IMG/VR virus record: IMGVR_UViG_3300043432_000071
Location: 1 to 41,379 of that record
Length of the DNA: 41,379 nucleotides
Source: a virus
Taxonomy: Duplodnaviria; Caudoviricetes
Direction: 5' to 3' (one strand)
Shown here: positions 1 through 41,379 of the stretch, in pieces
How positions within the stretch are numbered: position 1 is the stretch's first letter
How the letters are laid out: each line of letters starts with the position of its first letter
Position numbers and translations under genes: made by a program
The notes under the pieces: model-generated
What the model was told of the DNA's origin: nothing
The model's input: only the letters and a program-made list of their open reading frames with translations
The model's database searches: none

Positions 1-161
1 CTCGCCGCCCAACTCGCCTCACTCGCCGCACTCGCCGCACTCGCCGCACTCGCCGCACTCGCCTCAATCGCCGCACTCGCCGCCGCACTCGCCGCCCAAC
101 TCGCCTCACTCGCCGCACTCGCCGCCCTCGCCGCCCAACTCGCCTCACTCGCCGCCCAACT
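1..161. repeat. In-frame 9/12-bp modular tandem repeat array (version A)
   Basis: Units cgccgcact, cgcctcact, cgccgccct, cgcctcaat, cgccgcccaact; 16 complete units parsed. Confidence 0.95.
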
Positions 162-530
162 CGATTCGTCGCCAGTCAACAGGTAATCGAACACTACGTC
201 TGGCGGCTCCCACAAATGCGCAACTGATAGCGCCTGCATTCGCGCAAAATAACGTAAACCCTCGGTGGCATCCAAGCGCACGACAATTTTGCGCCGGGAG
301 CAAACTAACTTATCAGAACCCTCCTTGATCTTCCCCGCACACTCCACTCGGCACAAGATCGGCCCTGGAGCATAGCGCAGGGCGTCGAACGGGTCGCGGC
401 TGGCGTGCAAGCCGGATACGCACATTACCAGCGGCCCCTTCCATTCCAGCCATTCACCGTCGCGCGGCACGGGATCGCCGTTGCGGAGCTTGTCGCCTAC
501 AAAATGCCATGCCAGGATTGAGTCGGTCAT
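1..530 (-). CDS. Phage protein with conserved N-terminal domain (DUF7666-like) and C-terminal Ala-rich repeat tract; runs off the left end and continues at 41088-41379
   Basis: Hand translation from ATG at 530 (SD AGGAG; ATGA overlap with upstream gene): MTDSILAWHFVGDKLRNGDPVPRDGEWLEWKGPLVMCVSGLHASRDPFDALRYAPGP...PDVVFDYLLTGDESSWAASEA... Not in ORF track because it has no stop in this part of the window. Confidence 0.85.
   Translation of the reverse strand, partial: MTDSILAWHFVGDKLRNGDPVPRDGEWLEWKGPLVMCVSGLHASRDPFDALRYAPGPILCRVECAGKIKEGSDKLVCSRRKIVVRLDATEGLRYFARMQALSVAHLWEPPDVVFDYLLTGDESSWAASEASWAARAASAASEASWAASAAASAAIEASAASAASAASAASEASWAA
146..201. repeat. 56-bp terminal overlap identical to 41324-41379 (circular or permuted genome junction)
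   Basis: Exact match cactcgccgcccaactcgattcgtcgccagtcaacaggtaatcgaacactacgtct; first mismatch at 145 vs 41323. Confidence 0.9.
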
Positions 531-715
531 GTGTTCTCCTTAATGATTCTCAACTCAATTATTTCCCGCTCCGGGTCGATATACTTATTGTGGCCGATCA
601 ATCGGCTCACAAGTGCGGCCACGGTTTCGCCTTCTAGCAAGTCGTAAACAATGAGCGCGTCAGCGGCATGGTCGCCGCGAAAATCCACAGTTCGCAGCAT
701 GATTGATGTTTTCAT
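527..715 (-). CDS. Hypothetical protein (MKTSIMLRTVDF...)
   Basis: ORF track 527..796; start moved to ATG at 715 (AAGGA SD, ATGA coupling). Confidence 0.7.
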   Translation of the reverse strand: MKTSIMLRTVDFRGDHAADALIVYDLLEGETVAALVSRLIGHNKYIDPEREIIELRIIKENT

Positions 716-885
716 GTGCATTTCCTTTTCCAGCCGAGTTTTTGCCGTTCCTTTAATTCGGCTTCCTCGTCGCATCGTGGACAGACCCACGCCCACCGCC
801 AGGTATCTGCGTGCAGCCCGTCCTCATGCTCGGCAACAAGCCTATCCACCATCGCTTCTTCGCCTTGGGGTGCCGGCCAGCTCAT
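712..885 (-). CDS. 57-aa hypothetical protein with HxD/CPRC putative Zn site
   Basis: Hand translation MSWPAPQGEEAMVDRLVAEHEDGLHADTWRWAWVCPRCDEEAELKERQKLGWKRKCT; ATGA overlaps on both sides. Confidence 0.7.
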   Translation of the reverse strand: MSWPAPQGEEAMVDRLVAEHEDGLHADTWRWAWVCPRCDEEAELKERQKLGWKRKCT

Positions 886-1061
886 CGCTTTTTGTACTCC
901 CGCAAAACGTATCTAGCCACCGCCCGCCAACCCGCCAAGTGAGTAACGGGCATCGTTTGCCAGCGCATCTTTTTTGTGAAGATTGCTCCGCATCGTATCG
1001 TTTCGGCATACCCAACACGAAACAATTTTCGCGCAAGGTTTTCTTCGTTACTGAGCTTCAT
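882..1061 (-). CDS. Hypothetical basic protein (MKLSNEENLARK...)
   Basis: ORF track 882..1091, start at ATG 1061 with ATGA coupling. Confidence 0.65.
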   Translation of the reverse strand: MKLSNEENLARKLFRVGYAETIRCGAIFTKKMRWQTMPVTHLAGWRAVARYVLREYKKR

Positions 1062-1174
1062 AGAAGCCCCACCTTCAGCATCCATATCCATAACTCATAC
1101 ATCACCCACGAAATAAACGCGCCATAGGCTGTCCAGCAAATGACGAACAGCCAGTTAAAGGCTCTGTGAGTCAT
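1058..1174 (-). CDS. 38-aa single-TM membrane microprotein
   Basis: MTHRAFNWLFVICWTAYGAFISWVMYELWIWMLKVGLL; SD GAGAGG; ATGA coupling. Confidence 0.65.
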   Translation of the reverse strand: MTHRAFNWLFVICWTAYGAFISWVMYELWIWMLKVGLL

Positions 1175-1278
1175 TTTACCCTCTCGATGATTTTCAAATA
1201 CAGCCGTTCTTTCTCTGTAAGGTTATAAAGTTCACGCGGGTAGAACCAACGCCATAGACGGATGACTAATTTTTTCAT
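1171..1278 (-). CDS. 35-aa hypothetical microprotein
   Basis: MKKLVIRLWRWFYPRELYNLTEKERLYLKIIERVK; SD GGAGG; ATGA coupling. Confidence 0.65.
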   Translation of the reverse strand: MKKLVIRLWRWFYPRELYNLTEKERLYLKIIERVK

Positions 1279-1535
1279 GCTACCTCCCGCTGACGAAATT
1301 CGGCCAACCAATACCTATAAATGCGGCTACCGTTCAGCATACAACTATACTCGCACACAACATTACAATCGTTTTTTCTGAGGTGACTTACCCAGGTCGC
1401 CACATTTTGCACCGCAGCATTGGCGCTAATCTCCAAAGTCGTTGCACCGCTGGCACCCACGAACTGCAAATAGCGCCAGATACGTTGTTGCGCGGGGCTG
1501 TTGTGCAGCTTGGAAGCGTGGAACCCATGCTTCAT
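1275..1535 (-). CDS. Winged helix-turn-helix DNA-binding protein
   Basis: QRIWRYLQ...TTLEISANAAVQNVATWVSHLRK...IYRYWL pattern of phage wHTH proteins. Confidence 0.7.
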   Translation of the reverse strand: MKHGFHASKLHNSPAQQRIWRYLQFVGASGATTLEISANAAVQNVATWVSHLRKNDCNVVCEYSCMLNGSRIYRYWLAEFRQREVA

Positions 1536-1723
1536 GCCTTCACCTTGGTTTGCCTCGCTTGCTCAAACTTCACCAAGCGACGAAGCATGTTCTGAAACAC
1601 GCGGCTAGGCTTTTGACCGGCAAGCCAGTTCTCAACGGCCTGATCCGAGCAGCCAAGTCGCCACATGATCCACGCCTTGTCGCGACCGTATTGCTCGATT
1701 AAGAGCTTGGTTAAATTGTCCAT
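1532..1723 (-). CDS. Cro/XRE-like HTH regulator
   Basis: IMWRLGCSDQAVENWLAGQKPS HTH motif; first gene after promoter; start MDNLTK at 1723. Confidence 0.7.
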   Translation of the reverse strand: MDNLTKLLIEQYGRDKAWIMWRLGCSDQAVENWLAGQKPSRVFQNMLRRLVKFEQARQTKVKA

Positions 1724-1780
1724 AAACCCCTTGTACAACATTTTACAAGGGTTTGTCAATAAGTTTTTTATTTATTTTTT
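1724..1780 (-). promoter_or_regulatory. Sigma70-type promoter with overlapping inverted-repeat operator
   Basis: Minus strand TTGACA (1754-1759), 18 nt spacer, TACAAG (1730-1735); A-tract UP element; inverted repeat AAACCCCTTGTA...TACAAGGGTTT (1724-1754). Confidence 0.65.
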
Positions 1781-1941
1781 GGCGGGGCTAAATTAGCGGT
1801 AGGTTGGTCGGACTGAGGCTGATGCTCCGGGCAGTCCTCACAGAATTGACGGCACCCAGGACACCAATAGCCGTATTCCCCTGTGTCGTCTCGAATTTGG
1901 CGGATAGTCCAGATGCCCGGATGCTTCTTGCATTCCGCCAT
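1768..1941 (-). CDS. Small Cys/His Zn-finger protein
   Basis: MAECKKH...CPGC..CEDC; SD GGAGG upstream of 1941. Confidence 0.55.
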   Translation of the reverse strand: MAECKKHPGIWTIRQIRDDTGEYGYWCPGCRQFCEDCPEHQPQSDQPTANLAPPKNK

Positions 1942-1958
1942 GCCGGGTCGCCTCCATC

Positions 1959-2378
1959 CTAATCCCATACCCCAAATTCGATGGCTCCGGCTAGATCATC
2001 CACCCGGCTTTTCTGCACCTGCTTGGCCCATTGCGAGTCAAGCAGCTCATTGGCGGCGAGTTTCCAGTCTTGCTTTTCGACGGCGGCGAGCATATCGTGG
2101 AACCCCTTTAGGCCGTCGATACCGAGATTAAAGGCGAGATTTACGATAGCATCCTGGCGGGTAACGTCTAGGCTATCGAACCAGTCAAACGACTGGCGAC
2201 ATTGGGCCGTCGCACGTTCAATATCGTTGGTGAGCATCAAGCCGGCTTCTCTCTCGGAGATCCCCACGTCTGTAAGGTTCCGGCCCCAACCAACCGTCAG
2301 TTTACCAACGGTGTCGGTGTAGGGCTTTAGCCGCAAACCCTCATGCTCTTTCAGCTTGACCAGGCCATCTAGTGTCAT
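1959..2378 (-). CDS. Endolysin, T4-type (GH24) lysozyme
   Basis: HEGLRLKPYTDTVGKLTVGWG catalytic E-x8-D-x5-T motif; NLAFNLG; SQWAKQV. Confidence 0.95.
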   Translation of the reverse strand: MTLDGLVKLKEHEGLRLKPYTDTVGKLTVGWGRNLTDVGISEREAGLMLTNDIERATAQCRQSFDWFDSLDVTRQDAIVNLAFNLGIDGLKGFHDMLAAVEKQDWKLAANELLDSQWAKQVQKSRVDDLAGAIEFGVWD

Positions 2379-2448
2379 AACGGCTCAATTAAAAGCCCGA
2401 CAATTCCGGCTCAAAGATTATCTCCTGGTTGTTGACTACTATTGTTGG

Positions 2449-2883
2449 TCAATTTATGCTTTGAGGCACCGTTACAGCAAAGCCAGGCGGTATCTCGCCT
2501 CGTCGTTCGACTGGCATATTGCTTGACAGCTTTGGAGCCGTAACCGTCGATGGCGGTGCGGTAGCCGCTCCCGCCGCTGCCATTTTGAGCAACGGTGCAA
2601 GCTGCGCCATTAAGTCCGTCAACATTTTAGTCATACTCGCCAGCGCATTGCTCGCCGCTGCTATCGCAGCTTCCGGCGTAGTGGCCGTAGTCTCTAGTTC
2701 AGCCACGGTTCGGCCATTAGCCTGCTCGGTGATTTTCACTTTCATATTCTCTTGGTTCTTGCAAGATTTATACGCCCACGTTCCGTCTTTGTTGAACGAC
2801 GCTTCGGTGGTGCAGGCAAAAAACGACGCGCCGCACCCGCTAAGAAATAAACAAGCCAACAAACCAACAAATAGAGTTTTCAT
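2449..2883 (-). CDS. Lipoprotein (possible spanin component)
   Basis: MKTLFVGLLACLFLSGC lipobox; located in lysis region. Confidence 0.75.
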   Translation of the reverse strand: MKTLFVGLLACLFLSGCGASFFACTTEASFNKDGTWAYKSCKNQENMKVKITEQANGRTVAELETTATTPEAAIAAASNALASMTKMLTDLMAQLAPLLKMAAAGAATAPPSTVTAPKLSSNMPVERRGEIPPGFAVTVPQSIN

Positions 2884-3143
2884 GCTGCCTCCATCACTCG
2901 TTCGTAAGTCGCCTCGAAAATATCCGGTTTGCACGGATAGAGTTCGCCCTTAACGCCGCGAATGATCCAATCGCCCGGATTTGCGACCATCGTACCCTCA
3001 AGCGTTTTAATCTCGACGCCGCCCATGCCGCCATTGATTAGGATTACTGCGTCACTCTCCATTGCTTGCCTGAACCACTCTGGCGGATTCTCAAAATTTG
3101 GTCTGAACGCATCTATCACTACCGGCTTTTTGCGAAACTTCAT
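2880..3143 (-). CDS. Conserved phage protein (PGDYG-like family)
   Basis: KFRKKPVVIDA...TLEGTM.A.PGDWIIRGVKGELYPCKPDIFEATYE signature. Confidence 0.85.
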   Translation of the reverse strand: MKFRKKPVVIDAFRPNFENPPEWFRQAMESDAVILINGGMGGVEIKTLEGTMVANPGDWIIRGVKGELYPCKPDIFEATYERVMEAA

Positions 3144-3315
3144 TTCTCCCCCTTTTTCGCATTTCCCAACCTACTCGTTGACATTCCCAACAAGGCTCAA
3201 AATGACCAGCACCCAGATTTAATACCGCTACTTTAATTCCACAAACAGCACAGGGCATATTGTGAATTGCCCAAGGTCCACCATCAGTAATGATTGTTGG
3301 CTTTAACAATTTCAT
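3091..3315 (-). CDS. Small CxxC-CxxC Zn-finger protein
   Basis: CAVC...CWEC; TAATG coupling to upstream gene. Confidence 0.6.
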   Translation of the reverse strand: MKLLKPTIITDGGPWAIHNMPCAVCGIKVAVLNLGAGHFEPCWECQRVGWEMRKRGRNEVSQKAGSDRCVQTKF

Positions 3316-3506
3316 TACTTATTTTCCTGCCAAAAAAAATGCCCCATCAGCACGCCAAACGCGAACGGCAAAATGGGATATCCCTTGGCAATACGCCAAA
3401 TGATTTCACTGATTGTGTCGCCGTCCATCGGCGTGAGTAGCGCATAGAGTTCGTAAGCGCCTACGAGTAGGCAGACAGCCAAGAGCAGAATCGGACGCGG
3501 TTTCAT
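3315..3506 (-). CDS. Two-TM membrane protein, holin-like
   Basis: MKPRPILLLAVCLLVGAYELYALL...GDTISE...PILPFAFGVLMGHFFW; start at 3506 by ATGA overlap. Confidence 0.7.
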   Translation of the reverse strand: MKPRPILLLAVCLLVGAYELYALLTPMDGDTISEIIWRIAKGYPILPFAFGVLMGHFFWQENK

Positions 3507-3673
3507 TCTGTTTCCGGCACGAACCATGACGTAACGAACGTCAAGACCGTGGTAATCGAGCTTGCTACTTCGCCGGGCAAATCCTGATGCACATAGGTTT
3601 TGATTGCCCAAACGAGAATCACTGAAACTGCACCCGCTAAAACTCCGGCTGTTACCTTGCGTGATGGAACCAT
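3503..3673 (-). CDS. Holin, 56 aa, two TM segments
   Basis: Hand translation MVPSRKVTAGVLAGAVSVILVWAIKTYVHQDLPGEVASSITTVLTFVTSWFVPETE; SD GGAGG; below ORF-track cutoff. Confidence 0.75.
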   Translation of the reverse strand: MVPSRKVTAGVLAGAVSVILVWAIKTYVHQDLPGEVASSITTVLTFVTSWFVPETE

Positions 3674-3674
3674 A

Positions 3675-3935
3675 TTACTTCCCTCCTTGTCTTAAAACGT
3701 CAATGCACCTTTTGTCGATTGTATCCACCTTCCCCCAAATCGCCTCATGCTCTTTTGCAACATCTTTTTTCAAGTCGCGCAACTCACCTTCAAGATGCCG
3801 GTCGCCAAGTTCAAGTTCGTGGACTTTACCGTTGAGCTTCGCTAAGTGTACGGCGATGTCGATAATTCCCTTTACTCCTATGCCGAGAACTAAAAGAATA
3901 ATCCCCTGTAATCCTATGACGATCTCAGATGTCAT
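3675..3935 (-). CDS. N-terminal TM plus coiled-coil lysis-region protein
   Basis: Hydrophobic N-terminus followed by heptad-rich segment; first gene of lysis block. Confidence 0.7.
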   Translation of the reverse strand: MTSEIVIGLQGIILLVLGIGVKGIIDIAVHLAKLNGKVHELELGDRHLEGELRDLKKDVAKEHEAIWGKVDTIDKRCIDVLRQGGK

Positions 3936-3943
3936 CCCTCACC

Positions 3944-6424
3944 TCACTGACACACCCCAAGTTTAAGCGTCACTCCCGAGCCGAGGGTCAGCGTACCGCT
4001 CACTGTCCCGATACAAGGCGTACCCGCTGCCGGAGCAGCCGCCAGATTGCCGCCCCCGACATTTATCAGTTGTTCCGTTGCGCCAGACGTAGAGACATGC
4101 CGCAGGCCGATATACCCGGGCACGAGGTTTGCGCTAGTATCTCCTGACATGATTGCCGTGCCGTTGAGGTAGCAAGTCGCCGTTGCTCCTACCACGCGAA
4201 TCCCTACCTGATCGCCGGCGGTAAATTCGCCGCCAATACTCGTATCAACGCCTACTTGTACCGTCGCACCATTTGTCCGCTCCCAAAGTTGCATCACGTC
4301 ATTGGCCGAGTCGATAGGGCGGGCTGTGCATTCAAGCCGGTCCAAATTCGCCGGATTAAATCTAGCGAACACGCCAAATCCAGAATGGTCATTCACGCTC
4401 ATGGTCGAGATTTCGGCATAGGCTTCTTGGTCGGTGTCAAACTGAGTTGCGTTCCAATAGCTCATGTGAGTGCCCGACGCGGCATTGGGCACGATCTTAT
4501 TGCTGACGATCTTATGGCCAGTTCCTACTATAGTTGTCCAGTTCGCAGATGGCGGTGGTCCCTCATTTGCCCGCGTGCCAGTGTCAACCGGGGTGCCGTT
4601 ATACGGGAAACTGGCCCCCGGAGGGGTAGGAGTTACATAAGCAACCGTAACAGACTTATTCGCGCTCATCGTTAAATTGCAGGTTAAGCCACTCACCGAA
4701 TCACACCCCGTAAAGCCGTCGAATGTCTGCCCGTCCGTCCACGCACTCGGAGCGGTCAGCGCAACCGCAGTATTATTTAGGTAAGTATGAACGAATGGTG
4801 TTTCACTGTTACCCAGGCCGTTATAATCGGCTGGCGATACTGCTATGGTGATACCCCCATTTGGATTGGTGCTTGCCACGGTTAGAGTGCGAAGCGTAAT
4901 TCCAGGCGTTGTATAAGCCGCCGTCACCGTCTTATCCGCGCCCATCGTCACGCTGCAAGTCCGATTGCCCGTGCCGCCAACCGTTGTGCAGCCCGACCAC
5001 GAGGCGAAATCATTGCCACCGCAAGTCGCCGGAGCCGTGAGATCCACGCTGCTCGCGTCATTGTACGACCGCGCAAACGGCGTAGTGCCGTTACCGTTGC
5101 CGTTAAGATCGCTAGTGACGCCAGTTATCGCGCAAGCCGTGGGGTTTGTAGTAGCGACTGATAAGGTTCTTGGGGTTGGAGGCGGTGATGGCGCGTTCAC
5201 ATTAAAAACGTGAATTATGGGGTGAGCGCCGTCCGCGTATTTCTGCACAACATAGATTTTTTGGTGAGCTGAATCGTAAGCAACCCCACCAATGCCCGTA
5301 CTAGAGGCAACCGTGGGGAACGTAATGACCCAAGTTCCGTATGGCCTAACATCGTAGGGTAATTTCGTGCCCGCTTTTACAGCGGCAGCATCGTCCACGT
5401 TGTAGGCGTAAATCTGGTATCTATACGGATAGGCGTGACCGCCTTTAGCTTGACCTTCGAGATCGTAGCACCAAGGTTCGCCGGTGGGCGACGGCGTGAA
5501 AGCTAAAGCCGGGTCGGTTGTTCCTGGTCCATAGCACCACGGTCCCGTGCCGTGGCGTCCAAAGAACAACATGCTTTTAGTTCCAGTTGGGAATACCCAT
5601 CCACCGGGTTCCGTTGACCCGTTGTAAAAATTGTTGGTAGTTGCCCATCCGGTTATAGGGTGTGTCTGGCTGGCAAAAAAGAGAGTCGTTGTAGGTAGCG
5701 GAATGGTGCTGCCCAGGTTTGCCAGATTCATTGTGAGCGCTGCTGGCCCCCATGAGGTGCGTGACGCAATCCCAACGCAGCACAAGCCGGTCATGTGCGT
5801 GCCGCCGAGCGCCGATTGATACGCGGATGGCACAGGAATAATTGAGCCGGAAGTAAAGCCTGCCGCCGACCCGCAGCAAGACCCGGTATCAAAAGGTGGA
5901 GTTCCGACCTGATAGGGACCGAGAAGCCCCGAAGTCGTGAGTGTCCTGGTGGACTTGAAGTAATTAAGTTGTTGGCTACCGTCCGCGTCATAGTAGAAAA
6001 AGAAGTTGACGTAAAGTGTCGAGCCTTCAACTAGCAAGCCATTCACGTTTACCGTACCAGCCGGAGGCGTATTCTTGGCCGTGCCGCTTATCGCTCCAAC
6101 AACATCAACGAAGTTTTGGAGCATGGTGGCCGTGTTCATAGACGCTGGATTGCTGGTATTCACCGGAGTCGCGAGACTAAATTCGCCAATCTGTTGTTGG
6201 TGATCGTGACCGACCATGAACAGAGAACCAGCGCCGCCGTTCCCGGCAGGATCGAAAGTCATCTGACAGGTCTTGCACCATTCAAACGTGGAACTGCCAT
6301 GCTGGCCCTGCGGCACGCGAAACCCGCCTTGATATACGAGGTCTTGTAATTGTAAAAGTTCGGCGGCGTAGGCCGGCAGGTAGGCACAGAGCAGAAAAAC
6401 GATAGTGAGTAGGAGCTTTTTCAC
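3944..6424 (-). CDS. Signal-peptide-bearing multidomain adhesin/receptor-binding protein (large beta-rich domain, two divergent InlB B-repeat-like domains, lectin-like C-terminus)
   Basis: GTG start 6424: MKKLLLTIVFLLCAYLPAYA|AE; two repeats RTLSVATTNP...VDLTAP...FASWSGC...TCSVTMGADKTVTAAY and RTLTVASTNP...VALTAP...FDGFTGC...TCNLTMSANKSVTVAY. Confidence 0.75.
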   Translation of the reverse strand: MKKLLLTIVFLLCAYLPAYAAELLQLQDLVYQGGFRVPQGQHGSSTFEWCKTCQMTFDPAGNGGAGSLFMVGHDHQQQIGEFSLATPVNTSNPASMNTATMLQNFVDVVGAISGTAKNTPPAGTVNVNGLLVEGSTLYVNFFFYYDADGSQQLNYFKSTRTLTTSGLLGPYQVGTPPFDTGSCCGSAAGFTSGSIIPVPSAYQSALGGTHMTGLCCVGIASRTSWGPAALTMNLANLGSTIPLPTTTLFFASQTHPITGWATTNNFYNGSTEPGGWVFPTGTKSMLFFGRHGTGPWCYGPGTTDPALAFTPSPTGEPWCYDLEGQAKGGHAYPYRYQIYAYNVDDAAAVKAGTKLPYDVRPYGTWVITFPTVASSTGIGGVAYDSAHQKIYVVQKYADGAHPIIHVFNVNAPSPPPTPRTLSVATTNPTACAITGVTSDLNGNGNGTTPFARSYNDASSVDLTAPATCGGNDFASWSGCTTVGGTGNRTCSVTMGADKTVTAAYTTPGITLRTLTVASTNPNGGITIAVSPADYNGLGNSETPFVHTYLNNTAVALTAPSAWTDGQTFDGFTGCDSVSGLTCNLTMSANKSVTVAYVTPTPPGASFPYNGTPVDTGTRANEGPPPSANWTTIVGTGHKIVSNKIVPNAASGTHMSYWNATQFDTDQEAYAEISTMSVNDHSGFGVFARFNPANLDRLECTARPIDSANDVMQLWERTNGATVQVGVDTSIGGEFTAGDQVGIRVVGATATCYLNGTAIMSGDTSANLVPGYIGLRHVSTSGATEQLINVGGGNLAAAPAAGTPCIGTVSGTLTLGSGVTLKLGVCQ

Positions 6425-6425
6425 A

Positions 6426-7496
6426 TTATGGGTTTCCCACGGCAAATTGTACGTTGATGGCAACTTGATCGGTAACAATGAGAGCTATCTTAGGGAGTAG
6501 GTCTATATTGTCAGTCCAGCCGCCAGCGCCGTTGTCGATTGTTTCGTGCATTCTACCGCCGCCCGGACTACAATCGGTCAGGTCCGTACTCGTCGCAAAA
6601 TCTTCTATTTGATAATACCCCGGACAAGTAAGCGTTGTCGCGCCCGCCGAAAGCGTAACGCGATAGATCGTATCTTTTAGCAGCGTAAAAGGCGCGAACA
6701 TCACGCATCCTGCGTCTTTTTCTCCTGTCGATAGTGTCTTAGCGAAACCAGTAGTGCCACCAGGAGCTGTTGCCCCGCTATAAATTCGGAAAGTAGTAGC
6801 CAAATTGCCGACTACATTATAGATGGCTCCTATAACAACTAGCTTTTCCGTCAACCCAACAATTTTTAGACCGCGTTCTAATGCGCTACTTCCATGAGCG
6901 GCGTTTGTTGTGTATGGCGCACCGATAATTGTGCCATCTGCAAACTTTAATACTGACGAGCCAGCCGAAGTTTGACTTGATCCGGCAGTAGTAAACCCAT
7001 CGGCGGTGGTGTAGCCTGTAATAGTTCGCGCAGATGCAGTATCACCGGCATAATTTGCAAATCCTCCCTTAACGACAACCGTTGCGGTGTTGCCAGTAGT
7101 CCATCCCGCATCACCTATAACAATCCAGTATTCATTGCCTTGGACGCAACTATAGGGAGTGCCGAAAGTGCATTTGATCCATTTATTCGCTGTCGTACCT
7201 GGCGAGACTGTTTGAGTCGCGTGTAAAGTAGTGCCCGGTTTATTAACCGTGCCGCTGATATTGTTGCGCAACTCAACGGTCGTAACCCCCGGTGTTCCTG
7301 CTGTAGCTGACACAAAAAAGTAAACGTCATTCAAATTACTTGAGACAGGGGAAATAAACCGATAACCCCAAGCAGCGCCAGAAGTGGCGTACACATAGAC
7401 AGAGCCTAGTGCCAACCCTGTTTTTGTTGGAACCAACAAGTCCATTGGTGGCAACAAAAGCGGCTTGTGAAATGGACGGTATAATGCGTTTGCCAT
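6426..7496 (-). CDS. Tail/virion beta-sandwich protein (choice-of-anchor-R-like)
   Basis: Thr/Gly-rich; TVELRNN...PGT...WIKCTF...YWIVI pattern; tail module context. Confidence 0.65.
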   Translation of the reverse strand: MANALYRPFHKPLLLPPMDLLVPTKTGLALGSVYVYATSGAAWGYRFISPVSSNLNDVYFFVSATAGTPGVTTVELRNNISGTVNKPGTTLHATQTVSPGTTANKWIKCTFGTPYSCVQGNEYWIVIGDAGWTTGNTATVVVKGGFANYAGDTASARTITGYTTADGFTTAGSSQTSAGSSVLKFADGTIIGAPYTTNAAHGSSALERGLKIVGLTEKLVVIGAIYNVVGNLATTFRIYSGATAPGGTTGFAKTLSTGEKDAGCVMFAPFTLLKDTIYRVTLSAGATTLTCPGYYQIEDFATSTDLTDCSPGGGRMHETIDNGAGGWTDNIDLLPKIALIVTDQVAINVQFAVGNP

Positions 7497-8401
7497 CAGA
7501 CTATCATCACTCCCGGTGCGGTGATCGTGCAGGTCTTGTTAAGCAGACCAGCCAAGTTATCAAAATTCGGGTCTGTTTCTTGCCACTTTTTGAGCACTCG
7601 GTTCAACGCCACTTCGAGCATTATCTGCTCATCGGGCATTGCGGCGAGGTTATCGAGTGCAGCCTGCTTGTTGGGATATTCAAGCGTGTATTGCTGCCCG
7701 GCAAAATTGACGGTTGCAACAATGGGGTTGGTACTGAGCGCTGTAATGGTTAAAATCTGGCTTGGGCCAACTGTCGTCAATATATCGTTGGAAAAGACAA
7801 GCATTGCCGGGCAAGCCGTCGTATCGGCTTGCTGCGGAAAATTTGCCGCGCCGGTAGCTAACGGATCACCGAACACCATCGTGAAATTATGGCCGTCCAC
7901 TCCCCCGCCCGCTGCCGGTGTTCCCGAAGCGCCAATCTCCAAAACGAGCCGCCAGTTTTGGGTCAATGTGATTGCCGATCCCGCGCGCGTTTGACAATAG
8001 CCCGTCGCTGAGGTTGCCATTTCAGCAAGTGCGGAGGAAAAATATGGGACAATATCGCCAAGATTGAGGGTTCCTGCTGTGTTGACGGCATAGAGTTTCC
8101 AGGCGGGAAAGAGATTGTTAGTCGCCTGGGCTTCCAGGCAAAGTAAACCAAGAGCGATTTGTTGAGCCGGAATAATCTGTGGTGGTAATATCTGCGAGAC
8201 AAATTGAGCCATCATCGCGCTTCCGGCCACTAAATGATCTGCGCCGTCGGGAGCGTAAACAAGATTCGTCAATGCCGTATTGCCACGGACAAAATTGAGC
8301 GGACGGCTTACGTTGTTGACGTGTAGTGTCCAGTTAGCCGGGTCGGGTGTCGGATTTACAGCCGCCGCGCCTGATGAGGGTAGGTAAAGAAGTGTTGCCA
8401 T
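7496..8401 (-). CDS. Tail-associated virion protein
   Basis: 301-aa ORF with SD GAGGTG, coupled to neighbours in the tail module. Confidence 0.7.
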   Translation of the reverse strand: MATLLYLPSSGAAAVNPTPDPANWTLHVNNVSRPLNFVRGNTALTNLVYAPDGADHLVAGSAMMAQFVSQILPPQIIPAQQIALGLLCLEAQATNNLFPAWKLYAVNTAGTLNLGDIVPYFSSALAEMATSATGYCQTRAGSAITLTQNWRLVLEIGASGTPAAGGGVDGHNFTMVFGDPLATGAANFPQQADTTACPAMLVFSNDILTTVGPSQILTITALSTNPIVATVNFAGQQYTLEYPNKQAALDNLAAMPDEQIMLEVALNRVLKKWQETDPNFDNLAGLLNKTCTITAPGVMIV

Positions 8402-8407
8402 GTCACC

Positions 8408-11400
8408 TCAACTATTGCATTGAACGTCCAACCGTACAAAAGTTGCCGTTGCCACTGTATCGAGCTTGATGCCCACAATATCATTGGCCGTTACGCTCGT
8501 AGTCCAGCCCGACATGGAAGTTGAATGAATAGCCGTACCCGATGCCAGCGCTGGCTTTGCCGACGCCACGATTGTGTTGCTGATCGTGGGTATGGCCGTG
8601 CCGGTAGCAATCTTCCAGATGTCAAACGTGACGGTGCCGGCGTCTGCGACGATATTCCAGGCAACTATCGTGCAGGCATAGGGCACGGTAAAGTATGTGA
8701 CTTGCCCCGCTACCAAAGCGTCGGCACTCGTAAAAGTCGCGCCGAAGGAATGCACTTGTGCGGTTCCAAAGTGCCCTGGGCCATAAAATTCCATGATGAT
8801 GTCGTCGGCAGCGCTGCCACTGGACTGTGCTTTACCGATGATTTGCAGGTTAGATGCGATTGCCGTGCTGTCGGTCTGTCCAGAATCCTTGCATCGTCCT
8901 GCGGTTGAGGTTCCAACTATCAGGATATGGCCAATCGTGACAGTGTTATCGGCTATGCAGGTCACTTCACCGAAAATGGCTATCTCGCCCGTATTACCGC
9001 CCGTTACGGTTGTCTTTGCTACACCAACCACCCCTACTGCGCCGACTAGCGCATTACTGAAAGTGTTTGCGCCGGAGTCTTGTTTGATTAAGAGTTTTGC
9101 AGTCCAGCCCGAACCGCCTGAAGTCTCGGTCATGGTCAAAGACGTTGTGCCGAGGGACGGATTTGAGAGCGTGGGCGTGGCGCTCAAAACAAATTGCGTT
9201 CCCGTGCCGGTGAACGTGCCGGAGGTTAGGTTTTTGCTGGCGTCGGTATAGATAGGTTTAGAGGCGGTGAGGCCGGAAATATTGGCGGCAGGGACGGTCA
9301 TCAGTCCCGCCTTGTCCACCTTGAACAGATTTGTCGTACCCGCTGCGCCGCCAAGGATTTGCCAAGCTAGTGAGGCCGCATCTGACGCGGTGTCAGTGAT
9401 AGTAAATTTTACGCCAGTCGGTGCGCCCGTAGTGTTCCAGGTTTGCGCAAGGTTAAGTAGCGATCCGGCAAGTGAGCCGGAACCAGCGAGAGCGGTATCT
9501 AAAACTCTTAATCTAGCCGTAGTTAATGACAAGCCGCCGATTCCCGCAGTACCACTAGCACCAAGAAGTAAGATGCTTATATTATTCGTGCCTATCTCAA
9601 AATTGCCATTATCATAATTAAACAACCAAGCATTTTTGGAATTGTCGATGCCAAATGCTACGCCGCCAGTCGCTACGCTCGTAGTTGCATAAATTTCGGA
9701 CCATGTTCCAGTAGGTTCGTTGACAACCAAGTTGCCAAGAGTCGGAGTTGATGTTTTTATTCCGACATTGCCACCCGTCGGATTCAATATAGTGTATCCC
9801 TTGGTGGCGTGACTTGTTGAATCAAGCGTGAGAACGCCACTAGCCGTAGAATTACCGAACAACGCAAAGCCTGCCGCGTCAATATCTGAAGTCCAAGGAG
9901 TTTGAGAACCACCGCCGCCCGTATCAAGATCGCTCGCGCTGCCGTTTTGGCATTTTTTCAGTTTATTCTCGCTCGTATCGGCATAGATTGAGAAATTGCC
10001 GGCGGCGCAAGCCGGATTAGTGTCGGACTCAGTAAACTCGATGCCCAAACCACTCGTCACCATTTGCCCGCTGAGGGTGACTTTTCCAGCGCCTTTAGGC
10101 GTGATGTTTATGCCAATGTCCGTATCTGATCCAGTCGCAGAGAGTGATACCGGATTACCCGCTGCGCTGCCACTGGCGACGAGATTATTGTCGGTCGTGC
10201 TTCCAATCGTGATATTTCCCGCGCCGTCATCGCTGATACTGCTATCTCCTATCGACGTACCACTGATAAATTTTTGTAGCCGATTTGCCGTAGGCGTGCC
10301 GGAAAAAGTTACCGTGCCGGTGCCAAGGTTGCAGTTTCCCCATGTGCCATCACCGCACCATGCCGTGTTCGCGCTTGCGCCTGTGCCGCTGTTCAAGTTA
10401 GTCACAGGCAAATTCCCGGTCACTTCCGAGGCTAGGTTGACGTTGCCCGCCGAAAGCAATCCCGCGCTAAAGTGTCCAATGCCGGTGAGACTGCCCACTG
10501 TCAGCGGCCCGGTGAACGTGATAGGGCCGGAATATGGCTCGCTGCGCCAGATTTCACGAAAGCCATTACCTGCGCCGTGGGATGAGAAGCTAATTATTTT
10601 ATAGGTGCCAGATGGAGGATCGACCCAGGTTGAGGCGAGTTGGAAGGAAGCCGGGTTCCATGAAATCCCGCCTGTGGTGAGAGCGCCGCCTGAGTTGTTA
10701 AGGACGTATAGGGTGACGATGCTGCCGACATTTGGCGCTCCATCACTTGAAAGCAATACGCCATGAGCCGCCGCATTGTCGTTGATCGACAACTTAAACA
10801 CGTTGCCCTGGCCTTCGGTGATGGTGAAATTGTGGGATGCCTCAGTTATCGTAATCGGTGGCGCGTAAACATGACCATCGAGTTGAAGGATGCTATTGAA
10901 ATATTGTGCCGCCGTGTTTGTTGTGCCGAGGGTGAGGCGGTTGCAACCATAGTTATATCGTTGGCCCCAACAGGAAATAGTATATTGCGCTGTTGGTGTT
11001 GGCGTCTGAAGCGTAGAATACGCGCTTAACCAGTTCATTATGTCATATACAGGATCATCGGGATTGCGGTCTGGTGCTTTGATGAATCCAGCCACGCAAC
11101 AGTCAGCTTGATTGCCGTGGAAGTACCATCCCTGGCCTACGGCGGTTTGAAATTCAATTAGATGATGGTCCGTGTCGTCGCCAGTACCCCATGAATTGTT
11201 AGTGATTCTACCTCTGGCAGACGAACCGGAACCGTCCCATCCTATATAGATGGACCTCTGCCCTGCACCTAGAACGCCAGTCCGTATATCCTCAAAACGA
11301 TTGCCGTCGATCAAGGAAAAATTGGCGTTGCGTAAATGAATGCTATAAGTATCTGCAATCGAAAGACCTTCAAAATCATTGTCCCTGATTATTGCGGTAT

Positions 11401-12283
11401 CTCCTTGGTTTAGATAAATTGACCCGGCTTTTGTGTTCTGGAACTCGTTGCGGGTTATCCGTACTTGGTTGCACCATTCGCAGCGGATACCATAGCCGGT
11501 CATCGCGCCAAGACTACCAAAGAAATTGTTGTCGATATTAAAAAGTAAGTTGTAGCCGCTCCCCGTAATCGAAACGGCATCTAACTGAGTGGAACTAAAG
11601 ATGTTGTTTTTAATATCATATTGACCTGTGGCGTAGGATGTTGCCGGTCCTACCTTAATGGCGTAATCCGCTTGATGTCCAGAAGCCGCATATCCACCCC
11701 AAAAGTGCAGGTTCTCAATCCTTCCTCCGGTAAAACCGCTGTTTGCATCCTCGACATGCACCATCGTTCCGTGATCCGCGCCAATCCAGTTAAGCATCGT
11801 AGTGGCGCGTGATTCACCAACTAAGGAGCAAACATTAGGAAATGACTCATCATTGGTCGTTCCATAACTTAGATGATCCAAGGTTGCAGAGATCGCATAA
11901 ATGCCAGCGGGGAAATAGACAACGCCACCGGAAGGGGAATCAGGATAGACGTTTGCGTGACATGCGGTTATCGCAGCCTGTATCGCCGTCGTAGAATCAC
12001 CCGACACCCAATCATCGCCAGTAGCGCCGTAATCCATTACGTTATAAACAGTTCTAGCCCCACCGCCCCCGCTCACCGTCACTGTGGCCGTGCTGCCGGC
12101 TACCGAGGCCGACACGCCGGAGCCGACGAAATTGATCGTGTCGCCCGTGCCTTGTGTAGTGCCTTCATCCTTAAACGTAACTGAGGTTGGGCCGCCACTG
12201 CCCGTGCCCGGCTGGAATATGCCGCCGGCGTAAAGGGGAGAAGCGAACAAAGTAGCCAAGAGAAAGATTAAGAGTTTTTTCAA
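8408..12283 (-). CDS. Tailspike/tail fibre with right-handed beta-helix (pectate-lyase-3-like) domain and N-terminal signal peptide
   Basis: YNVMDYGATGD...DSTTAIQAAI...GGVVYFPAGIY motif and Asn-ladder repeats; probable TTG start 12283 giving MKKLLIFLLATLFASPLYA|GG. Confidence 0.85.
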   Translation of the reverse strand: MKKLLIFLLATLFASPLYAGGIFQPGTGSGGPTSVTFKDEGTTQGTGDTINFVGSGVSASVAGSTATVTVSGGGGARTVYNVMDYGATGDDWVSGDSTTAIQAAITACHANVYPDSPSGGVVYFPAGIYAISATLDHLSYGTTNDESFPNVCSLVGESRATTMLNWIGADHGTMVHVEDANSGFTGGRIENLHFWGGYAASGHQADYAIKVGPATSYATGQYDIKNNIFSSTQLDAVSITGSGYNLLFNIDNNFFGSLGAMTGYGIRCEWCNQVRITRNEFQNTKAGSIYLNQGDTAIIRDNDFEGLSIADTYSIHLRNANFSLIDGNRFEDIRTGVLGAGQRSIYIGWDGSGSSARGRITNNSWGTGDDTDHHLIEFQTAVGQGWYFHGNQADCCVAGFIKAPDRNPDDPVYDIMNWLSAYSTLQTPTPTAQYTISCWGQRYNYGCNRLTLGTTNTAAQYFNSILQLDGHVYAPPITITEASHNFTITEGQGNVFKLSINDNAAAHGVLLSSDGAPNVGSIVTLYVLNNSGGALTTGGISWNPASFQLASTWVDPPSGTYKIISFSSHGAGNGFREIWRSEPYSGPITFTGPLTVGSLTGIGHFSAGLLSAGNVNLASEVTGNLPVTNLNSGTGASANTAWCGDGTWGNCNLGTGTVTFSGTPTANRLQKFISGTSIGDSSISDDGAGNITIGSTTDNNLVASGSAAGNPVSLSATGSDTDIGINITPKGAGKVTLSGQMVTSGLGIEFTESDTNPACAAGNFSIYADTSENKLKKCQNGSASDLDTGGGGSQTPWTSDIDAAGFALFGNSTASGVLTLDSTSHATKGYTILNPTGGNVGIKTSTPTLGNLVVNEPTGTWSEIYATTSVATGGVAFGIDNSKNAWLFNYDNGNFEIGTNNISILLLGASGTAGIGGLSLTTARLRVLDTALAGSGSLAGSLLNLAQTWNTTGAPTGVKFTITDTASDAASLAWQILGGAAGTTNLFKVDKAGLMTVPAANISGLTASKPIYTDASKNLTSGTFTGTGTQFVLSATPTLSNPSLGTTSLTMTETSGGSGWTAKLLIKQDSGANTFSNALVGAVGVVGVAKTTVTGGNTGEIAIFGEVTCIADNTVTIGHILIVGTSTAGRCKDSGQTDSTAIASNLQIIGKAQSSGSAADDIIMEFYGPGHFGTAQVHSFGATFTSADALVAGQVTYFTVPYACTIVAWNIVADAGTVTFDIWKIATGTAIPTISNTIVASAKPALASGTAIHSTSMSGWTTSVTANDIVGIKLDTVATATFVRLDVQCNS

Positions 12284-12284
12284 T

Positions 12285-15200
12285 TCAGTAATCTCCACCG
12301 GGATATGCCACTTCCAAATTCAACACTCCCCATTTATTCAGGTTGTCCCTTTCTTCTGGCAACAATTTCTCCATTAAACCTAAAGCCTCTTGGAATTGTT
12401 GTTCTGCTGCCGGGCGTTCACTCGGCGTCAATTTGGATAGATATTTTTCCGATTGCGCCTCCATTATCTTTCGCGCAAGGACCGGGTTTTCTACCATCGT
12501 TGCGGTTTCCGCCGCCTTGCGTGCCTGAGATAAATAATCCATGAAAAGCTCTCTCTGATGAGGATAAGGACGCGATTGATATTCGGGAGTACCTAGCAGG
12601 GTTTTTTGAATCCCGGTTTCAGGATGTCGTAAAATGTTTTTGTAAATCACCTGCCAGCGGTCGCGTTCTTCTGCTGATAGTTCTACCGGCAATGCGTCCC
12701 CCGGCATCGGTGCCGCGATGTCAAAATCGTCCCTTAGCTTTCCACCGATAGACCAAGGGAAAGTCGGTATTTTGACTTGCAACCGCGCCCCTTCTTTTTT
12801 CACTGGGTCGGTTTCGTAATCTTTGGAGGTCAAAGGACTCACTAAACCAAGCCACGGGTTAGCAATCGCCTGCGGTATTAGGATTGGATCGCCGTAGCCG
12901 TCCCGTAACGGCTTTAGTCCTTCTGAATATCCCCACACGCGGGAACGGACCTGATCGACAACGCCCCGCGCTTCGCGCCGCAATGGATCAACAATGGTTT
13001 TTATCGAGGACATCAAAGGTCCGCCGCTTGCCATCGTAACCGCAGGTCCGGTTAGGATTCGCATAGCACTAGGTCCGGGTTCCTCCCCGACACGAACAGC
13101 GCCAAGCAATTCCACCGCATCGCCTACTGTCTGCCAATAGGTCTTATCTACTATGTCCCTAGTGCCCGATAGGGCGATTGCCATTGCCGTCTGTTCTGCC
13201 GTGGGATCGTCAAGTTGATTGCGAATCTCGGCAAAGTCGGCAATCAAGCCCAACGGCGTCGTAGCCGGTTCAATGTTGGTCAATGGATACCATCCGCCTT
13301 TACCCATAATCGAGTAAGGCTGTTTAGTTGCCATCCAAGTCTTTCTAAGTTGCGGGTCCACCGGCCCCCCGCCAGTCAACAAGCCTTGTTGCGCCAATCC
13401 GTACCAGAACATCCCCATCATGTTTGATAACGTGAGCCGCCCTATCGCCATGTCGGCACGCGCACCGCCGGCAAGAATGTCGGCGTAAAGTGATTGACTA
13501 AGAAATTGCAAACCAGGCGTTCTATTCCATGCGTATTTTGCCAAGTTTATCGGCGTTTTCATAAATGGGAACAACAACGCTAATGGACCGCTTTGCAGCA
13601 ACCGTTGTGCGTGTTTTCCGATAGTGCCGAGGTCATTCTGAAAGGTTTGCTCCAACGCAAAGGCTTTGGCGTGAGTGAACATTTCTTCTGTCGGCACAGT
13701 CATACGTCGAGCAACGTAGTCGGCTAATTTCTGTCCGGTCAGTCCTTGATGAGTTCCGGCTGTGATTGCGGTTGCGTACATATCGCCACGGGCCAAGACG
13801 GTTTTGAAAAAGTTATCCATTCCCCGTAGGGTGTCCGTTGGGACGTTAATAATTCGGCCTAACTTCCCCGGAATCAAATGCGGGATAAAATCCAGTTTCG
13901 TCATTTCTTCCGGTGAGACACGTTTGTACGCATCGGCAAACGCCTTGAATCCATCCCCTAGAGCCGCCGTCATCCCTTGGATTTGCGCCGCACCACCACC
14001 GCGAACCAATCCCTTTTCTTCGATTGACAACCAACCACCCAACTCGCGCTCGGTAGCCGAGGTCAGCGCGGCAAAACTATTGCCGAGAAAGTTTCTAACC
14101 TGCGTTAAGGGTCGGGCAAGCAAGGTATTGATATAAACTTCTTTGGCTTTGTCCCACCATGTACCGCCTTTTGCTAATTCCTCCGCGCCTTGGATCTGTA
14201 ACGCTTTGAGTTTTCCTGGTTCGTCGGCGAGAGCTAAAATATCTTCCGCCATCGTGCGTCGAGCAGCGTCCAAGTCCAGTTTTGCCATGCTCTCCGGGTC
14301 CCAACCTTTAAGCATGTTAGTAACGGCTTTCATCGGCGGGGTTTCTTTGAGTATCTCAACGGCACGGCCTGCGGTCACTTCGGATGCCCTGAATTTTGGC
14401 GTGTAGCCAAAATAATCTATGAGCATTTTATCAAGTATCGGGCCTGCGTCCGCTTCCCCGGCTAAAACTCGTTTAGCCGTGCCAATCAAATTATCCGTAG
14501 GCCCATCAAGCGCCTTTAAGAACCCCGCCATTTCCGCTTCACTTAGCGCCTTGAACATCGGCAGTTTCTTCAAATCCTCAATAGTCAAACCAAGTTTTTC
14601 CGCTTCGGCAAGAGTTACGGTGTGGGATTTAGTAGCCGTGATGCCTTCCATCTCGCGCTTGAATGCGCGGAGAGCCTTGTAGAAATCGTCGGCTGGAACA
14701 GCGATTTTAGCCGCACCCTCAACGCCCTGCTCAATAACCCCCTCTGCTTTTAGCCCTTGCTGTAATGCGTCTTGGGCAATCTTCTCAACTTGTTTTATGG
14801 TTTGCGCCGCCTCTGCTACTTTAGCCGCTTCCCCTACCGCCTGTGCTCCTTTCACCGCCTTACCAATTCCCTGAATACCCTTGGCTAATGATCGCGCCGC
14901 AGCGCCTATCGGCAAGAATCCACTCCCCACGTCCACCGAAACATTGATAACCTTGGCAAGCCCAGGGGATGCCCCGGCGTCTAGCGCCCATAACTCGGCC
15001 TGCTTACCGTTTACTTCACCGAAAGCGTTTATAGCCGAGGTGAGAATTTGAATCTCACCCCATATCGCCTTACCATAGTTCTTGAAGTTTTCGCCTACGC
15101 TTTTATCTTGTCCAGCCGTGGTAGCTTCAACGAAATTGTCCCATCCCTCTTGAATGTGCTTGACCGTTTGGTGAAGCATGGCCTTAGCATAGCCCTGGTC

Positions 15201-15335
15201 CAGCAAGATATTGGCGAGTTGATCCCCGGCAAGCCTGCGCATCTTGTCATTACGCTCTGCCGCCGTAATATAGCCAGCGCGATACGTCGCATTGATGTCA
15301 TCGGCGCTTGGTAGTTTCTTTTGAATTTGCGGCAT
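12285..15335 (-). CDS. Large internal virion/ejection protein (T7 gp16-like position)
   Basis: 1016 aa, helical; LLFPFMKTPINL, GLLTGGGP...W..TKQPYSI motifs typical of podophage core proteins. Confidence 0.8.
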   Translation of the reverse strand: MPQIQKKLPSADDINATYRAGYITAAERNDKMRRLAGDQLANILLDQGYAKAMLHQTVKHIQEGWDNFVEATTAGQDKSVGENFKNYGKAIWGEIQILTSAINAFGEVNGKQAELWALDAGASPGLAKVINVSVDVGSGFLPIGAAARSLAKGIQGIGKAVKGAQAVGEAAKVAEAAQTIKQVEKIAQDALQQGLKAEGVIEQGVEGAAKIAVPADDFYKALRAFKREMEGITATKSHTVTLAEAEKLGLTIEDLKKLPMFKALSEAEMAGFLKALDGPTDNLIGTAKRVLAGEADAGPILDKMLIDYFGYTPKFRASEVTAGRAVEILKETPPMKAVTNMLKGWDPESMAKLDLDAARRTMAEDILALADEPGKLKALQIQGAEELAKGGTWWDKAKEVYINTLLARPLTQVRNFLGNSFAALTSATERELGGWLSIEEKGLVRGGGAAQIQGMTAALGDGFKAFADAYKRVSPEEMTKLDFIPHLIPGKLGRIINVPTDTLRGMDNFFKTVLARGDMYATAITAGTHQGLTGQKLADYVARRMTVPTEEMFTHAKAFALEQTFQNDLGTIGKHAQRLLQSGPLALLFPFMKTPINLAKYAWNRTPGLQFLSQSLYADILAGGARADMAIGRLTLSNMMGMFWYGLAQQGLLTGGGPVDPQLRKTWMATKQPYSIMGKGGWYPLTNIEPATTPLGLIADFAEIRNQLDDPTAEQTAMAIALSGTRDIVDKTYWQTVGDAVELLGAVRVGEEPGPSAMRILTGPAVTMASGGPLMSSIKTIVDPLRREARGVVDQVRSRVWGYSEGLKPLRDGYGDPILIPQAIANPWLGLVSPLTSKDYETDPVKKEGARLQVKIPTFPWSIGGKLRDDFDIAAPMPGDALPVELSAEERDRWQVIYKNILRHPETGIQKTLLGTPEYQSRPYPHQRELFMDYLSQARKAAETATMVENPVLARKIMEAQSEKYLSKLTPSERPAAEQQFQEALGLMEKLLPEERDNLNKWGVLNLEVAYPGGDY

Positions 15336-16666
15336 CAGTAACCTATTACGTCTTTCATTTTTTCTGGTGTCGCCTCAACCTTCGCCTTAGTCTCCGTCTT
15401 TGATCCCTGGATAATAGGCTTTGGATCAAGACCTTTTCTAACTGCCTGGTCGATTTTAGCCTTATCCTGCTTCCGTTTGGCAGCAGAACCAGGAATGTTA
15501 AACGGTGGTTGAGGATTGTCTGCATCGTACTCCGTTTGCGCTGCACGACTAGCCTGATTGATTCTGGACGCGTCAATTCCGGTCATTGTTCGTTCATCTG
15601 TCTGTAATTCGTTGAACGCTTTATCAATTAGTGCGTTGGGACCAACTTGAGTCCTTCTGAAGTGCTGAAGTTGTTGACGCGCTGCGTTGATACGACCAAA
15701 GCTCGACGGCCCCGAATGATATTCTTCCATGATCGCCCGAACCTGATTAGAACCGGCCCCCGATGGCGGATTGTCGTTGATAGCTTTAACTGAACGCGCC
15801 TCGGCAGCGGTAACATAGGGATGCTTGCCGTCGAGCATGTCCTGTATTTCGCTATCTAATAGATCGCCGCGATTTGCCCGCGCGTTGACTTCCTGCGTGG
15901 CCTGATATTTTTGTTGATTAAACACCGCCTCTTTGCGCCGGTCATCCTTAAAATCTTTGTCTCTTGCCGCTTCGCGTAGTTTTACAACTTGATCTTCGCC
16001 AAGCCGGTTAAATTCCCCTTTATCGGCGGCAGTAAAGAAAGCGGACGTATCAATTAAAATCAGCGCATTGGCTCGCTTGGTCAAAACAGTTTTGTCGAAG
16101 TCGAGAATTTTATCAGCCGCCTGCTTATAAGTTAGAAATCCCTTTGTCGTTAAATCGCCAACGAGATTGCTAAAACTATCGTAGATAGCCGTTCGACTTT
16201 TTTCATCGCCGACCATTGACGCTGACTGACTCATCTGAGAGGCGGCAACATCAAGATTGGCAAGTCCCACGTCCTTTTTCTTCTCAAAATACCCCACCGC
16301 CGCGTGTTGCCGGGCCGCGATAACATCGTTCGCCAAACTGGCCTCAATCGCCCTTCTATTTCTTGGCGTTGTTGCCTGCGCCAACGTGGCATCGTAGGTC
16401 TGTTGGACATCATTCAGTACATTGGCCTTGTATTCTTCAGGATCGGCGTACTTTATCTTCGCGTCACTAAGCGCCGCCTGCATTCCTGCGCTGCCCTCGT
16501 TGACTAACTTGGTTCGTTCCGCCGCGTCGGCCCCGGCCTGAATGTTGGAAAATAACTCACCGACACCCTGAAATGCTTTTTCAAGCTCGTTCCAAGCCTG
16601 TCCGCGTTGTCCACGCGGGACGCCGATAGGCTGTTGCAGTTCTGGAACTAAGGGTAAGGTAGGCAT
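15335..16666 (-). CDS. Internal virion/ejection protein (T7 gp15-like position)
   Basis: Helical Ala/Gln-rich 443 aa, Pro-rich N-terminus, directly upstream of the gp16-like gene. Confidence 0.7.
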   Translation of the reverse strand: MPTLPLVPELQQPIGVPRGQRGQAWNELEKAFQGVGELFSNIQAGADAAERTKLVNEGSAGMQAALSDAKIKYADPEEYKANVLNDVQQTYDATLAQATTPRNRRAIEASLANDVIAARQHAAVGYFEKKKDVGLANLDVAASQMSQSASMVGDEKSRTAIYDSFSNLVGDLTTKGFLTYKQAADKILDFDKTVLTKRANALILIDTSAFFTAADKGEFNRLGEDQVVKLREAARDKDFKDDRRKEAVFNQQKYQATQEVNARANRGDLLDSEIQDMLDGKHPYVTAAEARSVKAINDNPPSGAGSNQVRAIMEEYHSGPSSFGRINAARQQLQHFRRTQVGPNALIDKAFNELQTDERTMTGIDASRINQASRAAQTEYDADNPQPPFNIPGSAAKRKQDKAKIDQAVRKGLDPKPIIQGSKTETKAKVEATPEKMKDVIGY

Positions 16667-18063
16667 CAGGGATTAAGCCTCACAAATCCGTAATCAGTTA
16701 TTATTCCCAGGCTCGCATGATTTGCACTAGGCTCGGCAGTAATTTTAAGAGCCAATGGCCCCGTGCTATCTTCGGCAATCCCGGCCAAACCGCTAGTAAT
16801 TGAGGCAAAGGCTGAATTTGTGCTAGATAGTCTAACGGTCGCGGCTGACACTTGAGCGTTAGTTGCCCCTGCGCCACTTACGTTGCAGTTAATAGTGCCG
16901 ACCAAATTGGAACCCGTTGAACCGTTACCCACTACCATCGCAGCCACTTCGGTTGTGCCGTAGTAACAACGGATGGTGATGATATTACCGCTTGTGTTAT
17001 CGTCGAAATCCTTGATTCTGAGATACATTTCCAGCGTAGAATTAGTACCAAGGGTATTGGCCGGAACCGTGTAACTGTATAGGTCTGTTTCTGACGTTGT
17101 GCTTCTAACTTCGGTGGTAGCAGTCGATTTATCTAAAATAGATACACCCGTCGAGGCGATGCCCATGCAAGTCTCTGTTCCAGCCGAGTCTTTGCCGCAA
17201 ATCTGGTTTGTTCCCGTCTTGGCGTATAGCCGCACCTTACCCGCTGCCGGCGATGAAGGTGCCGCAATAGCGGTATGATCCATGTAACCGCTGGCCGAGT
17301 TTGTGTTATCCAATACCTTATTTTGAACAGTATCGGCGCTAGTGGGTGTAAAGGTACTCGCGTTAATCGTGCAGTCGGTTCGGGTAGCCCCGGCATTATC
17401 GACACAAGCTACGCCGGTTCCGGTAAAGTTCACCTTAGCGCGTTGGGTCAAATCCGATGCCTCATCCTGAATCGTGCCATAGCCGGCACCCGGTTCGCCT
17501 TGCGGTCCTTGCGCCCCGGTAGCGTCGGCGGTTTCAAGCGCCGTTCCCGCAGCGTTCCAGCGAAGATACTTGCTTGCTGCTGGTTCAGGAAATGCGATGT
17601 CCTTGGTTGAAGATTGTTTAGCAAACTTTGGTGCCCGTCCAATTTGTTCAGCCTGCATCCGAGACTGCAAGGCTAAAAGGTCATAGTCTCTTTCCACGCG
17701 GGAACTAGGAAATCCTTCATTGAGCGTATAGGTCGATCCTTGGGTAATCGGCATTTTCAAAAGGATCGAAACCTTGTATCCGCTGGTCGGCGCAACGCCA
17801 AAGGTAACGCTTCCGCCGCCTGCGTCACCAATTCCCGAAACGGTGTAGTCCGTGTCCACCGTTTTTGTCGTTGCCGTGCCGCCTGTATCAGTGACAATAA
17901 CCTCAAGATGAGATTTATCGAAAATCCGGCAAGTGTAAACAAACGCAGTTCCGCCCGCCGCCGTGTAGTCGTTGCGGCCCGCGCAATCGTTGACGGTTCC
18001 ACGGCTGATAACCGGCAAACAAAGCAAAGATAAGATAAGAATAGTCCTAAATGCACTTCGCAT
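16666..18063 (-). CDS. Tail fibre with T7-gp17-like N-terminal attachment domain, preceded by a signal peptide
   Basis: SD AGGAG then ATG 18063: MRSAFRTILILSLLCLPVISRG|TVNDCAGRNDYTAAGGTAFVYTCRIFDKSHLEV...DYTVSG...FP...ERDYDLL; short collagen-like GAQGPQGEPG. Confidence 0.85.
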   Translation of the reverse strand: MRSAFRTILILSLLCLPVISRGTVNDCAGRNDYTAAGGTAFVYTCRIFDKSHLEVIVTDTGGTATTKTVDTDYTVSGIGDAGGGSVTFGVAPTSGYKVSILLKMPITQGSTYTLNEGFPSSRVERDYDLLALQSRMQAEQIGRAPKFAKQSSTKDIAFPEPAASKYLRWNAAGTALETADATGAQGPQGEPGAGYGTIQDEASDLTQRAKVNFTGTGVACVDNAGATRTDCTINASTFTPTSADTVQNKVLDNTNSASGYMDHTAIAAPSSPAAGKVRLYAKTGTNQICGKDSAGTETCMGIASTGVSILDKSTATTEVRSTTSETDLYSYTVPANTLGTNSTLEMYLRIKDFDDNTSGNIITIRCYYGTTEVAAMVVGNGSTGSNLVGTINCNVSGAGATNAQVSAATVRLSSTNSAFASITSGLAGIAEDSTGPLALKITAEPSANHASLGIITDYGFVRLNP

Positions 18064-18071
18064 AATTGCTC

Positions 18072-18242
18072 CTACTTTACCCACTGAGACAACATCGAAC
18101 CACGATCCATGATACCGGCTGCTTCTAGCGCCTTGCCCGGAGTCAACGCAGGCTCAACGATCTTTCTGACACTTGGCGGCAATATCTTTTGAGTCAACAT
18201 CAAGGTCGGATCTTTAGTGGCAATACTCATCAACTGCGCCAT
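18072..18242 (-). CDS. 56-aa hypothetical virion microprotein
   Basis: MAQLMSIATKDPTLMLTQKILPPSVRKIVEPALTPGKALEAAGIMDRGSMLSQWVK; fills the gap between flanking genes exactly. Confidence 0.55.
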   Translation of the reverse strand: MAQLMSIATKDPTLMLTQKILPPSVRKIVEPALTPGKALEAAGIMDRGSMLSQWVK

Positions 18243-18243
18243 A

Positions 18244-18939
18244 TTATACCCACTTACTGAGCAATGATGTCACTGGCGGAATTACCGCCCCGGCCATTGA
18301 ACCAACCGAAGTATATCCCGACGCTTCCATCGACCGGGTATCGGCTTCCATAGTCGCCATTTTGCGTGCTCGCGTTGCGTTTCTAACCGCCGTGTCTAAG
18401 TTGGCGAGCATCATCGTCAGTGGACTCCCGGAACTTGCTTCAATGCCTGATGCCGCCGCTATCGCATGGCCCTTGGCGGTAATTTCCTGGCCCTTTTCCA
18501 TTTCCTGCGCTGCACGCAACCGGCCTTGAGCGCGAAGCATTGCCGCCTCTGCGTTGGCCTGTCCTGCTGCCGAGAGCCGGGAACTGATACCGGATAGAAG
18601 TTGACCGCCACTTGATATTGCTTGCAACCAAGTCGGTATCGAGGCCATCAGACCGCCGCCAGCAGCAAGGGAACCTGCGGCCAAAGAACCAGCCGCCGTG
18701 GTGCCCATGATCGACGCCGCCGTGCCGCCGAGAGCAGCCGGCGCTATTGCCGCCGTTGCGCCAAGTACAGACCCTAAGCCACCTAGCGCACCCGCCGCCG
18801 CCGTACCCGCGACGGTTGCACCCGTGGCCGCTGCCGCCATTGCGCCGCCAGCCGCCGAAGCAGCTCCGATAGTGGCCGCCGTACCCGCTGCCGCCGATCC
18901 TATTCCTATCGCTGCCGGTATCGCCGCTAAAAATGGCAT
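18244..18939 (-). CDS. Small ejection protein (T7 gp14-like)
   Basis: Ala/Gly-rich hydrophobic N-terminus; AASGIEASSGSPL motif. Confidence 0.8.
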   Translation of the reverse strand: MPFLAAIPAAIGIGSAAAGTAATIGAASAAGGAMAAAATGATVAGTAAAGALGGLGSVLGATAAIAPAALGGTAASIMGTTAAGSLAAGSLAAGGGLMASIPTWLQAISSGGQLLSGISSRLSAAGQANAEAAMLRAQGRLRAAQEMEKGQEITAKGHAIAAASGIEASSGSPLTMMLANLDTAVRNATRARKMATMEADTRSMEASGYTSVGSMAGAVIPPVTSLLSKWV

Positions 18940-19388
18940 TAGCCGCCAACCTCACATTCATGGCGCTGGTACTCACGTCCATTAACCTCAAACCGTTCGG
19001 CTCTCGGCTTAAAGCCAAAAGATTGAATCCAACGTTGATTGCGCTGCGAAACAATAGCCGCTTCCGAATACATTTCTTTGATGCCGAAAATTTCCACGGT
19101 CCTCCGATAGTAGGTTTTGACCGTGCGGTGCAACCACAAAGGGTATGCTGCCAATTCATCCGAGATCATTACCCACGGATAACCTAACCCCGCACGCCAC
19201 ATGACCATGCCTCCACAGCCGACAATCTTGCCGCCAAGTTCTGCACTAAATGCAACGTGGCGATGGCGTTTTAGTATCTCGATCCCATCGAGAATGATCC
19301 ACGGCGGTTCGTTCTCGCGTGAGTGAAACGCTATCATGTGCCACAATTCAAATTTGACCAATGTTGGTTTACAGTCGTTCTCCGACAC
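18939..19388 (-). CDS. GNAT-fold protein (T7 gp13-like position)
   Basis: GKIVGCGG...GYPW...QRWIQSFGF; position after nozzle gene. Confidence 0.75.
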   Translation of the reverse strand: MSENDCKPTLVKFELWHMIAFHSRENEPPWIILDGIEILKRHRHVAFSAELGGKIVGCGGMVMWRAGLGYPWVMISDELAAYPLWLHRTVKTYYRRTVEIFGIKEMYSEAAIVSQRNQRWIQSFGFKPRAERFEVNGREYQRHECEVGG

Positions 19389-21642
19389 TTAGCTCTCCGA
19401 ACATGCAAAGGATTTCTTGCGGATAAGGCAAATCTTGTTCGATAGTCACCTTGCCTATCGTGTCCCAATCCGTGCCCTTGCAACGTATATCGCCCTCTAC
19501 CAACGAGGGAGCATGATCCATTGGTTGACCGCCCTTTGAAAAGTCTAAATCCTCGCCGTTAATCTTGCCGCCCAATGTGCGTTTAACGCGGAGATTGATA
19601 TTGTCCCAACGCCTCGGCACGCCTTCTATCACTGAATCCTGCATAGCGGGCCTCAAGGTGATACAAGTCGATTTGTAATGCAGGCCAATCTCGATACTGG
19701 ACGCCGCTATGGATAAATCGGTTGGTAAGGCACCGCTAGTGACGATCTGTTGTCCCTTGTAGGAACCATCGGCAATCACGTCCACGGTCTTTCCTTCAAG
19801 ATGATCTAGCCCCGTAACATGGGTTATAGCAGCGCCGTTATAGATAAATGCGCAATCGGTCTGAAGGTCTTGCCAGTCTCGGTCGCTAAACTCATCGGCG
19901 CAATCTTCGACAATCTCAATATACCGTTTTTCAATTCCATTGATCGTGCGTTTAACGAGCCACCAAGTTTGATCCCGGTCGCCGTCCGGGTGGGGAATCA
20001 CGCAATGACTTTCAATAATTCCATCCGTCGTGCGCCTAGTGAATCCGACAACATCCTCAGGCACGCGAAAATAAGTTAAACAAACTAGCTGACCGTCGTT
20101 GCGGATAAAATACAAGTGACGATTTGGTTCTTCGGCCCAAGCGATTTGATCCTGTTTGATGCCGCTCTCTCCGCAGATATGCTCAGAGTTACGAGTAAGG
20201 TCGAGAGCGCGAAAGGCGTTATCGTCAAAGTTATAGCTCAAGTCGATAATACGCCTACCGCTTGCCTGGACATAAATTCCTGTGGTTCCGATGATTACCG
20301 GAGCCATCGCCAACGTGCCGGGAGCGTTTTGAGCGCGGACAAAAGGAATCGTATCGCCGCCTAATGGTTGATCTACGCCCGGCCCTTTGGCGGCAAATAC
20401 GGCACCCTCCGTACCGATAAATAACTGACCAAGATCGGCAAGCCATCTAATCGCGTTTAGTTGCCGGGAAGTGATCGTGTACTGAATCGCGTAATCCGCC
20501 AACGCTCCCACAGCATAATTCTCATAACTGTCGCTTGCCGAACCTACCCAAGTCGTCGGATTGGTCGGGTTAGCGGCATGAATCAAGCGGCCTTGATAGA
20601 AAGTGTCAACAGCCGGAAAGCCGTGCGCCGTATCCCACATGGCAACTTCTAGCGTCCAATCGCCGCCAGGGCAGGCTTCAGGAACCGCCCCGGATGATGT
20701 CGCCTTGCTCAACGTAGCGCGAATAATACCCTTAACGGTCTGCGCATTAGTATATTCGGTAATTTCAATCAACCCGCCAAAGAGTTTGATAAACTTACCG
20801 ACATCAGCGGATCGAAACGTATCTTGACCAGCGCCGCCCGATGTTTCGCCTCCGACCGTAACCTTGCCGCCAACGGGTTTTTTCTTGGTGGCCTTGGCGT
20901 AGCTGCTCGGCGATTTATCAAGGAACCATTCCCCGGAAGCGATAGGGTTTGTGTCTGGAAAAGCGTCCAATATATCGCAAGTAGCAACCGCGTGCGGTGA
21001 CGCGCCACCAAGAGCCGTAATAACCGCACGGGAAGTGCCGTACATGATACTGCGGTCAATATCGCCGGTCAGAAAGACGGCAGCACCCGCCGTAAAGGCG
21101 ATGCCGGTCCCGGTTGTTGCTGCGGGAGTCAAGGTAGTTCCTAAATCGGTTCTATCCTCGAATGATGGCGGTGGCCGCAGAGCTAAATTAGTCTTTGCCC
21201 AAATCGTGTCGCTGGACCGGCTAATTTTAGCCGGGTGATGGCTCGGATGATCGAAAAAGTTTACATCAATAGACTGCGCCCAATTAAGATCGAATATCTG
21301 TTCTTCGGTGTAGGTCGTAGTAATTTCAACGGGAGAACCGCCTGACTCAACACGCCTCCCATTGCGATAAACGCGGATATAATTCTCGCCAACTTCCAAG
21401 ACATAGGCCGTCTTGCGGTTGACGATGAATGGAATCAATCGGACTTTTTTTGTCGAGTCTTTGACTTCGCCTACATAGCGCGTGCCTGGCGCACGATACA
21501 GACCGCCCTGGGGAAAGATCAAATAGTTTTCGCAAATAGATACGCCGTTGAAATACTTGGCAAGATCGGGTCGGCCTTCAAGCCTCGGCGAAAGCTCACC
21601 CGCGCTGAAATTGGTTTGCAGTTTTCTGGCCTTGGGCATCAA
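19369..21642 (-). CDS. Tail nozzle / tail tubular protein B (T7 gp12-like)
   Basis: QTNFSAGELSP, N..IFPQGGL.RAPGTRYV, FYQGRL, GLDHLEGKTV motifs. Confidence 0.92.
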   Translation of the reverse strand: MMPKARKLQTNFSAGELSPRLEGRPDLAKYFNGVSICENYLIFPQGGLYRAPGTRYVGEVKDSTKKVRLIPFIVNRKTAYVLEVGENYIRVYRNGRRVESGGSPVEITTTYTEEQIFDLNWAQSIDVNFFDHPSHHPAKISRSSDTIWAKTNLALRPPPSFEDRTDLGTTLTPAATTGTGIAFTAGAAVFLTGDIDRSIMYGTSRAVITALGGASPHAVATCDILDAFPDTNPIASGEWFLDKSPSSYAKATKKKPVGGKVTVGGETSGGAGQDTFRSADVGKFIKLFGGLIEITEYTNAQTVKGIIRATLSKATSSGAVPEACPGGDWTLEVAMWDTAHGFPAVDTFYQGRLIHAANPTNPTTWVGSASDSYENYAVGALADYAIQYTITSRQLNAIRWLADLGQLFIGTEGAVFAAKGPGVDQPLGGDTIPFVRAQNAPGTLAMAPVIIGTTGIYVQASGRRIIDLSYNFDDNAFRALDLTRNSEHICGESGIKQDQIAWAEEPNRHLYFIRNDGQLVCLTYFRVPEDVVGFTRRTTDGIIESHCVIPHPDGDRDQTWWLVKRTINGIEKRYIEIVEDCADEFSDRDWQDLQTDCAFIYNGAAITHVTGLDHLEGKTVDVIADGSYKGQQIVTSGALPTDLSIAASSIEIGLHYKSTCITLRPAMQDSVIEGVPRRWDNINLRVKRTLGGKINGEDLDFSKGGQPMDHAPSLVEGDIRCKGTDWDTIGKVTIEQDLPYPQEILCMFGELSVGERL

Positions 21643-22202
21643 TCATTCCTAATATCGTCCGTCAGAGCCGTACTACCGTAAATCCAGGCCGAACCCTCTT
21701 GCCCGTCCGCCGCTTGGGCATCATTCTTGAGCAGCATGTATTGCTCAAGCAATTTTAACGAAAAAGCCGCATCATGGCTAAACATGAGCGCAAAGCGGGA
21801 ACCAAGAAATGTTGAAAACATACTGACAAACAAGGCGTCCCACAGGTCGGGATTTCCGACCCGTTGAACGTATTTTGCCACAACTGCCGTTTCATCCGTA
21901 ACGATGTCTCTACCTTCCACTTGCCACACAGCATAGGGATTGTCGTTAACGCCTAAAACCCTCAAATCGAGGTCATCGCGCTTGTAGCCAAAAGCAAAAC
22001 CAGAAACAGGTGCAGGCGCGTTTTGCGCCAATTCTTTGCGAGCGATAGCGAAGTTCCACAGATGATCGCGCAAGACGGCATCACGCAACGGATGATAAAT
22101 CAATCGGCAACGACTTGACGTTGTATCCGTATCGTCAATATCGGTGATCGGGTCTTTGCCGGCCATCAACAAACCGAGATTCACTACATCCGTAGGAGTC
22201 AT
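21639..22202 (-). CDS. Tail adaptor / tail tubular protein A (T7 gp11-like)
   Basis: DVVNLGL...RDAVLRDHLWNFA...DALF...AQAADGQEG. Confidence 0.9.
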   Translation of the reverse strand: MTPTDVVNLGLLMAGKDPITDIDDTDTTSSRCRLIYHPLRDAVLRDHLWNFAIARKELAQNAPAPVSGFAFGYKRDDLDLRVLGVNDNPYAVWQVEGRDIVTDETAVVAKYVQRVGNPDLWDALFVSMFSTFLGSRFALMFSHDAAFSLKLLEQYMLLKNDAQAADGQEGSAWIYGSTALTDDIRND

Positions 22203-22203
22203 A

Positions 22204-22536
22204 TTATCCCTCGGTTACAAGTAACGCTTTGGTTCCTGTGCCGCCGTGGATGCAAGTTACCGGCACGGTGGGAACTACCGTGTCCATGAATAAGGTGCCA
22301 CCAGCCGCATTCAATCGAATCCCCTCATCAACCACAGCCACGCCACCCGTAAGATTACAATAAATTGTAGTGTCCGAATCGTTTTGGAGAATAAGGAGAC
22401 TGCGAATGCCCCGCGTCGTGCCTAGCACGGAGGTTGAAGCCGTTGTTACGTTGACAACGGTATGAATCGCTGTAATGCGTTCGGCACCCCAAGCAACCGA
22501 CGCTATCAACAGGAATGCCAACCACAATTTACGCAA
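22204..22536 (-). CDS. Small beta-sandwich virion decoration-like protein with signal peptide
   Basis: MRKLWLAFLLIASVAWG|AE; R.LLILQNDSDTTIY...GIRL motif of small phage structural proteins. Confidence 0.7.
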   Translation of the reverse strand: MRKLWLAFLLIASVAWGAERITAIHTVVNVTTASTSVLGTTRGIRSLLILQNDSDTTIYCNLTGGVAVVDEGIRLNAAGGTLFMDTVVPTVPVTCIHGGTGTKALLVTEG

Positions 22537-22972
22537 GGCCGTGATCCTTTTTGAACTGCTCGAAAGATTGCGCTATCTGATCTTTTTTCTGTTGGAGTGC
22601 CGCGATTTCAACGTTGAGTTCTTTAATGACCGACTGTTTATCGGCTCTAACTTGGTTGATCTCGTCGCGTAAACTTGCCAACTCCCCGCGCAGCGGATCG
22701 AGCGATGCCGAAAGCGAGTCCTTGAGCTTATCGTTGGCAACTTGAATATCGTTAGCCGCCTTAGTCGCTTCGGCAATCTTGGCTTGAGCGACACCACGCG
22801 CCGTTTCAAGTTCGCCAAGTTGTTTTTCGGCAGCGGTTTTTTGTTGCCCAAGAGCGACAAGTTGCTTTTCGGCCTGCTCGGCAGCGGCAACGATTTCGGC
22901 AGCAGCAAGCACAGCCGGTGCAAAATCAGCCATCGGCTTTAAGGCGTTTCTGATTTGTTCAGCGGTCAACAT
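22529..22972 (-). CDS. Coiled-coil protein
   Basis: Continuous heptad pattern over ~110 aa. Confidence 0.75.
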   Translation of the reverse strand: MLTAEQIRNALKPMADFAPAVLAAAEIVAAAEQAEKQLVALGQQKTAAEKQLGELETARGVAQAKIAEATKAANDIQVANDKLKDSLSASLDPLRGELASLRDEINQVRADKQSVIKELNVEIAALQQKKDQIAQSFEQFKKDHGLA

Positions 22973-22976
22973 ATTA

Positions 22977-23639
22977 TTACCTCCAATGTTCTCTTACCCA
23001 GGGTATCTGCTTCCAAATCTCGGCTGGCTTTGGGAAGCCGTGAAAAACATATATCGACGCGGTTTCTCTAAAATATCTCTCATTCTCCGGCCTATCCATG
23101 TAGTGTGTGCGAAAGCCGAGAATCTGGCCGGGAAACAATTCCTCAAGATACTCACCATCGGTGATTTGCTCGGTCAACCATTCTTGATCTGAGTACAGCC
23201 GTTTCATCACGTCATAGCCGTGCTCGTTGAAATTCTCCCATACATGCGTGTTCTCGCCTGGCCTAAGCGACCATATCGAACCGTTGTAGTATTTTTGCTC
23301 TGGACCGTATTGCCAATAGCCCAAGCCCGCAAACTTGCCGCGATAGTTTAATAGCCAGTCGATGTTGGCCGTGATGACAATATCTAAATCTAGGCACACT
23401 ATCTGATCGTCGTCGATACATTGCGGCGGCGCGAAAAGCGGGATCTTGTTCCACCACCCTTTGAGCATGTACGGCAATGGTCGTACCTCAATGCCCTCGG
23501 CTTCCAGTCCATCCGGCCTTTCCGTAAAGCAGGTAAACCGAAATGGCACCGTAGAATTGCGCTTGACCATATTGTAGAGCTTGGTCACATACTCAGGTTT
23601 ATAAAATCCTGAGTGTTTGATGCAGACGACGTTAGTCAC
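22977..23639 (-). CDS. GT-A fold glycosyltransferase
   Basis: YVTKLYNMVKRN...FTCFT, GWWNKIPLF, DLD (DxD) motif, YNGS, SDQEW, FHGFPKP. Confidence 0.9.
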   Translation of the reverse strand: MTNVVCIKHSGFYKPEYVTKLYNMVKRNSTVPFRFTCFTERPDGLEAEGIEVRPLPYMLKGWWNKIPLFAPPQCIDDDQIVCLDLDIVITANIDWLLNYRGKFAGLGYWQYGPEQKYYNGSIWSLRPGENTHVWENFNEHGYDVMKRLYSDQEWLTEQITDGEYLEELFPGQILGFRTHYMDRPENERYFRETASIYVFHGFPKPAEIWKQIPWVREHWR

Positions 23640-24207
23640 TGGGTTTCCCCGTTAATGCGATTAGCCTGCCGTCGCCTGAGTCGGAGAACTCCACATTCTT
23701 CCATCTCTTTGAAATTTTAGGCTTCCACCACTGCGACGGCTTGACGGTAAGGTGCAATGTCTCATGGATCTCATTGCCCCAACTCTCCGGCCAAAGTGCG
23801 ATTTGCAGAAACGCACCCTTACCCGTGATGACCCGGATATTGTCGAGTACCTTATCAACCTTGGACGGCGGTATATGTTCCAGCACGTCACAACAATACG
23901 CCCAATCATAGACGGGCATTGGCGGCAGTTCCCATAGACAGGCTTCTATAAAAGGCTTAGCAATGGAAGTTGGGTCTGGCGCTGCCACGGTGATGTCTAA
24001 GAACGTAACCGAGAGACCGGCATCGCGCAGTTTAGCACCGGCCCGCCCTGGACCGCAGCCAAGATCAATTAACGTATCTCCGCCCTGCCAGCCGGAGCGT
24101 CTAAGAAACTCAGGGACAAGACGCTCGCCCGGCGAATTACTGCGATAGCCGGGAACTTCGCGCCACATCCGGCGATATTTTTCGCGTTCCTTATCGAGCA
24201 AGTTCAT
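23632..24207 (-). CDS. Class I SAM-dependent methyltransferase
   Basis: LIDLGCGPG motif I; CCDVLEHIP; start MNLLDKEREKY at 24207. Confidence 0.9.
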   Translation of the reverse strand: MNLLDKEREKYRRMWREVPGYRSNSPGERLVPEFLRRSGWQGGDTLIDLGCGPGRAGAKLRDAGLSVTFLDITVAAPDPTSIAKPFIEACLWELPPMPVYDWAYCCDVLEHIPPSKVDKVLDNIRVITGKGAFLQIALWPESWGNEIHETLHLTVKPSQWWKPKISKRWKNVEFSDSGDGRLIALTGKPSD

Positions 24208-24407
24208 GTAGCGTCGTCGGCGCGACTTTCTACCCACTCGCCATAGTCCGGGTGAGTAGGAGAAAGGAATCGCTGAAATCGGCAAATAACGTTACCCGCG
24301 ATGCTGGTTGCAACGTGCGAATTTACCCAAGTACCATCCGCCATTTTCGCCTGCCCCCACGCTTCGGCGGTGTCACGACCCGCGTCTGTGTTTGCGTAAT
24401 TAGCCAT
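24204..24407 (-). CDS. Hypothetical protein
   Basis: 67-aa ORF with SD GGAGG, coupled to both neighbours. Confidence 0.65.
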   Translation of the reverse strand: MANYANTDAGRDTAEAWGQAKMADGTWVNSHVATSIAGNVICRFQRFLSPTHPDYGEWVESRADDAT

Positions 24408-24678
24408 TGTCGTTTACCTCCAACGAACACTTGCCCTCTTTTATCATTCTCGTCAATTCCATTTCTTCAGCCTTTGATCCATGCAGACAAAATCCGTCAA
24501 CGACATTGCCAAACTTATCTACGAGTTTGATCGGCATGTCGGTATAACGCCGCGCATGAACGGTGCAGTATGAAGCGTTGGGCAATCCTGGCACGCCGAT
24601 AAGTTTTAAGTTGACGCACTTAAAATCACCGATAAAACAACATGCGCCACACATATTACACGCGCCCTTCAAACTCAT
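24400..24678 (-). CDS. YkgJ/FliB-like CxxCxxCC cysteine-cluster protein
   Basis: CNMCGACC...C.NL...CTVHARR; start MSLKG at 24678. Confidence 0.8.
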   Translation of the reverse strand: MSLKGACNMCGACCFIGDFKCVNLKLIGVPGLPNASYCTVHARRYTDMPIKLVDKFGNVVDGFCLHGSKAEEMELTRMIKEGKCSLEVNDNG

Positions 24679-25271
24679 TCCATGCCTCCAAAGAAACTCT
24701 TTGACCAACCTGACATTGCACGAACGACGTTCTTGAAATCAGGCTTGTATTCCATTTCCTGTTTAATCGACGCCTGCGCTTTACAATAATCTTTGGATCG
24801 ACTTATCGTTTCCCAAAATCTTGGCGTGTCATCATTGGGACAACCGCATAAAACAATCGGTTGACAACCCATGAGATAAGCAATTTGCGCCGCAAACATT
24901 CCCGACAAACTCATAGTAGGCGTCAACTCTTTCCACTGATACCAAGGACGAACGCCATACAAACCGCCATCGTGAACGCGAAAATCGATGTTGCCATAAG
25001 ACGATCCGGTTGGATCGCGCCTAATGGCAACCCAAAAATCAAGACGGGCGGTGTGTAAACTAACAAAATGATCGAGCCGAGGAAGCAAAACGCCGACATC
25101 ATTAGCAGCAAAAGTGAGAGGATGCCCACCGAAAACAGAAGTCGCTCGATCAACCTCATCAAAAACCCCTCTTGCGCTGCCGGCTACTAGGGCGGGAGTA
25201 CCCGCCGCCGAGTCTATCAACTCCGCGACGTTCCCCCCGCCCACATAGCCCTTAGCTTCCCATTCCGGCAT
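24675..25271 (-). CDS. Maf/DUF115-like Rossmann-fold glycosyltransferase-type protein
   Basis: ALVAGSA...FAAND...SGMFAAQIAYLMGCQPIVLCG...VRAMSGW. Confidence 0.7.
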   Translation of the reverse strand: MPEWEAKGYVGGGNVAELIDSAAGTPALVAGSARGVFDEVDRATSVFGGHPLTFAANDVGVLLPRLDHFVSLHTARLDFWVAIRRDPTGSSYGNIDFRVHDGGLYGVRPWYQWKELTPTMSLSGMFAAQIAYLMGCQPIVLCGCPNDDTPRFWETISRSKDYCKAQASIKQEMEYKPDFKNVVRAMSGWSKSFFGGME

Positions 25272-25780
25272 TAGGAACCGGGAATAAAGAAGAACGTCCC
25301 GAACACCTTTTGCCCCGCCACCGGCGTTCCCGTTGCGCCGTAAGTCAACGTAACCGGAACATCCGTGGTCGGCGTGTAACCGTAACTCGCGCCATTGGGC
25401 AATCCGATTGCCGCCGTGGCGTCAAAGTCACTGGCAAGCATGTACTTGTTTGCCGTGGTGCCATCGCCGATTACCGGGGTCTGTCCGACGCCAGCCGAAG
25501 CCGATAGGCCGTCGCTTGACACGAACAAACCAATCCATTTCCAATTTCTCGGATGCTGGAAAAGTTTGACCACGCCGCTTACCGTGTCGGTGGTGCCGGT
25601 CGTATAAGTCCCGGCCCCTACGGTATGAGAGAAACAAATCGGCACGACGCGACCACCTTGGGAAGTTGCCGCGTATGGCAATTTATTTTCAACCGTATCG
25701 ACGTAGAACACCGACCGACTAGCCGATGCCGTTCCTACCTGACTTTTCAGGATTTTGAGTATTGATTGCAAAAACCTCAT
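25271..25780 (-). CDS. Head decoration/cement-like protein with amphipathic N-terminal leader
   Basis: Directly after the major capsid gene; GGRVVP...IGDG...KY beta-fold pattern; start MRFLQSILKILKSQVG at 25780. Confidence 0.7.
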   Translation of the reverse strand: MRFLQSILKILKSQVGTASASRSVFYVDTVENKLPYAATSQGGRVVPICFSHTVGAGTYTTGTTDTVSGVVKLFQHPRNWKWIGLFVSSDGLSASAGVGQTPVIGDGTTANKYMLASDFDATAAIGLPNGASYGYTPTTDVPVTLTYGATGTPVAGQKVFGTFFFIPGS

Positions 25781-25803
25781 AAACAAATCACCCCCAATCT
25801 TGG

Positions 25804-26835
25804 TTAATTTTCCTTACACTCTACCCGAACAACCGCGCCTTCCCACAAGCGGACTACGCCCATTGTCAGCGAGACATAGACCTGAATCTCGTTGTTGAGG
25901 TCAGGCCGCACCGCAATACTCGGCGTAATGTCCTGCGCGGAGCTAAAACCCACGCCTTCGCGTCCCATCGCAACGCAGTACCGGCTGGTCGTGACCGGAT
26001 CGAGCGGCCCCGGCAGCATGTTGACAAGAACCGCAGTGGTTTCGTCAACAACATCGGGAATCTGTACCCAATGCAAACCTTCCCAATCTATGCCGTCAGC
26101 GGTGCCGGCATCGTGAATCCTGTTCTGAGTGAAGTCAGAACTTGACGCCTGGGTGATTCCCAAGATGTCGGTTTCCTGGCCTGGGCCGTAGAACATAACC
26201 CGCGCTTTAGCCCCGGTGGGAACCGATGCCTTGCTGAGTAGCACATTGGCCGCAACGATAGTTGCCAACGTTAAGGCAGTCGTAGCCCCGCCAGCCGGGG
26301 TGATGGTATGAGCCGTGAGCATCGCCTGGGTTCCATAGGTCATCTGACCCGTGGTTCCCGATGTCGTTATGGTAGTGGCCGCGCCGATGGCCCCGTCGAT
26401 AATCGCCTTGTCGATAGTCTGCACGGCGGCAGCCGCGAGCAAATCGCGGTAGTCGCTTTGCGGTTCGATCAACATGCGCACCGCATCAACATTAGGCGAA
26501 AGCAAGATGCCGCCGCCTACGGTCTGCATGGTAGCGCCGCGCCGGGTATGATTCGGATTCAACTCTACCGTCTGGACGTGACGGCCAATCGGTTTCAAGA
26601 GTACGTTGCCGACCCGTTCCCAGGTGTCGATAACAGCCCTAACGCCGCTTCGCGTATTGCGAGCGCCAAGTTGAGGTTTTACCAATGCGGTCTGTTGCTG
26701 CATGGTCTGCAGCAACATGGGCGTAAACTGATGCACCCACGCCGCAGGAATAGAAATGCTGCCATGCTGGTTAGCCAGGACTTTCCAGCCCAGGCTAAAG
26801 ACGCCAAGCAGCCAACTGAGAAAATAGTTGAACAT
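25804..26835 (-). CDS. Major capsid protein with 25-aa N-terminal leader
   Basis: AWVHQF...QQ, NHTRR, RMLIEPQSDY, IDKAII, SSDF, MGVVRL.EGAVV; SD AAAGGAG then ATG 26835. Confidence 0.92.
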   Translation of the reverse strand: MFNYFLSWLLGVFSLGWKVLANQHGSISIPAAWVHQFTPMLLQTMQQQTALVKPQLGARNTRSGVRAVIDTWERVGNVLLKPIGRHVQTVELNPNHTRRGATMQTVGGGILLSPNVDAVRMLIEPQSDYRDLLAAAAVQTIDKAIIDGAIGAATTITTSGTTGQMTYGTQAMLTAHTITPAGGATTALTLATIVAANVLLSKASVPTGAKARVMFYGPGQETDILGITQASSSDFTQNRIHDAGTADGIDWEGLHWVQIPDVVDETTAVLVNMLPGPLDPVTTSRYCVAMGREGVGFSSAQDITPSIAVRPDLNNEIQVYVSLTMGVVRLWEGAVVRVECKEN

Positions 26836-26855
26836 AGATAGCTCCTTTCGTTTTC

Positions 26856-27029
26856 TCCCGATCATCGGCAGGAATCGGGACTGTCTCGGTGAAGCTGCCC
26901 CTTGCGGGACTTCGCCTTGCTCTGCGTGAGCAACGGACCTGCTTTCAGGTCAGCCACCGGGACTCGAAAGAGCTACCCCGGAATAGAGGTTTAACCCTCC
27001 GTGCTAGGCACCCGTGATGCGCCCAGCAC
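26856..27029 (-). ncRNA. Structured cis-regulatory RNA in the capsid leader
   Basis: Consecutive hairpins at 26856-26880, 26888-26916, 26917-26933, 26936-26951, 26957-26981 and 27001-27029. Confidence 0.65.
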
Positions 27030-27039
27030 GCAGGATTAG

Positions 27040-27192
27040 TCAGACGTGAGCGCCCGCCTTTCTAGCCTTGGAAAAGGCAATGGCTTCCAACATCTTCTCC
27101 TTCTTTTTCCCCTTCATGCGCGCTGGTACGGTCGAGGGGATCTTATGATGAACTTCGCGCATCATGCGGGATAGAATACTATCCTTAGCCAT
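27040..27192 (-). CDS. 50-aa basic protein (DUF6496-like)
   Basis: MAKDSILSRMMREVHHK...KMLEAIAFSKARKAGAHV; AIA.S.ARKAG motif. Confidence 0.7.
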   Translation of the reverse strand: MAKDSILSRMMREVHHKIPSTVPARMKGKKKEKMLEAIAFSKARKAGAHV

Positions 27193-27411
27193 TTAATCTT
27201 CTTCCCGTTCGTCGCGGCGAAGTGGCCGTTTCTCCCTTTCCCTGCGCCGCTGGTGGCTTTCGACGACTTCGGGTGGTGCGCCGACGATCTGCACAATCTT
27301 GTCCTTGCTGTAACCACGGTCAATCATGCGGTTAATGGCGTTGACGATGTTGGGATTTTCCGTGTCAACAACGCCGCTTTGAAAAATAATCGGCTTTACT
27401 TCAACAGCCAT
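27193..27411 (-). CDS. Hypothetical protein, HTH-like
   Basis: SD GGAGG; INRMIDRGYSKDKIVQIVGAPPEVV. Confidence 0.65.
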   Translation of the reverse strand: MAVEVKPIIFQSGVVDTENPNIVNAINRMIDRGYSKDKIVQIVGAPPEVVESHQRRREREKRPLRRDEREED

Positions 27412-27419
27412 GTTACCTC

Positions 27420-28259
27420 CTATATCGTGGTTTCGCCGGGATGGGCCTTAGCCATCAGACCGGCAACGTAATCCTTAGTTGCCTGATCGCCTTTCCAGAA
27501 AAGATCATGCTTATCGTTTTTCGGGTTTCGGATAATGTCGTTGGCTTCTTGGGCAGCGTCCAGGTTGCCTGCGCCGGCGTTATCTCCTGCTCCCATAAAT
27601 CCGTTATCTCCTTCTCCATTCTTGCCTATCCAGTGAAAGATTTTCAAGAGCGCCGGATGATTGCCTAAGCCGGTCTTGTCCATCCAGGCTTTCGCCTCCG
27701 GTATCTGTTCGTAGAGCTTTGCCGCAGCTCGGCCCGCATACTCGGCGTTGTTGTCATAGTCCACGCCCCATTCTTTGCGCAAAGTGGCGTCGGCCATCGT
27801 GGCGTCGGCAATCATGCCGCCGGCCATTTCGCCCATAAGCTCAGTATGAAAGGCCAACGCCGCTTTGGCTTGGTCTGAGGTAAATCCGTTTTTGTGAAAA
27901 AACTCGCGGGCTTTTGCCGAATACTCGTCTTTCCACGTTACGCCATGAGGCAATGTCTCCGGCGCTTTGACTTCATACTTGTCGGCGGAATCGGGCGGGG
28001 CGGTGAATAATCCGGCCTGATAAAGTTTCTGTTTGAGCGCAACGATTTCTTCCGGTTTAGCATCCTTGCCCGGAAGATTGATCGCGTTGCCCAAGCGCCG
28101 CGACAAATGAACATGACTTTTGATAAGCGAAGTCACGTCCTTCTCTGGAATCCTATCCAGGTGCGGGGCAATTTCAGTGTCAGCCTTCAACGACTCCGCG
28201 AAAGGATGCCAGTCAACGCCCTTAGCGCCATTACCTAAATCAATTTCCTGAACTTCCAT
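27420..28259 (-). CDS. Capsid scaffolding/assembly protein
   Basis: LIKSHVHL, P.S.DKY, LRKEWG.DYD, GLGNHP.L.K motifs; between portal and capsid. Confidence 0.85.
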   Translation of the reverse strand: MEVQEIDLGNGAKGVDWHPFAESLKADTEIAPHLDRIPEKDVTSLIKSHVHLSRRLGNAINLPGKDAKPEEIVALKQKLYQAGLFTAPPDSADKYEVKAPETLPHGVTWKDEYSAKAREFFHKNGFTSDQAKAALAFHTELMGEMAGGMIADATMADATLRKEWGVDYDNNAEYAGRAAAKLYEQIPEAKAWMDKTGLGNHPALLKIFHWIGKNGEGDNGFMGAGDNAGAGNLDAAQEANDIIRNPKNDKHDLFWKGDQATKDYVAGLMAKAHPGETTI

Positions 28260-28513
28260 TATTTAGCCTCCGGGTTTTCTACTCTGTCAAACCTCTCGAT
28301 AATCTGCTGTATCACTTCCCGCGCTCCATTGTGCGCTGCCAACTTCAAGGCATCCGTAGTGGCTACCGTACTCATATAGTAATCCGCGAATAGCCATTCC
28401 AAAACCGTTCTGCCGAGCGGTGTCGAGAACGTGACGTGAACGGCGTAGTCCAAGTCTTTGCTTTCGATTTCCGGTCGTCTTAGCCATCGCTGAAAGTAGG
28501 GTATCCATTTCAT
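28259..28513 (-). CDS. Bbp19-like small protein
   Basis: TFSTPLGRTVLEWL...NGAREVIQQI motif after portal. Confidence 0.75.
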   Translation of the reverse strand: MKWIPYFQRWLRRPEIESKDLDYAVHVTFSTPLGRTVLEWLFADYYMSTVATTDALKLAAHNGAREVIQQIIERFDRVENPEAK

Positions 28514-30207
28514 GCGTTGCCCGCCACTCCTACGTTTTGCAAACTCGTAATAAGCGGAGCGACGTTGCGCGCGGCCTCACTGCCCGCCTGGATCTGTGCC
28601 ATCTGATTTACTTCCTGGCGGGCCTGGGTGCGGGCTTGGCGTTTTTCATCGCGTACTTGCTCACTGACAATAACGCTTTCGGGTAGTCCGTAGGTCTTGG
28701 CGATAAACCGCATCGCTTTGTCTTGGTCGAAGTTGTCTTTTAGGTCGGTGATCGCCTGGGGATCGTTCTGGCCTAACACGGGGATCGCGGAGAAAGTCTT
28801 TAATACGCCGTCAACCTCTTGGGCCTTTTGAGCCAGGGCGAGTGGAGAGGTAAATTCGATTTGGATTTCCTTGACCTCATCGAACAACTCCGGCGGTGGT
28901 GGCGGCAAGGCGCTGGCATCCCACATGAGCGTAAAAACGCCATCCCAAAGCGGAGCCAAAAAGTCGGACTCGTAGCGCCCGTAAACCGCGCCAAGTATGC
29001 GGTACATGAGTTCCAGCTTACGGGCAAACTCGAAAGCGGTCATTTCGGATTTTTCTACTTTAAGCAAAGCCCGGAGAATATCGACAAAGAAAAGCTCGTT
29101 GATGGATTGGCGTAACTGTTCTTCCTTGACGTTAGCCATTTGGTAGTTAGGACTGGTTTCAAGGGCCTGTAGAACGTCCTTGACGCTGCGTTGCGAGCCG
29201 GTCTTGACGATGCTGCGGCCTGCCGGGCGTAACTCAATATCGCCTAGCACGGAATCACTGGCCTGGATGAGTGGCTTTCTAACGTCGATTGCCAAGGCTT
29301 CCAGGTCTAGTTTTTTCGCTTCATTCAAGCTGCGGGTATCGGGGAATGCTCTATCGCCTGGGCCGCGACCGGGAATCTCGCCCGGCGTAACTTCCCATCG
29401 GGGATTAGCAAAGGGATAGAACTTATACCCGCTTTCCCTGACAAGTTCCTTTGATTCTTTTTCTACCCAACATGAAGCGTAGGGATAGGATAAAGTGCCC
29501 CGGCCTTTATATTCGGACTTGGGTCGTGGATAGGCGGCATGAATAAAAGTAAATTTCTTTTCCTGGTCGGCCCCCGCGCGAAAATAACTTTTCACGTCGG
29601 CCGGCAACGCGGCATCGCCGAATTTAGCGCGTGCCGCCCTAACCGACATTTCCTGTTCGCGGTATTCCTTATCAATCTTCCCCTCGGCGTCGGTAGCGTT
29701 AAAGAAACGCCCGGTCTTGGTAGCCTGGAATCTAAGACCGCGAAAACCCCCGCGCCGGCTCTCATACTCGCTGGCGTATTCCTTGCGTTCGTCGAAGTGC
29801 AAACTTCCGGTGCCGAATCCGGTATAGTCCTTGGTCATGTCGGGAGCTTCGGCGTAGAAGTTGGACGCTCCGATTGCCTTTAGCATCTTCTCGGTTACTT
29901 CATCGCACCAATCGTCAATGTCGTCGCGTTCGCCAATGCTAAATCGCTTAGCCGTGATTCTGCCCCACCGTTGGCCGGGGCTAAAGGTCGAACTGGAAAT
30001 AAACTTGGACAACAAATCGTTAGCGCCCATCGTGGTCGAGTCATAGACATCGCGCAATTGATTCTGCCCCGGCGTAGTGCCACCCAGGATGCCTATTCGG
30101 GATGGGTCGATAAACGGCGCTTGCAAATCCCAACGGGTAAGGAAATTGGCGTAATGGTCACGCACATTGCCATAATCGCGCATTATCGCTTTGCCATCGG
30201 CCATCAT
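28510..30207 (-). CDS. Portal (head-to-tail connector)
   Basis: YDST, SNFY, FGTG, PRW...GE..GRGPG..A.PD..LN, MTA.E, IEFTSPLALAQK. Confidence 0.95.
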   Translation of the reverse strand: MMADGKAIMRDYGNVRDHYANFLTRWDLQAPFIDPSRIGILGGTTPGQNQLRDVYDSTTMGANDLLSKFISSSTFSPGQRWGRITAKRFSIGERDDIDDWCDEVTEKMLKAIGASNFYAEAPDMTKDYTGFGTGSLHFDERKEYASEYESRRGGFRGLRFQATKTGRFFNATDAEGKIDKEYREQEMSVRAARAKFGDAALPADVKSYFRAGADQEKKFTFIHAAYPRPKSEYKGRGTLSYPYASCWVEKESKELVRESGYKFYPFANPRWEVTPGEIPGRGPGDRAFPDTRSLNEAKKLDLEALAIDVRKPLIQASDSVLGDIELRPAGRSIVKTGSQRSVKDVLQALETSPNYQMANVKEEQLRQSINELFFVDILRALLKVEKSEMTAFEFARKLELMYRILGAVYGRYESDFLAPLWDGVFTLMWDASALPPPPPELFDEVKEIQIEFTSPLALAQKAQEVDGVLKTFSAIPVLGQNDPQAITDLKDNFDQDKAMRFIAKTYGLPESVIVSEQVRDEKRQARTQARQEVNQMAQIQAGSEAARNVAPLITSLQNVGVAGNA

Positions 30208-30392
30208 TCACCAAAGGTCGTCTTGCCGCCGTAGTTAGCCGCCATGTCGGAAAGGGTCGAGCTTAACCTAGTTGACGCCGCCCCACGCCCGGAACGCAGC
30301 CGCGCCGCCTCGGCTGCACGGGCTTCCTGCTCCTGCTTACTAGGCATGATTTTAGTCGAGGGCGGTTTAGGGGATGAAAATAAACTTGGCAT
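30204..30392 (-). CDS. Small virion protein preceding portal
   Basis: LFSSPKPP...RGAAST...KTTFG pattern typical at this locus. Confidence 0.75.
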   Translation of the reverse strand: MPSLFSSPKPPSTKIMPSKQEQEARAAEAARLRSGRGAASTRLSSTLSDMAANYGGKTTFGE

Positions 30393-31811
30393 TTACCACT
30401 CCGATAACACGCGGCTGTTCTGATTGCGATAGTTGCGTTCAAAAACGTTGAAGTCGGCCAGGACTTTACTGGGCCTAAGAGTGTCAAAATTGTCGATCTC
30501 ATCAATCGTGGTAGCTAGGGCTTGAAACGCCGCCGCCCCGTGACTCGCCCAATCGTGCAACGGTCTATCCTCAAACTTCCGTATGTCCTCCCGGTATACT
30601 TTTTGGTAGTTTCTAAGCGCCTTAACCCCACGTTCGCATCTAGGAACATTGAACCAACAGCGCGGCAATAATGCCCGCACGGCGTGAATGGCCTCTCCCT
30701 GCATCTCACCTAACCTTAGCCGGGGAGCTACCACGATATTTTTAAGGCCCAGGGTTTCAAGGAAGGTCTTGCGGGTCTGGCCTAGAGCCAAGTCGTGAAC
30801 CTCAACGTCATGCGGCATGACATGATAACCGTAAGAGTACGGCAATTCCTGCAACGTCTTTGACCAGCCGAGCAAACTCTTGTTATTTTCCTCCATGTAG
30901 TCGATAACGCGAATGCCGTCACGATCCTTTTGATAAAACCAAATGGCCGTTGAATCGTCCCAACCCAAGTCCCACGCGGTGTGAACCGGGAGGCGCGGTT
31001 CGTAGGCAAACTCCTTCATCCGTCCCTGGGTTTCGAGATCAACGACATACTTCAAATAATAAGCGCCCTGCAAAGCGCCACGGAACGAACAGTAGTATTC
31101 CTGCGCTATCATGTCATCGGACATGCCTTCGCGCCGTTCCGCCTCGATGTCCTCCGGGGTAAGCACGGGCTTACCGTTTTCCCCAGGACTATCCCGCAAT
31201 GTCGTGTCAACCGTTTGCAGAGAGGCAAACCATTCCTTATCCTTCTTTGCCATTTCAAACAATTCATACCCGTGGTTCTCGCCCCTTGGCGTGTAACAGA
31301 AAATCGCCCACCCGCCGTTTTCTCTCAAGATAGGCCGGAGCAAAGTCCAGGCTCTAGGGTCTTGGATCGAATACTCGGAGAATACGCAGCCAACGGGGTT
31401 GGGGCCGACGAGGTTATCAAGATTGCGGTCGGTACCTACCACCTGCCAGATACTACCGTTAGCAAGTTTAATCTGCATTTCATCATTAACCTTGGCCGCT
31501 ATCTGGCTCTCAGGGAAATGAGACAAGAACGGCTTGCCATCAGAACCAATGCCGTCCCATATCGCTTTTTTGCCCTGGGCGTAGGTGGGAAAAAGATGAT
31601 AGTAAACGCCGATACGCTTAAACATTTCCTTGACGGTTATGTTCAAAGCCAACTTATCCTTGCCGCTGCGCCGATGCCAGACCCAGGCATGACGCTTCAG
31701 GCCGTAATCAAACGCCCCCCATGCCTCCATCTGATAAGAACGGGGAGAAAAATTATAGGGAATGGAAATCCGCTGTTCCTGACGACGCCTGGGCGTTGGG
31801 TAACGAGCCAT
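30393..31811 (-). CDS. terL: Terminase large subunit
   Basis: PRSYQ adenine-binding motif, WHRRSGKD Walker A, VFSE Walker B, YTPRG, QEYYCSF, AWDLGWDDST nuclease motif, HDWASH. Confidence 0.97.
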   Translation of the reverse strand: MARYPTPRRRQEQRISIPYNFSPRSYQMEAWGAFDYGLKRHAWVWHRRSGKDKLALNITVKEMFKRIGVYYHLFPTYAQGKKAIWDGIGSDGKPFLSHFPESQIAAKVNDEMQIKLANGSIWQVVGTDRNLDNLVGPNPVGCVFSEYSIQDPRAWTLLRPILRENGGWAIFCYTPRGENHGYELFEMAKKDKEWFASLQTVDTTLRDSPGENGKPVLTPEDIEAERREGMSDDMIAQEYYCSFRGALQGAYYLKYVVDLETQGRMKEFAYEPRLPVHTAWDLGWDDSTAIWFYQKDRDGIRVIDYMEENNKSLLGWSKTLQELPYSYGYHVMPHDVEVHDLALGQTRKTFLETLGLKNIVVAPRLRLGEMQGEAIHAVRALLPRCWFNVPRCERGVKALRNYQKVYREDIRKFEDRPLHDWASHGAAAFQALATTIDEIDNFDTLRPSKVLADFNVFERNYRNQNSRVLSEW

Positions 31812-31857
31812 AGGCTTGTTTTATTTTAGCGCATCTAGGATGATGCTTTGCCGCCCA

Positions 31858-31998
31858 TTATAAACAGTTGTTTTGAGATTGCTTGTTCTTCACCGCCGTA
31901 AGTTTGTCCTGAATCTGATTCATCTTTTTTGCCGCCTTATCTAAGTCCCTCTCCAACTTTTTGCGCTGTGCGGCAAGTTTCTTACACAGCTTAGTCAT
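31858..31998 (-). CDS. 46-aa basic coiled-coil microprotein
   Basis: MTKLCKKLAAQRKKLERDLDKAAKKMNQIQDKLTAVKNKQSQNNCL; SD GAGGTG. Confidence 0.65.
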   Translation of the reverse strand: MTKLCKKLAAQRKKLERDLDKAAKKMNQIQDKLTAVKNKQSQNNCL

Positions 31999-32035
31999 AA
32001 ATCACCTCAAATTACTAACACCGTTCTACAATCCC

Positions 32036-32105
32036 CATATACCCGTTTATCGGATCTGTCAAATAAAATTTGACTTGGCGGGTAAGGGAAGATAAAAACA
32101 GTCCT
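32036..32105. promoter_or_regulatory. Back-to-back divergent sigma70-like promoters
   Basis: Plus strand TTGACT (32070-75), 17 nt, TAAAAA (32093-98); minus strand TTGACA (32057-62) facing terL, with a weak -10. Confidence 0.55.
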
Positions 32106-32321
32106 ATGAAAATCTCCCCACCTCGTAAAAACCAAGGCAAGCCCAAAGGCGGTTGGCGTCCCAAAATGCGCTTGCATATACGCGACAGGGCCAACAACTT
32201 CCGCTACGGCATCGTTCCTAAGCCCTACCAGCCTATGCCCTATGCCCCGGTCAGGACTTGGGCGGATATGACGCCTGCGGAGCAGGATGAGATAAGAAGG
32301 CGGTTAGGGGTGAAACTATGA
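32106..32321 (+). CDS. Basic hypothetical protein
   Basis: MKISPPRK...RTWADMTPAEQDEIRRRLG; ATGA-coupled to next gene. Confidence 0.65.
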   Translation: MKISPPRKNQGKPKGGWRPKMRLHIRDRANNFRYGIVPKPYQPMPYAPVRTWADMTPAEQDEIRRRLGVKL

Positions 32322-32512
32322 AAACTAAACTACTGCTGTTGGCCTTGGCCTTGTCGTCTTGCGGCCTGCCCCCAGGTAGCCTGGACAACGCCTTGAGGCA
32401 ATGCGGGCCGGATTGCTTTAGCCGGCCTACCTCCTTCGATAGGCAAGTCCAAGAGAACGATCGACGCTATATCCTGAATGAACTAGACAAGGCTAGGTTG
32501 AAAGGCCGTTAG
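32318..32512 (+). CDS. Small lipoprotein (possible superinfection exclusion)
   Basis: MKTKLLLLALALSSC lipobox. Confidence 0.7.
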   Translation: MKTKLLLLALALSSCGLPPGSLDNALRQCGPDCFSRPTSFDRQVQENDRRYILNELDKARLKGR

Positions 32513-32722
32513 ACCTAACTTTTTTAGGTTTAAGGCGGTTGGGACAAAATGAAATGGAACAAGTGCCGAGAGGCGAACTTTACTTTTTTAGGTTTTGAGG
32601 CTTTTTGGGCTTAGCGGGTGAGGGAGGGGACCTATCGACCAAATCAGGCCGAACCAAAAGCCCCCCACCCCCCATCGAAAATCGTCCTACCCAAGTCTAG
32701 GCTCGATCCCTCGAAATATGGA

Positions 32723-32751
32723 ACGTCTGATAATGTTCCATTATGTCAACT
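32723..32751 (+). other. dif-like XerC/XerD recombination site
   Basis: ACGTCTGATAA-TGTTCCA-TTATGTCAACT vs E. coli dif GGTGCGCATAA-TGTATA-TTATGTTAAAT; intergenic. Confidence 0.75.
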
Positions 32752-32753
32752 CG

Positions 32754-33311
32754 CTACCCTTGATTTGATTGAGAAATCGTTTTCCTAACGATCGTTCTAG
32801 TCTTGGCCTTATTTTCTGAAGCTATTTCCACGGTAGGATTAACTAATTTAGGCTCTTTCCGGGCCTCTAGCATGCGCTGATAGTGCCGCTTGAAGTCAAC
32901 GACTTCGATCTTAACCGTAATGTTGCCGCTCACGTTGACGTTATCAGACCGGCCCCACCGATCCCTGAAGCGTCGCTCAAGCAAAGTAGCGTGGGGGACG
33001 AACGAATTGCCACCCTTTAGCATGGCCTGGATAGCCTTAAACTCCCCTTCAGCTTCAGCTTTTTCCAGCTTCCCCCAAAACGTATAATACGGCTCCCTCT
33101 CCCTATCCGCCAATTCCTTCCATCTGTAATACTGTTTTGGCCTAACCCCAACTAGCGTAAAGCTCCGCTCGATATACATGCCGATACTTATAGCGTTAAT
33201 CAGCTTGTCTTGTAGTTCGGGGTCAAGGTCAAATAGCGGAGGTCTGCCAGTCCTGCGCTTCGCCGGTCCTGCGCTTGCCCTTGCTATTGCTACATCTGCC
33301 GCTTCACTCAC
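32754..33311 (-). CDS. terS: Terminase small subunit-like HTH protein
   Basis: GRPPLF...LINAISIG...VGV...YYRW...KAEAEGE...LLERRFRDRWG; upstream of terL; probable GTG start 33311. Confidence 0.75.
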   Translation of the reverse strand: MSEAADVAIARASAGPAKRRTGRPPLFDLDPELQDKLINAISIGMYIERSFTLVGVRPKQYYRWKELADREREPYYTFWGKLEKAEAEGEFKAIQAMLKGGNSFVPHATLLERRFRDRWGRSDNVNVSGNITVKIEVVDFKRHYQRMLEARKEPKLVNPTVEIASENKAKTRTIVRKTISQSNQG

Positions 33312-33449
33312 AAGACCCTTATAAGCCCGTCCTAAGCTCAAAGCAAGCCCTAACCTCAAATCCTAACCCAAAGCCCAGGCCAAAGCCCCAAGACGGGCCC
33401 ACGGCCCTCCTAGGCCCAACGCATAGGCTTTATGCTTTCGGTCTGTCTC

Positions 33450-33908
33450 TCATCTCTTTCTCTGCTCTTGGGACTTTGTTTCTTTTCTTTTTTTCAAGGC
33501 CATCGACCTCATCCGTGCACAGACATCTGCTGCTCCTACTCTCGCGGAAATAGCTGCTAAGAGAAATTGATTTAGGCTTGTGGAATCTCGTTCAGCCATT
33601 CTCGCCGCTTGCCGGTGAATACTGCGAGGTAAACGCAAAGCAATCTTACCTCCATATCTCTGATTTTCTGCTGGCTCTGGAATGTCTTGATCTTGTTCTA
33701 ATGCCGCCTCTATCCATGATGTTGCCGCTCTCTCTAGATTTTCAAAGATTTCATCTGGCGAATCTCCTTCTGCGAAGCAACCGGGAAATTCTAGAATTTC
33801 GCCCGTGAAACCTCCTTCTTCCGCAGGCAAGATAATACGCGTATAAAGCCTTACGATCTCAGCGGCCAATAGGTTGGGGTCTTTGGGACGTTTGCGTGAG
33901 CGGGTCAT
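33450..33908 (-). CDS. hicB: HicB-family antitoxin with RHH domain and foreign N-terminus
   Basis: EEGGFTGEILEFPGCFAEGDSPDE...W...IPEP, then YGGKIALRLPRSIHR...SLNQF. Confidence 0.9.
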   Translation of the reverse strand: MTRSRKRPKDPNLLAAEIVRLYTRIILPAEEGGFTGEILEFPGCFAEGDSPDEIFENLERAATSWIEAALEQDQDIPEPAENQRYGGKIALRLPRSIHRQAARMAERDSTSLNQFLLAAISARVGAADVCARMRSMALKKRKETKSQEQRKR

Positions 33909-33947
33909 GCATCGACAATATCAGAATCGCCATGCATGTCTAGTCTA

Positions 33948-33969
33948 AAATTCAAAATGCGTCACTACC
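33948..33969 (-). mobile_element. Probable single IS1-family terminal inverted repeat remnant
   Basis: Minus strand GGTAGTGACGCATTTTGAATTT followed by a KRPKDPNLLA-type ORF start; recalled similarity; no transposase present. Confidence 0.45.
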
Positions 33970-33978
33970 ACCTCAATC

Positions 33979-34081
33979 TACGACTTCGGGCAGTTTTGCC
34001 AGTAGGTGAGAAGTCGTATTTTCCTACGACTTTAGTCGTATTTATCACTAAAATCGCATGGTTGGCATAGTTTTCTCACCT
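33979..34081. promoter_or_regulatory. Inverted-repeat array in the divergent control region
   Basis: TACGACTTC (33979) / GAAGTCGTA (34010); TACGAC-TTTA-GTCGTA (34025-40); AGGTGAGAA (34004) / TTCTCACCT (34073). Confidence 0.6.
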
Positions 34082-34203
34082 TAAGTAGGTTAGAGGGGCA
34101 AAAAATTTTAGAAGGGAGGCATAGAAAAATGAAAACTATCGTGCTGGATCATTCGGTTTACTGACCGTCTGGAACGAATCACGAACGAAGGGAAATAATC
34201 TCC

Positions 34204-34386
34204 ATGCCAACCAAAACCATAAACGGTACGACCTATCGCCTCCAGATTGACCGGGACGCTGGTCAATACTGGATTGTGTGGCGCACCTCTGGCAGGACAT
34301 GGGACGGGTTTGCGCGATACGGCAACGAGTATGAGGCGGCAGCGGTATGGGCCGCGTTGGGGGAGCAGGAGCAGGCGGAGAAATAG
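34204..34386 (+). CDS. Hypothetical early protein
   Basis: 60-aa ORF with purine-rich SD. Confidence 0.65.
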   Translation: MPTKTINGTTYRLQIDRDAGQYWIVWRTSGRTWDGFARYGNEYEAAAVWAALGEQEQAEK

Positions 34387-34422
34387 GCGTGCGCAACACC
34401 CCGGCAAGGGGAGGGAGAATTT

Positions 34423-34815
34423 ATGAACTTCATCGAATCAATTTCCCGCAAGGGTATCAAAAGTACGTCAGGCGACGCTGCGCGGGCGCGATTAACGAAT
34501 CCGCGTCCGGGCGACATCGTGGAATTTGACGACGGCAAACGTGGGCGCGTTGACTCGGTTGGTCCATGCTCATACTGGGAGGACAAAGACAAGGCGTTGA
34601 TCTGCATGGAGATGGGCAGCGCGTTTATGGACGAGAATGGCACGCTACAAATCAGCGGCGGACCATTTAAGACGGTGAAAATCACTGACCTTGAACCTAC
34701 CTTTAGAGTTGGCCCGTCACGATTTTGGAACTGGGGCGACAATCAGCCCCGCGCCCACATGAGCGTTGAGTTTGTCCTTGATCGTCCAATTTTTAAACTG
34801 GCAAGCTCAGACTAA
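34423..34815 (+). CDS. Hypothetical protein (DUF4121-like)
   Basis: SD GGGAG; PRPGD.VEF...ISGGPF...FWNWG motif. Confidence 0.75.
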   Translation: MNFIESISRKGIKSTSGDAARARLTNPRPGDIVEFDDGKRGRVDSVGPCSYWEDKDKALICMEMGSAFMDENGTLQISGGPFKTVKITDLEPTFRVGPSRFWNWGDNQPRAHMSVEFVLDRPIFKLASSD

Positions 34816-34883
34816 CTCCCCCTGCAATCTCCCGGTAGAGGGAGCGCGTCCCGTAACCTTGCCGTACCGGGACCACGGCTCAG

Positions 34884-34914
34884 GGCGAACGCTGGGCCAC
34901 TAACTAAACTGGAA
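34884..34914 (+). repeat. 31-bp direct repeat, copy 1 (start-associated)
   Basis: ggcgaacgctgggccactaactaaactggaa, followed by SD-acgaacATG. Confidence 0.95.
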
Positions 34915-34924
34915 GGGGACGAAC

Positions 34925-35512
34925 ATGGATCGGCTAGAATCAATCCTTGAACAACTAGAACTGACCGACTTCGGCAATATGCCCTACAGAGAGAGCGATA
35001 GCGAACGCATATCAATGTACCGCGAGCAAGAGGCCGTATTAGAAAAGATCGAATGGGCCGCGCGCGCTCTGCGTTTTAAGATCATAACCGAGCGCAAGAG
35101 CTATGACGCTCTTAAGCTGCCAAAGCCAAAGAAGGAACGTCCACCATTGCCCCCCAAAGTCCAAGAGTTTTTTCGACGCCTTAAAAGTGGCACTGACTGG
35201 GGACCGATTGAATTCAAGATGCGCTGGCAATCAGATGATGGACGTTTCCTAATTTGGACTAGGCCGGGTCATCTATTTTGGAATGGCATTGGCAGTCCTG
35301 GGAAATATGCTCAGACATGCCATGCCGTATCGGATCTTTCTAAAATGGGACCTGAACCTAAATTTGAGTCGGGGCTGTCTTTGGCGAACAAATGTCAAGT
35401 GCGTGAAGACGAAGGGAGATTAACAAAAGTGCAGCTCGCTGACATGATTGCCAGCGCTAACAGAGCGGCGAACGCTGGGCCACTAACTAAACTGGAAAAG
35501 GAACGAACATGA
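34925..35512 (+). CDS. Hypothetical early protein flanked by direct repeats
   Basis: 195-aa ORF with good SD. Confidence 0.8.
   Translation: MDRLESILEQLELTDFGNMPYRESDSERISMYREQEAVLEKIEWAARALRFKIITERKSYDALKLPKPKKERPPLPPKVQEFFRRLKSGTDWGPIEFKMRWQSDDGRFLIWTRPGHLFWNGIGSPGKYAQTCHAVSDLSKMGPEPKFESGLSLANKCQVREDEGRLTKVQLADMIASANRAANAGPLTKLEKERT
35467..35497 (+). repeat. 31-bp direct repeat, copy 2
   Basis: Identical to 34884-34914. Confidence 0.95.
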
Positions 35513-35766
35513 AAACCGAACACACGCCGATAGATCATACTTATCCTTGCATCGATTGTGCGACTAACTACGCCGCCCTCACCGAGCGGGTGCGGGTGCT
35601 GGAAGAAGCGCTGGCGAAAACAATTCCCTATTTAGAGCGCAACCGCATGAAACCGACAAAGTACAGCCAGCCCTATTATTGTTTTGACTGGATTATTGAG
35701 TCTGCTGCCGATAATTGTCATTGCGATTTGTGCGTAGCCCGCGCCGCGCTGAAGGAAAAGGACTAG
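35509..35766 (+). CDS. Cys-rich hypothetical protein
   Basis: MKTEHTP...RVLEEAL...CHCDLCVARAAL, common phage early-protein pattern. Confidence 0.7.
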   Translation: MKTEHTPIDHTYPCIDCATNYAALTERVRVLEEALAKTIPYLERNRMKPTKYSQPYYCFDWIIESAADNCHCDLCVARAALKEKD

Positions 35767-36129
35767 TCACAGCTTGAGCGCCCTCTCGACCCAGGCTATA
35801 AGCTGCCCGTTGCGGACATGCCTGGCGGTCCCCCGGATAAGGCTATATCCGGCTATGGTAGCCTCATTATATTTCTCAATATCCGCCTCAAAGCCGGCGC
35901 CCCGAGTATGCCGGCCCTGCCGATACACTGCGCCCTCAATCTCGACAAGGACATACTCGCCAACCAGGAAGTCAGCCCGCCACTTGCGCGAAGGATGGAA
36001 GCGAAACTCCCGCTCCACCCATTTATCGGGCAGAGCTGCCTTAAGCTGCCACTCAAAGGCATCCTCTAGCGGAGATCTTCGCCTACCTACCCTTATTGGT
36101 CCCTTAATCTCTCGTTTTGAAGCCGTCAT
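35767..36129 (-). CDS. PD-(D/E)XK endonuclease (Vsr/DUF559-like)
   Basis: REFRFHPSRKWRADF...VEIEG...GRHTRG.GF..D.EKYN. Confidence 0.85.
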   Translation of the reverse strand: MTASKREIKGPIRVGRRRSPLEDAFEWQLKAALPDKWVEREFRFHPSRKWRADFLVGEYVLVEIEGAVYRQGRHTRGAGFEADIEKYNEATIAGYSLIRGTARHVRNGQLIAWVERALKL

Positions 36130-36312
36130 TGAGGCTCTAATGCTTAAATTCGGCCATTCCTGAAACTATCTAACCGTTGCCAACCTTAAATCACGACTTT
36201 ACCCACCTAGTCCAAGTGAGGCATCTACGGCACCAACATAACAGTTTCCAACCAGGCCAAAGAGACGCCAGGTTGTACCTGACAAACCTTCTACAGCGCA
36301 CGCATTTTCGTT

Positions 36313-36552
36313 TCATCTTACTCGATTTAAGTGCGCCTGTGATCTCTGCCCCGGCACGGCCCGCCGGACGGCTTGGCAATTAAGGCCAAGGATCTGGCAA
36401 GCGTTAGCGAAGGAAAAGGGATACGCCGTGTCGTCCGAGTCTATCCATGCCTGGGCCTCGGCCCTAACCCTATCCTGCCGGCCATTATCCACCCCGGCGA
36501 CTCGCCGGCCACGGCAGACCAGCAAGGCGTCTTCGATCAATGCCATGAGCAA
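36313..36552 (-). CDS. Conserved hypothetical protein (AEKRLLMALIEDA...AQAWIDSDD...PFSF..AC..LG family); start uncertain
   Basis: Recognisable motif string; the reading frame extends upstream of the TTG. Confidence 0.65.
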   Translation of the reverse strand: MLMALIEDALLVCRGRRVAGVDNGRQDRVRAEAQAWIDSDDTAYPFSFANACQILGLNCQAVRRAVPGQRSQAHLNRVR

Positions 36553-36608
36553 GCGTTTCTCAGCCGTACAATCGTCCCTGGCGTTTACGGCGTCGTAGCA
36601 GTTTCATT

Positions 36609-36800
36609 TCAGTTCTTGAATTTATCATAGCTGTCAGGATTCGCCTCGAAATCCTCAGCGCAAACTTTGTGCATCTTAACCGTTGTTCCGTTCGGCAAAT
36701 TAACTAGCCGAAAATTCAGAATCTGGTTGTACCAAGTCAGCCGTTTATTGCAGAGCCAACAGAGAAAGACTTGCCTACCCGCTTGGTCTAGTGTCTTCAT
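36609..36800 (-). CDS. Zn-finger protein (CxxC...HxxC)
   Basis: CWLC...HKVC. Confidence 0.65.
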   Translation of the reverse strand: MKTLDQAGRQVFLCWLCNKRLTWYNQILNFRLVNLPNGTTVKMHKVCAEDFEANPDSYDKFKN

Positions 36801-36987
36801 CCTCTTTCTCATCTTCCTTTAATGATTTTGTCCAATGAGAGCAAAACGAAATAGCTTCTTTCTCGATAGCTTTGGGTTCAAATCTACACCAACCAGTCGC
36901 TCCACCTTTACTCCAGCCATTCATACACCAGACCCCGCGATCCTCTTTGAAATAAGCACATGTACGGCATTGTACTAGCTCACTCAT
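36775..36987 (-). CDS. Cys-rich small protein
   Basis: MSELVQCRTCAYF...GWCRFEP...FCSHW. Confidence 0.65.
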   Translation of the reverse strand: MSELVQCRTCAYFKEDRGVWCMNGWSKGGATGWCRFEPKAIEKEAISFCSHWTKSLKEDEKEDEDTRPSG

Positions 36988-37205
36988 GGCTTGTCCTCCC
37001 AATCGTAGTCATCATCGGGCTCGCTGGGCTCAATCCACGGCTCACAACCATAGGGAATGAACATCCGACATCTAGGGCAGCGGCGGAAACGTCCATATTT
37101 TTTGCTGCTCAGTGAACCAAGAAATATCCAACAACCAGTGTTAGGTTCTGGAACATAACTTTCTTCAAATCGCTCCCGCGTTTCAGTCGTGACGGGGTTA
37201 GTCAT
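36984..37205 (-). CDS. Chimeric protein: HNH-endonuclease N-terminal loop fused to CPRC tail
   Basis: ERFEESYVPEPNTGCWIFLGSL...YGRF, lacking the HNH catalytic core. Confidence 0.55.
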   Translation of the reverse strand: MTNPVTTETRERFEESYVPEPNTGCWIFLGSLSSKKYGRFRRCPRCRMFIPYGCEPWIEPSEPDDDYDWEDKP

Positions 37206-37274
37206 GGCTTCAACTCACAGGCCATCAATGCTATGTCAACGGGTTTCATAAGGCTTTCGGCGCTGCCTTGGAAA

Positions 37275-37802
37275 TCATGGCTTATACCAGCTTGGATTGT
37301 TCACCCCGTGAAATCCGTTCGCGTCCTGCATTCGCCAAATCGTAGAGAGCAGTTTTCGCGATTGCTCCGTTGTTCCATCGGGATATCGCTCCGATGACTT
37401 CGGATTCCCTATGTCCGCTATGACTCGATCGACGCGCGATGAAATTGCAGGCAATGGTTTATGTTCGATCTGCGGCGCTGGATTTAACGCCTTGGCCATG
37501 TTCTCCTGCCAGCTCACTGCCTCAATGCGGACTTGATAGTTCTGCCTGTACCGCAACGGATCGCAGCGGTCCTCCATGTGCTCCACGGTTTCACCGAAGC
37601 AGGCAACGCCGAGGTCATGGATGGTCGGGAAAAATGTTGATTCTTTGAGACACTTCTTGACGCCTTCGTTCCAGATTGCCGCTGGAATATCCTTCAGCAT
37701 CTCGAAGTAAATATCCTCTGATTCTTTTGTTGTTTTCTCCTGAGCATAATTGAATGCAGCGAGCAACGCCGTCATTGCCTTATTAAAGTCTTGTCTAGTC
37801 AT
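37275..37802 (-). CDS. Helicase loader/inhibitor-like protein (G39P-like)
   Basis: MTRQDFNKAM..L...IYFEMLKDIP...FFPTI; follows the initiator gene. Confidence 0.7.
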   Translation of the reverse strand: MTRQDFNKAMTALLAAFNYAQEKTTKESEDIYFEMLKDIPAAIWNEGVKKCLKESTFFPTIHDLGVACFGETVEHMEDRCDPLRYRQNYQVRIEAVSWQENMAKALNPAPQIEHKPLPAISSRVDRVIADIGNPKSSERYPDGTTEQSRKLLSTIWRMQDANGFHGVNNPSWYKP

Positions 37803-38521
37803 AATCCCCTCATCAACGTCGCTTTCAGTCTTGAACTGATTTGATCCTGCTTCGTCGGAGTGGATTTTCTCGCAAGAAGCTGATTCCATTTCTCACGAAA
37901 CTTCGACATCGACAAAACATTTGCCCGCCAAAATGGATCAGCTTGGCACCAATCAATAAGCTCGCGGATATCCTCCCAACTGTGGCCGTCAATCCGATTG
38001 ATCTTCTCCGCATCCTTTGCCCAACTCATTAGTTGCGATTCTGTTGGCGGGGTTCTGTTGGGGTAATTCTGGAAAATTAAATCTGAAAGAAGTTGAGCCA
38101 TTTCTAGAGCCTCCGCAGGAGGCGGAACTAAAGAATCCTTCTTAGGATTCTTTGGTAAGGAAGGTAAGGAAGGTAAGGAGGGAGCCTGTTTAGGCTCCCG
38201 AGTCTTGTGATATTCCGCGAACTTAACTATTACAATATGGTTAGTTTCTATCCGAATCCATCCGAGTTCTGCGGCGAATCTGAGGAAGTTCTGAGCTGTA
38301 TCTGAAGCGCGTTTGTGATACTTTTGGAGGGAAACCGGAGCGATTATGTCGCCAATTTGGGCGATTGTTCCAGGGACAATTCCCTTATTTCTGTCCCCTA
38401 TCGCTAAGCATTCTTGCCAGGCTAAAGCAATCCAATCGCCAAACTGTTTTCTCGCTTCAATGATTTCTGGATCACGATTAAAATTATGATTCACAGGATG
38501 ATACCTTTTGTAGGAGGGCAT
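37799..38521 (-). CDS. Phage replication initiator (lambda O / replisome organizer-like)
   Basis: N-terminal wHTH-like part, low-complexity linker, C-terminal WCQADPFWRANVLSMSKFREKWNQL. Confidence 0.8.
   Translation of the reverse strand: MPSYKRYHPVNHNFNRDPEIIEARKQFGDWIALAWQECLAIGDRNKGIVPGTIAQIGDIIAPVSLQKYHKRASDTAQNFLRFAAELGWIRIETNHIVIVKFAEYHKTREPKQAPSLPSLPSLPKNPKKDSLVPPPAEALEMAQLLSDLIFQNYPNRTPPTESQLMSWAKDAEKINRIDGHSWEDIRELIDWCQADPFWRANVLSMSKFREKWNQLLARKSTPTKQDQISSRLKATLMRGL
38130..38199. repeat. Candidate replication origin: IR, 3 x 9-bp direct repeats, IR
   Basis: aaagaatcct-tctt-aggattcttt; GGTAAGGAA x2 plus GGTAAGGAG; gggagcct-gttt-aggctccc. Confidence 0.55.
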
Positions 38522-38532
38522 CCGAAATCCTC

Positions 38533-38613
38533 AAAGGCCCACTCTGCCGATGGTCGATGGTGCAAGCAACAAACCATCCCGCGAGGGTTGCTCTCGGTGC
38601 AGAGAGGGCTTTT
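38533..38613 (-). ncRNA. C4-antisense-like cloverleaf RNA
   Basis: Outer stem AAAGCCCTCTCTGC/GCAGAGTGGGCCTTT enclosing hairpins CCGAGAG-CAACC-CTCGCGG and GATGGT-TTGTTGCTTGC-ACCATC. Confidence 0.65.
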
Positions 38614-38654
38614 CAAAATTTTGGATTGAAGGAACCTTGCACATTCCATTTTTC

Positions 38655-38684
38655 ACTTTACTTTATCCCCATCACCGTTGTCAA
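38655..38684 (-). promoter_or_regulatory. Sigma70 promoter for the replication operon
   Basis: TTGACA (38679-84), 18 nt, TAAAGT (38655-60). Confidence 0.6.
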
Positions 38685-38700
38685 ATAGTTTCTTGGGCGG

Positions 38701-39222
38701 TCAAAATGGGGTTGACCCCTCATCATCTGCCGGCCCCTCAAACGCGCCTTTCTCAAAACTTATCAAAACCGTTTCAACGAAGGTCATTCGATGCCCGGAA
38801 CGGTCAACCTTAACAATCGGTAACGCTTCAACCGCGCCCTGGGGATCATCCGAAATAGGCACCGGGATTTGCGTAACGTCATCCGGCTCTAATTCCACAG
38901 CCAATGCATGAGCGGCCCTAGCCACAGCGGCGTATTCCAGCCAGGTGGGCTTGCCGCTTCGCTTAGGCATCGGCTCAGGTTCGGCGTGGCCGTTGGCCTT
39001 GGCAGGCTCCAGTTCGGCCACGGCGTCTATCTTGGCCCAATCGTTATACTTAGGATTGGCTGAGGGCCGAACGGTAATAGAACAATCCTTGCCGTTGATC
39101 TTCTGGCGTACGTCCTCGCCGCCGTCAATGTTGACCCATTTTCCCCCGGTGATTTTGGCCGTGAAGTATTGGCCTTTTTGGCCTTGCTTGATCGGGCCGA
39201 CTGCCTCGATTCTTACGTTCAT
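38701..39222 (-). CDS. SSB-like protein
   Basis: Beta-rich N-terminus; acidic DDEGSTPF C-terminal tip; recombination context. Confidence 0.55.
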   Translation of the reverse strand: MNVRIEAVGPIKQGQKGQYFTAKITGGKWVNIDGGEDVRQKINGKDCSITVRPSANPKYNDWAKIDAVAELEPAKANGHAEPEPMPKRSGKPTWLEYAAVARAAHALAVELEPDDVTQIPVPISDDPQGAVEALPIVKVDRSGHRMTFVETVLISFEKGAFEGPADDEGSTPF

Positions 39223-39231
39223 AGTTCCCCC

Positions 39232-39582
39232 TTATTTTCCATAACCACTTAATCCTTTTTCCAGTCGTGCCCTTTCATAGGCACCAATCGACCGACGCGC
39301 CTCAAATTCCCGCTCTAGCTTGTTTTGCCGAGCCTTCTTTCTGAGTGTTGCTGATTTAGCCAGGACCATGCCCACAACATAATCCCGATAGTCCTTACTG
39401 CCTTGAGCCAGCCGAGTGAGTTTGGCATCGCTTAAAGTTCCATTGTCAAGGTCGTTCTTGAGAGAATCTAAAAACGAGCGTTGATCCTCGGAAAGCAAAT
39501 CGCTTTTCTCCCTGGCAGAAATCCATTCGTTTTCTGCGGCCTCAATGTCCTCGACTAGCTTTAGGAGGTCGGTATTAGCCAT
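39232..39582 (-). CDS. Helical UvsY-like recombination mediator
   Basis: Coiled coil with SDA..R.A..S.DY..Y, R.IGA.ER pattern. Confidence 0.55.
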   Translation of the reverse strand: MANTDLLKLVEDIEAAENEWISAREKSDLLSEDQRSFLDSLKNDLDNGTLSDAKLTRLAQGSKDYRDYVVGMVLAKSATLRKKARQNKLEREFEARRSIGAYERARLEKGLSGYGK

Positions 39583-39592
39583 GCTAATAATT

Positions 39593-40018
39593 TTAGATAT
39601 GCGCCCATCGAGTACGATGTTTCAGTTTGGAAATCGCGGACTGACAAACATTAAATTCCTTTGCTAAGTCCGTTCCTCTTTCTCCGTTGGCAAGTCTCTT
39701 CCTTATTTGCAGCACAAGAGCATTTGAAAATTTTGCCATGTGGTGCAGTTCGCCTTTTGGCTTGAAACTTTTATCGGATTTTAATTTGCCTTCACTGATT
39801 TCTTTGGCGTGGTGTCGTTGATGTTCTGCTTTGGACATGAGTTGTAGATTTTCAATTCGATTGTCCGCCCGATTCCCATTGATATGATGGACAACATGAT
39901 TCGGCGGAATGGGGCCGTTGTGCTTTTCCCATTCATCGCGATGCTCATAAACTTTACCTTTGCCACGAACAACTTTATATCCGTGAATTCTTAGTCCGCC
40001 TTTCCAGGCACTACCCAT
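39593..40018 (-). CDS. HNH homing endonuclease with C-terminal HTH
   Basis: YEHR..W...GPIP...VHHING...DNRIENL...EH..HH; LAKEFNVCQSAISK. Confidence 0.9.
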   Translation of the reverse strand: MGSAWKGGLRIHGYKVVRGKGKVYEHRDEWEKHNGPIPPNHVVHHINGNRADNRIENLQLMSKAEHQRHHAKEISEGKLKSDKSFKPKGELHHMAKFSNALVLQIRKRLANGERGTDLAKEFNVCQSAISKLKHRTRWAHI

Positions 40019-40926
40019 AAAGGTTTTCCTTTCTTGATTTCTAAAACAGCTCCCAAACATCTATCTACCCACCCACAATAACCGCATGGAAAATTCGCTA
40101 TTTGACGACCTGTTTTGAAAGTTGCCCATGATCCAGCTTGTGAAATCGCTTCGCCATAAGCTATTTTCGCTTGTTCTTTTTCTTCTCGATTTTGGACTTT
40201 GACGGTTTCATTTTCAATAGCCCGTACGCCAGTAGGAAGGTCATCGAGCGCGGATACAACTGACACAGATCGAATAGTATCTCTGATGGTTTGCTCGACG
40301 GCCCCATCGAAAGGCGTTCGGACTTCCGCGATAAGCGCCGGGTCTTTTGCTGCGATTTCAAGTTCATTTCCTCCATAGCGTTTAGTGATGACGGTTTCGG
40401 TTGCATCACGGTCAAAAATCACCTCGCAAATATGGCGCGTTTCTTTGCGCACGCAAATAAAAATAATCGGATTCAATATATTGCCCTGCGAGTAAGTCCA
40501 TGCCTGCGCCAAATATCCCTGATCTATTTCTCCGTTTGTGGTTCGCTCAAACGAACGATTGTTCATGCTCTTGATTTCACCCAGGCCGACCGTTGGATAT
40601 TCTAGGGGCAGGATTAGAAAATCTGGGGTGCGTTGGATTTCCACTCCTTCAATGACGATTGACGGAAAGCCATTAGCAAGAATCGGAATAATGCGTCCGC
40701 CGGAAGATGCAACCAAATCATCTTTCAGCTTTTTGTCATAGAAATACCCATCGTCAAAAATTGACATTCGCCTTGGTGTCAAAGGCATCCCCTCGACGCC
40801 AAGTTTTTCATAACCTAATCTGCGCGGGCAATGACCGATGCTAGAAGCCCGTTGCCAATTTCGCTTCTTTTTAGCTTCGATTAGAGCTTTGTCGCGATAA
40901 AAATTTTCAAGCGGTTCTATGAGCAT
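39991..40926 (-). CDS. Cas4-like PD-(D/E)XK exonuclease
   Basis: RASSIGHCPR, TPD, GEIKS, Y..Q...Y, C-terminal CGYC...C (four Cys Fe-S ligands). Confidence 0.85.
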   Translation of the reverse strand: MLIEPLENFYRDKALIEAKKKRNWQRASSIGHCPRRLGYEKLGVEGMPLTPRRMSIFDDGYFYDKKLKDDLVASSGGRIIPILANGFPSIVIEGVEIQRTPDFLILPLEYPTVGLGEIKSMNNRSFERTTNGEIDQGYLAQAWTYSQGNILNPIIFICVRKETRHICEVIFDRDATETVITKRYGGNELEIAAKDPALIAEVRTPFDGAVEQTIRDTIRSVSVVSALDDLPTGVRAIENETVKVQNREEKEQAKIAYGEAISQAGSWATFKTGRQIANFPCGYCGWVDRCLGAVLEIKKGKPLWVVPGKAD

Positions 40927-41091
40927 TTACCCCGCCTTCTTTTCCGCTTCTATTCCCGCCCTAATTTCTAGCCAGCAATTTAAACAGGTAAGGCTTGGCA
41001 GTCTGCCGGCTACCGGCACGAACAGCATGCCGCAAAACTGGCAGTAGATACGTTTGGCCTCGGTGTCGTCAATTTCCTGTTCCTCGTTCAT
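40927..41091 (-). CDS. 54-aa Zn-ribbon protein
   Basis: MNEEQEIDDTEAKRIYCQFCGMLF...TCLNCW...; ATGA coupling. Confidence 0.7.
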   Translation of the reverse strand: MNEEQEIDDTEAKRIYCQFCGMLFVPVAGRLPSLTCLNCWLEIRAGIEAEKKAG

Positions 41092-41379
41092 GGCACCCCC
41101 TCAAATGCTTCATGGACGAATAAATTCCATTCATCCCGACTCGCCGCACTCGCCTCACTCGCCGCACTCGCCGCCCTCGCCTCAATCGCCGCACTCGCCT
41201 CAATCGCCGCACTCGCCGCACTCGCCGCACTCGCCGCACTCGCCGCCCTCGCCGCACTCGCCGCCCTCGCCGCACTCGCCGCACTCGCCGCCCAACTCGC
41301 CGCCCAACTCGCCTCACTCGCCGCACTCGCCGCCCAACTCGATTCGTCGCCAGTCAACAGGTAATCGAACACTACGTCT
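41088..41379 (-). CDS. 3' part of the Ala-repeat protein that begins at 530
   Basis: DVVFDYLLTGDES, repeat tract, then SRDEWNLFVHEAFEGVP*. Confidence 0.85.
   Translation of the reverse strand, partial: DVVFDYLLTGDESSWAASAASEASWAASWAASAASAARAASAARAASAASAASAASAAIEASAAIEARAASAASEASAASRDEWNLFVHEAFEGVP
41140..41340. repeat. In-frame 9/12-bp modular repeat array (version B, 21 units)
   Basis: Same unit set as 1-161 in a different order. Confidence 0.95.

What the first reader, a model, noticed from the sequence alone, without database searches (positions are those of the whole stretch)
25733..26835. Major capsid and adjacent head protein both carry prepilin/Flp-like leaders ending [N/S]Q-x-G
Seen: the capsid ORF starts (strong SD) MFNYFLSWLLGVFSLGWKVLANQHG|SISIPAAWVHQF, and the next gene starts MRFLQSILKILKSQVG|TASAS. 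Both leaders are amphipathic and end K-[VI]-L-x-[NS]-Q-x-G before a small residue. Neither has an in-frame Met at the junction. Known: capsids of this family normally begin MS..I..AFVQQF, exactly at the residue after that Gly. Class III (type IV/Flp pilin) leaders end in a similar [DN]-[EQ]-x-G and are cut by PilD/TadV. Staphylococcal phage 80alpha offers a precedent for host-protease processing, using Prp on its capsid and scaffold leaders. Inference: head proteins are held at the inner membrane and released by the host prepilin peptidase, tying capsid assembly to a host envelope protease. The pilin hydrophobic helix and E5 are absent, so this would be a non-canonical substrate class. No phage protease gene was recognised.
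Basis: partly seen in the sequence, partly recalled or inferred. Interest (0 to 1): 0.88.

Follow-up and report, generated by a model that had tools for sequence, protein, structure and literature searches.

The report
Pilin-type leaders on phage head proteins
The capsid and capsid-cement proteins of this uncultured freshwater phage, and of many relatives, begin with an optional leader that ends like a bacterial pilin precursor; with no matching peptidase found in the phage, the host's pilin peptidase likely trims it at the membrane, which would be a new, untested route of phage-head maturation.

Summary
Confirmed and conserved. The window is a nearly complete podophage. Its major capsid protein (PF19821) and the next gene, a cement protein by profile and fold, start with translated amphipathic leaders ending L-x-[SNEGD]-[EQ]-R-G. 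That Gly sits where leaderless relatives have their initiator Met. Leaders occur in 17 of 80 full-length close capsids (16 of this type) and 32 of 34 close cement proteins. They switch on and off independently (at least 11 changes on the capsid tree; a 92%-identical sister lacks one), so the leader is optional. The residues before the Gly match Nitrospirota pilin leaders (AUC 0.96), but the pilin membrane helix and Glu+5 are missing, and FlaK is reported probably to need that helix. No A24 peptidase was found in the window or 42 related virus records. The host is unproven; distant prophages sit in Nitrospira. Best reading (0.45): the leader parks head proteins on the inner membrane and host PilD removes it, paralleling staphylococcal 80alpha/Prp. 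Cleavage is untested. The scan earlier noted similar leaders in another phage family, which encodes its own mini-A24; the apparent host dependence here is new. Some tail fibres here carry Sec-type signals too.

The parts
25804..26835 (-). Major capsid protein, 343 aa with leader; HK97 fold, PF19821 / phrog_3437
   Evidence: best fold match 9eg4, LME-1 capsid, E 3e-16
26761..26835 (-). 25-aa capsid leader ending N-Q-H-G; predicted helix 2-21, low-confidence junction 23-25; predicted cut after Gly (codon 26761-26763)
26842..26848 (-). Ribosome-binding site AAAGGAG of the capsid gene
25271..25780 (-). Cement (decoration) protein, 169 aa with leader; beta-sandwich like the Pam1, GP4 and KHP30 cement proteins
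   Evidence: 7dn2 E 0.0015, 7eel E 0.0043; 7eel E 7e-6, 8h89 1.5e-4, 7dn2 2.3e-4
25733..25780 (-). 16-aa cement leader ending S-Q-V-G; predicted helix 2-13; predicted cut after Gly (codon 25733-25735)
25787..25795 (-). Ribosome-binding site GGGGGTGAT of the cement gene
27420..28259 (-). Scaffold-slot protein, no leader; PHROG label 'protease' but no invariant catalytic set (only G57 and Y95 invariant in 65 rows)
28510..30207 (-). Portal (head-tail connector, PF12236); no leader
30393..31811 (-). Terminase large subunit
17998..18063 (-). 22-aa hydrophobic, Sec-signal-like leader on the tail-fibre gene (16666-18063), ending S-R-G at the register where most relatives start

Best explanation
The capsid and cement genes start with optional, translated amphipathic leaders ending in a pilin-type Gly site; these likely bind the inner face of the host membrane and are likely removed by the host's PilD-type prepilin peptidase. 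Shown by sequence comparison: the leaders are under protein-level selection, end at the initiator-Met register, resemble host pilin leaders before the Gly, lack the pilin membrane helix after it, and come and go on each gene independently; no phage A24 peptidase was found. Inferred: (1) the leader, much more membrane-seeking than host pilin leaders, stands in for the missing helix and presents the Gly site to the enzyme's cytoplasm-facing aspartates; (2) the cut yields the same Ser/Thr start that Met removal gives in leaderless relatives; (3) both N-termini lie at the outer capsid-cement interface in solved relatives, so subunits or proheads could be staged on the membrane and freed by the cut; (4) this tunes where or when heads assemble but is not essential, as with the dispensable Prp leader on the 80alpha capsid.
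For: Register: 17 of 17 close capsid extensions and 32 of 32 cement extensions end in Gly where leaderless relatives have Met. Residue 2 of the 63 leaderless close capsids is S 42, A 11, P 10, residues that permit Met removal (recalled rule). Translated and selected: the same SD and ATG are kept with or without the leader, which is a clean in-frame indel (L003 vs L005/L006/L013/L070). Four cement leaders differ by 20 synonymous and 0 non-synonymous codons over 6 pairs (the other 9 pairs show 3 non-synonymous each). All four Gly codons are used and the P2 Arg is CGN in 16 of 16. Pilin likeness: a matrix from 64 Nitrospirota pilin leaders (P7-P2) separates 51 phage leaders from 8000 internal Gly sites with AUC 0.964; 40 of 51 lie above the 95th percentile; the window's two score 99.5 and 99.1. 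Membrane affinity: Wimley-White medians +3.4 (capsid) and +1.9 (cement) vs -1.0 to -2.4 for host leaders (rows are related). No own enzyme: 0 of 42 records, 6 of them at least 90% complete; 173 loci and genome pieces, best E 0.027, in a terminase. Enzyme available: PF01478 in 120 of 121 Nitrospirota genomes. Same slot, other host leader: two distant capsids of this family have extensions ending F then A (P0207, P0228), the Prp cut described in PMC5744158 (passages).
Against: No hydrophobic helix follows the Gly (best 15-residue hydropathy at most 0.93; Glu+5 in 1 of 51). FlaK did not cut short peptides spanning its site, and the authors conclude it likely needs the substrate's transmembrane helix (PMC4985597, passages). 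The host of the window's clade is unknown: only 4 loci in 185,579 genomes, all leaderless, 40-44% identical and in the other main clade; no spacer match in 401 genomes for window 21380-41379. PF01478 was found in only 1 of the 4 genomes carrying those loci. P2-P4 vary (H, V, T, A at P2; C, V, N, S at P3), and 11 of 51 leaders score under the 95th percentile. My searches could miss a very divergent phage protease: I did not recover the mini-A24 reported in earlier scan notes (one search gave two unrelated loci), so I could not search with it. No cleavage or expression data exist.
Confidence: 0.45

Rival explanations
1. The leader is cut at the same Gly, but by another enzyme: an unrecognised host protease (a Prp-like case with an unknown natural substrate) or a divergent phage protease.
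For: The register argues for removal whatever the enzyme. The missing helix is a problem for A24 enzymes (PMC4985597, passages). Other Gly-ending leaders of a different make occur at the same slot (P0090, L129). The scaffold carries a PHROG 'protease' label.
Against: P7-P2 match host pilin leaders with AUC 0.964. No window gene is shared by leader-bearing genomes and absent from leaderless ones (20 genomes or loci compared). The scaffold has no invariant catalytic set and is present regardless of leaders. The 63-aa two-helix gene has a homologue in only 1 of the 20. A leader-only profile found no significant host substrate class (best E 0.56).
Confidence: 0.25
2. The leader is kept. It is a permanent amphipathic anchor that ties proheads to the membrane, or a surface helix on the virion, and the Gly is only a flexible hinge.
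For: Capsid N-arms and cement N-termini lie at the outer surface in solved relatives (PMC9698820, passages), so a kept helix could fit. An uncleavable 80alpha capsid still gives viable phage (PMC5744158, passages).
Against: A hinge does not need [SENGD]-[QE]-R before the Gly on two unrelated proteins, or an end fixed exactly at the Met register while length varies from 12 to 56 aa (one 6-aa row is probably a late start call). Hundreds of exposed hydrophobic helices would be expected to make virions sticky (inference).
Confidence: 0.13
3. The leader engages host PilD mainly as a decoy. The two most abundant phage proteins would tie up the enzyme and stall pilin maturation, removing pili that may be the receptor, so the leader works as superinfection exclusion.
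For: The leader is found on the two high-copy head proteins and not on portal, scaffold, adaptor or nozzle. It is optional and changes often, as expected for a conflict trait. Poor substrates can act as inhibitors (inference). Some podophages need type IV pili (bioRxiv 10.64898/2026.02.16.706137, passages).
Against: The receptor is unknown. Late expression limits the benefit. No data on piliation.
Confidence: 0.12
4. Annotation artefact: translation starts downstream, or the E-R-G motif is a translated ribosome-binding site.
For: GAG-AGG-GG could spell E-R-G.
Against: No start codon at the junction. Strong SD before the leader ATG. Arg codons are CGN, never AGR, and all Gly codons are used. 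Synonymous-only changes among four leaders. The same SD and ATG are kept in leaderless sisters.
Confidence: 0.02

Closest known systems
Staphylococcus phage 80alpha capsid and scaffold leaders cut by the host protease Prp (PMC5744158, passages read)
   Same: Short N-terminal leader on head proteins that copies a host substrate's site; found on non-homologous proteins in different phages; the capsid leader is dispensable.
   Different: Prp is a soluble ribosome-maturation protease cutting F|A. Here the site is G|S/T of pilin type, the leader is membrane-seeking, the second protein is cement not scaffold, and the cut is not shown.
Class III (type IV / Flp / TadE) signal peptides cut by PilD or TadV, family A24 (PMC3244431, PMC10117864, passages)
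   Same: Basic leader, hydrophobic P6, [NSDE]-[EQ]-[RK]-G before the cut, small or hydroxyl residues just after it.
   Different: No hydrophobic helix or Glu+5 after the Gly; the hydrophobicity sits in the leader instead; the mature protein is a soluble virion protein.
Podophage heads with a cement protein (Pam1 7eel, GP4 8h89, KHP30 7dn2; capsid closest to LME-1 9eg4 and pelagiphage HTVC010P)
   Same: Gene order, HK97-fold capsid and beta-sandwich cement.
   Different: The LME-1 chain aligns from residue 1 and the GP4 capsid and cement are traced from residue 2 (PMC9698820, passages), so neither has such a leader.
Earlier scan notes e1-3489565 and e1-3489566 (unpublished AI notes on another phage family)
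   Same: Flp-like leaders ending D-[EQ]-[RKV]-G on virion proteins.
   Different: That family is said to encode its own mini-A24 and to mark up to six proteins. Here two head proteins are marked and no A24 was found; a sequence look-up found no look-alike. One note is marked 'part of it fell'.

Membership tests
Class III (prepilin) signal peptide | Gly or Ala at -1 | tested here: met
   All 17 close capsid and 32 cement extensions; four codons used
Class III (prepilin) signal peptide | Short, net-positive leader with pilin-type residues at -2 to -7 | tested here: met
   Median charge +2, median length 16; AUC 0.964, 40 of 51 above the 95th percentile
Class III (prepilin) signal peptide | Hydrophobic transmembrane stretch right after the site | tested here: not met
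   Hydropathy at most 0.93 vs at least 2.38 in host pilins, which my filter picked for at least 2.2
Class III (prepilin) signal peptide | Glu or Asp at +5 (Flp: also Tyr +6) | tested here: not met
   Glu in 1 of 51; Asp in 5 of 20 capsids; the window has Pro and Ser
Class III (prepilin) signal peptide | Cut by an A24 peptidase | not testable with these tools
   Needs an assay
Sec / signal peptidase I signal (head-protein leaders) | Hydrophobic core plus small residues at -3 and -1 | tested here: not met
   P3 is Q or E in 38 of 52; most leaders lack a hydrophobic core. The -3/-1 rule is recalled.
Prp-type leader | F|A site | tested here: not met
   The window's sites are G|S and G|T; F|A-like ends occur only in distant P0207 and P0228
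PF19821 major capsid | Profile over cut-off and HK97 fold | tested here: met
   112.3 bits vs cut-off 25; fold search
Podophage cement protein (Pam1/GP4/KHP30 type) | Beta-sandwich fold, gene next to the capsid gene | tested here: met
Podophage cement protein (Pam1/GP4/KHP30 type) | Binds the capsid surface | not testable with these tools
   Inferred from fold and position only
Phages with their own mini-A24 (earlier scan notes) | Phage-encoded A24 gene | tested here: not met
   the mini-A24 itself was not available as a query

The most novel reading that the evidence does not exclude
Host prepilin peptidase has a second, inverted substrate class: soluble proteins held at the membrane by an amphipathic leader instead of a downstream helix. 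This phage lineage uses host membrane peptidases broadly to mature its virion: PilD for head proteins on the cytoplasmic face and signal peptidase I for exported tail fibres. It may also jam pilin maturation, and so its own receptor, with its most abundant proteins.
Probability: 0.3. Interest if true: 0.9.

Novelty: new variant of a known kind. Interest (0 to 1): 0.72.

Why it matters
Host-protease trimming of tailed-phage head proteins is documented for Prp in staphylococci, and its purpose is still unclear there. If PilD cuts these leaders, it would be a second host enzyme in that role. It would also show that an A24 membrane peptidase can process soluble proteins without the pilin helix, against the current view of its substrate recognition. 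Natural sister pairs with and without the leader (92% identical capsids; same SD and start codon) make the question directly testable with two genes in E. coli K-12. It would link phage head assembly to the pilus pathway in a likely nitrifier host group. Four literature searches aimed at this listed no paper that describes it by title or abstract; I saw listings only, and the library lacks most subscription papers.

Tried and rejected
Phage A24: none by Pfam, by a Nitrospirota PilD/TadV profile or by a GxGD motif scan. A scan for phage A24 genes gave two unrelated loci. The 63-aa two-helix gene at 3315-3506 was rejected as a universal peptidase: homologue in G414 only. The scaffold as protease was rejected on conservation, not by experiment. 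The CxxCxxCC gene 24400-24708 did not link to the earlier mini-A24 family (one locus). A Nitrospira-prophage terminase starting with an NQAG-ended helix (L012, G437) scored weakly (8.5 bits) and is left open. Host: no spacer-like match for half of the window (21380-41379) in 401 genomes; cluster look-up gave no names or accessions. A leader-only profile on 121 host genomes gave noise (best E 0.56). ESM Atlas gave only leads under 0.9 for the leader and unnamed viral clusters for the cement. NCBIfam gave no family. The careful tree did not finish, so counts come from the quick tree. Rows dropped or corrected: one search lists 4 false rows (L005, L028, L045, L096) and one other leader type (L129) among 30, and its Gly codon counts include them; one search dropped P0115 and one mis-parsed host row; I corrected L004 (capsid +) and L051 (cement -) by hand, and 15 of 76 loci were uninformative.

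Full report
Setting. The window is a whole virus record. Its last 56 bases repeat positions 146-201 beside a tandem repeat, so it is close to complete (CheckV 85%). It occurs in freshwater metagenomes. The minus strand holds terminase, portal, a Bbp19-like gene, scaffold, capsid (PF19821, phrog_3437), the second gene, tail and ejection genes and lysis genes: a podophage distantly related to pelagiphage HTVC010P. The capsid model has the HK97 fold. The second gene is a cement protein: its profile hits the KHP30 and Pam1 cement chains and its model matches 7eel, 8h89 and 7dn2.

Observation. Both leaders are present, each behind a strong ribosome-binding site, with no Met at the junction. Of 93 capsid homologues, 63 start with Met at the Gly position, 17 are extended and 13 are fragments. 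All 17 extensions end in Gly at that register; 16 are of the window's type and P0090 is a more hydrophobic type. Of 148 further, mostly distant capsids, 138 are leaderless, 4 partial and 6 extended: three of the window's type, two ending F then A, one unclear. Of 34 cement homologues, the window's own included, 32 have the leader and 2 start with Met in its place. Over 52 leaders the motif is L at P6 (35), S/E/N/G/D at P4 (49), Q/E at P3 (38), R at P2 (35) and G at P1, with median length 16 and charge +2 (the Gly count there is partly by construction, the register count is not). A pattern scan of 1.47 Mb of related loci on both strands gave 19 hits, 15 of them capsid or cement starts. With a leader profile over 3192 N-termini, the top 28 rows were all capsid or cement, most of them training rows or near copies.

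The leader is translated and selected. Gly uses all four codons and the P2 Arg is always CGN, which rules out a translated Shine-Dalgarno motif. Close sisters keep the same SD and ATG and differ by a clean in-frame indel of the leader. Four cement leaders differ only at synonymous codons.

The leader is optional. On a tree of 106 capsids with leaders removed, the state changes 19 times, at least 11 forced by well-supported branches (quick tree). The window's nearest capsid, 92% identical, has none. In 61 informative loci the states were: both 5, capsid only 5, cement only 5, neither 46 (with two hand corrections; Fisher p=0.007, inflated by kinship). So it is not an essential assembly switch. 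This matches 80alpha, where pre-cleaved and uncleavable capsid both give normal titres (PMC5744158, passages).

Likeness to prepilins. I extracted 65 class III leaders from Nitrospirota loci and used 64. A matrix of P7-P2 separates phage leaders from internal Gly sites with AUC 0.964; type IVa alone gives 0.942, TadE-like 0.916 and Flp 0.907. The differences are as clear. Nothing hydrophobic follows the Gly, Glu+5 is absent, and the leaders are far more membrane-seeking than host ones. The anchor appears to have moved from behind the site to in front of it (inference). Class III peptides are defined by a cut before the hydrophobic stretch (PMC3244431, passages), so these are not members, though they may work like them. 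FlaK's aspartates face the cytoplasm, but it did not cut short peptides, and the authors suspect the substrate helix is needed (PMC4985597, passages). Those peptides had no membrane anchor, so this weakens the model without settling it. That PilD tolerates changes at +1 and +5 but not at Gly -1 is recalled, not read here.

Whose enzyme. Earlier scan notes describe another phage family with similar leaders and its own mini-A24. I looked for one here: none in the window, in 42 related records or in 173 loci and genome pieces with a custom profile. No window gene tracks the leader across 20 genomes or loci. The scaffold's 'protease' label has no catalytic conservation behind it. A very divergent enzyme is not excluded. 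The host is unproven: 4 loci in GTDB genomes, three in Nitrospira or Nitrospiraceae (one inside a 3.07-Mb chromosome), all leaderless and 40-44% identical. A24 genes are nearly universal in that phylum (120 of 121) but were found in only 1 of those 4 genomes.

Model. The leader folds as a helix on the cytoplasmic face of the inner membrane (predicted helices) and offers the Gly site to PilD. The cut gives the Ser or Thr start that leaderless relatives reach by Met removal. In solved relatives the capsid N-arm and cement N-terminus meet at the outer three-fold interface (PMC9698820, passages), so the site could be reachable on subunits or proheads. I put removal at the Gly at about 0.82, an A24 enzyme at about 0.57, and the full staging model at 0.45. 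Rivals: another protease 0.25, retained anchor 0.13, PilD decoy 0.12, artefact 0.02.

Wider pattern. The same capsid slot carries F|A-ended, Prp-like extensions in two distant capsids. The tail-fibre gene carries a Sec-type signal at the initiator register in the window and 3 of 13 distinct full relatives (counted by eye), independently of the capsid leader. The lineage appears to gain host-cleavable leaders on virion proteins repeatedly.

Literature seen. Passages: PMC5744158, PMC4985597, PMC3244431, PMC9698820, bioRxiv 10.64898/2026.02.16.706137. Passages and section 61: PMC10117864. Other papers: search listings only. No supplements were read. The listings showed no paper on pilin-type leaders of tailed-phage head proteins.

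Verdict. A real, conserved feature that I did not find in the literature searched. The mechanism is plausible and cheap to test but unproven. New variant of a known kind; interest 0.72.

Noticed in passing
window 16666-18063 (-); L159, L168, L038: The tail-fibre gene starts with a Sec/signal-peptidase-I-like signal ending exactly where leaderless relatives start; 4 of 14 distinct homologues including the window. It would imply export or membrane trimming of a tail fibre.
   Followed up: partly
window 22204-22533, 8408-12298, 3944-6478 (-); L012 12092-20540: Several other late-region genes begin with signal-peptide-like N-termini; the Nitrospira prophage L012 has a run of them.
   Followed up: partly
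P0228, P0207: Distant PF19821 capsids with extensions ending F then A at the same register, like Prp leaders.
   Followed up: no
P0090; L129 about 9850-10001; L053 11030-11539: A third, hydrophobic Gly-ended extension type on capsids, and a short possible extension on a cement gene.
   Followed up: no
L012 4775-6472; G437; G426: Terminase large subunits with about 100 extra N-terminal residues; two begin with a helix ending N-Q-A-G. Leader or domain start is unresolved.
   Followed up: partly
window 3315-3506 (-); L147 7846-8049: 63-aa two-helix membrane protein in the lysis region with conserved acidic residues and a GH[FL]FW end; no PHROG or NCBIfam family.
   Followed up: partly
window 22977-25271 (-): Conserved block after the cement gene: unknown 198-aa protein, CxxCxxCC protein, 67-aa protein, methyltransferase and glycosyltransferase, possibly modifying the virion.
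   Followed up: no
window 1-201 and 41088-41379: Tandem 9-bp-type repeat encoding an Ala/Ser/Arg-rich protein straddles the ends, with different copy numbers at the two ends.
   Followed up: partly
G001 (locus L011): A 3.07-Mb Nitrospira chromosome carrying a leaderless prophage had no PF01478 match, unlike 120 of 121 other genomes of the phylum.
   Followed up: no
L021, L071, L139, L142: An HNH/LAGLIDADG-like gene (recalled motif) sits between capsid and cement genes in some relatives.
   Followed up: no
window 33450-33908 (-): HicB-type antitoxin gene in the phage.
   Followed up: no
L265 (G024): A soluble 521-aa host ORF begins with a helix ending D-E-R-G-T; the match to the leader profile is at noise level.
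   Followed up: no
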